Under the pieces are notes generated by a model. It searched no databases and had not been told where the DNA came from. It was given only the letters and a program-made list of their open reading frames with translations. This document shows positions 1 through 64,000 of a stretch of 64,000 nucleotides of DNA, one piece after another (the first letter of the stretch is position 1; each line of letters opens with the position of its first letter). Made by a program: the position numbers and the translations under genes. Source of the stretch: Eledone cirrhosa (Eukaryota); contig OZ024743.1 of the NCBI GenBank assembly GCA_964016885.1, forward strand, positions 41,974,001 to 42,038,000, written 5' to 3'.

Positions 1-460
1 AATATGTTCAAAAACAACCAAATAAATTTCTACAGAAAAATTGGCAAGTCAACAATCTGCTAAATCAATACCACCCAAGGAGGAAGTACAAGGATTCTGG
101 GAAAAGATCTGGGCCGAAGAAAAGGTTCATAGTATACATGCCCCATGGATATACAGACAAATGAAAGATACAGCTCACCTTGAGGAACAAATATGGGAAA
201 ATATAACAGTTCAACAGTTGCCTTTGGCTCTTAGAAAAAACAGCAAATGGAAATCCCCAAGAAAAGAAAAAATATCAAATTTTCGGATAAATACCTTCAC
301 AGAGTCTCATGAGCTATTAGCCCAACTTTACAATGAAATAGTTAAGGAGCCAGAAAAGATACCATCATGGCTATTTAACGGCATTACATTCCTGCTTCCG
401 AAGAATGATGAGACAAACAATCCCAAAAATTACAGACCGATAACTTGCTTGACCACAACT
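1..460 (+). mobile_element. Non-LTR retrotransposon RT fragment (R4/Dong-like), truncated
   Basis: ORF 41-478 has WKSPxxxKIxNF...PSWLFNGITFLLPK...PKNYRPITCL, the RT domain 0-2 region. Coding similarity ends at about 460 where another element begins. Confidence 0.6.
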
Positions 461-1102
461 GGCAACGCTCCCCGGTAGCACTGCCAGGCCAGGGTTTTAT
501 GGAAGTTATCCATAGGTCCTGGGCTGAAAGTTTTCCAGAAGAAAGCAAACAGCTAATCGTCTTCGACGCCCAGGATCTCTCCGAGAACGTCGTCGCGCTT
601 CCCCTCCACTAGTCATTTATAGAACCCCGAGGTGAATGGTCCACCGATACTGGTGCCCAGCTGGCAGAGGGCGCTGCGCGCCTGGAGACATTCCAGTTTC
701 GAAGCGCTATCCCTCGGTCTTTTCCTGACCCAGGACTGCAGCTCCGTCAAGGAGACGAGCTGTAGGAAAACGTGCCTGGCGAACGGCGACCACACTTGTT
801 CACTGTCAAGGAAGCACCAGAGATGTCGCAGCCTCAGCGTTTGTTGCGCATCATCAGCCATGGCATGCCCAGACCTCTACGCAACGTGTGTTGACAGCAT
901 ATGGATTGTCTGATAATGGGAGCGCGTCCTTTACACAAAAAGCGGAGAGGAGGCGCTCCATTTTGGTGAGAGTTGGGCCGGAGCAAGGAACGACGGTGAG
1001 GCGGTAGCAGATGACGTATGCGATGTACGCATTCGCCCCTCTGCCCGGCCTTTCAAGGACAGCTTCCCCTTGGCCCATTTCTGTATTAGGCACCACATAC
1101 AT
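460..1102 (-). mobile_element. Decayed Tx1/L1-like LINE ORF2 fragment (post-RT region)
   Basis: Minus-strand frames give YVICYRLTVVPC...LTKMERLL..F, then RRGLGMPWL..R and LRLRHL, resembling the FLW...GGLGxP region of L1/Tx1 ORF2. Frameshifted. Confidence 0.55.
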
Positions 1103-1595
1103 AACCGTACCTATATGATTTGGGGGTCTTTTTTTAATATCCAGCTGTTAATTAAGTGTCGACACCATTATATTAGCTCTGTACCGATCGAACCATAGGA
1201 AAATAGGGAGACTAGAGAGATCCCATACATATTTTACCAGTTCAATGCAATTAAAAGCAATTTTACCTCCTTTTGTGTGTGTTTCTCATTTCACTACAAA
1301 CTGCCATTGTATAACTAGCCTTATAAATAATGTAAAAATAAAACACTCACAAAAGAAACTAAATAAATCAAAGCACTTTTAAACCGAGCATTCTCTTAAA
1401 TGAGCTTTCTCTGAATATATAGCCATTGTTCCAAGCAGATCCTAAACAACCACAGTGTGGCTATAAAAACAACAAAAATCAAAACAAAACAAAGGCATGA
1501 CGCTTAATATATGAATATTCCATGATCTTACAACTTCCCGTGAATATAAATTATGTATATATAACAATGGTCAGTGGTTAGCCTGTATTATTTCC

Positions 1596-1777
1596 ATTGG
1601 CAGTATCGGTAGAGGGTCGGACACCATGCTTTCCAGCATAGTTACGTCCCTTTACGATCTTAGTTCAAATCCCGCCGAGGTTGACTTTGCCTTTCATCCT
1701 TACGGGGTCGATAAAATAAAGTACCAGTAATGCACTGGGGAATTTCTGGCCTTGTGCGTAAAGTAGAAACAATTATT
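1596..1777 (+). mobile_element. tRNA-derived SINE (Meta-domain-like core)
   Basis: A-box-like TGGCAGTATCGG, B-box GTTCAAATCC, core CTTTCATCCTTACGGGGTCGATAAAATAAAGTACCAG. Repeated at several places in the window. Confidence 0.85.
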
Positions 1778-2315
1778 TCCATGTGATTTTAGTATGATGT
1801 GACTTCTTTATATGAGACAAGCAAGTCCATAACGCTTTCATAACATATATGGGTGTGCATGTGTGTATGTATAATGCATATATGTATAGTGCTCAGGTAT
1901 ATGGCATAATAATACATATATTTATATATATGTGTGTGTGTGTGTGTGTTTGTGTGCGTGTGTGTGTATAAGTCAGAATTAGAAACAGCATTGAAATGTT
2001 CTATATGTAAACGATAAAATAAAATAAACAGAATTCCCTTAGGATTTGAAAAATTCTTCACAGAGGATAACTACTAAGATTATTTCGACGGATAGAAACT
2101 ACTATAGCAATGCTACATATATCATGCAAAATAGAGAAAATATCTCTAAGGGTGAATCTAATTCCTCTATGGCTTTTTGTGCGTGGAGTATTTCTGAATT
2201 ATGTCGTCCACATCAGTAACCTCTATTAAAGGCAGCACGTCAATTGTGATACTGCTAGGAATATAAGAAACACATTAATCTGTCGTGATATATATATATA
2301 TATATATATATTTAA

Positions 2316-5300
2316 GTAGCAGTTTAGCCCGGCGTTGCTCGGGTTTGTTCATTTGCTATGAAAAGTTACATACAGGTAAACGTGGCTTGAAAGCGAATAA
2401 GCTTATCAATTAAGTGCATAAAGCGGTTGAACCGATTATTAAAAGTTACGAACTATTTAGCATTTTGGACAATCAATGATGTGTTAATAATCTTCCAATA
2501 GCGATTTTAGCAGACCAAAGTTGCAAGATGGTGGCCCTGATGCCGCTGGGTGTCAGATCTGTCCGCCATGGGTGACCCTACCAGGAAATAGTTTTCCAGA
2601 CGGCATAGCTCCAAACACCTCCAACACCTGCATCAACATCTATAACACCTCTTTGTAGACGATATTGCGTGTCATCCCTTGAGGAGTGTAAGTAAAATGT
2701 CCATTCCTGCTCCCTACGCAGGAACAGGCAAATTAAAGTTGGCCATGGGAGAAGCATGACTCCCCAAATGGATTCCCGCCACCGACAATGTTTGCCCATG
2801 TGACTTGTTAATGGACATGGCAAAACATGGTCTCACCGGGAATAGAAATCACCAGAAATCGAACGGGATATCTGACGCTGAGGGGAACAGGTTCATCCTT
2901 GGAATGAAAACTTTCTCCCCCCTCCCGTACCCCGTTACAATGGTGACCTCAATCAAGTGGGGCGTCAGTGACTTGACGACCATATGAGTACCGTTGCACT
3001 GCTTTGGTGGACGTAAGTTCCTTATTAGCATAATGGGACAGCCAACCATAAGGTTAAGAATGTGAGGTGGGAACCCTGGGGGCTCAAGGGAATTTAATAA
3101 CTCAACCGGATAATTAACCATATCGTCGGGGTCTGACGATAGGTTTGAAAATATGCTCTTTACCAGGAATCTTTTCAATCAGTTGCTCGTTAATAAAATT
3201 AACCATGGCATTTCTCGGAGCAAGGATGGCTCTTTTGTTGATCCAATCGACGTTTTTAAAGTTAGATGAGACATCAGGAAAAATTGCTTCCCAACGGTCA
3301 GAAGGGCTGCTCACAATGTTGCACAGGGAGTCGATTGCTATGCCGCTCTTGTCATCCGCAGGGAGCTTGCCCTCACCAAGTGCTAAAATGTTCTGCGCAA
3401 ATGCTGCTGACATGTTGTCACAATGCAAATGAGCACGCATATTTGTGCTCAGGTACAAACCCTTCACCTGGGGCCACAACGTGGACGACTTAAGGTATGC
3501 ACGCACTTCATCAGCTCTTGTCCCTTTGGGGATGACAGGCAGCGTTTGCCGAAATTCCTCTGATAGCAGAAGTGTTACGCCACCCATAGGAGACGTAGAA
3601 TCCCTAATTTCTTTCAGGGTCCCGTCCACTGCCTCAAGGGCACCATTGCGCGCCATGGTACACTCATCCCAAACATTTTTGAGAACCATAGCTTCGTGTG
3701 AACTCTTGCTGATATTGCATGATGGTGCCTCTTTTTTTCCTAAATCCAAGGGGAGTTTAAATGTTGAATGTGCTGTCTTGCCTCCCGGCAGCAAAGTAGC
3801 AGCGATCAGCAACGGACAATGCAACGGCCAACGCAATTTCTTTCTACTGACGAATCTTAGCGATAATCAATTTCGTTACAAAAGTGTTTCCGGTACCCCC
3901 AGGAGCATCGAGAAAGTAAATACCCCCAGTCTGATTTTGAACCGCGTCAATGATAGTTAAATAGGCCAGCCTTTGGTCCGACCGAAGTTTGAGCTAATTT
4001 TTCTCTTAGCATTGGGAAAGAGATTCGATGTCATATGCTGTTTCCCGCAACAAATCCGGGGCCAACGTGTTAGCTTCCTCTCTGACGGTTGACGGCAAGC
4101 CATAGGTCGCCAACTCACTCCCACCCATGTCGAGGCGGTCGTCCTCAATATCAATGAGTGCCCTGTTGTAGATAATGTCGCTGTAACCAACTTCCACTGA
4201 AGGATACTGCAGATGAGCTAGACGCAGGAAGACCTCAGACATGAAGTCTCTGTACTTGACCCATAAAGATTTGGTATCACCCAATTCACACTTTTGAAGC
4301 AAAATGGCAAAGAGTTCCCATAGACTTTTAGGTGATTTCAACAAAGCACCATCTGCTAAAGTAGAATCCCATTACGAATCATCTTCTAAAAGACCACGCT
4401 TAGAGCAGGATTCCCAGTACGTATCACATATTTCTCCATCAACAGTTTTGAATTCCTGAAAACTTTGGCCTACAACTTCATGCAGAAGAAGGCGGAGATG
4501 AAAGCACTCATGCTTAGTTGGGGGCACAGTGTAAACCCTTCCAAGACAGCTGTCAAATTTTACACCAGGATGTCTTTCAACAGCCTGACTTGACTTTCGT
4601 CGCACCCAAGTGTTTTCGACCATATAAAGTTGGATGGAACCTGGGGGTACACAATTGTTTGCGCAAATGTATCGAACTTTCAAAGTTTGAAGAAACCCGT
4701 CTAGCGGGAGTAAATTAACATTGCCATTGAATCAGCACATTCCAGGTGATTCTCCAGCACACTTATTTGTACTACAGAACTTGCAAGTTAAACTCATATT
4801 CCCAATCTGGATGTCAGGCCGCATTGAGAGGTTTAAGTGTTGGATCATAATTAAACGCTTTTATAAGCAAATATGAATTAGATTTTAAAAGACAATATGG
4901 AAGTTTCTTTACGTCGATTGTTCTTTTCTAGTCTAATACTGCAATCGTTGTGTGATTCCTTGGCTCTAGCAGCGGCAGTAGCCACCGAATTATAAGAATT
5001 ACGAAGTGATTGTTGCTGTTCATTTTCGGTAGCTCTAGCAGCGGCAGTAGCCACAGCATTCCGGGATAGAACGGTCTAAATCCCTAAGCTTAGCACGCGA
5101 CGAAGTATAGTAAATTGTATTGCTGGCTAGACGCTCACTACGCTGGTCGTCGGTTTCAGCATCTCTTCTATTTTCTGAACGTAAAGCACTTTGTGACAAT
5201 CGCAATTCAGTTTCCTCCTGCGACTCATTCAACCGTCTTCTTTTCTGTTTAGCTGCAGACACCGTTTCACGCCCAAGTGAGCATCTCTTTTTTGGGCGCA

Positions 5301-6221
5301 TGATATCTGAAAATGTTAAACAAAAAACTTATGAAATTCAAAACTAAATGGTAAACTCAATTGAATGGAAGATGAAATGGCAAGGAAAAAAGCAAATGAA
5401 GATGCAATATTCAAACAACATTGGGGGTAGGTATAACTCATTGTCTACCAACTGGTAGTATTTGGACGGAAAAACAGAATATTCTGGGGGGAAAAATCAC
5501 TGAACAAACGTATTTGCAAGCTTAAAAGTGAAATGTTATGCTTTACAGAAAGTATTGACAGGTATATGTTTAACTATATAAAAGAAAGAGGAACATACAG
5601 GTAAATGTGGCTTGAAACCGAATAAGATTTTCGAATTCTAATTTTAAATAACACGATCGAGTGTTTTTTGCTTCCGGACCTTCTCCTAACCAAAAGCAAT
5701 TATTGTCCCAACTTTGAATAGAATCCGTTGGAAATAAAACGCTGGAAATATTAGACTTTATATGAAAAGAAAAAAAAACATTAACACACACTCACCGAAT
5801 CAGTGTATTCGGCAGAATTGCCAGAACTACAACACTATGGGTATTGACATATTAATATTTAATCAATTAAAGTCGTAATAAATAAATAATTTAAAAATTC
5901 CGATTTATATGTCTATAGCATTAATCTGTTATATGAAGTGTTATTTGCAATAAGCCGTTTTAAAATGCCCCAGAAAAGCCGTATGTCAATACGGAACTCC
6001 AATGACTCCCGCAGCAGTTAAATTATAGAGAGGGGGAAGAGCGACGAAGAGAGTAAAGATAACAAATTATAGGGAGGTGTGTAAAACAGTGTTGTCATAT
6101 AGAGAGTGAAGAGCGACAGAAAGAGTAAAGCAGTTAAATTATAGAGAGGGGGAATGATCTATTATAGAGAGAGGGAAGAGCGACGGAGAGAGTAAAGTTG
6201 GTGTTTGCCGTTATAGGTAGA
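2316..6221 (-). mobile_element. Helitron with both termini, internally deleted
   Basis: Minus-strand 5' end TCTACCTATA at 6221. 3' hairpin CCCGAGCAACGCCGGG (2328-2343) and terminal CTAC (CTAG in the sister copy at 63101). Inserted between A and T. Pif1 helicase remnants inside. Confidence 0.9.
2578..5301 (-). pseudogene. Helitron RepHel pseudogene (N-terminal basic repeats, Zn-finger, Pif1-like helicase; frameshifted)
   Basis: Fragments MRPKKR..., CKFC...ESPGMC, LGRVYTVPP...FHLRLLL, AATLLPGGKTAHSTFKLP, WDECTM, FRQTLPV, RAILAPRN, LNSLEPPGFPPHILNL...PIMLIRNL. Confidence 0.9.
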
Positions 6222-6284
6222 TATGTATGTATGAACACACACACACACACATACACACTCTATGTATATATGGATCGCAGTCAT

Positions 6285-7430
6285 TATCTTCATCGTCTTA
6301 CGTCTTTTTTTCCACGTTTGAATGGGCTGGATGGGTACTATTCAGCACAACATCTCTATATATGACGCGTTACTTTGTTATCCCCTCTGTGAATTTCAGC
6401 AGTTTGTGATCCACTCTCACCACCTCCACCAAGGTCTGAGCTTTCCCACAACTGAGAATGCATGAAACATCTTTACCCTACATTCAACACCCATGCGCAC
6501 CAATGCCGATACCTAAGCAGACACTTCTCTTGTACACCACATCGGTTTCCTCTTAAGCCCAGTTTTCCCCCAGTTCATCCAAGCTCTGCATTTCTTTCAC
6601 ATTCATATTCCACATCCAACGAAGTATGTCTGCTTAATTTCTCTCTGCCCTACACATGTCCTCTGCAGTACTGTACATGCTCCAATACTATATATCGCAC
6701 ATCGGACACAGGCGTCATGTAGTAGTACTTTTGAATGCTGGGAAAAAACTTTGCTTGACGGGAGTGGGATTTAATCTTTAATCTTCATCTATCCTATCTT
6801 TATTCTGGTTATTATGATCCCAGTGCAACGTACATAACCGCTAATTAGGTCAGCCAAATAGCAGAAGCTATCAACGATTTATATGGGCCTTTAATGAGAT
6901 TGGAAAACGTCTATATCACAGACACTCTTCCCCTGAATTTCCACTGTGCATCTTTTTCTTATGTATACTTGCCTACATGTTTTTTGTCTATCCAATATCC
7001 CATCACAACTCTTGTGTACCCAAGATTTACATCGTGTACTGCGTATGGAGTTTCTGCCTTCTCGTTTTATACATATTAAATGAGGCAATTTTCCTGAAAG
7101 TCTCAGGATCCTATTTTCTTTCCTACTTGCTAGCACTTCAGGTTTGTGTAAGTATAATTTCAGCCTATTTGATTCAAAATGATGTTTCAACATTCGGCAC
7201 ATATTCATCTGCATCAAGACGTTTCCATAAACAGCCAGTTTTAAACTCCTCTGTTATGGACTGGAGAACTATGATGAACAGCAGTAGGCTAAGAAGCGAA
7301 ACTTGATGAACTCCTAATTTGAATTCCTCACTAAGCGTTCTTCCTAATCTCACTTTACTTAGAGCTCGTCTGTACATATCTTGCACTGCTACCAAGCCAT
7401 TTTGCTACACCTAAGTTCAATAAAGATCAG
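6285..7430 (-). mobile_element. Decayed RTE-type LINE, RT and 3' end
   Basis: ORF 7174-7395: GVHQVSLLSLLLFIIVLQSITEEFKTGCLWKRLDADE, a decayed GVHQGSxLSPLLF...GCPWELLYADD. Confidence 0.75.
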
Positions 7431-8105
7431 AGTATATAAAGTAGGGTACCCATAAGTGATTTTATGTGAATATTCTCGTCGAATGAAGAGGCTGGCGTTT
7501 TGGTCTATCTGAAAATGTTATACAATTATCTGCACACAAACATTATTAACTATTACTGATGAAGTTATATATCAAAATATATTTAGAAATATATTTAAAA
7601 AGAAAACAAATACAATATTGGCATGATGTGATTGATCTAAGAGCGAGAGATCACAGAAACGTCCGCGGCGAAATAAATAAATATTACATTCAATCATCCA
7701 TATATATATAGATATGGGTGTGTGGGTGTCTGTGTGTGGATGATTTAATGTAATATTCATTTATATATATATGGGATAACAATTTATCGTTGTAGGTAAT
7801 CCAGTTAGAGGCTGTGAATACACTGTACTATGGATAGTTTCAACGTACGGTGTTGTTTGACTAAACAATGGGGTCGCTTAGTTAGGTAGCGAGTTTGCGA
7901 GAGTTCCCATGCACATCATTCTTGGAGTAATAATAGTGAACGAGTGAAGAATAACATGAACGGCTGTACAAATACTCGAAATTGCGTCACTCGACCTTAA
8001 ATACAGAGTGTGTCTCTAATCAAATCATCGGAATACTGGACGGTTAAACACACGGTTTTGGTATTTATAGATACATCGGAGAATCAAGTGAATGAAAACA
8101 ATATC

Positions 8106-8250
8106 AATAATTGTTTCTACGTTAGGCACAAGGACAGCAATTACCCAGTGTAATACTGGTACTTTATTTTATCGACCCCGTAAGGATGAAAGGCAAAGTT
8201 AACCTCGGCTGGATTTGAACTCAGAATGGCAAGGGCCGTAACTCTATGCC
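8106..8250 (-). mobile_element. tRNA-derived SINE (same family as 1596), 5'-truncated
   Basis: Reverse complement of the B-box, core and 3' tail. Confidence 0.85.
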
Positions 8251-8544
8251 ATTCTCACAATATCAATAATAAAAGATAATAATAAAGAAGTAAAAATGAA
8301 AATGAAAAAGATGTAAAAAATAAGTAAAAAACAAGTACAACATACGGTTGCTGATAATAGTAGTAGTGGTGGGGGTAGTTGAAGCTATAATGGTGAGTAA
8401 CTGCATGTGTAAAATAGTGATGGCGTGACGCAATTTCGAGTAATTAGCGGCCTTTAGAATCCCCTGATCAATGAAACAATTGTTAATAGTGTAAATAAAA
8501 CTCTCTTTGTACAGCCGACCATGTTATTCTTCACTCTTTCACTA

Positions 8545-8635
<91 letters not shown>

Positions 8636-8640
<5 letters not shown>

Positions 8641-9060
8641 ATACATTAACAGAGAAAGATTTAAGCAATACTCCGACCGGCTTCCGTCTCACTCAACAAA
8701 CATTAGGATATACCTTAGTATAAATTCCAATTTTACATTTGGGGTGCTAACTATATGTATTTTGGGTATAGCCAGTTGTATTATTTTATATGAGACATAA
8801 TTAAAATACATCTCCCTTTCCAAACAATTGTTTCATTATAAGTTTTCTACAAATTGGGAAAAGATGTCCAGGTTATGTAGAAGCCTACACTAGTCCGTAG
8901 GAATATATGCAGGTGGGCACTTATAAATCATCAGTGGATGCCCGTAAAACATCGATATAAAAAAGATTTCTTACCGATATCTAATGTTCAGCGATGGAGC
9001 CATTCCGTGTCAGAATGACCGCTAAATTTGAAATTCCAGCAGTCTCAGAATGAGAAATTT
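8636..9060 (-). mobile_element. Non-coding HHR-bearing repeat, family C (right boundary approximate)
   Basis: Homologous to 13417-13880, 9362-9457 and 10562-10752 (shared CTCACTCAACAAACATTAG block). Abuts (TA)n. Confidence 0.7.
8819..8938 (-). ncRNA. Type I hammerhead ribozyme with large branched stem II
   Basis: UCCA-CUGAUGA-U-UUAUAAG...CUUAUAA-U-GAAA-CAAUUG-UU^UGGA: intact core, 4-bp stem I, palindromic stem III ACAAUUGU. Confidence 0.75.
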
Positions 9061-9361
9061 CACACTGTCATCAAGCGGAAAGGGGAGGTCATCGCAAAAC
9101 ATGAGAGAATAAAATAATATGCACGCGGGTCAATTAATTCTTTCAATAATGTTAACCTTGCGTGTGAAGAACTCAATTAGATATAAAAAAATAATAAATA
9201 TATGCATGTATTATTTATATACGCATATAGGTATTTTTTTAGGCTAAAAACAGAGATAAGATACCGGAATAACAATCAATATTTCATACAAATAATAAAT
9301 ACGGAAAGTTACACTTAAAAAGTATCTGGAAATATTCATCTCTGGCCAAATCAAGAGTATA

Positions 9362-9457
9362 ATATTTAATACATTAACAGAGAAAGCTTTAAGCAATACT
9401 CCGACCGCCTTCCGTCTCACTCAACAAACATTAGGATATACGTGAGTATAATTCCAA
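9362..9457 (-). repeat. Family C terminal fragment
   Basis: Near-identical to 8636-8730. Confidence 0.75.
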
Positions 9458-9492
9458 ATATATATATATATATACATAAATATATATATATT

Positions 9493-9533
<41 letters not shown>

Positions 9534-9604
9534 GCACAAGTGTATATATGTTCATATATACATATGTATATATATATATATGTGTGTATATGTATATACA
9601 TATA

Positions 9605-9657
<53 letters not shown>

Positions 9658-10028
9658 ATATCTATGTGTGTGTGTGTGTATATATATATGTGTGTGTGTG
9701 TGTGTGTGCGTGTGTGTGTTTGAGTGAGTTTGTGCGCGTGAGTCTATGTGTGTGTGTTTTTTTTCTTTTTCAGAGTGTATGTATCACAACAAGGGAAAAT
9801 ATTTCTCACTCAATTTCTAAGAATATTTCAATCATCATCTGCAAGTCATCAATGAGTGCTTGGCCTGGAGGCGATTGGAGCCATATTATACCATTATACA
9901 ACTAAATATCTAAAAGCCAGTAACAAAATACAATTTCACATATATTTGAAATAACTTCAATATTTTCGATAATATGCCTTGAGAAATATTAACATATCCC
10001 TACCTCTTCATACTTACAGTGCGTATGA

Positions 10029-10075
<47 letters not shown>

Positions 10076-10149
10076 TGTTGAGTCTGTGTGTGTGTTGTGT
10101 GTGTGTGTGTGCGCGCGTGTATACATATGCATTTATGAATATATATAAA

Positions 10150-10319
10150 TATATAGAACGAAGGAAATGTGGTAGGAACCAGATGGACCATAACGCAGCA
10201 AAGTACTCAATACTTAGGGTAATAGAGTGGGTAATATAATATGACCCCGACGGCAGAGCTCAAGCCGTTTCGACGGCTAATTCTGGACTACACTGATTTA
10301 GTGCATAGTCATACTTGTT

Positions 10320-10320
<1 letters not shown>
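10150..10320 (-). mobile_element. Family F repeat (3' half of HHR plus tail)
   Basis: Minus strand AGCCGTC-GAAA-CGGC-TTGAGCTCT-GCCG-TC-GGGGTC followed by a tail shared with 40348-40427 and 60693-60770. Confidence 0.65.
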
Positions 10321-10361
<41 letters not shown>

Positions 10362-10381
10362 TCCATATACATTTATAAACA

Positions 10382-10418
<37 letters not shown>

Positions 10419-10746
10419 ATGTGTGTGTGTGTGTGCGTGTGTGTGTGCGTGTGTGTGCGTGTGTATACATATGCATTTATAAATATATATATATATATAC
10501 ATATACATTTATAAACATATATATATGTATGTATATATAAATATATATATATTTATATATATATTGTTATACTTGGGGAGGGTCATATATATTTTTCAAC
10601 ATATGTATATTTATATATACATATGCATATATATATATATATAATTAATATAATAACAGAGATAGTTTATAGCTAAACTCTGACTGGTAACCATCTCACT
10701 CAAAAAAACATTAGTTTATATTAAAATATAAACCCAATTTAAGTGT

Positions 10747-11187
10747 TTGGGTACCTCCGTAAAAACACTTATTAGCAAGACACACCCGTTCCAAAGACCC
10801 TCATGTATAGATAAGAAATGTATAACGTGTAAAATAAGCCCCCATATTAACTGTAAAACTAGAAATGTAGTGTATAGCATAAGATGTACTGAGGGACAAT
10901 GTAGAAACAAAAATATAGTGTACATAGGTGAGACAGCTCGTAGTATAGGGGAACGAATAAATGAACACTGGCGAGACCTTCAACATAATAAAGAATCATC
11001 TGTGCTCTACCAACATGCTAAGATAGAACACAGGGGTAGATTAGAGAACATAGAAATAAAAATAGAATCCACACACAGAAAAGATGCAATGTTTAGGCAA
11101 ATTACAGAGGCAGAAAGCATAAAAGAATTACAACCAAAATTAAATAGAAAATATGAATGGAACAGCAACATCACAACTTACAATTAA
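10747..11187 (+). pseudogene. PLE GIY-YIG endonuclease C-terminal fragment
   Basis: CIDKKCITC...[13 protein letters not shown]...YIGETARS...R.NEH...RQITEA...PKLN, homologous to the C-terminus of the ORF at 36663-39545. Confidence 0.85.
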
Positions 11188-11417
11188 GGACAGAATGAAA
11201 ACACACACAGGACAAAATGAAAACACACACACACATAGAACAAACAACCAACCAACAATAAATAAATAAATAAATAAACAAATAAATAAACGAATATAAA
11301 CACACACAGACACCCGGATGTGGCGCATGCGCAAACTGAGCACACAACACACACACAGAAACAAAATGGCGTAGGATAGAAGATAGGAAAGGCACAGAAA
11401 CAAAGAAAGGAATCCCC

Positions 11418-11462
11418 AGTCACTGAAGAGGTCACAGAGTGTGTGACGAAAGGACTATGACT
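11418..11462 (+). ncRNA. Minimal type I hammerhead ribozyme in PLE 3'UTR
   Basis: AGUCA-CUGAAGA-G-GUCACA-GAGUG-UGUGAC-GAAA-GGAC-UA^UGACU: perfect stems I and II, minimal stem III. Confidence 0.85.
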
Positions 11463-11771
11463 ATATATAAACAACTATCTGGTTGTGGAACCAAACAACC
11501 AACCAGAAATTTATAAGTTTGTAGATTTGTAAATTTATAAATTTATAAATATATAATAAATTGAAGTGAAAGCAACTGGTGCGTGTCTTTCTTATTGGCA
11601 ACATGACACTCCCAAAGTATAACAATATCGGTTTCAACACACGATTTCAGATAAAAAAATCTTGCTAAACAAATTCACAAACGAAATATATATATATATA
11701 TATATGTATATGTATATATATATCCTTATCGACCCCTCTTTTGATTTTAGGCTACACATTTATTATTATCA

Positions 11772-11900
<129 letters not shown>

Positions 11901-12776
11901 GTGTTTATGTACATATGTGTGTTTGTTTGTTTATATGCATTTGTTTATATATAAGAACCCTAGAGCAACAGCGATTCGTTGCTTAAACTTTAATCTGTTA
12001 TTTTAATAAATATAGATATATATGTGTGTGTCTGTATGACTGTGTGTATGTGTGTGCGTGTGTGTGTATGTGTGTGTGTATGTGTTTATGTGGGTGTATA
12101 TTCAGGTGGAGTGTATAGTTATATATGTATAGTGTATGAAGGGTGTAAGAATGCTGATCTTCTGACTGCATAAATGCATGTTATTTCTCTCAATATATAT
12201 ATATAGGTATATACAGGAGGAATAAGTATATTTAGAATTTAATGCAGCGTGTAATAAAGATAAATGACAATGTGTTACTACTCATATGATATTGAGATAG
12301 AGGCGTATATTGTTTTTGAAATATATATGATAATAATGAGCGCATACATAACAATGCAAACGCACAGGAGTATGTGTAGGAAAACATTAGTATAATGATG
12401 CAGCTTTGCAGTGATATATGTATGTATAAACGTTGATAGTTAACATCCTTGTAGATGTTTTCTTCAAGACACACACCACCACACATTTTCCCATATAAAT
12501 GTACTAAATATGCAGATATGGAAATGAGTTTGGTTTTATTTATTCGTAGACAAGCAAAATCCCGGAGCAATATAAAGATCTACATGATAATTTAAGAGGG
12601 AATATTCAATGTATTGTATATAAATACCTACAAATGGAAGTTTAGTAAAATCGAAGTTATGGTGGTGGCCAAGAGAGATAGAGAGAGAGAGGCGGTGCGT
12701 GTGTGTGTCATTCAGGAGGTGGTTATTCATATGTACTCTAAACTTATCAGCAAGTGAAATAAATTAGGAGACTTCA

Positions 12777-13880
<1,104 letters not shown>

Positions 13881-13913
13881 AACTGATTCAAAAATGAGGA
13901 AGTATATTACCGT

Positions 13914-14003
<90 letters not shown>

Positions 14004-15619
14004 CATATGCATACCAACACATCCATTTGTATTTTTGTATCTATGTAAGCTTATAAATATGTATGTGGGTAGGTATTTATGTACGCACGTGTTCATGCAC
14101 ATGTAGGTATATTTGGGTATATCTGGAAACTAAAGGATATTATTATAATTAATTCATAAACTTTCGCCTTCGTATCAAGTTCTGGTGAATATTCGAGTAG
14201 ATCAATATATCTTTGTCGATCCTGTAAATAAAGGATGTACATAGAAATGTAACGCTAATGCAACGACAATATTATTTACTGATTCTATATATTTCAATAT
14301 CTTAGATATCCCTGTAGACGTGAAGCAGCCTCAATAGTTTCAGCTAATTCCAATATTACTCTTTATAATTTTATCACCAATATCAGTATGTATTTGTATA
14401 TTACTTGTATTGCCCATGAATTTTATTTTCCAACTACATCAATTACTAATACCTATTATTACTGTTTATTTTGCCGGCATGCTTTCTGTTTTCCAATTTA
14501 TTTACTGCAACATATACTATATTTGAAACTGATATATAGATATATGTTTGCGAGTGAACTTTGATGAATTATTACGTTGTCGCATTGCTCTAATGGCTAT
14601 CAATGCTACAGGTATAGAGGTCTTTGTTTAAAGAATCATGTTTATGTCGCTATTCTTTTGTTTTATTATTTATCTTGATGTGTAAATGCAGTTTCGCCTA
14701 TAAATGTCTTTCTAGCAGTGAATTCTGCGAGACTAAGCTACGTAGATCTCTGTGGGTAGAACTAATTTCTGACCTTTACCTTCATGGGTTGAAATTGTTT
14801 ACAAACGTGATGAGATCAAGTGCAAAGTGAGTTTTGATTGTGCTTGTATAAACGATGATTTGTTTAAGTTTTGAGTTATGTGGGTGGCAACAAAAATGGC
14901 TCGTTTTAAGGCTGTTGGATGATTTAGTTAATGACAGATTGCTAATGCTTCTAAAAGTCTTCATGATATGAATTACTTTTTGTTGGTTTTACCTGCAACT
15001 AAACGTTCAGCCTGGTCACACAATACTGGGTCACCGTGAAAATTACATTACATATAAACGGGTCTATGAAATACTAAAACAGTTTCAAATAATTAAATTG
15101 TCCTGGTTTCAGTTGATGGAGTGGTTGAATGCCAATAGTTATACGGACGGAAGATCCATCCTCATTCTAGAATAGAGATGATCTAGAAAAGTGTTTCATG
15201 TTCATATATTGTTTCTTTTATGATTTTGTCATCGTCGCATTGTGGAAAAGTATAACGATTTGCTTATCTTTTCCAATATCAGGATTCATACTAATACTAA
15301 ATATATTGCACGAACTCTTTAGTTGCTGTGTATATGATGCATGTGTTGGTAACAATGAGGTGATACAATCTGCATAGGTGAGAACTTAAATATTATGGAG
15401 GAAGAAAATGAAAGAAAAATTAACTTCACGTCCTTCATTCCATTAGATTCTGCAATTAGAACCTACTCATTCATTTCAAGCACGTAGATTTATAAGACTT
15501 AAAGGAATTGTTACATATATATATATATATATATATATATAAACAAACAAACACCCCGAATTACGCTGTACAGTGTTTAGGCAAGCACGTCACCTTTTTG
15601 TTCAACACTGACACAGGAA

Positions 15620-15660
15620 TGATGTACTAGTGTCAAGATTATTAGCTATCGTCAGCATCG
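15620..15660 (-). ncRNA. Family G hammerhead, core mutated (GAAA to GACA)
   Basis: CGAUG-CUGACGA-UAGCUAAUAAUCUU-GACA-CUAG-UA-CAUCA. Confidence 0.65.
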
Positions 15661-15939
15661 TATACCTTCCTGCCAGATGGTTGAACGTCTGAAAGTATAT
15701 ACTTTCCTTATGCATATTAACGACTGAGCAGCCTAATGTGCATATCGAGTGAGTTTAGTCGGCCTGATTCACCGAAAACGATAAATGTAAGTATGTACGT
15801 ATGTATACGTACATACATATATGTATACGTACAGTAGTATGTATATATACACATACATGCACACATATATATATGCACGTTAATATGCGTAAGGAAAGTA
15901 TATACTTTCAGACGTTCAACCATCTGGCAGGAAGGTATA

Positions 15940-15980
15940 CGATGCTGACGATAGCTAATAAGCTTGAAACTAGTACATCG
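15940..15980 (+). ncRNA. Minimal type I hammerhead ribozyme (family G), intact
   Basis: CGAUG-CUGACGA-U-AGCU-AAUA-AGCU-U-GAAA-CUAG-UA^CAUCG; palindromic stem III ACUAGU. Confidence 0.9.
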
Positions 15981-16771
15981 TTCCTGTGTCAGTGTTGAAC
16001 AAAAAGGTGACCTGGTTGCCTAAACACTGTATGACGTAATTCAGGGTGTTTGTTTGTTTACAAACAAACCAAGCATTATAATAAATGTTCGGTAAACCGA
16101 TACGTGCATATATATATATATATGTGTGCATGTATGTATATATATACATACTACTGTACGTCTGTATACATATATGTATGTACGTATACATACATACATA
16201 CTTACATTTAAATAACTGCCGTACTAAGAGTGAGAAATGAAATTTCGTTTCATTCTACTCCATTTATATATATATATATATATAAATGAAATAACAGGAG
16301 GCTGGACTGGTGTAAATCCTTGAAAGGTTTATTATACTATGATCATTTCAATGACCGGGTTCCAACAGACCTACAGATATATATACGAGTGTATAATGGT
16401 AGCTATGGGGCTTCCATAGGCGGTAAGCCAAAATTAGCACTCAATTTTCTTACAGAGCAGAGTTTGAATAGTATAAACAACAAAAATCAGGGATGCATCT
16501 GGACTCAGTATATTGCGTGTTACAATTGTTTCGCCAGCGGGTAGCTCGAGACATGATCACTGTATGGTTCTGGATGATTCTACGGCTGCAGGTTCCTTCG
16601 GAGAGCTGCAATATCTGAATAATAACAGGTAGACATCATAAGAAATTAATTTAATCCGAGTGCTTACAAATATTTCAACAGTAGTTATACAGCCTAGTCA
16701 TGCTATGTGCAAATTGGTAATTATTTGCAGAAACTCAATTTTCAAATGCTGTTTCTACCGTTTCCGCAGAG

Positions 16772-17831
<1,060 letters not shown>

Positions 17832-18202
17832 GGGAGGGGAAGGAAGTCGAAACGGTAGGTAGATCTACCTACCGTTTCGACTTCCTCCCCCTCCCTAGTA
17901 TCTTCTCTGACCTCACGCCCAGCTGTAGCCGGCACTACCAACATATGAATGGGTATACTCCACACCCTCTCCTCCTTTCTCCTACTGGCAGGTTTAGCTA
18001 CCCCTTCCCCCTACTAATTTGCCATCATATAATTATTATGTCTCAACTACTAACTTTGACCAATCCCTGTGACAAACACTTTGACCATATATGGAATTAC
18101 CCGTTGAGAAGCTCGGCTATTCAAATACCAGGATACATTTTCATTTAGTCCAGAATTAGCCGTCGAAACGGCTTGAGCTCAGCCGTCGGGGTCTTACTCG
18201 TT

Positions 18203-18205
<3 letters not shown>
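17832..18205 (+). mobile_element. Family F element starting with a 64-bp palindrome
   Basis: Near-perfect palindrome 17832-17895 centred on AGATCT; family F HHR at the 3' end; (TA)n downstream. Confidence 0.6.
18099..18193 (+). ncRNA. Degenerate hammerhead (family F) with long stem II and full stem III
   Basis: ACCCG-UUGAGAA-..CGGCUA...UAGCCG-UC-GAAA-CGGCU-UGAGCUC-AGCCG-UC^GGGGU. The CUGANGA box carries two substitutions. Confidence 0.5.
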
Positions 18206-18270
<65 letters not shown>

Positions 18271-18362
18271 AATTCCGTCGGAAAAGTCCAGGAAAAAAGA
18301 GTGCTCTATGTAAGCAACAGAGCTTAATTATTATTATGTAATAAACAACATAAGGCAATTAT

Positions 18363-18414
18363 TCCATTTACCAGTGGTTTCTTAAAAGCAGAATTTCTCA
18401 ATCCTCAGAACGAA
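18363..18414 (-). ncRNA. Type I hammerhead ribozyme (arm unit)
   Basis: UUCGUU-CUGAGGA-UUGAGA(AAUUCUGC)UUUUAA-GAAA-CCACUGG-UA^AAUGGA. Confidence 0.7.
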
Positions 18415-18549
18415 ACGATCCTGGTTTGTTTATTGAATTTGGATCTTAAAAACAAAAAAAGCAAGCTATATGAAAGTGAGGCTGGAGAAGGAAGAAGGAA
18501 AGGAAAAAATAAAAACAAAATAAGACTACCCATACAACCACACATACAC

Positions 18550-18610
<61 letters not shown>

Positions 18611-19018
18611 CACGCACACACACACACACACACACACGCATGTGTATGCGCGCACGCACGCACGCCTATACAAATATAAATATATTTCCACCATACACAT
18701 GTGTGTGCGTGCATGCGCGCATACGCGCAGGGTATGTTCTGTTGAAAGTGTCTCGTGAATTTATGGCTACAGTTGTATAGATTACACTTAGAAATTGTCC
18801 ACAGAATTCCCTAAACCTTGGTCAATATACTAGAACCTGTAAGAATCTAGCTTTTAAGGAATCTCCCCTTCCTCCAAATTATCTACCATGACTGACCCCA
18901 TACTGATCTTACAGACACCTGTAAGCTAAAGAGAAAGCCAATGATAAGGATTGGCTCCAATCTGAATACAGAAATCTGTCTGGCTTTGTTCCTCTAAGAA
19001 CAAACATATACAAACATT

Positions 19019-19059
<41 letters not shown>

Positions 19060-19096
19060 GCGCATACATATATATATATATATACATATACACACA

Positions 19097-19138
<42 letters not shown>

Positions 19139-19494
19139 CATATATACACACACACACACAAAATCACATATATATACGCACGAAATAGTCAACGCATTCA
19201 CACACTCTCACACATAAAAAAATTGTTCAAATACAAATACATAACCGCATACATACGCATACATGCATAACCACGCACAAGTGTACAATCTATACACACA
19301 CACATGTGTATACAACTATATGCACACACACACACATATGCATACATAAGCACACATATAATTACATAAATACAAACGTACACACACACATATATATATA
19401 CACACACGTACACATACACACACATATACATACATAGCTAAACAATTATACACATACAAATACGTATATATCATAAACACGCGCAACAGAACAC

Positions 19495-19536
<42 letters not shown>

Positions 19537-19831
19537 CACACACACACACACACACATATATACAATTATCAATATATACACACGCACATATGTACACACA
19601 CACATATATATACACACACACATATATACATACACATATATATATATATATATATACATATACATGCATATACACATATACACACATACACAACCACGCC
19701 CACACACATGCATACGCATACACACACGTATATGCGTGTGTGTATGTAAAGCTCAATCTTAGATAAACCATAAGGACCTTACATAACCGTATATATAGTA
19801 GTAAAGTATTAAAGCAACATAAGGCAATTAT

Positions 19832-19890
19832 TCCATTTACCAAGGGTTTCTTAAAAGCAAAACAAATGTTCCTACAATCTTCAGGATGAG
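19832..19890 (-). ncRNA. Hybrid hammerhead at the junction of PLE-B 3'UTR and arm unit
   Basis: CUCAUC-CUGAAGA-UUGUAGGAACAUUUG joined to UUUUGCUUUUAA-GAAA-CCCUUGG-UA^AAUGGA. Core intact, stems I and II imperfect. Confidence 0.6.
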
Positions 19891-20022
19891 AGAAACCTGG
19901 CTTATCCACACATACACATATATACACACACACACAAATACATACATATATAAATACATACACACAGGCACACACACACATACGTATAAACATATATACA
20001 TACACACATACACACACATATC

Positions 20023-20100
<78 letters not shown>

Positions 20101-20308
20101 TACATACACACAAATATACACACACATACACATAGGTATGTGGAGGGCAAGGCAAAAAGAATATATGTGGGGTCCGCATAGGAGAAGGTAAAATATAAGG
20201 GGAGGTAAGGGAGAACAAAAAATATAATAAATGTAGGTATACAAGAGTACAGAACGTAGAAACAGTAAAATAAAAACCGTAGCAGAAGTAAAGAGCGGGA
20301 GAAGGAGT

Positions 20309-22189
20309 TCAAGGCGGTTGGTTTCTCATAGGAGTGTCAATCCAGTTACAGATCAGGTACGGTCTCAGATGAGGACAGCATCTGAAGATCTCAGTCTTTG
20401 AATTAAGGCAAGCGGAAGTGTCTCTCAAGTTTAGCAAAATCCTATTCTTTTCTGTGGTACACAAAGAACAATTCTTTGTGCCCCTTTGGTACTCCCTCGA
20501 ATGGTCTAATATAGACCAATCAATAGAGTACGGGATGTTACTATCCTTGAGTTCCCACACCTTACTTGCGAGGGCCGTTGATGTTCGTTTATCGGAGTGC
20601 TTAAAAGAAGCGACATGTGAGTAAAATCTGGTTTTAAACCTGTCCTGGATCATACCGACATATCGCTCACTCCTGGCTGGCTGGTTGTTGATTACTGGTG
20701 TTATCGTAGCCTCATAAACGACAGATTTAGTGTTACATCTACCCTGCAATGGGCATTCGTCCGGCTTCCTGCAACTGCATCCTGGATTTATTCTCGTCCG
20801 GTTTGAGCTGGTGATTTTGGACTTCATAGATGGGCAACAAGAGTAGCTGATCTTGACTACGTTCCTATTAAATATCTTATAGTATCTATGATTAGGAGGA
20901 AAATGTTTGTCTAATAGTTCAAGGAATTTCCTTCCTACATTAGTTTTAACAGTTAGAGAGAAGGGGGGTGTGAACCAAATAATCTTCCTTTTCCTGTTAT
21001 TGTGGTTGGTTTTAGGGGGGGGGGGGAGTAGGTAAATAAGAAATGTTTTCTGTAAAACCGCTGTTCTTAAGGGCTTTATTATAATAAGGGGCGGCTTTAT
21101 TAAAAATGTCTATAGACGAAGATAAGGTAGAAATCCTACGGCTAATGTTAGGAATAAGATTATTAAAAACTATAGGAGGATGGCAAGACTCTTTGTGTAT
21201 ATACCTAAGATTTTCGTTAGGTTTATGGTAGTGTTTAAAAGAGGCAGTAAGTAAATCAAGATTAATATCAAGAAAGTTAGCATTAGTAAGATTCGTATCT
21301 ATAGTAATTTTAAGGTTAAGATTAGCAAAAGTATCGATTAAATCTTTACGGAATTTATCAAGGTCATGGCCGTTGGTGGTATGAGAAACTGCTAATCCGT
21401 CATCACGGTATAAACCGATATTATGGGACGGAAATTTCTCTTTGAGGGTGTGGAGAAGGAACAATCCAACTAAGTCACACACATCCGCACTGTCATATGA
21501 ACCCATTGCGACATCAAAAGAGTTTTCAGGGTTTGACTTTTTAACCCAAATATTATCATTAGTAAAAAGTAAAGTGTTTCTAGCATGGAGGATAATGTCT
21601 TCTTCTAATTTAGAAATATTAATGGAGGGTCTTGCAAAATCTAAGGCCTTAGTTAATAAGGAAACAGTAATAGAAGGGTAAAAATCGACAATATCAAACT
21701 GGGTAAATCTACACTTATTTTTACCTTGTATATTATTGAACCAAGAAATAACAGAGGAAGTATTTAGCCACTGTGATAGGTCAGTGTTAGTTCTGATTTG
21801 GAGAATTATTTTTCTTAAGATATTCTTACTTACAAGGCCAACCTCGGATTTAGCCGGGTTAATCAATCTACAACTAGGTCGATTAGTAAAGTCCAATGTA
21901 TGGTCTTTAAGGGTAATATATTCTTTACGCTTAGCTAAGCTTTCAATCCGGTTATCTATTTGTAAAGAACTAGCTAGTTCTTTAGCTTCTTTATTGATAG
22001 TATTGTAGGTATTATTATTAGTTAATTGATATTTATTGGTAATACTATTAGTTAAAAGTTGGTTATACAAAGTACTATTAACTTCAAAGAGGTTTTTAGT
22101 TTTATCAGAAAGAACGAAAGTGTTTGTAGAATTTCTAAAATTAGAAATATCGTTAGAAAGTTTGGTTTGAAAGTTATTATTGTAAATTT
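20309..22189 (-). pseudogene. PLE reverse transcriptase-GIY-YIG ORF, 5'-truncated, one frameshift in a G12 run (21015-21026)
   Basis: RT motifs LKDH...CRLINP, QFDIVDFYPSI, AMGSYDSADVCDLVG, GLYRDDGL, NFLD; linker IIWFTPPFS...CSCRKPDECPLQGRC; EN VVYEA...YVGM...FKTRFYSH. Confidence 0.9.
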
Positions 22190-22389
22190 TTTTGCTTTTA
22201 AGAAACCCTTGGTAAATGGAATAATTGCCTTATGTTGCTTTAATACTTTACTACTATATATACGGTTATGTAAGGTCCTTATGGTTTATCTAAGATTGAG
22301 CTTTACATACACACACGCATATACGTGTGTGTATGCGTATGCATGTGTGTGGGCGTGGTTGTGTATGTGTGTATATGTGTATATGCATG

Positions 22390-22456
<67 letters not shown>

Positions 22457-22531
22457 ATGTATATATGTGTGTGTGTGTATATATGTGTGTGTGTACATAT
22501 GTGCGTGTGTATATATTGATAATTGTATATG

Positions 22532-22564
<33 letters not shown>

Positions 22565-23019
22565 ATGTGTGTGTGTGTGTGTGTGTTTGTGTTCTGTTGT
22601 GCGTGTTTATGATATATACGTATTTGTATGTGTATAATTGTTTAGCTATGTATGTATATGTGTGTGTATGTGTACGTGTGTGTATATATATATGTGTGTG
22701 TGTACGTTTGTATTTATGTAATTATATGTGTGCTTATGTATGCATATATGTGTGTGTGTGCATATAGTTGTATACACATGTGTGTGTGTATAGATTGTAC
22801 ACTTGTGCGTGGTTATGCATGTATGCGTATGTATGCGGTTATGTATTTGTATTTGAACAATTTTTTTATGTGTGAGAGTGTGTGAATGCGTTGACTATTT
22901 CGTGCGTATGTATATGTGCTTTTGTGTGTGTGTATGTGTGAGTATATATGCATGTGTGTGTGTGTATGTGTGTGTGCGTATGTGTGTGTGTATATGTATA
23001 TATATATATATGTATGCGC

Positions 23020-23050
<31 letters not shown>

Positions 23051-23438
23051 TGTATGTATGAATGTTTGTATATGTTTGTTCTTAGAGGAACAAAGCCAGA
23101 CAGATTTCTGTATTCATATTGGAGCCAATCCTTATCATTGGCTTTCTCTTTAGCTTACAGGTGTCTGTAAGATCAGTATGGGGTCAGTCATGGTAGATAG
23201 ATTGGAGGAAGGGGAGATTCCTTAAAAGCTAAATTCTTAAAGGTTCTAGTATATTGACCAAGGTTTAGGGAATTCTGTGGACAATTTCTAAGTGTAATCT
23301 ATACAACTGTAGCCATAAATTCACGAGACACTTTCAACAGAACATACCCTGCGCGTATGCGCGCATGCACGCACACACATGTGTATGGTGGAAATATATT
23401 TATATTTGTATACGCGTGCGTGCGTGCGCGCATACACA

Positions 23439-23528
<90 letters not shown>

Positions 23529-23668
23529 TTTTCGTGTATGTGTGGTTGTATGGGTAGTCTTATTTCGTTTTTATTTTTTCCTTTCCTTCTTCCTTCCCCA
23601 GCCTCACTTTCATATAGCTTGCTTTTTTTGTTTTTAAGATCCAAATTCAATAAACAAACCAGGATTTG

Positions 23669-23726
23669 TTCGTTCTGAGGATTGAAAGCAACACCTTTTG
23701 CTTTTAAGAAACCACTGGTAAATGGA
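23669..23726 (+). ncRNA. Type I hammerhead ribozyme (arm unit), intact
   Basis: UUCGUU-CUGAGGA-UUGAAAGCAA(CACCUU)UUGCUUUUAA-GAAA-CCACUGG-UA^AAUGGA; 10-bp stem II. Confidence 0.8.
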
Positions 23727-23751
23727 ATAATTGCCTTATATTGTTTATTAC

Positions 23752-23833
<82 letters not shown>

Positions 23834-24362
23834 CGTGTGTGTGTGTGTGCGCGTGACTGTTCTCGCGCTCTTATAACTTCCTGGAATAAAACGAGTAACT
23901 ATATATATATATATTTTTTAAGAATGCCTTTATAACAGTCAAGCATTTTATTTAAATAGCGCCTGCGTTCTTTGAAGCAATCATTTATATATTTTATATG
24001 AGAAATTTATTTTTTATACATTTATTTGTTAAAATAATACAGTTCTATCGTGTAATGAGGTTGTCTTGCATAACAGGATAAGAAGATGAAGCTCTTTATA
24101 TAAACCCGAACGTGAAATACTTTGTATCTAAATGAGATTACTTCATATATTGATAGTTACATCGATATTAAATCGCAATACTCGACGTTATCCTGGAAAA
24201 GTATCAATAGCACCACTGCTTTATGATAATCTTTTATATATTTTAAACATATACCTTTGTATGTCAAGGGATAGATTACCATGTTTCTTACTTCGAAAAT
24301 AGTTAACTTAATTATTATTGTATTATTATAATTACATTATATTTATCATTATTATATTTACG

Positions 24363-24985
24363 AATAAAATAAAGTACCAGTAATGTACTGGTGTATTGCT
24401 GGCCTTGTGCCTAAAATAGATTCAATTATTATATTTACGGGCTGAGTTCAAATCCCGCCGATGTTAACTTTGCCTTTCATCCTTACAGAGTCGATAAAAT
24501 ATAGTACCTGTAATACACTGGGATAATTGCTGGCCTTGTGCCAAAAGTAGAAACAATTATTATATTTACCATAGGGCGGTGGATTGACAGTATCGGTAGA
24601 GGGTCGGATGACATGCTTTGCAGCATAAAGTTACGTCCCTTGCTATTATGAGTTCAAATCCCACCGAAGTTGTTTTTGGCTTTCATCCTTACTGGTTCGA
24701 TAAAATAAAGTACCAGTAATGTACTGGATAGTTGCTGACCTTGTGCCAAAAGTTAGAAAGAATTATTATATTTACCATCGGATTGGCAGTATTGGGGTAT
24801 TGGCAGTATGGGTAGAGTGCCTGAGGCCATGCTTTGCAGCAAAGAGTTACCGCCCTTTATTGTCTGAGTTCAAATCCCGCCGAGGTTAACTTTGCCTTTC
24901 ATCCTTACAGGGTCGATAAATAAAGTACCAGTAATACACTGGGATAATTGCTGGCATTTTGCCAAATGTCAAAAGAATTATATTT
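24363..24985 (+). mobile_element. Head-to-tail array of four SINE copies (two partial, two near full length)
   Basis: ATAAA(G/A)GTACCAGTAAT...GGCCTTGTGCC...AATTATT-type tail occurs four times; B-boxes at about 24446, 24652 and 24868. Confidence 0.85.
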
Positions 24986-24999
24986 AGCATCAATTATTC

Positions 25000-25800
25000 T
25001 CTGGAGGATTTCGATCGCCGTCCCAAGTGCTCCAATCTAAATATGTATCTCATTTGCTCTCATATTCCACACTCTCACAATATCTCTTCTCAGGTCTGCC
25101 TACTTTATGAATTTCTCGTTTTCTTTACCATTGACATAATGGTCTCCTTGGCCCTCGGCAAGCTATATCGATCAACAAACCCACTTTGTCAGTATCGTTT
25201 TCGACCAAAGTTATGTCTAACCATGCATTTCCAAGAATTCTATCTGTTTGGATTGTAAAGTCCCAGCAGTGGTTCACAGTCTTTTTTTCAAGGATCTTCT
25301 CTCGTTTGTGCTGGTGTAATTTAACAATGATTTGAAACCCATATTTCTTGCATGAAGAAGCAATGGAGCTGCAAGCAGACTTTATAGTGACGCAACTAAC
25401 CCACAGTGACCCACCACTATGACCTACACTTGTATCATATTGTTAGACATTCATCTTCACTTTCCTTTAGTGCTCGATCTCGGACAGCTATTCATTAACT
25501 TTGTCTATCTCTATCAAGATCATCCTTTATGAAACAATTCCATTAAGAACCTGATTTTACTTCCTCTGTTTCTCTCTCAAATAGTCCGTGTAATTCCACA
25601 CTCTCCCTTGTGTTCAGTCTCTAAGCCTTTCAATAGTTACAATGCATAGGTCTCTGATTTTGGTAAGATATCTTAAACGTTATTTACTACTGGTCAAATA
25701 CGTTTCTTAGAAACTCCACCCGTTAACCCCGCTATACGTCATGTACATAGCCTAATGACTTTTACTTTGGGTTCCATGCACCATTGTCAATATTTGTCAT
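25000..25800 (-). mobile_element. Highly decayed LINE relic(s)
   Basis: Short minus-strand peptides IGALG and VGRP.K.Y resemble LINE C-termini; no continuous frame. Confidence 0.3.
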
Positions 25801-25859
25801 ACTTGAATGAACATTTAAATCGTTTCAACCAAAATACCTTATAAACCTTTTCAGGTTTC

Positions 25860-26225
25860 ACGTGGAAAGGAGGGAAAGTGTGAAGAGAAGCGTGCATCCC
25901 CTCAGTACATTCGCTAAAAGGTGGGTGAATGTGGCGAGAATGGTCCATATGAATGGGTCTAATCTACGCATGCGCCTCTAGGATGGTTTATTTGAGGAGG
26001 TGAGGTGTGCGCTTCCCAGGTGCCCTCGATGCCTTATGTGGTTCAGAATTGGTGGGTTACATGAGTCGCCTGACGCGGTTCTCCCCTACATTAGGGAATT
26101 TATGTTGATAAATGTTATTGTTAATTGTTTTTGTTAATTAGTTTTTAATCGATTTTATTGTAAACCCCCACTGCCCATTTTGTTGTATTGTCCACTATAG
26201 GTTGACTCTAGTGGTCAATAAAAAA
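25860..26225 (+). mobile_element. 3' end of a Tx1/L1-like LINE (ORF end, 3'UTR, A tail)
   Basis: ...ARMVHMNGSNLRMRL* followed by a GT-rich UTR ending GGTCAATAAAAAA. Confidence 0.45.
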
Positions 26226-26264
26226 CTATTATCAGAACTTAAAGGGGTATAACTCTATTTTTCG

Positions 26265-26445
26265 TGGCATAGAGTTACGGTGTTTAACGTTCTGAGTTCA
26301 AATCCCGCCGAGGTTAACTTTGCTTTTCATCCTTTCGCGGTCGATAAAATAAAGTACAAGTAATGCACTGGAATAGATTTAATTGACTTACCCTTCCCCA
26401 AAATATGGCTGGCCTTAATACCTATAGTATAAATCATTATTATTG
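26265..26445 (+). mobile_element. tRNA-derived SINE (same family as 1596)
   Basis: GAGTTCAAATCCCGCCGAGGTTAACTTTGCTTTTCATCCTTTCGCGGTCGATAAAATAAAGTAC. Confidence 0.85.
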
Positions 26446-27079
26446 TTGAAGTCTGAATTAGAAACCACGCTTCACCTCGGCTCCAGAAACTTTTCAATCC
26501 TTTTGTATATTTTACTAAATTCTAAAATGTTGTTCGAGTTTTAAATTTGACAAGTGTTTGAAGGGGCTGAAATGATTGTCACGGATGGGGCTGTCATTTT
26601 GTTATGACAACCCTACTGGGGGTGTAAATAGTTTTAATTTTCAGAAATGTTCTATCAATAAAAAGTATAAAATGGACACCAGTGAGAAAGAACAAGGTAA
26701 AAAGACCTCTCATAGAGAGAAGGAGTTACTGTCAACAGCTGAAGTGGGGATGGTGAAGGAAGACAGAGTCTCGTCAATGAAGACGAAAAGAAAACAACAA
26801 ATGATATAATTTTCAATAATATAGATTTGAATAGAGAAAACGACAATATTGTTAGCAAGAGTAACAAGAATAATAGCAATGACAGCAAAATCAAAAACAA
26901 CAACAACGTCAACAATGACAACAACACAGAAAACAGCGATATTATACAACAGCAGAAAAAACAACAAGAGCAGCTATAAAATCAAAAATGGCGATAACAA
27001 ACACAGCATCTATAACAATGAAAACACGAAGATAACAACAACTTCAATAACACATTTTCTTCCTTTTCCTCGAATAGAC

Positions 27080-28080
27080 AGTGTAAATTCACGAGCTTGG
27101 GATCGTCTTGGAAGCTGGAACACCTGCTCAATGGCCAGAGGTCACTGGAATTAGATGTGTTGGCCATCAGCGAAACAAGAGGTTCTGACGAACGAATCTT
27201 CACACCCGTATCCAGTGGCTATGACGTGCACACATCTTCAAGTCACCCGGTATCTTAACTAGATAGGATATTGTGTAAGAATGTCGATAAGGATAGCAAC
27301 GGTTATGCGAAATATAACTTTAGATACTACACAGACTACACGAGTGTGATATATTTTGATGGGCCCCATAGACAAGGTCCCAGTTATTGAAAGCTGAACG
27401 TCTCATTCCCGACGCGGGAAGCCTACATGGAGCGAATTAGTGAATTAGTTAAGCTGGCGTAGAGAGGGCAATCGCTAAGAAACAATTATGATTCACCCAC
27501 ACAAAGAGGCGTCTAGAGAAGAATAGATATAGCTTAGTAAAGCCGTATCAAGAGAAAAAAAAATAGAGTAGAAGGAGAGTTAGTTGAAAAGAAACTAGAA
27601 TAGTCTATTATCAAATGCATAGCAGTCGAAGTCCTTGCGGCCAGTTATTCAATGCTAAGCACCAAGTCTGCATTGTAAGAGCCAAGGCACGTGCTCTTAG
27701 TTCACGAGGTGACGAAAACCGTTCAATGGATCTGTATGGAAGTAGCGTGGTTTGGCAACAAGATTATCCTCCGAACTTTGGCGCACCTAACTCGGTCCGA
27801 AGCATATGTGAGCATCTTTTCTGCAGCATTTTGCTCAACATTAGGGGAGCAGTAGCGGGAAATATTACCGGATGGAATTTAATGTCTACCTTGACAACTT
27901 ACGGCGGCTCTCGGTGCCGGAGGCGAAGTGTTGCGAAAAACCAATAACGCCACAAAAATACAGAAGGCAATGAATAGCTATTCATTGCACGAGGGGTAAA
28001 TCGCGCCAGGTTTGGATGACCTGCTCTAAGACTTTTAGAATTATATACTAGACTTGATCAGCAACTGGCAGCAGAACGGG
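27080..28080 (+). mobile_element. Decayed Tx1/L1-like ORF2 (APE endonuclease to RT start)
   Basis: LELDVLAISETR (APE motif), GPSY*KLNVS (decayed GPGYWKLNxS), SPGLDDL (decayed PGxDG). Confidence 0.6.
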
Positions 28081-28352
28081 AAATTTGTCATTTTTGTGAG
28101 CTGAGGTGCAGTGGAACTGATGAGACCGGACACGTTTGTACTTTTCCTGTTTCTATTTATCGTCGTCGTGGTATAATTATAGTCATATGCATTTGGTCGT
28201 TTTTCTTAGTGTCACAATTTCTTAATTTTCTGTTCATTCTGGACGAAAATATATTAACTTTTCTCAACTTTGAATGCTTTTTGGCTGCCTCATTAAATTC
28301 TATTAGTATCTGTTATATTGAAGCTACAACTTCGATTTACAGCTAGTTATAT

Positions 28353-28404
<52 letters not shown>

Positions 28405-28407
<3 letters not shown>

Positions 28408-28590
28408 TATGTATGTATACGTACATACGTATATGTATACAGACGTACAGTAGCATGCATATATATATATATATATATATGTTTGCATGCTACTGTACGT
28501 CTGTATACATATATGTATATACGTATACATACATACTTACATTTAAGTAAGTGCCAAACTAAGAGTGAAAAATGAAATTTCGTTTTCATT
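28405..28590. repeat. Family G fragments in divergent inverted arrangement
   Basis: AGACGTACAGTAGCATGCA-(TA)n-TGCATGCTACTGTACGTCT...GAGTGAAAAATGAAATTTCG. Confidence 0.8.
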
Positions 28591-28598
28591 TTTTTCAA

Positions 28599-28661
<63 letters not shown>

Positions 28662-30429
28662 CATACATATATCAATTAATGTCATATATTTATAAGTCTG
28701 TTAATGTTATAATACCATACAGTCGTATAATAATTGATGTGCTTCTTTCAATTTACGTGTGTGTATATATATATATTTATATATATATATAGTTTGTATT
28801 TAGTTGTGTTTATCGATGGGTGTGTGCGTGTGGGATTTCCTAAATGTTCAGATATAAATCTAAAACATTGAATATAGATGATTTGCAAATGTATCCAATG
28901 TATTTGATCTTACAAATAGAGTCGTCATACCATTAATATTAAAAAGGTAAAACGACAAGATATACAGAATGCGGTAGAGTTATTTCAGTTTAAATATTGA
29001 TGCATTAAAGCTGAGAACACAGACGCCGATTTTCTATATCAATATATAATTCATGATGAATAAAATGTCATTTTTTCGCAAATTTCTTTCTTGTGCATTA
29101 CAAAATGATAGAATTGACGTTTAATGTATAGCGGCCTGAGACACAATGAACGAATTGATATGTTTAGTCCTAAATATGGCAGAAAAAAATATTTTATATC
29201 CAGGCTTCAGTTGTAAACTGATAATAAGCAAGAATATTAAAGTTACTTAATTTAAATGAATTCTCTGACACAATTCCTCCAAACATAGTGTTTCCACGCC
29301 CTGTGGTTTTTCTATTGCAGAAATGGTGGCTATATCTGAAGGTCTGCTTAAGATATAGAAACCATTTCTGTAACAGAAACATTAACTATGTTAGTTCCAA
29401 CCCAATATGTAGCCCAAATGTTTAGCTCAATCTTTCCTGTCGAAAATGTTGACTTGCTGTCGGAATCACCAACAATGTAAACAAAATATCACGTGCAAAA
29501 TGTTTCCGTTCTTGTAGCACTTCAATGCCTATGAAATAAAAACAAACTTGCTGGAGCGTATGGCGAAATATTTTTCGGGGTTGCTCAAATTTACTACTCA
29601 CTCTCTAGCAGTATGAATCAAAGCATGTAGATTGTTGGACACATTAGAATATAACACGCAGTGTATACTGTTTCTTATGGCCATTTGCATTCTGACTTAA
29701 AATCCCTCTGAGATACGACTTCGTACGCAACTTGTTTCAAAAACAAACACTACGCTGGGTTTCATTAAATACATACACACCGTTGAAGATAGAAGAGAGA
29801 AAGTATGAGTTGTGTATGACCATTCAGGGATTGAATTGAGGAGAATCGCTTAAAATAACTGAATAAATATATACTAGATGATAAACCATCAAAAACGTTC
29901 GAGGAATGTTAACTTCCATATGCAATATGCACACATTCGAGTTGTGTAAAGAGTTCACTTTCTCAGAAATATATTATTTTAATAATCTCATACATATGCA
30001 TCAACACAGAAACACATACACTTACACATACACCCGTACAAACACGCGAACATATCGACGAATACACATACAAGCAGAAGCATGAATACATATAATTGTA
30101 GAGTAGGAAGAAATGTATGACTAAAGATTCTCAATAAATGTATGTCGAATGTAGGTATGTATTGTTAATATGTGCAAACGAACATTTGCACACAAAGTCA
30201 CTACTGTGCAGAAATTCTCATTGCAAAGATAGCTAACATGATCCATTCAGAGAATGGTATACATATAGAATAACGTTTACAAAGTTATCGGGGCATAGAT
30301 TCCTAGTAAAGCATGACGTTCGAAGAGACATATCTCTGTGTTAGAAATAGCAGTAAATTCACCATTCTATTTTGACTATCTTCAAAAGGACAAAGACCAT
30401 CAATGTAGAATACAATGCAGACTGACAGA

Positions 30430-30850
30430 GGCTGTTACTAAAAGCTATCAAGACTAAAAGCCCATGAAAATCGAACGAAAGAGCCCTGTTGCTGCAGGAA
30501 AATTTCTTCCAGCACATAAGTCCTAGTTTTCAATGGCTGCAGTGTGTGATTCGTTTTTGAACCAGTTGATCACCCTCCCTATTATCCTGATGTATCTGAC
30601 TATCAACTGTTCCCCAATATGAAAATGCACATGGCTGGGAACCAGCACCGCAGTGATGATGACGCCATATCTGCTTATGGGGAGTTGTTTGACAAACAGG
30701 ATGAAATCTTTTTACCAATGGGATTCAAACAGTACCTCTCCAATGGGAGACGTGTGTGGACAGCAAAGTGGAATATGTTGAACAATAAACCACATTTCAT
30801 TATTTTCCATGAAAGTATCTGGGTCAGACGATGATCATTGCAGACCTCTT
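30430..30850 (+). mobile_element. mariner transposase C-terminal relic plus right end
   Basis: HPPYYPDVSDYQLFPNMKMHMAG..RSDDDAI...FDKQD resembles HPPYSPDLAPSDYHLF. An inverted copy of the end lies at 31703-31826. Confidence 0.8.
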
Positions 30851-30854
30851 TTCC

Positions 30855-30889
<35 letters not shown>

Positions 30890-30936
30890 AGAATATTTTC
30901 AAAACAGCGAGTGGGCTTGAAATTATTAGAAATGTG

Positions 30937-31640
<704 letters not shown>

Positions 31641-31654
31641 AGAAAGAAAGAAAG

Positions 31655-31695
<41 letters not shown>

Positions 31696-31702
31696 GCAAA
31701 AC

Positions 31703-31825
31703 AGGGCTGCGAGGTTCATGGACTGACCAGGATACTTTTATGCAATATGATGAAATGTGGTTTATTGTACGACATATTCAGCCTTGGTGTCCACACACGT
31801 CTGCCATCAGAGATGTACTGTTTGA

Positions 31826-31826
<1 letters not shown>
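31703..31826 (-). mobile_element. mariner terminal fragment
   Basis: Diverged reverse complement of about 30725-30850. Confidence 0.65.
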
Positions 31827-31856
<30 letters not shown>

Positions 31857-34563
31857 TATACATATATATCGTGCATTTATAACGAGACATACTCATATAT
31901 TAGTATGACTATGAGGCAAATATATTACGGTTGAAATTCCATAACCCACTATATTTATTCATTACTTCACTAATGAAAGGCATATGCTCGTGTCTCGAAA
32001 GGAATATGCGGTTTTATTTTAAATATATATATTTCCGTATGTTGACTGTTAAATGGTATGTTCACATTACCGTTTATATTGATATTAATAATATGAATAT
32101 GTGTGTAATATTTATCTAAGGATTCAACCGATATTGTTATTTATTTTACGCTAGGTCATTTTATTAAATAGAAATATCTATATTTAATCAATCAATAATT
32201 TTATCGCCTTTGATCTCTAAGCAAACAGAATGCTTTTTTCAAATATGACAAAAACAAAATGTCTATAATAGATTTATTTCGCATTATAGATTTTTACCCA
32301 ATAAATCGTTAATTGAGTGTAAACTGTTGAGTATAAATAATATCTTTAAAATAAAACCAGATTCCCGTTCTAATTATCTCCCTTTATATGAATTGATTGC
32401 TTCCTATTATTTGTTTGTGAATAATTTCAGAATTTACATATTATGCTTAACCCATAAGCAACTCCTTTGAATCAATATTAAAATTCGTTTCGGATTCCTC
32501 CCCGTAAATTCGATATGAATTCTTTCATTACCAGATTTCTAATGAAAAACACAGTCTCAAATAATGTTTGAAAATAATAATATAACTAAAGTTCAATGTT
32601 AGATAACAATATTTATTAATACCTCTTCATAAATATTAATGGAAACATATTAGGTGTTAATCTGTCAATACGACCATCTAGTAAAAATTATTTTAGTCTC
32701 CAAATTAAATGATTTTACGTGAATTATATATTTACGTTTTACTTAATATTTTATGATGAAAGATCACTAATTATTTTTCAGAATCTCCAGGACCGGTGGC
32801 TGATTGTATGGAATTGTTCTCCTAAAGCCAGAGACGTGGCCCGAATGGTTGCAAAGAAATGGACTTAAAGAAAATCAGCATAGAACCAGGAGAAACTGTT
32901 AACTCTATGGAAGATTATGTGTAGCACCAAAACCCCGGAACTTAATGATCTGGAACAAATGTCAGAATTAATCATGCTAGATAAATGTTGCTTATAATAA
33001 TCTCTGTATTTTAATAACCTTTTAAATATACTGAGTTACAACAGATGATTATTACAAAGGAACACCTGATGTGATAAATATAATCAAATATATTAATTAT
33101 CAATATAAGGGATCAGATAAATTATGTATAGCATAATAACTATAATGTCATAAATCTCATATAGTACAACGTCTATCATTTTACAACGTCTATCATATAT
33201 ACTTTTCGTATTGTATACTTCATAAAAATATGAGTTGTGATAACCCTCATATAGTGAAACACCTACGTGTTATGTATTAATATTCATATTGTATAGTGCC
33301 TATAAATGTATGAGATGTGATAACCTGCAGTACAACATATCACATTGTATGTAAATTTCATCAATAAGATGTGAAACATTACCTTTACATGTTTCTGTGT
33401 TATTATTCCTGTTTGGAATAAATTTTGCATTATCGCAGTATTCTTTTCCTTGTATACCTATAGTTTATTTGTTAAGTACTTATTACATTAACGTAAGCTG
33501 GATGGAATATAATATTTACACTGATGAGATGTATTATAAAGAAACGTGATGAAATAAGCATTTGATAAAATAGTCCACATAGCGTTATATATTCTTTCTG
33601 TTCATTCAACATTACGCATAGTTGGCTCTCAGGAACATATAAGCAAATATATATATTCGGATTATGCAGTCACATTTTATTGATATTACCAGAGAAAGGC
33701 CGAAAGACATAGGAGCATAAAAAAGGATATATATTGGATTTAAACGATAGATCTATTTATATAAATCTGAGTAGAGCTGAGGTCATTCACAAGAACAGTT
33801 GTTCAATTATATGAACGTGATTTCCTAAAGATAGTAGAAATAGTAGAAAAATATCACATAGAAAAAGGCACACACTATGGAAAATGTTAATCGAAAAAAT
33901 GAACATCTTAATTTCGAATTTATTGAGGTGGTTGGTCTTGTGGGTCTGGATTTGAACTAATAGTAACAAATAAAGCATGCTTAATGATAGGAATAAAAAC
34001 AAATTGATTACACAATATAGTATATTAAATGATAGTTAAGCAGGAAAATAACCATAATAACTACATGAATAAACGTGGCAAGTGAAATGCATAGGAACAC
34101 CCTTCAAAGAACTAGAAGTAAATATTTATTCTCATAATATTATACATCTCGTATGTAGAAACATACATGCAGTGAGAATGTTAAAAGCTGCCTAAGGCAT
34201 CTGAATAATGTTGCTCAAATGTCAATATTCAGCTATTCTCAGACTGTAAAATGCTTCAATGATATCATGTGTTAACATTGTGATATTTTGGTCCCTGGTA
34301 TATGAATACGTTTACGGAGTTACGCTACTTAGAAATAATGACAAAATAATATATTATACAAACACTAAACTGCATCACAGATTTTGAATATTTGATTTGT
34401 ATTTAGGTTTAATGTAGGGGCAGGAAATAAATAATCCTTACGTAGCATTATGGTCGATTTAAAGCCAAAAGTATTTGCAATAGTTTAACTGTATATGTAT
34501 AATACATACAAACAAACATACACATACACAAACACACAAACCAACAAGTGCGCACACATACAC

Positions 34564-34628
<65 letters not shown>

Positions 34629-34742
34629 TTGTAATATAGTGAAACGAAATTTCATTTCTCACTCTTAGTACGGCACTTACTTAAATGTAAGTACGTATGT
34701 ATACGTACATACATATATGTATACAGACGTACAGTAGCATGC

Positions 34743-34785
<43 letters not shown>

Positions 34786-34943
34786 TATATACAGGTACAC
34801 ATATATATATATGTACGTATCAGTTTAGCGAACGTTTATTATAACGCCCGCTTTGTCCGTTTGTAAACAAGCGAACAGACTGATTTATGCCATACGGTGT
34901 TAAGGCAACCACGTCACCTTTTTATTCAACACTGACACAGAAA

Positions 34944-34984
34944 CGATGTACTAGTTTCAAGCTTGTTAGCTATCATCAGCACCG
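34944..34984 (-). ncRNA. Minimal type I hammerhead (family G), intact
   Basis: CGGUG-CUGAUGA-UAGCUAACAAGCUU-GAAA-CUAG-UA^CAUCG. Confidence 0.9.
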
Positions 34985-35220
34985 TATACCCTTCTGCCAG
35001 ATAGTTGAACGTTCGAAAGTATATACTTTCCCTATGAAAATTAATGGCTGAGCAGCCTAATTTGCATATCGAGTGAGTTCAGTCGGCCAGGCGTACCGAA
35101 AACGATAAGTTGTAATATAATGAAACGAAATTTCATTTCTCACTCTTAGTACGGCACTTACTTAAATGTAAGTATGTATGTATACGTACATACATATATG
35201 TATACAGACGTACAGTAGCA

Positions 35221-35310
<90 letters not shown>

Positions 35311-35476
35311 TATGTGAGTGAAAAATGAAATTTCGTTTCATTATATTATAACTTATCGTTTTCGGTACGCCTGGCCTACTGAACTCACTCGATAATCAAA
35401 TGAGGCTGCTCAGCCGTTAATTTTCATAAGGAAAGTATATACTTTCGAACGTTCAACTATCTGGCAGAAGGGTATA

Positions 35477-35517
35477 CGATGTTGATGATAGCTAACAAGC
35501 TTGAAACTAGTACATCG
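35477..35517 (+). ncRNA. Family G hammerhead with C3U change (UUGAUGA)
   Basis: CGAUG-UUGAUGA-UAGCUAACAAGCUU-GAAA-CUAG-UA^CAUCG. Confidence 0.75.
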
Positions 35518-35690
35518 TTCCTGTGTCATTGTTGAACGAAAAAAAAAAAAAAAAAAAAAGGTGACGTGGTTGCCTTAACACCGTATGGCATAAATCAGGC
35601 TGTTCGGTTGTTTACAAACGGACAAAGCGGGCGTTATAATAAACGTTCGCTAAACTGATACGTACATATATATATGTGTACCTGTATGTA

Positions 35691-35737
<47 letters not shown>

Positions 35738-35976
35738 GCATGCTACTGTACGTCTGTATACATATATGTATGTACGTATACATACAGACTTACATTTAAG
35801 TAAGTGCCGTACTAAGAGTGAGAAATAAAATTTCGTTTCATTATATTACAACTTATCGTTTTCGGTACGCCTGACCGACTGAACTCACTCGATATGCAAA
35901 TTATGCTGCTCAGCCGTTAATTTTCATAAGGAAAGTATACACTTTCGAACGTTCAACTATCTGGCAGAAGGGTATA

Positions 35977-36017
35977 CGGTGCTGATGATAGCTAACAAGC
36001 TTGAAACTAGTACATCG
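35977..36017 (+). ncRNA. Minimal type I hammerhead (family G), intact
   Basis: CGGUG-CUGAUGA-UAGCUAACAAGCUU-GAAA-CUAG-UA^CAUCG; predicted cut after 36012. Confidence 0.9.
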
Positions 36018-36179
36018 TTCCTGTGTCAGTGTTGAACAAAAAGGTGACGTGGTTGCCTTAAGACCGTATGGCATAAATCAGGCTGTTCGCTTGTTTACAA
36101 ACGGACAAAGCGGGCGTTATAATAAACGTTCGCTAAACAGATACGTACATATATATATGTGTACCTGTATGTATATATG

Positions 36180-36218
<39 letters not shown>

Positions 36219-36279
36219 GCATGCTACTGTACGTCTGTATACATATATGTATGTACGTATACATACATACTTACACATA

Positions 36280-36330
<51 letters not shown>

Positions 36331-36423
36331 GTTATTCCGGGTTGAATCGGAGGTAACCACAGTAAGTAAGGTACTCAATACATAGCAGAGTATAACAGTT
36401 TTAATATAGATGAGATTCTACAG

Positions 36424-36460
36424 GACTAGAACTGTTTCATTCAATTGACATCATTAGATC
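36424..36460 (-). ncRNA. Degenerate hammerhead in a short repeat (family E) between (TA)n runs
   Basis: GAU-CUAAUGA-UGUCAAUUGAAU-GAAA-CAGUUC-UA-GUC; G5A core change. Confidence 0.35.
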
Positions 36461-36522
36461 GTGAACCTAATACCTAACACCTTTCGTAACTGTACTCCTT
36501 GTTGTCGTAATTTACCTTTCCA

Positions 36523-36568
<46 letters not shown>

Positions 36569-36572
36569 AAAG

Positions 36573-36633
<61 letters not shown>

Positions 36634-36662
36634 TATTTGGGGAGGGTCATATTTGCGTAATA

Positions 36663-39545
36663 TTGCCAGAATTAATAACAGAACACACTCACTGTTTGGT
36701 TGGTTTTCGCTTCTCGCTGTCTTTTATATATATATATCTGCGATCTAACTTACTCGGTGATAATGGTAATAATACTAGCGATAGACAGAACAACAACAAC
36801 CACAATAATAATAATAATAGAAACGTTAACCACAGACACAGCAACAGTGACCACAGTAGTAATAACGGTAACAATACGAACAACAACAACAACAATAACC
36901 ACAGTGGTAATAATGGAAATAGTACATGTAGCAACATCAACAAAAACAAGAAACATAATAATAGTAACAACCACAATGGTAGAAATAGCAGTAACAACAA
37001 CAATAACGGTGAAGTAAACAACAATACATCTAGCAATCATAACAATAATAATATTAATGCTAAGGATAGAAACAACAACAACCACCATGATAACAATAAT
37101 AGCAACACACACAACTATGACGATAGAAATAACGACAACCCCTTAGAGAAACTATTTTTCAACCCAGCTGACAAAACATATAAGATGGGTAATATCTATC
37201 CTACGAGGTTACCCTTTAATAAAAGAGTTTGCATACCACAACAAATAGATGACGAGACGGAGGCACAGTTCACCATAGCTAGAAATAAGATTAGACAAGT
37301 AGTAGACAGGTACACTATGAGACAGAGCAGACCAGAGGCCCAACAACTTGGGATAAAACCTGTAGAAGGCTTGGTTAGCCTCAAGCAGCGCACAAGGGAT
37401 GGTGAGGTAGTGTGTCTACCCACAGATAAGTCTGGTAGGATGTCAATAGATAGCATGCCGAACTACATCGAGGCAATGCAACCCCACATCACCAACACGA
37501 GCGAAGTTGCACAACTAACACACGATGGGAGAGAAAAAATCCTCAACGCTCACATGATGATGTGGACTGACATCCTAAAGCCAAGCAGACGCACTGCCAA
37601 CAACTTCCAGGCGTCTAACAATGGCATACCACCCTTGTATGGGCTCCGCAAAGACCACAAGACAGTCGACGACCCGACAATAGGACCACCAACAAGACCT
37701 GTATGCGGAGCTAATATAGCTAGCAACTACAGGATCTCCTACTTCCTCTCAATGGTTATACGCCCCATAATCAAGATGTCCCCAGATGTATGTGAAAGTA
37801 CAGAGGACCTCCTCAGCAGAATCAGTGAGTGCAACAAAAACAGGAGCCTATCCAACTGCATAATAGGCAGCATGGATGTGGTGTCACTGTACCCATCCAT
37901 TAACATTGATTTTGCTGTGAAAAGATGTGTGGAGATGATCATTGAGAGTGAGGTGGAGTTCTGCGACGTCGACACAGACGAACTGGGCCTCCTACTTAGA
38001 CTTACCTACGACACTGACTACCTAGACAGCCATGACCTTAGATGTTTCTGCCCTAGTAGACCTATAAGAGGTAGACCCCCCACCATAACCTCAATGGCTA
38101 AAAAGACTCCCATAGGAAGGTGGATTGGGTGGACCAAAGCTATACGGACCCCCCAAAACACTGATCAGGTAAGAAAAATGGTCGCACATGCAATAGGGGC
38201 TAGTATCAAAACTACCCTAAAGGGCCACATATTTAAGTTCAATGAGAAAATCTACACCCAAAATGAGGGAGCAGCCATCGGCGTCAGCATAGCTGGCGAT
38301 GTTGCCAACCTTTTCATGGTATGGTGGGAAAGGAGACTTAAAGATCTCCTTAATGAAAGCTCCATAGACCTCATCATGTACTCTCGTTATGTAGACGATA
38401 TCAATATAGTTATAAGAACACCCCCACTAGAGAGCACTAACAAGTTTGATTTAGAACGTAGCACGATGGAAAGCATCCAGCAGATAGCTAATTCCATACA
38501 CCAGAGTATAACTGTAACTATAGACTTCCCTTCCAAACACCCTAACAATAGACTACCTGTATTAGACACAGAACTCTGGATTAACACTATAGACGAGAGA
38601 GCCCAAATTCTCCACTCACACTATGCTAAACCCATGGCCTCCAAATACCTGATACTCAAAAACTCAGCAATGTCCAGTAGTGCTAAGTTTAATATTCTGA
38701 TCGCAGATTTGGTACGAGTGATGAAGAATGTGTCCAGCATGTGCGACCCAACAGAAATGGAAGGACACATCCAACACTTCATCAACCGCATGCAGTTCTC
38801 TGGCTACAACCAAAGAGACAGAGTCAGAGTATACGAAGGAGCCATGGAAAAGTATAAGACCCTCATAGAACTGGACATGAAAGGAATTTGCCCACTATAC
38901 AGGAGCAAATCATGGAATAGCTTAGATAGGGCTAGACATAAGATAGGGAAGGCCACATCATGGTACGACAACCAGAGATATCAGAGTGTCATGTTTGTGG
39001 ACGCCACCCCTGGAGGGAAATTAGCTAACCAGTGTAGAAAGGCCCTGAGAAAGACCCACTTAAAAATAAAGGTGGTAGAAAAGCCAGGAACCACCATAAA
39101 ATCCCTGATCAGCAAAACCTACCCTTTTAAGAAAACCCACTGTACCAATAGGAAATGTATCATATGTAAGGTGAACCCCCGGATAAACTGTAAAACTAGA
39201 AACGTAGTCTATAGCATAAGATGTACAGAGGGTACTTGCAGAAACACGACAACAACATACATAGGTGAGACAGCTCGTAGCATAGGTGAAAGGATAGACC
39301 AACACTGGGGGGAACTAAAAGGACGAAAAAACGGGTCAGTACTATACGAACATGCTAGACAACATCATGACGGTAACATAGACAACATAGAAATTAGAAT
39401 AATATCTAAACATAGGAATGACCCAGCAGATAGGCAAATCAGAGAGGCCAGTGAAATAGAAATTAGAAGACCAAAGCTAAACAGAAAGAATGAGTGGAAC
39501 AACAACAACACCCAAACAAACAACACTGACCTAAGAGAAGTATAA
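36663..39545 (+). CDS. PLE polyprotein: Asn-rich region, reverse transcriptase, Cys linker, GIY-YIG endonuclease (true start uncertain; first ATG at 37185)
   Basis: LYGLRKDHK...[26 protein letters not shown]...[34 protein letters not shown]...YIGETARS...R.DQH...EASEI...PKLN. No stop codons. Confidence 0.92.
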
Positions 39546-39813
39546 ATAAATAAGTAAATTAAATAAAATAAAATAAGATAAATAAATACATACACAAGCA
39601 CATAAACACACACTAGTCACCCAGCAGACAACACTATACACACTAGTCACACATCACACATAACACTATACACACACGCAAACGCATGCGCAAAGAAGAC
39701 AAAATAAAATAAGATAAACAAACAAGCAAATAAATAAATAAATATATAGACAGACTGAACAAAAAAAAAATGGCGTAGACATACAACACAACAGGAGGAA
39801 CAATGAATATAAC

Positions 39814-39855
39814 ACCACTGACGATGTTGCAGATGTGCAACGAAAGATTTATGTA
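39814..39855 (+). ncRNA. Hammerhead motif in PLE-A 3'UTR (core and stem II intact, stem I weak)
   Basis: ACCA-CUGACGA-U-GUUGCA-GAUG-UGCAAC-GAAA-GAUU-UA^UGUA; same position as 11418-11462. Copies at 41174-41215 (-) and 42485-42526 (+). Confidence 0.7.
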
Positions 39856-40120
39856 AACTATATATATATGTGTTTGTCTATATTGTATCTGTATTATTTT
39901 TGACCGCCGGTCAGTCAATGGCAACATTGAGGACCGAGTAAGTTAGATCGCAGATATATATATATAAAAGACAGCGAGAAGCGAAAACCAACCAAACAGT
40001 GAGTGTGTTCTGTTATTAATTCTGGCAATATTACGCAAATATGACCCTCCCCAAATATAACAATATCTGTTTCGACACACGATTTCATATAAAAAACCTC
40101 GCAAAACTAATTCATCGCCG

Positions 40121-40154
<34 letters not shown>

Positions 40155-40158
<4 letters not shown>

Positions 40159-40300
40159 GATATTAAACAAATGGAAATTACAAATTGAAATTACAAATGT
40201 AAATTAATATCGTAAAATACTCCAAAATCTGTTGAGTGCTTTTATATCAGTTATAAAATATTTACTCGTTGTAACCCAACATTTTAAATAAAACTTTTGC
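40155..40300 (+). repeat. Family D 3' fragment
   Basis: Reverse-complement similarity to about 31335-31445. Confidence 0.7.
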
Positions 40301-40307
40301 ATATATA

Positions 40308-40347
<40 letters not shown>

Positions 40348-40350
<3 letters not shown>

Positions 40351-40427
40351 CCCACTCTACTACCTCAAGTACTGAGTACTTTGGTGCGTTATGGTCCACC
40401 TGGTTCCTTACCACATTTCCTTCGTTA
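40348..40427 (+). repeat. Family F tail fragment between (TA)n runs
   Basis: TTACCCACTCTACTACCTCAAGTACTGAGTACTTTGGTGCGTTATGGTCCACCTGGTTCC matches the reverse complement of 10155-10235. Confidence 0.8.
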
Positions 40428-40449
40428 TATATATATATATATATATAAG

Positions 40450-40875
40450 CAAAGGGGATATTGAATTTGTTGGTAATTCATTCAACAAATATAAATGTTT
40501 ATAACTGTTTCAAAGAACTCGACATGTTTTCTGGAGTATAATATTCAATAATATTAAATAAATGGAAACTATATTTATAAAACCACATTTATTCTATTAT
40601 ATATTTCAAGGGTACCAAAACATTGGTACGCCCGAATCAGATAAAATGCGTTTGTTTCATAGATATTGACATAACCAGAAAAAAAAACCTTAACGTTTAA
40701 GACTATCCAGAAAAACTTGAACCCATAAGGTATTTTTTTTCTGGTTATTATCAGTATTTATGAAACAAACTTTGTATTTTATCTGATTAGAGCGTACCAA
40801 AGTTTTGGTACCCTTCAAATATATATACTAGAATAAATATGGTTCTATAAATATAGTTGCCATTTATTTAATATC

Positions 40876-40884
<9 letters not shown>
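40450..40884. mobile_element. Family D divergent inverted pair with degenerate HHRs (40591-40647 minus, 40776-40834 plus)
   Basis: Inverted repeat 40541-40690 / 40728-40884. Cores are CUGAUUC...GAAA and CUGAUUA...CAAA around stem II GUACCA/UGGUAC. Confidence 0.65.
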
Positions 40885-40920
<36 letters not shown>

Positions 40921-40921
<1 letters not shown>

Positions 40922-42737
40922 GTTTTGCGAGGTTTTTTATATGAAATCGTGTGTCGAAACAGATATTGTTATATTTGGGGAGGGTCATATTTGCGTAATA
41001 TTGCCAGAATTAATAACAGAACACACTCACTGTTTGGTTGGTTTTCGCTTCTCGCTGTCTTTTATATATATATATCTGCGATCTAACTTACTCGGTCCTC
41101 AATGTTGCCATTGACTGACCGGCGGTCAAAAATAATACAGATACAATATAGACAAACACATATATATATAGTTTACATAAATCTTTCGTTGCACATCTGC
41201 AACATCGTCAGTGGTGTTATATTCATTGTTCCTCCTGTTGTGTTGTATGTCTACGCCATTTTTTTTTGTTCAGTCTGTCTATATATTTATTTATTTATTT
41301 GCTTGTTTGTTTATCTTATTTTATTTTGTCTTCTTTGCGCATGCGTTTGCGTGTGTGTATAGTGTTATGTGTGATGTGTGACTAGTGTGTATCGTGTTGT
41401 GTCTGCTGGGTGACTAGTGTGTGTTTATGTGCTTGTGTATGTATTTATTTATCTTATTTTATTTAATTTAATTTACTTATTTATTTATACTTCTCTTAGG
41501 TCAGTGTTGTTTGTTTGGGTGTTGTTGTTGTTCCACTCATTCTTTCTGTTTAGCTTTGGTTTTCTAATTTCTATTTCACTGGCCTCTCTGATTTGCCTAT
41601 CTGCTGGGTCATTCCTATGTTTAGATATTATTCTAATTTCTATGTTGTCTATGTTACCGTCATGATGTTGTCTAGCATGTTCGTATAGTACTGACCCGTT
41701 TTTTCGTCCTTTTAGTTCCCCCCAGTGTTGGTCTATCCTTTCACCTATGCTACGAGCTGTCTCACCTATGTATGTTGTTGTCGTGTTTCTGCAAGTACCC
41801 TCTGTACATCTTATGCTATAGACTACGTTTCTAGTTTTACAGTTTATCCCGGATAAACTGTAAAACTAGAAACGTAGTCTATAGCATAAGATGTACAGAG
41901 GGTACTTGCAGAAACACGACAACAACATACATAGGTGAGACAGCTCGTAGCATAGGTGAAAGGATAGACCAACACTGGGGGGAACTAAAAGGACGAAAAA
42001 ACGGGTCAGTACTATACGAACATGCTAGACAACATCATGACGGTAACATAGACAACATAGAAATTAGAATAATATCTAAACATAGGAATGACCCAGCAGA
42101 TAGGCAAATCAGAGAGGCCAGTGAAATAGAAATTAGAAAACCAAAGCTAAACAGAAAGAATGAGTGGAACAACAACAACACCCAAACAAACAACACTGAC
42201 CTAAGAGAAGTATAAATAAATAAGTAAATTAAATTAAATAAAATAAGATAAATAAATACATACACAAGCACATAAACACACACTAGTCACCCAGCAGACA
42301 CAACACGATACACACTAGTCACACATCACACATAACACTATACACACACGCAAACGCATGCGCAAAGAAGACAAAATAAAATAAGATAAACAAACAAGCA
42401 AATAAATAAATAAATATATAGACAGACTGAACAAAAAAAAATGGCGTAGACATACAACACAACAGGAGGAACAATGAATATAACACCACTGACGATGTTG
42501 CAGATGTGCAACGAAAGATTTATGTAAACTATATATATATGTGTTTGTCTATATTGTATCTGTATTATTTTTGACCGCCGGTCAGTCAATGGCAACATTG
42601 AGGACCGAGTAAGTTAGATCGCAGATATATATATATAAAAGACAGCGAGAAGCGAAAACCAACCAAACAGTGAGTGTGTTCTGTTATTAATTCTGGCAAT
42701 ATTACGCAAATATGACCCTCCCCAAATATAACAATAT
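40921..42737. mobile_element. Palindromic PLE-A insertion: two 887-bp 3' ends joined 5'-to-5'
   Basis: 40963-41849 is the reverse complement of 41851-42737 with a 1-nt centre at 41850. Both arms match 39181-40067. The left arm has an extra 42-bp tail. Confidence 0.95.
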
Positions 42738-43054
42738 ATATATATATATGTATATATATATATTTACATATACATATATGCATATATACATCATAATATT
42801 GTTAATACAATTCGCTGTAAATCTACTGCTATTACTTTATTATACATACACACATTCATAAATTTACACAGACACACACGCACACACGCACACACCTAGA
42901 CATACGTACGTGTGTATATAAATATTTATGTATATATACGCATACATTTTATAAGGTTCAAATAGATAGATAATAGATTTCTGATTTCCGGTGTTTCGTA
43001 ATTTAATTATATTTATTTGATCGAATTGATATATGTGTGATTGTTTAATGTTTA

Positions 43055-43126
<72 letters not shown>

Positions 43127-43193
43127 GTGTGTGTATGTATTATATATATGCACACATCACATGCACACAGACGTACACACACATACTCACATT

Positions 43194-43294
<101 letters not shown>

Positions 43295-44322
43295 GTGTGT
43301 GTGTGTGTGTACACATATACATATGGGTGTAGGTATGTATATTAATGTACACGTATTAATAACCTTACTCTCAGTTCTAAAATTCTTTCTTTTGTATTCC
43401 TTCCTCATTCATGGTTTGTTTCCTTCTATTATAAATATATTTCATGGAAAAAAATTATATTATAAAAGATAAATGGAAAACTATGATATAAACTATATTT
43501 TTAGTGAGAACCAACATTGTTAAGTGTACTTAAAATAAAATTTAATTTTGTGGTTGAGTGGTTCCATAAAATAGATTTTGTTTGCTGATGTTTACGATAA
43601 GAAATAACTACAAAGAGGAGAATTATCTAATTTTTACTGACTTTTATTTCCAATCGAACAGATGTGCAGCTAAATATATTCACCTCATTGTTGGAGTGAA
43701 TGGGAACACAAAATAAATGAGAAAATACAAAAGGAAATTCATTCTGGCGTAGAACAGTAAAACGTTTAAGCGAGTAAACGTTTATAATTTTAAAAATAAA
43801 CAACTTTATAAGCACTCACACTATTAATTTGTAAAAAACTAGAAATGGTGGGATGTTCTTTTGAATACATGTTATATTATTTACTTATTCATTTATAGTT
43901 TCCCATGTTTAACTGACAAGACTCCGGTCATATTAGTGTACTGCCTTCTATGAATGGTTTATCAGTCATTTTCACCCAGGCACGGATCTCAGACTGGTAT
44001 TCTTTTATCATAATTTATACGACAAATTGCATCGTCACTCGTTTGAAATAAGTGAACAGAACACCATTTTACCCAGGTACATATGATCGACTAAACAGAC
44101 ATATGCTTTCACTTTCAATTCGAAGATTTTTTTACGTTTCTTCCTGCTCATGATCTCGTTTATATGTCTATCACTTCTTTTTATCTTTCATTCTTTCTCA
44201 CGAGGAAACGTAGACAACCAAGTTACTAAGAAACCTCTCCTAGCATATCAAGCGGTAACCTAATATGTATCTTCCTTGTATTGTTCCCATATGTTGTTTT
44301 GTCACAGATGGGCAAGGCAAGG

Positions 44323-44510
44323 TAATAATTGTTTCTACATTTGGCACAAGGCCAGCAAATATTTCAGTGTATTACTGGTACTTTATTTTATCGAACCCGT
44401 AAGTATGAAAGACAAAGTTAACCTCGGCGGGATTTGAAATTAGAATGGCAAGGGCCGTAATTTTTTGCTGCAAATCATGGCGCCCGACCCTCTACCGATA
44501 TTGCCAATCC
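44323..44510 (-). mobile_element. tRNA-derived SINE (same family as 1596)
   Basis: Reverse complement of the full unit including the A-box-like head. Confidence 0.85.
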
Positions 44511-44544
44511 AAATATCAGAAACACACACACACATCCACATACA

Positions 44545-44585
<41 letters not shown>

Positions 44586-44589
44586 CGAT

Positions 44590-45410
44590 TTAGAGAGCGT
44601 AACTTTGTCCTAATATTGCCAGATAGAATAGTAAAACACACTCACTGTTTGGTTTGGTTTACGCTTCAGTATATTTTTTTCATATTTCTATAAATAATTT
44701 AATTGACAATGAATGATAAACATTCATTCACCAAGAGTTAAAGCCATAAATAGAAATATAGTTTCTCAAAGTACTTTCGTCACACATACCTGTGATATCT
44801 TTAGCGATTATCATGTTTCCGTGTTTGTATGCTCATGCGTCGTGTCTGAGTCTGCGTATGTTTACGTGCTTACATTCTAACTTTGTGTATTTATATGTGA
44901 TTGTTGTTATTGCATTTGTGTATATTTATATTCTCAGATCACTCGCCTGTGTTTCTTTGTGGTTACTGATATTCCATTCATGCTTTCTGTTCAGCATAGG
45001 TTTTCTTAATTCTATTTCTGTAGCCTCCCTAATATGTTTAATTGCCGAGTTATTCCTGTTTAGATATTATTTTAAGTTCTATGTTGTCTATTTTAACAGC
45101 CATGTTTTTGTGTGTTCATATAGAACTGAATCGTAATTTCGTCATTTTAGTTCACTCCAGTGTTCATCTACTCTCTCATGTATGCTACGGCCTGTCTCTC
45201 CTATGTATGTCATTGACATGAATCTGCAGGGACTCTCTGTAAATCCTAGTCTATAGACTACATTTCTAGTTTTACAATTAATTTGTGAACTTACTCAACA
45301 TAGTACACATGGCTTATTTTCACAGCGGGTTTTCTTAAAGGTTTAAGTTTTACTGATCAGGTATTTTATATTAGTTCCTGGCTTTTCTACCACTTAAATA
45401 TTTTAATTAG
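44590..45410 (-). mobile_element. Older 5'-truncated PLE-A relative with decayed HHR (44765-44809)
   Basis: Minus strand [13 protein letters not shown]...TYIGETGRS; CUAAAGA-UA-UCACA..UGUGA-C-GAAA-GUAC-UU; tail ACACACTCACTGTTTGGTT shared with family A. Confidence 0.8.
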
Positions 45411-47164
45411 TTTTACTTATTTATTTATCTTTGGCATGTGTACGTAAACCTCATCAGGCAGACCATCCAGACAAGGCGATGTACTCATCGTACATTTAAC
45501 GATTTCCCCACGTACTTCAGTTTACCGAAATTCCTTTCTGCGCTAAATCTATTCCTGCCGTTCCCTATTTGTATCAATAAACCTTTATATATAGGATATA
45601 AATGTTTTAGGGATATAAATATATTCGCCATATTTGCTTCAGGGAGATGAATGTGGTAATCAAATAATTTGTCACTATTATTTCGTTTGTGTATTGATGC
45701 TTTGTATTACTAAAATAATTGTCAATATTGATCATTATATCAACATTGAAATATATCATACAAATCCTTATTCTTTATATATTTTTTATTATCTCTTTCT
45801 AAGACGTATGCAAATCATATATACTTCAATTATACTGATATTGCCCAAATATTTCCAAACTGGACACTTTCATCTCAAAGGCGCATTGAATTAGATTACA
45901 CCCATTCGCGAAGTTAAGATTGCTACAGCAGGGTATAGTTAGTAGATGAATTCTGAAATATATCACGATCAATATATGGCATCAATGATATATAGAATAC
46001 TATATTGATTTATTGATTCTTATTCTGACAATTTGACATTTGGAAGGAGCTATTTCGAACTACTTAGGATTTGCGCAAAATTTTATTTTTCCCTCCTTGT
46101 AAACAAGGAGGATACATTATATAAATATATATATGTGTGTGTATATGTGTATGCGTGTGTTTGTGTGTGTATGTGTGTATGTATGTGTGTGTGTGTATAT
46201 GTGTATGTATGTATGCGTGTGTGTGTGAGTATATATATACATATGTAACTGATATTATAGTTCAGTTTTATTTCAGTTATGATATAAAGCGCATTGAATG
46301 AGATACCGAGGGAATATTGCATTGTACAAATGTATAATAAAATAGAAGGTACTATATATTAAGAATCTGCTGAATTGAATTTCATGAGACTTATTATATT
46401 TGAACATGCTTCATTTTTTTTTCACTTTGTTAGAGGATTACATTTCTCTGTTATATGCCGTATGTAATTTCATTGAATATATAGCATGAATTATTTCGCG
46501 TGTGAATAATTCCCTTGCTATTCACTGCCATGCGATTATTTTAACATTATAACTCAGTGACAAGGGATATACTATATATTCCATGTTTATTCGCTTTTTA
46601 TTGTTTTATAGGAACGAAATTAATGGCAAATAACATACGTATTTAGTCCATACTAGGTTTACTTTAATAATATGTGTCAACGGAAAAGTCACGATGGAAT
46701 ATTTCTCCCATAAAAATGACTCAAACATTAGATATATTCACAATAGTTGATGTATTGTATTCTTCCGTATCACATATACAAGAAGAATACAACAAATATC
46801 ACTCTTGTGTATCATTCGTAAAGAAAGTTTATGGAATCACAAAAGTAATTTTCACTGGTCGAAAGCTTTTGACGGATTTATTAAAAATCGTTATATAATG
46901 AGAGACTGAAATATCATTGTTTGGCAATTTGAAGCTTTATAGTAACATTTTATAAAAGTGTTACGTAAACAAATATTTCCATGGTACAGATATTTATTCA
47001 AATCGGACAGCATCCAATGTATACATAACCTTACACACATAACACTATGCCGGAGAGAAATACTATCTAGATAGTCCTACAAAGATAATTTCAACATCTA
47101 TCTACCTATCTAGTTATCTGTCTCCTTCTCTTTCTCTCTCTCCCTATATATATATATATATCAT

Positions 47165-47287
<123 letters not shown>

Positions 47288-47550
47288 ATGTGTGTATATA
47301 TAATTATATTACTTAGACTCTTGATATTTTACAGTTCTTAACACTAATACCGTAAATGTTATATACTAAACTAGATTATGTGCCCCCTGCCAAAGATATT
47401 CACATAATGTCTTCAGTGTACATTATATCTGTTTCACAATGAATTTGTTTGGTATCAATGGATTGAGACCTGTTGACCCCTTCTTTCTCGTGGTGTATAT
47501 TTCATTTCGCTTTTGAAGCACACGTAAATCTATCCTTTATATATATCTAT

Positions 47551-47684
<134 letters not shown>

Positions 47685-48115
47685 ATATATATATATATCT
47701 CTCCCTCTCTATCTCACACTCTGTATATATATATATATATATGTATATATGGGGGGGGGGCTATTTGTATCGGTGGGTGTGTATTTGCGGGGTGTGTATA
47801 TATATACGAATTTTTATCTTCATTACCACAGGATTGAACATGTTTATTCCTCTATGTAGACCATACACTAACATTTTTCAGTGTATAAAACTGCGATAGA
47901 ATTTCTATGTATTTTTAAAATTCCTATGGAAAATACTACTTCGATCATGAATGATGTGAAGACATATGAAACATATTTACGATGTGTGTGACAATAAATA
48001 ATTTAAAGACGTGCATGGTTTAATAATACGGAACAAATATGTAAAAATCACTCTCACACACAAACAAATGCATATAAACACACACACACGCACACACACA
48101 TACACACACACACAA

Positions 48116-48147
<32 letters not shown>

Positions 48148-48189
48148 ACAAGTGTGTATATATATATAGAACTGTACATAGGAAAAAGT

Positions 48190-48232
48190 ATGACCACGAC
48201 GGCAGAGCTCAAGCCGTTTCGACGGCTATTTC

Positions 48233-48238
<6 letters not shown>
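48190..48238 (-). repeat. Family F fragment (HHR 3' half)
   Basis: ATGACCACGACGGCAGAGCTCAAGCCGTTTCGACGGCTA, nearly identical to 10241-10279. Confidence 0.7.
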
Positions 48239-48279
<41 letters not shown>

Positions 48280-48378
48280 GCATCCAAATATAGTTGGGAA
48301 GACATTAAAAAAGAATTTATACATATATGTATATATCTATATATCTATATATATATCTATATATCTACATATATATAT

Positions 48379-48431
<53 letters not shown>

Positions 48432-48533
48432 CACACATACAAATGAATATATATATATACACACACATATAAATGTACATAAACACATACACATACACAC
48501 GCACACAATTGTATATATATATATATATATATA

Positions 48534-51500
48534 CTAGCTGAAGTACCCGGCGTTGCTCGGGTGTATGTCGACCTTTGCTCTGTTGTTAAAAGGTATGAAA
48601 GTTACTTCCCGCGTATCACAGGTGCAAAAACCTTCGAACCTCATGGAAAAAAACAGAGGTTAGTAGACGCTGGTGTGTAATTGAGCATACATAATGGATC
48701 AATTGTAGGTTCACAGTTTATCGTTGAAATTGTTCTTTGCACGTCTGACGGAAGGCAAATTCACTTGAAATTGAATTTTCAGTTGATTTTTAAAGCAGGG
48801 TGAAATGTCGATTTTTTCATAGTTTTTTTTTTTTTTTACAAGTTCGCGCTTACATGTGCAGAAGAAGAAATAATGGGGACAGTATCTGAACCGCGGCATA
48901 ATGGCGAGTCTTTTGCTACAGTTTTCAAGATAATCGGACGTTCCTGTAAAATATTTTCCCATGTGCAACTTTACCTTGTTTTTTGTGCAAAGTCGAACCC
49001 CCGCTTCAGTTTCATTGATTTTTTATATGAATGCTAATATCCTGTCCCGGTAAATTTGCTATAGGTGAAAAAAAGTTGTCTAGGTTTATTGCCCTTTGCA
49101 ACAGCCTCAACGTGTCTTCAAGTATGGTTTGTTAATTTGTTGTGGAACTAAATCGACTTTCGTCCAATCGGACCGAGGAAACAATGTTTCCATTTGTCTT
49201 TCTAGCTGGTGTACCCGATTATACTCGGAGTTATAAGGCACTGGATTTAAACGGGTCTGCGCTAAATTTCAGCAGGTTGCTTTAACCGAAATAAATGAAT
49301 AACAAACGTTTCTTTTTGTGCTCCAATCTGTGATATTGGTATTTTGAAAAAATAGTCCACAAACATCCATGGAGCATGTGTAACGCATGTATCAGGTTAT
49401 GAGAAAAAGGATTTTCGATTCTCCATTCATAAGATACCAACAAATTGAACGCAAATAAACAGGGATTTTAAGGCACTGCCCAATTCATAGCTGAATAATG
49501 TTTTGCGACATTGTCAAATGTGCAACCGTACACAAGCAAAGAATGTGGTGGGGTTGTATATCAGAGGATTGTTTTCCTTTTGATTCGCGTCTAGCCTACA
49601 AAGTAAAGTTAGATGATTGTAGTCGGTGTTGTATCAATAAAAAAAAATAAAAGCACACGGAAGACTGAACACTTACGAATTAAGTGAAAATCACGTTGAT
49701 ATTCCTATCGGGGCAACATGTGCCGCAAAACCGGACTGTTGTGTCAATATTGAAATCGTAGAAATTGAGAATCCCGTCCTCTAAGATGTAATGGATAGGC
49801 CTTGGAGGTGAAGAGGAAGAATTGGTACAATTGTTTTGCTGAACAAGTTGACCATTAATTTAAATAGACTTACGCAGCATCATCGTGCGGTTTTGTTTAT
49901 GGCCTAGAATGAGGGCCGGTGAAACGCGGCAGAAAAATAAGCCATGCTGATGATATTTAGGGGAGTCACAGGGAATAGATACAGCGTTGTGAGTCAATCG
50001 TGAGGACAGTGGAAGGCACGCTGATCGCTTGAAAAGACGCAATGCTACACAGGATGCTTCTCGGCCATAATTGACAGAAAGGCATGTCAGAAGAAATGAA
50101 AGAGTTGCTATTCATCCTTTGCTTAGCATGATGAACATGTAATTAAAAAGATTTACCATGGCTATCGTGCACGTTGGTATTGTGTTTAGCCTACGAAAAT
50201 CGGTGCTCAAATGGGGCAACAAAAAGCCATGCTGATGACGTTTAAGCGGATGGCAAGGAATTGATGCGGCATAGATAGCCATGGGAGTCTTGAAGGGTAC
50301 GGCGGTCGGGCAAAAGAAAGGGCCGAGGAGGGGATGGTGGCTGACAGTGCATGGATGCGGCATCATGAAGCATGACGATGCAGTGGGACGACGGCCCGCA
50401 GGCAAGGAAGAGGGCAGGGGTTGATGGTGGTAGGGATGTGACTTGTATTCTCAAGATTGCCATGCCTAGGCAGTGGAAAGAGTCGGGGTGTGGATGGCGG
50501 CTGACAGGGCAGGGATGCAACATGATGAGGCATGACGAAAGGGCAGGATCCATGGCGGCTGACAGGGCGTGGATGCGGCATGCCAATTGAGTTGCACCTC
50601 GGGAATGTAGAGAGCACCGGGTGGCACGATGATTGTTTGAGAAAACAGGGTGCAAGGCAGGATGTTTATCTGGCATACATGATCGGTAGGCTTTGGAGGA
50701 GAAAGGGATGAATTTTTGTTTAATTTTGTTAAATATGGTCAAAATGAATGTAAAAAGACTTACACAGGATCGCCTTCATGTTCGGTGCTGTCTTTGGTCT
50801 GAGATAATGGGCAGTTATGTGCGGCGCAGGAATAAACCATGCTGATGACATTTGAGCAAGTTGCTGTCAGGGCAGGAATGGTGAACCATGGCAGTCGTGA
50901 GGGACCAAGGCGTGCGGGAAAAAGATAGAGCATGGGTTAACGGTGGGAGGGATGCGGCATTGTTAGGCATGGCAGTCTTGAAGGGGCACGGCGGGCAGTC
51001 AAAATAAAGGGCTGAGGAGGGTATGGCGGCTGACAGATCATGGATGCGGCATGGTGAGGCATAACGATGCAGTGGGTCGACAGCGTGCAGGGAAGGGAGG
51101 TGGCCGAGATTGACGGTTGCAGTGATTCCGCATGGTGAGCCATGGCACTCGTGAAGCAACAAGGCGTGCGGGTAAGGGAGAGAGCAGGGGAGGGCACGGC
51201 GGCTGACAGAGCATGGATGCGGCATGTTGAGGCATGACGATGCAGTGGGACGACGGCGTGCAGGGAATGGAGAGGGAAAGACTTGATGGTGGCAGGGATG
51301 CGGCTTGGTTAGGCATGGCAGACTTGAAGGAGCACGGCGGGCATACAAAAGAAAGGGCTGAGGAGGGGATGGTGGCCGACAGGGTTGTAATGCGCCATGG
51401 TGATGCATGACGATGCAGTGGGACGACGCCGTGCAGGGAAGGGAAAGGACAGGGGTTGACGGGGGCAGGGATGCGGCTTGGTCAGGCATGGAAGTCTTGA

Positions 51501-52329
51501 GCTCTCCCAGAGTGTAGGCAATGGAAATGGGCAGGGGTGGACGGTGGCAGGGATTCGGCATGTTGAACCCTGGCAGTCCTTAGGGACCACGGAGTGCAGG
51601 CAATGTAAAGGGCCGGGGAATGGATTGCGGTTGACAAGGCAGAGATGCGCATGGTGATTCACAACGATGCAGTGCGTCGACGGCGTGGAGGGTGGGAGAG
51701 GGCAGAGGTTGATGGATGCCTCATTATGCTACGGTATTGGGACCATGGGAATGAAGAGAGCGTATGTAGGCTCGATGATCGCTTGAGAAGACTGGGCGTA
51801 ATACAGGATGATGCGCGGCGGTATAGTCTTGATAGTCCTTATTTAGGAAATGGAAGAATCGGCATAAAAGGTTTGCTGAATATGGTGAGCGTTAATTTAA
51901 AGAGACCTACGGTGGATAATCCTGATAGATTGAATGTTTTTTGCATGGCGGGAGTCGCGACAAATGGAAGCAAGAAGAATGGCGTATTTCGGTTGCCGGA
52001 GTTTTGCCTCTGTGGGGTCCGATTATCGATTTTTTAAGAATTTCAAGTACCCCTGGTTGATCCCCGCACCAAAATACATACCTACGTCAAAATCCATTGG
52101 AATCGGACGAATTTCGTAAATATCGATTTTTGCCTCTGGTGATCGTGTTTTGGCTTCTGGGGCCCGATTATCGATTTTTCGAAAATTGCACGTAGCCTAT
52201 TCTAATCTCTGGATCCAGGTTTATATATGTCTCAAGTTTCATGAAATTCAGATGAACGGTGTAGCCTGCAAGTTCGGGACACCAAACAAACAATCAACGC
52301 CCAACTTCACTTTATATATAAATATGAGA
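48534..52329 (-). mobile_element. Non-autonomous Helitron (3.8 kb)
   Basis: Minus-strand 5' TCTCATATTTATATATAAAGTGAAG; 3' hairpin ACCCGAGCAACGCCGGGT then CTAG; A|T insertion site in (TA)n; no RepHel similarity seen. Confidence 0.8.
50200..51720. repeat. GC-rich degenerate minisatellite inside the Helitron
   Basis: Recurring CATGGATGCGGCATGNTGAGGCATGACGATGCAGTGGG at about 50350, 51039, 51212 and 51390 (spacing ~175 bp). Confidence 0.8.
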
Positions 52330-54077
52330 TATATATATATAAGATATATATATAAGATATATATATATATATATAACAAGTTATATAACAAGTTATATAT
52401 ATATTTATATATGCAATCTGAGCTTTTCGAATAGTAATATTAACATTCGATTCGTTTGCAATTATGCAAACAGGCCTCATTTTTAAAGCAATGTCAGTAG
52501 AATGAACCCTTCGTTCTTGCTCTTGTCTTGGAATGTAAACAACATATATATAATATATATATCATATATATCACATTAGATATTACATATATGTATGTGT
52601 GTGCATGTGCGTGAGTGTGTGCGTGTTTGTGTTTGCGTGTGTGTGTGCGTATGTGTGTGTGTGTATGTCTGTGTGTGTGTGTTTGTGTGTTGTGCCTTAA
52701 TTACTGACAGAGGAGACCCTAACACTTACGCACAAAAACTGAAATATACACTTGCATCTAGTCTACTAAAGAAGAAAGCGAAAGGAGGAGTCGTATGCGT
52801 AGATAGGTGACACATTAGAGTGAGATGTCAACCCTATCCCAATATAATTTTGCGCACAATGGGCTCAGGACCATTATCTAAGTCATTCTCAATTGGTGAT
52901 AGTAAAATGCTTCCAAAACGTCGTTGTGGATTCAATCATGTAAATATGCTACCTTATTGTCCGGGCTATGCAATGTTTGGGAGAAGGACAAGATGATCAT
53001 GTGTTGGGGTAACATTTTTGGCATTTAGGCTCAGTATGGCTAACTTAATGTTAGTTGATTAGCGACAATGATACCAATATGCTAATGCAGCTACCAAACA
53101 GCTACCAAATGTGTTATTAAATATTTATAAACCAAGTACATAGAAGAAAACAGTAAAGGGGATACTATATAAATATGTTTGATATTTGTTATAAAATATT
53201 AGTAATAACATAACAATGAACACCTGCTTATCTTTGAATGATTCCATATGAAATTATAGCTCTGTTTGGTGATAATTTACTGGGGTCAGATCCCCGGTCA
53301 ATTTCATGCTGGATAAGTGCCCTTGAAGTGTTTCATTCAATTATATCAACATCTGTAGTTTGACTGATGGTTATATTATCGTGAATGTTATGTGTTGATA
53401 ATGTCCTATGCCAAGAGAAAGAAGAAAAATCTGACATGCTGTAATGGACTCCTCTTTTTTTTTACAAGAAGCAAGTGGATTTTTTGTTCTAGATATTTTA
53501 TTCATGACATCCTTGCTATATTTTAATTACGGAAGAATATTGACTGTCGGAATCAGTAAAATAACAGAATGCATTTCGGTGTGAATCTTCGATTTTCTTC
53601 AGAGTACAATTCCTGCCAATTCTCGCTTTATATTGTTTTGATTATAAATCCTTCTCTCGCAGAGAGATAGACAAATTGCACCTAATCTTCCTTTGTGTTC
53701 TTGGCTTCTTAATGTTGATTGGTAAATGTGTTGCTTGTGGTTATCATTATCGCGTTTGCAAATACGCTAAATAGGTGCTTTTATTAAAATATGTAAGCTT
53801 CTTTTTCATATCTATTTTGCCAGTTTATATTATAATTATTCATATATGATAGTCGTCTCGTTGATTAACACCGTGCTTGCACTGACTTTGTTTATTGTGA
53901 CATCGCATCATATGTCTAGAATTATTCACCTGTGCCTTACTCTTTTCTCTCACAATTTTCTATTGTTTATTTGACGCAAATTCCGGTTTGTGTAAATATG
54001 ACCACATTTGCTCGACGTTTGTAAATTTCCGCTTTGTATTGTCGCACCTTGCATCTATATCACCACACACACACACA

Positions 54078-54150
<73 letters not shown>

Positions 54151-54646
54151 CGAGAGAGACAGAGAGAGGAGAAAGAGAGAGATATATATAGAGAGAGTGA
54201 GTGACACATTCTCCAGTGTCAACCCGCTGCAGTATGCGACTAACCCACGATCTGCTGCACTTCGAGCTGAGGAGGGTAAATTCTTAACATATCGGTCGCT
54301 ATCCGAAAGGTTTGCAGTGGAACCCGTATCATTGTAGACGTCTGCTGTCCTTGGCACTAGGGCCACCTCCCTATTCACCATTTCGGCAAAGAGCTGGCTA
54401 CTCGCAGGAGTGAGCCTCGTGAGCTGGAATGTCTTTGCCAGCGCTTCTCCCTCACCATCCTCCGGGAAAACGCCTTTTCTATTCTATCCGCTGGAGCCAC
54501 GGAGCGGCCAGCTTGCGGGCTCCCATTTGCTGATAAAAATGAGAGATTGGGAAGAAGAGAGAAATGGAGGCAGTGACAGTGGAAGTTTGGTACCTCCGTG
54601 TTCGGACCTATGTATGGGGTGCCAGTTGCTGCACAAGTGCATGTAC

Positions 54647-54719
<73 letters not shown>

Positions 54720-55889
54720 CCTTTCAGTCAATGCTTATTTGGGTTTGTATATACGTTTAATAATAATATATGATTATGTTGTTTCTTATTATTAAATAAA
54801 ATAGAGTGAGGTTTGGCTACCATTTCAAACACATTATGCCGCTAAATAGGTGTTAACCTATCGACCCAAGTTATACGTAAGTTTATATGTGGCTTTGCGA
54901 AATCATGTTTACTTTTCTTTTCTGTGTGGTTGTTTAACTTTATGAGAATGTACATATGGTTATATATGTTGGTGTGCGTGTTAGTATGAGTGTACGCTAA
55001 ATCTAATATAACCCTCAGCGAACAATTTAAAAATAATTTTCAAAGCAACTGAAAGTTATTTGTGTTCTAATATATGGCATTTCAATACCTCGGGGGTTCT
55101 AAAGCGTTTTTATAAATACCTAAAGAGACCTAGAAATAGTAATTTAATTTCCTCGACTAACTCCTTTTAAAAGCTGTGACAAAGGAAAACCATCAAGTTC
55201 AAATTTATGTTTCAATAGCTTTTTGTTTTATTTATTGGAATGCAGTGACTATTTATGAGCAGTTATTTCGCTACTACGTGTGCAGCCAAAGCTAATTTGT
55301 TTTCGCTGTTTTGGAGAGAAGTGTTTAAGACGAATTTAAACCTCCAGCTAAAAATAGTATCGTGAGCATTATTTATATGTGTCATTTTTATTAATTCCTT
55401 ACTTGCAATTTATAACGCAGAAGTCATTAACCTATGCCAACTGTAAAAGCGTTAAATCGTTGAATTCTATGTGAATAGCCTGGTGTATGATTCAATATAG
55501 CAATATTTAATGCGTACTATGTAAATAGACATATGTTTCCAATGATATTGTGAATGGAAATATATCTGTACTATTACATTGTGGATGAAACACAGGTACT
55601 TCCTGTCATTTAAATGTCTCCATGGCAATATATATCCACGCTGCAGGTAAAGTTGATTGAACAAAATCAAAAATTATCAAACAGCATCAGCCTTATTTCT
55701 TTGTAAATCACCAACACCAGTTTTCTGATAGTAACACTTTTGAACATTGTATGGGAACTTGAGTTTTTTATCTCTCTTTGGGGTGTGAAATATGCAAAAT
55801 CTCTTGAAGATGGGCTCAACAATACACAAATGTCAGGTCAAGTTGTTCATCTTTTGTCTATCTGCGAATGAAGAGTTTATGTATGTATG

Positions 55890-55964
<75 letters not shown>

Positions 55965-56199
55965 ATCAGCTTCGTAAAATCGAGACGTATCCGAGGGCCG
56001 TGCGATTTCAGAGTCAGGTTTGATCAGCACATCGACGTGCCTCGAGCTGGTCGCCCGAGAAATAATTTTTAAATGTCCAATAAATTCCTTTCGTCGCAAC
56101 ACTGATTCTCTTTTTTGGTGATATCATACTCTGCCTACAAGGGCATTGAGTGCTCATACTGCCTACCGCATACGGACGCTTTAAGCATCCAACACCAAT

Positions 56200-56233
<34 letters not shown>

Positions 56234-56317
56234 AACACACACACACGCATACACACACATACTCACCCACACACACACACATATATATATAAAGAGAGAG
56301 AGATAGAGAGAGAGAGG

Positions 56318-56353
<36 letters not shown>

Positions 56354-57250
56354 CAAAGAGAGAGTGAAACAAAGAGAGAGGTGGGAAATAAAGACAGTGA
56401 ATAATGTAAGAGTAATAGAGAAATGTAGCAAAAGGAGATATTTTCTAGCTGACATACTTTCCGAGTCAATATAACTTATGACTTCCGTAGTATATATATA
56501 TTTCTGATACTGTCCACCTAAAACCCTTACCTGATATTCTAAGTGTAAGATATTCTGTAAGATATTTTGTTCAGAAGTTATTGCCGGTATTATTCCCTGT
56601 AAATGTGTTTTCAAAATGAATTTTGATATTATCACTAGATTATTTTATTTGGGTTCTGTGATGTTAATATCTATTTCTTTTTTTTTTTCAAGGGAATTAT
56701 ATTTTCGTTTCTACTTGATAATGTTCTTTCAAATGACTGTGTGTGCTTCTTAATAACCAATTCAGACATCTTTGATGAAATCTAGTGATTTTATTGATAC
56801 ATTAGACATTTTGTAATGTATCCGTTCTATTTAATAAAGCTTGATCTGTCCTCTATATAATATATCGCACACACATTAATCAGTTACGATATGGTCCATA
56901 AGGTTTATCTACGTACAATCTGTCGTTACACACTTGCAGGTAAGATCTCCAATGCTGATCGTTTAACGTAGGGTAAAATTGCTGGCATCAAGTCTTTCCG
57001 CATTCGATTCCAATTTATGCTGGCTGATCATTAGAATAAATGACGATCGAATACCTCAGTTCTCACGCACAGTCAGCTTCACAGTGTGAAATAGAACTAG
57101 AGCACTCGTGACCCGTTGGGTCACGGTCACTTCAAAATATGTTTTAGAAAGCATGTTCATTTAAAACAAATGTTTAAATAATTGGAATATATACAGGCAT
57201 GTATATAATGTGAAATGAAACTGTAAGGCCCATATATATGTATACGTGTA

Positions 57251-57325
<75 letters not shown>

Positions 57326-57334
57326 GTATATATG

Positions 57335-57414
<80 letters not shown>

Positions 57415-57899
57415 GGTGTCTGTGATCTATATACACTTGTCATAGACACACACATATATATACACAACAAAACCACCAGCTCTCGCTCTTAATTCTCCTT
57501 CTGTGTCTCCTGTCCCTCTATCTATGTCTCTATTTCAATGTATTCTTTCACAATTTATCTCTCTATCTTGATCTTTCTCTTCTCCCTCCCCCCTCTCTCT
57601 CTCTCATTTGTATCCACATTTCCGGGTCCAAATCCTTTCAAAGTATTTTCCCCATTATCTGCCCTTTTGGGTGTATTACATTACATACAAGCAAGTAATC
57701 ACAGAGATTTAGCAGCATATAGATGTGGGAATCTTATGTCTCAGGTATAAGAACAAGCTAAAGATAATCTAGAAACTGGTTTGCATATTATTTTAGCTAT
57801 TCGTGCGGCTGACTTTGAAAATTACTGAGTTTGCCTTCGCAGCGATTGCTGGATATGTTCTTCCGTACATTGGTGTATTACAAGACTCTCTACGTTATT

Positions 57900-59560
57900 A
57901 TTTATAGTAATAGATCGTTGTAGCAGATTCATATTGCCCAACATTTTCATAATTTGATATAACTTTCATAGATTACGGGCATTATTGAACCCAGCAATGT
58001 GAAACATAATAGCACCACCTGTCAATGTCACTTTTTGGAGACAATGGCCCACTCTAGTAAAGAGTAATTTTTTTCGGAGACATATCCGGATGTAGGGGTT
58101 TATCCGGATCTTCCTAAAGGAATTTATTACACACATTTTAATTCTATGTGATCCGTTTCAGTTTTATTGTATTTGTGTATGGTATTAAAAAGAGGTGAAC
58201 CTGTTGAGGTGACATATTTTGTTATGTTGGGTTGGTCGGTTAACATGAGGACAAAAACATTCTGTGGATTTTAAATTTAATGGCAACATTTTCTGGACAA
58301 ATTTAAAGGAATGTTTACCCCATTATACACATCATATGCGCACAAGGTGGTGTTTCAGAGAATAGAACTTGATGTTTTTAAATAGACTCCCATAAACAAC
58401 ATCTATGAGGTGTTCTGTATTTTGTGTAATCGACATCTGTGGTGTATCAAGTTTCATTATACTTTGTTGTGTATGGGGAGACTACATTCAATGTTCGGCT
58501 GAGTGAAGGTAGAGCAGAAAATTATGTTGTGAACACCTCTTGATTAGAAAGGTCTAATAATTCAGGAACACAACCTGTGACCAAGACAACCTTCTATTGC
58601 ATGTAAGTTCTCCAGCTTAAATTGTTATCAACAATTAGTCCGCGACCTCTGGTATTTTTGGATGCCACCAGTTTTCGCCCGAGGGAAGAGAATATGCTAA
58701 CATCGGTGTATCCTCTATTCCAAATATGATTAATTTAACAGCAAGCATATCAGATCGAAGGCATTTCCGGTCCGCCAATCCACTCCGATCAAGAGCTTCT
58801 TGAACTTGGAATCATTTTATGCTGCTGTGATAGATGACATTTATAATATCATTGGTAAAGATAATTAAGATCATTGGACATAAGACGATGTTTTGTGGGA
58901 CCCCACTACTGAAATGGTTGAGCTTGATCGTATTCATTCGATCACAACATGGTGGAATCCGTTCATGAAGATAAAGTTAATCCTCTACAGTAGACTTCCA
59001 TAGATATAAATGCTGGATAGCGTCTTCAAAATGATGATGTCATCACACTCTTGCTTATATCAAGGTATATATGATCAATGTTTCATCCCTCTTCTCAAGT
59101 GGGGCAGAATCCATGTTAGACAGCCTCTGCCATCACGATAACGATACTGGATGCAAATTGTTACATTCGAAAAAATAAGTTATTCGTGAAGTCACCACAC
59201 CTTGAGATACGTTAATGATATGAGTGGTAAGAGGGATCGGGCAGTAATTGATGGAAAAGGATGTGTTTAACTTTTTGAAAAGTAGGGTGACAGACTGGGA
59301 TAGAAATGTTCCAAGGATATATCCTACGTCCAGTTAGTTCTCCCGACGATTAACCAGAAGGGATGCAAGTCGCTGTCGATACTCCTTCAGGACACTAACA
59401 CGGAACCTATCGATGCCTTCTGCGTAATTGTATTTTATTTTGTTTATTGCCGCTAAGATATCAGGGGCACAAAGCATGTTGTCAAATATAGTATTTTGGA
59501 GGTTAACATAATTAATAAAGTCCAGATATTGATTGGAGAAAACAGCCCAGTATAGTTCTA
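57900..59560 (-). mobile_element. Old CR1/Jockey-type LINE RT relic (boundaries approximate)
   Basis: Minus strand VTLLFKK...SINYCPIPLT (decayed NYRPISL) near 59230-59290 and VSQGVVTS (decayed VPQGSxLS) near 59190-59215. Confidence 0.55.
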
Positions 59561-60196
59561 CAGTATCTCACCCATAATTTTAATATCATCATGGAGAGTG
59601 TTATTTTCATCAATCAGAGAGCCAAAAATGTGGTGTTTGGCTCATTCAAATCACAGTGGTCTATCCTCGCTCAGCTTTTCTTTGCTTATTGATGATACAC
59701 ATCATGCAATTTTGAACTTTAAGTTTTATTATGATTCGCGCAGTGCAATAGAATTGAATAACAGTGTTAATTATTTTATAATTGTTTAATAATAATTTTT
59801 GTTGGTCTTTTTAGGGAATTAGTTTTCTTTTCTTTTCTGTAATTGCATGCATACCTGTTAATGTATATTTTCTGATAAGATTTATTTTTAATAATTAATT
59901 GAGCGACAAATAGCTACAAACGTTTACAATTGTATTTCAATAAATTGAAACGAGTGTAGAAATTAATGAAAGATTTCAACTCTATAAATACTTTGGTTCT
60001 TCACCTGAATTAATTTATTATACTCTATGTTCCTACCACAACTGATTTCACCTTGGTCTTTATTGAACTCGGTAATTAATGAGTATTTTCTTCTTCTATT
60101 GAACGTCTACACACACACACATACACACACACACACATATATATATATATGTATATGTATATATATGTACGTACACACACACACACACACACACAC

Positions 60197-60248
<52 letters not shown>

Positions 60249-60249
<1 letters not shown>

Positions 60250-60470
60250 AAGACGCGTGGCTGAGTGGTAAGAGAATTGAACTCTCAATCGTCAGGTTGT
60301 GAGTTCGATTCCTTGACCAGGAGATGCATTATGTCTTTGGGCAAGACACTTTACCCGGACACTTTGCTCCTTCTACCCGGAGTTGCGACCGATAGATAGT
60401 ATTAGCAATTGGAAAGACCAATGGAAACATTGTTTCCTCGGTCCGACTTGACAAAAGTCAATCGACTGTC
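60249..60470 (+). mobile_element. Second tRNA-derived SINE family
   Basis: A-box TGGCTGAGTGG, B-box GTTCGATTCC, then TGTCTTTGGGCAAGACACTT. Confidence 0.75.
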
Positions 60471-60582
60471 ATATATGTATGTGTGTGTGTGGGTGTGTGT
60501 GTGTGAAAATGAGTGGATGTGCATATATATATATATATATCCATATACATATATGCATATACATATATATATATATATATAT

Positions 60583-60903
<321 letters not shown>

Positions 60904-61499
60904 GAATATGTTGATCAGGATTTTATCAGTTTTAAATAAGAGTAGTTAGGGCACCACGTTTGAGCTCTTGAAACGGCAAGAGCTGAATCGTCGGGACCAG
61001 TCTCTCTCTAATATTTATATATATCTATATATATGTATATGCATATATGTATATATGTATGTATATATATATGTATATGGATATATATATATACGCACAT
61101 CCACTCATTTACACACACACATACACACACCCACCCACACACATATATATATACACACACGAACACACATCATGACACATGCACTCACCCACACTCACTT
61201 ACACACCGTTACAGCACTCACTCCACACCCACACTAACATCACTAAGCTCCACTCAAACACCCACATTCAACCCCACCACCACCACCAATAATACAAACA
61301 CACACTCTACAACACAAACACACACTCATATCCAAACACGCACACACACACACACAACAGTACATTACACTCCCTTCTACTGTCCTCAGCACCTTCTCTC
61401 CCTCCGCACTAGCAAGCCCCCTTTACCACGTCCCACTAACACCTCCACTAATATACACACTAAACCACACCCACAACGCCAACCTCTCCCTCAACCTTT

Positions 61500-62415
61500 C
61501 ACACATACCCACCTCTGCCCTGTCCACCGTACCTCCGTACACACCTACACACATACCACAGCAAATACAGATCCTCACTAACACCTGTCCGCCTCCTCCC
61601 CACATTGCCTGCTTGTCACATTCCTACTGCTATCTCCTTCCTCCGACTTCCTTCGCCCTGTCTTGACCCACTACCACTTCCTGTGGACGCGCACCCCAGA
61701 ACTCTCTAATTCTTCAATGCTAGCAAGGAATTTACACCACCGGTCCACCGCTCCAGGCATCCAACCTGCTATACTTGGAATTTTCAACATCCATTCCGAA
61801 AGCCTGCGGAAAAGACATCCGGGAACACACAGAAACACTTACACTATTTTGGCACCACGCACCCATAAATCCACACACACACACGTGCGTAACCTCATAT
61901 ACACACACACAGGCTCCAGACTCCACACCCCCTCTGCCCCACCCCCTGACCCCTCTCCATCCACACGTACACACACACTGACTTACACCTCACCCCATGT
62001 ACACACTGTTTTCCCTATTACCCGAACATGGAACCTCGTTCTTCCCCAAATTCTCATATTCACATCCATCACACTCACATACACGTACACCTATACACAT
62101 ACACACACCACCACCTTCAACCCTCCCCCACTCGGACCCCCTGTCTCCCTCTCCCCTCTCCCCCTCCATCCACCCACTACACCCTACACGCCTAACACCC
62201 TTTCACGACTTGTTTCATTTTAATGTTTTACCATCTATGTATTTCCACCACTCCCCCACACACCTCGGAACTCTTTTCCTGCCCACCTTTCTCCTGATGA
62301 AGGGCTTATGCCCGAAACGTCGTCCCCCACCCCCTACTCTCAAGCGTGATCCTAACATCAACACTTTGTACTGCCTCTTCTCTTCGTTGCTGTTTTTATT
62401 GTTTTCGGCTTTAAC
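61500..62415 (+). mobile_element. Decayed PLE 3' end (third type)
   Basis: C/A-rich strand, weak GIY-YIG C-terminal-like peptides, an HHR core and a short tail before (TA)n. Confidence 0.45.
62290..62325 (+). ncRNA. Minimal hammerhead core (stem I not evident)
   Basis: CUGAUGA-A-GGGC-UUAU-GCCC-GAAA-CG-UC^; palindromic stem III ACGU. Confidence 0.65.
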
Positions 62416-62427
62416 TATATATATATA

Positions 62428-63087
62428 CTAGCAGAATGGCCCAGCGTTGCTCGGGATTTGCTCTAGGGTTCTTATATATTTGATATGTATTTATCCTTAT
62501 CGAGCCTCGTGAAATAAATACGTTTGTTTATATGTTGTTATCGTGTATGCAAAAATATGTGTACACGAATATATAATTATATATATATATATACATATTA
62601 AAATAACAGATTAAAGTTTAAGCAAATAATATATCCTTTCACACTTAACGGGATCTTCTGAAACTAAAAAATTCAATATGTGAACGCAGAAAATGAATCG
62701 CTGCTTTCACCCTTAACGGGATCTTCTACCTAAAAGCAGTATGAAGTACACTAAGACTAACTCATGTAATCGTTGGCCTTCTTTGTTTATATTTTGTTTT
62801 TGTGTAGGCAAAAATAACTGGGAATGATGCATGTGATTATGTAATCGTCAGCCTTGTTTGTTTATATTTTGTTTTTGTGTATGCAAAAATATCTGTACAC
62901 GAATATCTATTTTAAAATAACATATTAATGTTTAAGCAAAGAATCGCTGATTTCAAACTTAACGGGATCTTCTGAAACGAAAAAGATCAATCTGTGAACG
63001 CAGATGGAAATATTTCTAAAAACGTTGCAAACGAAGGAAAACAGGAGGACGATACTTTTGTTCGTGAAGACAGTCCCTGGCATAAGA
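62428..63087 (-). mobile_element. Short non-autonomous Helitron or fragment
   Basis: CTAG end plus hairpin CCCGAGCAACGCTGGG; internal TTAACGGGATCTTCT repeats; related relic at about 11950-12010. Confidence 0.65.
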
Positions 63088-63100
63088 ATATATATATATA

Positions 63101-64000
63101 CTAGCAGTTTAGTCTGGCGTTGCTCGGGTTTGTTCATTTGCTATGAAAAGTTACATACAGGTAAACGTGGCTTGAAAGCGAATAAGCTTATCAATTAAGT
63201 GCATAAAGCAGTTGGACCGGTTATTAAAACTTACGAACCAATTAGCATTTTGGACAATCAAGGATGGGTTAATAATCTTCCAATAGCGAATTTAGTAGAC
63301 CAAAGTTGCAAGATGGTGGCCTTGATGCCACTGGGTGTCAGATCTGTCCGCCATGGGTGACCCTACCAGGAAATAGTTTTCCAGACGGCATAGATGCCAC
63401 ACCTCCAACACCTGAACCAACATCTATAGCACCGGTTTGTAGACGATATTGCCTGTCATCCTTTGAGGAGTTTAAGCAAAAAGTCCATTCCTGCTCCCTA
63501 CGCGGGAACAGGCAACATAAAGTTGGCCATGGGAGAGGCATGGCTCCCTCAAATGGATACCCGCCACCGACAATGTTTGCCCTGGTGACTTGTTTATGGA
63601 CATGGCAAAACATGGTCTCACCGGGAATTGGGATCGCCAGAAATGGAACGAGATATCTGACGCCGAGGGGAAAAGGTTCATCCTTGGAATGAAAACATTC
63701 TCCCCTCTCCCGTACCCCGTTACAATGGTGACCTCAATCAAGTGGGGCGTCAGTGACTTGACTGCTTTGTTGGATGCAAGTTTCTTATTAGCATAATGGG
63801 ACAGCCAACCCTAAGCTTAAGAATGTGAGGAAGGAACCCTGGGGCTCAAGGGAATTTAATAACTCAACCGGATAATTAACGATATCGCCGGGGTCTGAAG
63901 TCCGCTCGATAGATTTGAAGATGTGCTCTTTACCGGGAATCTTCTCAATCAGCTGGTCGTTAATAAAATTAACCTTGGTGTTTTTCGAATCAAGGATCGC
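63101..64000 (-). mobile_element. Helitron 3' end with helicase C-terminus (same family as 2316), runs off the window
   Basis: Colinear with 2316-3220. QFPVRPCFAMSINKSPGQTL...SHGQLYVACSRV; CTAG terminus in (TA)n. Confidence 0.92.

What the first reader, a model, noticed from the sequence alone, without database searches (positions are those of the whole stretch)
34624..36275. Tandem ~480-500 bp retrozyme-like monomers, each with one minimal hammerhead
Seen: non-coding head-to-tail monomers with HHRs exactly one period apart (predicted cuts at 35512 and 36012) and palindromic stem III ACUAGU. A diverged subfamily at 15541-16255 keeps the structure: stem I CGAUG/CGGUG both pair with CAUCG, and the other changes fall in N7 and loop 2. 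Established: metazoan non-LTR retrozymes are tandem HHR repeats processed to circular RNAs, and minimal HHRs with palindromic stem III cleave as dimers. Inference: a ~0.5-kb circRNA-producing family, larger than the typically described monomers and containing an internal microsatellite.
Basis: partly seen in the sequence, partly recalled or inferred. Interest (0 to 1): 0.85.

Follow-up and report, generated by a model that had tools for sequence, protein, structure and literature searches.

The report
Two-armed hammerhead retrozyme, Penelope footprint
This is one ageing copy of an abundant, non-coding jumping repeat that carries a hammerhead (self-cutting RNA) motif and sits in TA microsatellites as two back-to-back arms ending at two fixed sites, a pattern that likely records a Penelope-type retrotransposon enzyme copying it, probably from an RNA circle.

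Summary
The hammerheads are real, but the locus is not a plain head-to-tail array. The genome holds 11,353 exact matches to the hammerhead 34-mer, dispersed. Copies have ragged 5' ends, read through the cleavage site without a pile-up, and stop at two fixed 3' sites about 59 nt apart; 44 of 46 divergent arm pairs use one site each. That is the inverted-arm-plus-tail footprint of Penelope-like elements (PLEs), seen also in the intact PLE next door. Related subfamilies down to 61% identity keep the core and show two-sided changes in 6 of 13 stem pairs. Verdict: a non-LTR retrozyme very likely moved in trans by a PLE; a circular template is likely but unproven, no RNA data were available, and no partner PLE was identified. 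Unit size (422-573 nt) lies inside the published range. The scan's earlier notes found this same pattern on other DNA of this and other genomes.

The parts
34565..34626 (.). (TA)n flank, likely the target site
   Evidence: TRF; sequence
34627..35298 (-). Left arm: 3' end at the long site A (unit position 481, at 34627), one full 481-nt unit (34627-35107) plus a partial unit; 5' end lost in (TA)n near 35224-35298
   Evidence: BLAST; end calling
34943..34985 (-). Hammerhead with intact core; predicted cut between 34949 and 34948
   Evidence: cut at unit position 159
35224..35315 (.). 5'-5' junction of the two arms, inside a (TA)n run
35316..36275 (+). Right arm: partial tail (35316-35353), unit 1 (35354-35853), unit 2 (35854-36275) ending at the short site B (unit position about 422)
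35476..35518 (+). Hammerhead with C3U core change; predicted cut after 35512
35976..36018 (+). Hammerhead with intact core; predicted cut after 36012
35513..36012 (+). The only cut-to-cut monomer of the locus (500 nt, with a poly(A) expansion); predicted circular fold -155.7 kcal/mol, 66% paired
35657..35794 (+). Long AU-rich hairpin whose upper stem and loop are the internal (TA)n; site B lies at its 3' foot
   Evidence: fold; landmarks
35795..35853 (+). 59-nt tail between sites B and A, with a small hairpin kept in both families
35894..35901 (+). ATGCAAAT octamer, invariant among six subfamily majorities; role unknown (also 35060-35067 minus)
36276..36326 (.). (TA)n flank on the right
15540..16257 (.). 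Second, older two-armed insertion (about 84% to the first); hammerhead 15939-15981 plus intact, 15619-15661 minus damaged
28398..28603 (.). Third, short two-armed insertion (B arm minus, A arm plus) without a hammerhead
36630..40121 (+). Context, not part of the family: Penelope-like element with RT-GIY-YIG frame 36576-39545, inverted tail-less left arm and tailed right end in (TA)n

Best explanation
This is a non-coding, hammerhead-bearing repeat inserted in (TA)n as two divergent arms with fixed 3' ends, and it is most likely a non-LTR retrozyme written into DNA by the reverse transcriptase-endonuclease of a Penelope-like element, probably from a circular RNA. Shown: the anatomy, the two fixed ends, the one-long-one-short pairing, read-through of the cut site, and selection on the ribozyme fold among source lineages. 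Inferred steps: (1) a multi-unit source copy is transcribed; (2) adjacent hammerheads pair their ACUAGU palindromes and cut after GUH; (3) the monomer is ligated to a circle; (4) a PLE protein dimer cuts both strands of a (TA)n tract and each 3' end primes cDNA synthesis at one of two internal RNA sites (B at the foot of the long hairpin, A 59 nt further on; both are followed by UA in the RNA); (5) both cDNAs run for a variable distance, across the sealed cut site, and their ends are joined, which gives the head-to-head arms. PLE-type mobilisation about 0.9; circular template about 0.65. The window copy itself is probably no longer a good source.
For: Dispersed high copy number: 11,353 exact hammerhead matches and 21,603 exact tail matches, controls 0. 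Of 75 tail-motif hits in tail-selected loci, 45 end in (TA)n at site A, 23 continue into the next unit, 7 other. In 109 position-ordered loci, 44 of 46 divergent end pairs are A+B, 2 A+A, 0 B+B; 50% expected if independent, p=1.4e-11. A family only 61% identical has the same two-armed layout with ends at about 399-405 and 470. The neighbouring coding PLE shows the same one-tailed, one-tail-less layout in both of its insertions. Craig et al. 2021 describe inverted arms, a tail often at one end only and (TA)n bias as PLE features; Frangieh et al. 2024 show that the tail is the RNA between two internal RT start sites and that the protein cuts and extends both strands. 5' ends are spread evenly: 4 of 115 within 155-165 around the cut at 159, 4.6 expected. 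Units of one insertion share rare variants (31 of 118 same-arm and 10 of 46 opposite-arm pairs against 3 of 300 cross-insertion pairs), so both arms tend to come from one source. Ribozyme under selection: 1 of 16 core and stem III positions varies among six subfamily majorities (H17, A or C) against 110 of 211 others, p=3.5e-4; 6 of 13 pairs change on both sides, stem I pair 3 occurs as GU, AU, UG and UA, slid controls at most 1; H17 is A, C or U in the family representatives.
Against: No RNA evidence at all: cleavage, monomer RNA and circles are untested. No autonomous partner found: no similarity of the unit to four PLE families tested and no recurrent ORF-unit junction in 281 overlapping records; seamless joins occur with at least three different PLE families. 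Frangieh et al. found hammerhead cleavage dispensable for insertion in vitro, saw no strand difference in start site, and found no reads ending at the cut, so read-through fits an uncut multimer as well. Li et al. saw cleavage in only 1 of 9 Xenopus dimers. Family 1 has a U-U mismatch at the base of stem II; isolated hammerhead folds are no more stable than shuffles (z -0.2 to -1.1) and Rfam HH9 scores only 17.6 bits, E 0.053, below the gathering score (family 2: 34.2 bits, E 2.5e-7, also below). Family 2 and part of the sample were found through the hammerhead core pattern, so the core-invariance test is partly circular; the stem pairing was not in the pattern. Arrays can also grow at DNA level: L340 repeats a block of 7 diverged units almost exactly. 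Ends were called by pattern and only about half of the pairs were read by eye.
Confidence: 0.6

Rival explanations
1. Same PLE-driven two-armed insertion, but the template is an uncut linear multimeric transcript; the hammerhead serves some other step (release from a host transcript, RNA turnover) and circles, if made, are not the intermediate.
For: Unprocessed RNA was the dominant substrate of the anole PLE in vitro. Most arms are under two units long. Read-through of the cut site and shared rare variants fit a young homogeneous source array too.
Against: Arms of 7 and 10 units exist (L065, L089) and need equally long sources, whereas 5' truncation would shorten arrays every round; circles are the main RNA form of coral, mussel and axolotl retrozymes.
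Confidence: 0.3
2. The repeat is the pseudo-LTR of an autonomous PLE not yet found, and these loci are its 5'-truncated debris.
For: PLE pLTRs carry type I hammerheads and leave inverted, truncated copies; only a few hundred of more than ten thousand copies were read.
Against: Upstream of position 1 the copies continue into position 481 of another unit, not into an ORF; up to 10 or more direct units; no recurrent ORF-unit junction in 281 records.
Confidence: 0.07
3. A DNA-level satellite or fold-back element in which the hammerhead is an inert relic.
For: Local block duplication is seen in L340 and perhaps L336; 9 of 31 tail-selected full copies have a damaged core or stem III.
Against: Dispersal on many contigs, ragged 5' and fixed 3' ends, unequal arms with different ends, and two-sided stem changes.
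Confidence: 0.03

Closest known systems
Metazoan non-LTR retrozymes (Cervera and de la Pena 2020, PMC7229834: passages, section 14 and Discussion read; Li, Clavereau and Pollet 2026, 10.64898/2026.07.22.740005: parts 1-3 of 5 read, through the Discussion)
   Same: Non-coding tandem units with one type I hammerhead each, GC under 45% (35%), thousands of copies, short palindromic helix III; a U-U mismatch at the base of helix II is also reported for axolotl HHR_Amex2; coexistence with PLEs; PLE mobilisation already proposed.
   Different: Here the copies are mostly short two-armed insertions in (TA)n with two fixed ends; the words 'inverted' and 'microsatellite' do not occur in the main text of PMC7229834. 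Li et al. favour local amplification from a pLTR and rest on pLTR homology; here no pLTR homology was found but the insertion footprint is direct. Expression and circles untested. Supplements of both papers were not read and could show such layouts.
Endonuclease-bearing Penelope-like elements (Craig et al. 2021, PMC8557442: passages; Frangieh et al. 2024, PMC11167929: parts 1-2 of 4, all results; Cervera and de la Pena 2014, PMC4209133: parts 1-2 of 4)
   Same: 5' truncation, partial tandems, inverted 5' arm, tail at one end, microsatellite targets, hammerhead upstream of the RT start sites.
   Different: No ORF; tail about 59 nt (family 1) or 66-71 nt (family 2) instead of 30-40; ribozyme has a 4-bp helix II and a short helix III rather than the minimal PLE form.
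Putatively non-autonomous Chlamys elements such as MRC1 (passage in PMC8557442)
   Same: Non-coding PLE dependants that form multicopy head-to-tail insertions.
   Different: Those resemble their partners at the 3' end and lack canonical hammerheads; this family has a hammerhead and no identified partner.

Membership tests
Non-LTR retrozyme | Tandem units each with a type I hammerhead | tested here: met
   Family level: arrays of 2-10 units per arm and 13 or more in L340. In the window only one tandem pair, one member C3U.
Non-LTR retrozyme | No coding capacity, no LTR/PBS/PPT layout | tested here: met
   Longest ATG frame 54 aa; units join head to tail without an internal region. PBS and PPT were not searched for separately.
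Non-LTR retrozyme | Unit of a few hundred bases, GC under 45-50% | tested here: met
   422-573 nt, GC 35%; published 150-450 and 51-972 bp
Non-LTR retrozyme | Hammerhead fold maintained by selection | tested here: met
   with the ascertainment caveat for the core
Non-LTR retrozyme | Self-cleavage in vitro | not testable with these tools
   needs a bench assay
Non-LTR retrozyme | Monomeric linear and circular RNA in tissue | not testable with these tools
   no RNA run was offered
PLE-mobilised non-autonomous element | 5' truncation with inverted 5' arm | tested here: met
PLE-mobilised non-autonomous element | [quoted passage not shown] | tested here: met
   44 of 46 pairs A+B; same in family 2
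PLE-mobilised non-autonomous element | Sequence similarity to the pLTR or 3' end of an autonomous partner | tested here: inconclusive
   none with the PLE loci tested; the genome holds many more PLE families than were sampled
Autonomous PLE | RT plus GIY-YIG ORF between pLTRs | tested here: not met
Minimal PLE hammerhead (min-HHR, PMC4209133) | No helix III or loop 3, helix II of 7-8 bp, G10.1-C11.1 | tested here: not met
   helix II 4 bp plus U-U, 2-bp palindromic helix III, helix I 6 bp

The most novel reading that the evidence does not exclude
A PLE protein dimer loads on one small circular ribozyme RNA asymmetrically, one subunit at each of two fixed start sites, and copies it from both ends of a double-strand break, rolling past the sealed cleavage site; the strict long-plus-short pairing of arms in thousands of genomic copies is the fossil of that asymmetric complex, and the unit carries its own (TA)n hairpin that is both part of the recognition structure and a landing site for further elements.
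Probability: 0.4. Interest if true: 0.75.

Novelty: new member of a known kind. Interest (0 to 1): 0.5.

Why it matters
How animal retrozymes get back into the genome has been proposed (PLE enzymes, circular template) but the papers read here rest on co-occurrence and pLTR homology. This family shows the PLE footprint in the retrozyme copies themselves and gives exact RT start sites and a near-strict pairing rule, which can be tested with the published in vitro PLE assay on linear and circular templates. The single locus is an ordinary, partly decayed copy.

Tried and rejected
Whole-window Rfam scan: the 150 rows shown of 269 were microsatellite-driven miRNA-type hits, no hammerhead among them. 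RNA runs: no RNA holder listed; four contig runs of unrecorded kind were laid: X1 holds the family abundantly, X5 and X6 (two other coded organisms) hold a few diverged contigs, X4 none; this says nothing on expression. Metagenome pattern scan: 1 hit, a chance match inside prokaryote-like coding DNA. Partner search: relaxed hammerhead patterns returned family variants, family 2, and unrelated chance hits (L289, L293); the neighbour PLE (144 of 144 scored copies identical in the 267-aa query) shares no sequence with the unit. Chimeric joins first suggested the L259 PLE family (L080, L083), but L117, L143, L144, L298 and L339 involve other families, so they were rejected as partner evidence. RNA-editing scars: A>G 61 against T>C 54 in unit positions 1-250, p=0.35; the hairpin region was not tested. 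snRNA-type promoter (lead recalled from newt satellite 2; two paper searches, did not retrieve the primary paper): 12 host U1/U2 upstream regions carry no octamer, and their upstream profile does not match the units beyond shuffles. Alternating variants as a sign of dimer circles: one site in L065, a 470/432 alternation in L336, but an exact 7-unit block repeat in L340 shows DNA-level duplication can do this; inconclusive. A copy count for family 2 by pattern was not obtained; the DNA search gave 1,532 first-look candidates. L324-L325 were used for promoters; L342-L343 were fetched and not analysed.

Full report
Observation. A descriptor finds 4 such motifs in the window against 0.04 in shuffles. 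But self-BLAST shows that 34627-~35298 is the reverse complement of the unit, with a third, intact hammerhead at 34943-34985, and that only 35316-36275 is tandem. The arms meet 5' to 5' inside a (TA)n run and the whole is flanked by (TA)n. The hammerhead at 35476 has U for C3, and its unit differs from the other two at 12 and 13 of 249 sites, while those two differ at 9. The loci at 15540-16257 and 28398-28603 are also two-armed.

Family. The genome (3.0 Gb, animal; host group not determined, cephalopod-like by my recall and by earlier scan notes) has 11,353 exact matches to the hammerhead 34-mer and 21,603 to a 27-mer of the tail, reversed controls 0; the best copies of the window unit are 97-98% identical and lie on many contigs. 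I read loci from the position-ordered lists of both searches (first 100 places each, on contig C1). From 250 full copies, six clusters had at least four loci: five of family 1 (82-97% between majorities) and family 2 (61% to the others); 29 copies in smaller clusters were left out of that test. Unit length is 422-573 nt over 49 spacings; much of the spread within a subfamily lies in the (TA)n that forms the top of a long hairpin.

Ribozyme. Helix I has 6 bp after a GGUA(U/A)A bulge, helix II 4 bp on a U-U (family 1) or G-C (family 2) base, loop 2 AACA or AAUA, helix III the palindrome ACUAGU, which cannot close as a hairpin with a 2-nt loop but pairs with a second copy (-6.8 kcal/mol). Among the six majorities 1 of 16 core and helix III positions varies (H17) against 110 of 211 others; family 2 was found through the core pattern, so this is partly by construction. 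The stems were not in the pattern: on 13 distinct natural copies 6 of 13 pairs change on both sides and slid controls give at most 1 (relatedness inflates the cell counts, so these are a handful of events). 22 of 31 copies chosen by the tail alone have an intact core and helix III. Rfam's best model is HH9, below its gathering score for both families. In a double hammerhead the core of one copy cuts at the other copy's site (established for dimeric hammerheads, recalled; figure described), so the window's C3U pair would be predicted to make only one of its two cuts well.

Insertion footprint. Arms end at two fixed places: A, unit position 481, and B, about 422-426, each followed by UA in the RNA and by (TA)n in the genome. 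In 109 loci (55 chosen by the hammerhead, 54 by the tail, overlaps removed) pattern calling gave 96 A and 58 B ends and 46 divergent pairs: 44 A+B, 2 A+A (one a 45-nt artefact of the tail hairpin, one 1.9 kb apart), 0 B+B. Arms that end elsewhere, such as the left arm at 15540, are not in this count. The window insertion is A (34627) plus B (36273). Family 2 does the same with ends at about 399-405 and 470. 5' ends in the unique part of the unit are spread evenly, 4 of 115 near the cut against 4.6 expected, so cut linear monomers are not the usual template. Units in one insertion share rare variants far more often than units of different insertions.

Mechanism. Craig et al. list inverted 5' copies, a tail often at one end only, and (TA)n bias for PLEs (passages). 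Frangieh et al. show that a PLE protein, predicted to be a dimer, cuts and extends both strands of AT-rich DNA and starts at two internal RNA sites that delimit the tail. The coding PLE beside the finding (frame 36576-39545, weak RVT_1 match; 144 of 144 scored copies identical) has one tailed and one tail-less arm in both of its insertions. The retrozyme family therefore carries the PLE footprint without an ORF. A circle is the simplest template for arms of up to 10 units that cross the cut site seamlessly, and circles are the main RNA form of other animal retrozymes; an uncut multimer cannot be excluded, and some arrays grow by DNA duplication.

Partner. Not found. No similarity to the PLE loci tested, no recurrent ORF-unit junction in 281 overlapping records, and seamless joins with at least three PLE families, which crowd the same (TA)n tracts.

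Standing. Retrozymes, their presence in molluscs, units up to 972 bp and dependence on PLEs are in print. In six paper searches I found no paper that reports the two-armed, two-ended layout for retrozymes; supplements were not read and subscription papers are not in the library. Earlier notes of this scan report the same layout many times on other DNA; I had reached the reading and the pair count before seeing them, and they are not independent support. The finding is a new member of a known kind whose family-level footprint makes a proposed mechanism testable.

Noticed in passing
window 36576-39545 and 40922-42737: Very young PLE family (1,217-residue open frames, about 4.13-kb unit, at least 144 copies identical in a 267-aa RT stretch). 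Its 3' repeat has an odd hammerhead-like motif near 39818 with a 6-7-bp stem II and no clear stem I or palindromic stem III.
   Followed up: partly
L259 about 3295-3350 (also L083, L267): A second PLE family has a hammerhead with a very long stem II (about 16 bp) and a palindromic AUGCGCAU stem III only about 40 nt from its 3' end; read by eye, not tested.
   Followed up: no
L026 2376-3100: A family 2 variant (H17=U) is inserted as two arms inside the internal (TA)n of a family 1 unit, so the internal microsatellite is itself a target.
   Followed up: partly
L083 800-4412; L080 3338-4721: Seamless joins between retrozyme arms and mid-ORF pieces of one PLE family, in both polarities; template switch or later deletion.
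   Followed up: partly
L340 2089-8491: Array of 13 or more diverged units in which a 7-unit block is repeated almost exactly; local duplication or assembly effect.
   Followed up: partly
window 15782-15874: In the left arm the short end B is joined directly to unit position 1, skipping the 59-nt tail.
   Followed up: no
unit 41-48 (window 35894-35901): Invariant ATGCAAAT octamer in the 5' strand of a conserved hairpin whose partner strand varies; used as a loose anchor for family 1 but not for family 2.
   Followed up: partly
L309-L313, L324-L333, upstream -100 to -30: Host U1 and U2 genes share TCA(G/A)T near -57 and AATTA near -90 and lack an octamer within 300 nt.
   Followed up: no
window 62288-62330 and 20309-22229, 10732-11187: Another unrelated hammerhead motif (plus strand) and two further PLE fragments.
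   Followed up: no

What the first reader, a model, noticed from the sequence alone, without database searches (positions are those of the whole stretch)
40921..42737. Perfect 1.77-kb palindrome of PLE 3' ends with a 1-nt centre
Seen: 887-bp arms mirrored around C41850 (TTTATCC-C-GGATAAA). Both arms share variants absent from the neighbouring full element (AGAAAACC vs AGAAGACC, AAATTAAAT vs AAATAAAAT, A9 vs A10). The outer ends are asymmetric by 42 bp. Inference: one event in which cDNA snapped back at CCCGG and copied itself, from a sister element rather than the adjacent copy. Such palindromes are usually unstable, implying a recent insertion and a potential long dsRNA source.
Basis: partly seen in the sequence, partly recalled or inferred. 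Interest (0 to 1): 0.7.

Follow-up and report, generated by a model that had tools for sequence, protein, structure and literature searches.

The report
Head-to-head Penelope retrotransposon palindrome
Two identical 0.9-kb end pieces of a Penelope-like retrotransposon sit head to head as a perfect palindrome, an extreme form of a layout these elements often make, and its ends hint that both DNA strands were primed during one insertion.

Summary
The palindrome is in the sequence: 887-nt arms, 887/887 identical, around C41850. The arms are the 3' 0.9 kb of a Neptune/Nematis-type Penelope-like element (PLE), inserted in (TA)n; the best protein hit is from Octopus vulgaris (68%). Head-to-head inverted copies with a 'tail' at one end are documented PLE anatomy (PMC3846280, PMC8557442), and two other insertions in this window show it. 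The 42–43-nt asymmetry is that tail. What is unusual is the missing spacer. Simple cDNA snap-back fits poorly: the centre C belongs to the shorter arm, which cannot template the extra 43 nt, and a 2-bp stem with a 1-nt loop cannot fold. Best model (0.5): both target strands were primed at the two known PLE start sites on one RNA, and the cDNAs joined over a 2-nt CC/GG match. That argument rests on one base, which only long reads can fix. Non-mirrored flanks and recurrent end points argue against an artefact (about 0.1). Recent origin is supported; dsRNA is plausible, untested and already described for Penelope. Mostly known biology; modest mechanistic interest.

The parts
40920..40962 (-). PLE 'tail' present only at the left end (43 nt; continues the short ORF start carried in the pLTR to about codon 23)
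   Evidence: Exact match to neighbour up to 40109; codon conservation with the old copy; tails described in PMC3846280, PMC8557442, PMC11167929
40963..41849 (-). Left arm: 5'-truncated antisense copy (GIY-YIG endonuclease coding end, 3' UTR, pLTR; ATG at 40988)
41850..41850 (+). Centre base C; matches the element's sense base (neighbour 39180, first base of an Arg codon), colinear with the right arm
   Evidence: C at the aligned position in the old copy near 10.8 kb
41848..41849 (.). 2-nt microhomology (CC) that belongs to both arms; junction at the natural quasi-palindrome CC-C-GG
   Evidence: register test
41851..42737 (+). Right arm: 5'-truncated sense copy, colinear with neighbour 39178-40066 from 41848; endonuclease coding end to stop at 42215; pLTR ATG at 42712; ends at the proximal (tail-less) site, ATG+26
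42489..42522 (+). Minimal hammerhead-like motif in the pLTR (CTGACGA, 6-bp helix II, GAAA); mirrored at 41178-41211 on the minus strand
   Evidence: 2 compensatory pairs among 3 copies but 53/500 shuffles as high; no hammerhead among 83 Rfam matches: suggestive only
40881..40919 (.). Left (TA)n target
   Evidence: a 9-11-nt TA overlap could be a TSD but cannot be told from the microsatellite
42738..42765 (.). Right (TA)n-type target; flank does not mirror the left flank
   Evidence: no non-simple mirror match in 500-bp flanks
36631..36758 (-). Neighbour insertion: inverted 128-bp pLTR cap, outer end at proximal site (ATG+21)
   Evidence: 128/128 identical to 39933-40060; end mapped
36759..40121 (+). 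Neighbour insertion: 5'-truncated PLE body with open RT-linker-GIY-YIG frame to 39545, pLTR with ATG at 40041, full tail to ATG+81
10696..11684 (+). Older relative (about 71% DNA identity in the coding part); ends at the same distal site (ATG+81)
   Evidence: Pfam GIY-YIG E 3.2e-5
10561..10588 (-). 28-bp end fragment of the family in (TA)n, ending at ATG+26 like the right arm
44580..45420 (-). Older decayed relative (about 75%), 3' end near the proximal site (approximate)
18266..23753 (-). Unrelated PLE with Hydra-type motifs and the same layout: 1.56-kb inverted arm at the 5' side, about 64-66-nt tail only on the sense end

Best explanation
A real, young PLE insertion made in one event by two-sided target priming. 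The GIY-YIG endonuclease nicked both strands of a (TA)n tract. The bottom strand primed reverse transcription at the proximal start site in the pLTR (right arm, ATG+26), the top strand within the tail (left arm, ATG+69). Both copied the same RNA, or two RNAs with the same 5' end near CCCGG. The bottom cDNA ran to that end; the top cDNA stopped 3 nt short, paired its terminal CC with the terminal GG of the bottom cDNA, and each strand was filled in on the other. The common head-to-head PLE insertion (long copy plus short inverted cap, as at 36.6 kb and 22-23.7 kb) is the same reaction with an early jump; this is the limiting case with no spacer. The insert cannot encode RT. Its only likely activity is as an 887-bp hairpin if a transcript crosses it, most plausibly one begun in the neighbour's pLTR about 0.9 kb upstream, which points into it. 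Shown: anatomy, end positions, polarity of the centre. From the literature: both-strand nicking and extension, two start sites. Inferred: the shared RNA end, the jump, any transcription.
For: Both outer ends fall in recurrent end classes: of 7 family ends in the window, 3 are in the tail class (+81, +81, +69) and 4 at the proximal site (+21, +26, +26, about +26 degraded), all next to (TA)n. A purified PLE protein cleaves and extends both target strands, starts at two sites that bound the tail with no strand difference, and is predicted to dimerise (PMC11167929). The modelled product matches 1818/1818 nt, against 1 mismatch at 41850 for left-primed snap-back and 43 missing nt for right-primed snap-back. 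Arm identity with 5 shared variants fits one template. Two other head-to-head insertions here have non-palindromic junctions, so joining does not need a hairpin.
Against: The fit is by construction: the stop and jump points were chosen to fit. Two independent cDNAs would end within 5 nt of each other only about 0.3-1.2% of the time, so a shared RNA end must be assumed, and no reason for an end or pause at 39178 was found (a fold of the region shows no hairpin starting there). Two run-off cDNAs would pair better in the 4-bp CCGG register (-6.4 against -4.1 kcal/mol), which would give no centre base. The case against fold-back hangs on one base that reads confined to the arms cannot orient (888 nt to the nearest asymmetric base). 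The left end (+69) is 12 nt short of the other two tail ends. The in vitro data come from another clade (Poseidon). In the two other insertions the tail is on the long arm, which fold-back explains equally well.
Confidence: 0.5

Rival explanations
1. Fold-back or self-priming (first reader; PMC3846280 proposes self-priming on an antisense template). Either a cDNA primed at the left end folded back near CCCGG and copied itself, with the centre base later changed or miscalled; or a free self-primed hairpin was trimmed at the proximal site by the endonuclease and then integrated.
For: Explains at once why both 5' ends coincide and the arms are identical. Left-primed fold-back reproduces 1817 of 1818 nt. 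The centre base can flip in short-read polishing. PMC3846280 reads junction palindromes as self-priming; PMC8557442 ascribes tails to endonuclease-mediated resolution.
Against: Predicts G at 41850; C is the sense base in the neighbour and in the old copy near 10.8 kb. No stable 3'-terminal hairpin at this point (best +2.7 to +2.8 kcal/mol). Yeast fold-backs use 5-9-bp repeats with 3-12-nt spacers, and loops at perfect centres need 4-6 bases (PMC7999016). Later in vitro work ties the tail to two RT start sites rather than trimming.
Confidence: 0.27
2. Secondary origin: an ordinary spaced head-to-head insertion lost its spacer afterwards by a microhomology-mediated centre deletion, or the palindrome was retrotransposed whole from an earlier palindromic copy.
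For: Spaced versions exist next door. The junction has a 2-nt microhomology. Microhomology-mediated deletions in Penelope copies are reported (PMC3846280).
Against: A deletion has no reason to land within 3 nt of symmetry, and loss of spacer makes a repeat less stable (PMC7999016). Arms show no divergence, leaving little time. Copying a master only moves the question back.
Confidence: 0.12
3. Sequencing or assembly artefact: a fold-back or amplification chimera joined two separate young copies through their identical 887 nt, or polishing homogenised the arms.
For: The family has near-identical young copies (99.3%). Tandem/inverted PLE structures are known to trouble assemblies (PMC8557442). 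No reads were available.
Against: Flanks are not mirrored, and each end stops at a PLE end class in (TA)n. Five of the six other inverted repeats aligned keep 10-36 substitutions, so arms are not homogenised in general; the sixth, the neighbour's 128-bp cap, is identical. The arms were not pulled to the neighbour's alleles. Ligation at a CCGG site would leave no extra base.
Confidence: 0.11

Closest known systems
Head-to-head inverted PLE insertions with a one-sided tail (Adineta Pen2/Pen2a, PMC3846280; general scheme in PMC8557442 Fig. 2 legend)
   Same: Inverted 5'-truncated copy joined at the 5' end; tail at one end only; pLTR carries the first codons of the ORF (12 aa, 22 with tail in Pen2a; here 9 and 23-27); palindromes at the junction; AT-rich targets.
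   Different: Palindromes given in the passages read are 18 and 38 bp and inverted pLTRs about 180-210 bp. Here the whole insert is the palindrome: 887-bp arms reaching into the endonuclease coding region, 1-nt centre. Tail span here is up to 55-60 nt against 30-40.
Anolis Poseidon PAc in vitro system (PMC11167929)
   Same: Two RT start sites bounding the tail; AT-rich targets; both strands nicked and extended, which is what this insertion's two ends look like.
   Different: Different clade (no CX2-5CxxC linker). In the parts read (1 and 2 of 4) the paper does not address how inverted insertions are joined.
Rearranged Penelope copies with long inverted repeats in transformed Drosophila melanogaster (PMC3681739)
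   Same: PLE inverted repeats as a dsRNA source; siRNAs matched the inverted regions.
   Different: There small RNAs were measured; here no expression data.
LINE-1 twin priming (recalled, not read here; one search gave only listings)
   Same: Both target strands prime on one RNA and cDNAs join by microhomology.
   Different: L1 twin priming gives non-overlapping inverted segments, the second primed internally; here both primers start near the 3' end, so the same segment is copied twice.
Mu killer of maize (PMC3440606, abstract start only)
   Same: Inverted duplication of part of a transposon that could give a hairpin RNA by read-through and silence the family.
   Different: DNA transposon, plant, function shown; here only a possibility.

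Membership tests
EN+ PLE, Neptune/Nematis type | RT with DKG-like motif and YxDD | tested here: met
   TDKS, D..LY and YVDD conserved in 46-47 of 47 aligned homologues (46 of 120 listed hits of 950 aa or more plus P0002). Pfam RVT_1 only E 3e-4, below cut-off.
EN+ PLE, Neptune/Nematis type | C-terminal GIY-YIG endonuclease with CCHH motif | tested here: met
   Both Cys, both His, Y, G, R, E, N conserved in 46-47 of 47. Pfam GIY-YIG scored on the old relative (E 3.2e-5) but not on P0001.
EN+ PLE, Neptune/Nematis type | CX2-5CxxC linker between RT and EN | tested here: met
   C-X4-C-X2-C at P0001 856-864, conserved in 46-47 of 47; definition from PMC8557442.
EN+ PLE, Neptune/Nematis type | pLTR that includes the ORF start | tested here: met
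   27 codons from ATG 40041 against the old copy: 8 synonymous, 5 non-synonymous, third-position excess p=0.009 (last 9 codons compared across one extra A). The match to homologue N-termini was not significant (641/1000 shuffles as high).
EN+ PLE, Neptune/Nematis type | Hammerhead ribozyme in the pLTR | tested here: inconclusive
   Core boxes and helix II in 3 copies, 2 compensatory pairs, 53/500 shuffles as high; no Rfam hammerhead match.
EN+ PLE, Neptune/Nematis type | Insertion bias for (TA)n | tested here: met
   7 of 7 outer ends abut (TA)n.
Neptune versus Nematis clade | Placement in an RT phylogeny with named references | not tested
   No named reference sequences were on hand; hits are unnamed or 'hypothetical'.
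Head-to-head inverted PLE insertion | Inverted 5'-truncated copy joined at the 5' end | tested here: met
Head-to-head inverted PLE insertion | Tail at one end only | tested here: met
   43 nt on the left end only
Head-to-head inverted PLE insertion | Target-site duplication | tested here: inconclusive
   9-11-nt TA overlap, indistinguishable from the microsatellite
Single-strand snap-back palindrome | Foldable terminal hairpin at the centre | tested here: not met
   2-bp stem with 1-nt loop; nearest allowed fold +2.8 kcal/mol
Single-strand snap-back palindrome | Copied arm no longer than the arm colinear with the loop | tested here: not met
   Copied arm is 43 nt longer; depends on the centre base being called correctly
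Fold-back read artefact | Mirror symmetry continues into flanks or ends at arbitrary points | tested here: not met
Fold-back read artefact | Absent from independent spanning reads | not testable with these tools
   No reads or eukaryotic genome collection available
Hairpin silencing trigger (Mu killer-like) | Transcript crossing the centre and siRNAs from the arms | not testable with these tools
   No expression data; no credible host-gene domain among 148 of 192 ORFs scanned

The most novel reading that the evidence does not exclude
PLE inverted insertions arise because a dimeric RT-endonuclease primes both target strands on one RNA and the second cDNA jumps onto the displaced end of the first. 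When both reach the RNA's 5' end the product is a kilobase perfect palindrome, so the element builds its own hairpin silencer. This locus would be such a product, transcribed from the neighbouring pLTR into an 887-bp dsRNA that covers the endonuclease end and pLTR shared by all young copies.
Probability: 0.15. Interest if true: 0.6.

Novelty: new variant of a known kind. Interest (0 to 1): 0.32.

Why it matters
How PLEs form their inverted repeats is still open: PMC8557442 names it as a task, and PMC11167929 leaves the steps after first-strand synthesis unvalidated. Zero-spacer cases are informative because the centre base and the side that carries the tail together tell two-sided priming from fold-back. 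That test can be run genome-wide on long-read assemblies. A long perfect palindrome is also a likely fragile site (PMC7999016) and a candidate source of family-wide siRNA. The locus alone does not show a new system: the layout, the tail and siRNA from PLE inverted repeats are all in print.

Tried and rejected
Inverted triplication (neighbour, left arm, right arm as direct-inverted-direct DNA copies): rejected, because the three ends differ (+81, +69, +26), the tail is absent from the right arm and its flank, and 5 variants separate neighbour from arms. Restriction-ligation at CCGG: would leave no centre base. Special centre sequence: 2-1-2 quasi-palindromes are common (191 in 3364 nt, 23 GC-only), so CCCGG is not a rare signal. 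Source variant with G at the centre: the aligned old copy near 10.8 kb has C; in the copy near 45 kb the local alignment did not reach that base; Octopus P0002 has Gln at the aligned residue by eye, and one search shows varied residues in distant homologues. Rfam: 83 matches, none at gathering score, no hammerhead. N-terminal peptide against homologues: not significant. Search for close relatives of the endonuclease end: 0 of 13 candidates passed. Host genes: 148 of 192 complex ORFs scanned, only TE-type domains and three weak below-cut-off hits; short exons would be missed; no tRNA. Literature searches for a kilobase perfect PLE palindrome or a two-sided priming model: 2 papers; 11 listed of 12; 25 listed of 26; 3; 0. 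None turned up in the listings or passages read; older subscription papers and all figures and supplements were not seen, so absence from print is not established.

Full report
Observation. The palindrome is as described. Arms 40963-41849 and 41851-42737 are 887 nt and fully complementary around C41850. Nothing else like it occurs in the window: the next non-AT palindrome with a spacer of 10 nt or less has 31-nt arms. The arms match the 3' end of the element at 36759-40121 at 99.3%. They differ from it at 5 places (3 substitutions, a 2-nt insertion, one A fewer), all shared by both arms. The left end reaches 42-43 nt further into the element.

What the element is. The neighbour holds a 989-codon open frame. 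Its best hit is an Octopus vulgaris protein, 68% identical over 89% of the query; the next hits are 42-48%. With the TA/CA-rich sequence this suggests an octopus host, which is inference. The DKS, YVDD, CX4CxxC linker and CCHH GIY-YIG residues are conserved in 46-47 of 47 aligned homologues. By the definitions in PMC8557442 (passages) that is a C-terminal-endonuclease PLE of Neptune/Nematis type; the clade was not tested by phylogeny. The 3' repeat carries the ORF start: 27 codons from ATG 40041 differ from an old copy by 8 synonymous and 5 non-synonymous changes, as in Adineta Pen2a (PMC3846280, section 6). A match of this peptide to homologue N-termini was not significant. A minimal hammerhead-like motif lies in the pLTR, with weak support (minimal PLE hammerheads in PMC4209133, passages). 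The neighbour is not full-length: it lacks the start, and has 150 residues before the PFNK anchor against a median of 264 (range 109-431) in 46 long homologues.

The layout is ordinary for PLEs. PMC8557442 describes an inverted 5'-truncated copy next to the 5' end and a 30-40-bp tail often at one end only; PMC8969392 says the same in brief (passages). PMC3846280 calls head-to-head the most frequent inverted form and notes palindromes at the junction (section 11). The window shows the layout twice more. The neighbour has a 128-bp inverted cap identical to its own pLTR. An unrelated PLE with Hydra-type motifs at 18266-23753 has a 1.56-kb inverted arm and a tail of about 65 nt on the sense end only. 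The seven outer ends of the first family fall in two classes relative to the pLTR ATG: +21, +26, +26 and about +26 (degraded), and +69, +81, +81. The two +81 ends coincide to the base in copies about 30% apart in coding sequence. PMC11167929 (parts 1 and 2 of 4 read; supplements not opened) shows that a purified PLE protein nicks and extends both strands and starts at two sites that bound the tail. So the 42-43-nt asymmetry is the tail, and the right end is a normal end, not a later deletion. The left end is 12 nt short of the other tail ends.

The centre. The element's own sequence here is CC-C-GG (39178-39182). The right arm is colinear with it from 41848 and includes the centre C; the left arm is colinear from 41849 down; CC at 41848-41849 belongs to both. 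The arms' 5' ends therefore lie within 1-5 nt of each other on the element. Three models were built from window slices and compared with the 1818-nt insert. Fold-back from the left arm gives the right length but G at 41850. Fold-back from the right arm gives the right centre but lacks the 43-nt tail, since a copy cannot be longer than its template. Priming from both sides with a jump over CC/GG gives no mismatch, though its stop point was chosen to fit. Folding also disfavours snap-back: no stable 3'-terminal hairpin exists at this point (+2.7 to +2.8 kcal/mol), and yeast fold-backs use 5-9-bp repeats with 3-12-nt spacers (PMC7999016, passages). Against the two-sided model: independent cDNAs would end this close only about 0.3-1.2% of the time, so one RNA, or one RNA 5' end, must be assumed; no cause for such an end was seen; and a 4-bp CCGG register would pair better. 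Because the palindrome equals its own reverse complement except at the centre, reads that do not reach an asymmetric base 888 nt away cannot tell C from G. The argument is only as good as the assembly's long reads. I put two-sided priming at 0.5, fold-back or self-priming at 0.27, secondary origin at 0.12 and artefact at 0.11.

Artefact. The 500-bp flanks do not mirror each other, and both ends stop at PLE end classes in (TA)n, which a fold-back read has no reason to do. Five of six other inverted repeats aligned keep 10-36 substitutions, so arms are not generally homogenised; the sixth is the neighbour's short cap. A misjoin of two identical young copies cannot be excluded without reads. A TSD cannot be read in the microsatellite.

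Age and source. Zero differences in 887 nt bound arm divergence at 0.34% (95%). At the rate implied by 'JC 0.09 = 25 My' for octopus (PMC13282606, passages) that is under about 0.5 My, if the host is an octopus and the arms were not converted. That paper counts 336 recently active PLE insertions in O. vulgaris, so young PLEs are expected there. At 39469 the old copy near 45 kb shares the arms' allele, so the neighbour carries a derived base there. This fits a sister source but also a common master. Two young copies 0.8 kb apart may be more than chance; I could not test it.

Function. The insert lacks RT and cannot move itself. Its own pLTRs point outward. A transcript across the centre would fold into an 887-bp hairpin. 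The nearest candidate promoter is the neighbour's pLTR, which points into it (a pLTR promoter is called likely in PMC11167929); it would converge with the left arm's pLTR. No host exon was detected (148 of 192 ORFs scanned). siRNAs from inverted Penelope copies are already reported in Drosophila (PMC3681739, passages), and Mu killer is the functional analogue (PMC3440606, abstract start only). None of this was testable here.

Novelty. The kind is known. The variant, kilobase arms with a 1-nt centre and the tail on the arm not colinear with the junction, did not appear in the listings and passages; bioRxiv 10.64898/2026.07.22.740005 (passages) had nothing on it. Older subscription papers, figures and supplements were not seen. 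The comparison with L1 twin priming is recalled. Interest 0.32: an extreme case of documented anatomy that suggests a cheap genome-wide test of how PLE inverted repeats form.

Noticed in passing
window 18266-23753 (minus strand): Second PLE family with Hydra-type motifs (DKT, CxCX5C linker, CxxC, CxH); ORF split at a C12 run near 21015-21026; 1.56-kb inverted arm with 36 substitutions and 12 gaps; tail of about 65 nt on the sense end, longer than the 30-40 nt in the papers read. Clade call rests on motifs only.
   Followed up: partly
window 40041-40121 and 11603-11684: Distal 3' ends of a young and an old copy fall on the same base, after codon 27 of the ORF start, so the distal RT start site looks conserved across about 30% divergence.
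   Followed up: partly
window 36759 and protein P0002: The neighbour is truncated inside an Asn-rich coding stretch; the O. vulgaris homologue also begins with a TA-like then Asn/Ser-rich stretch, which may mark a common truncation zone.
   Followed up: no
window 39938 and 39999: Splice-donor-like hexamers in the pLTR upstream of the ATG; the second is conserved in the old copy near 44650. The neighbour's inverted cap ends 5 nt from the first. PLE pLTR introns are known.
   Followed up: no
window 40537-40889 and 40157-40185: Old MITE-like inverted repeat (84% self-complementary) between the two young insertions; both PLE ends sit in (TA)n next to similar TIR-like sequence.
   Followed up: no
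window 2300-5330 and 63088-64000: PIF1 helicase and STPR domain fragments, probably a decayed Helitron, with an 87-89% second copy at the window end.
   Followed up: no
window 34560-36340, 15540-16260, 28400-28690: Nested inverted-repeat elements of one family (85-97% arms), probably MITEs.
   Followed up: no
window 50240-52200 and 61000-63000: GC-rich minisatellite-like arrays with strong strand skew.
   Followed up: no
window 1589-1783, 8100-8250, 24400-25000, 26270-26375, 44318-44515: Dispersed 130-200-bp repeat, 80-90% alike, SINE-like; ARAGORN found no tRNA.
   Followed up: no
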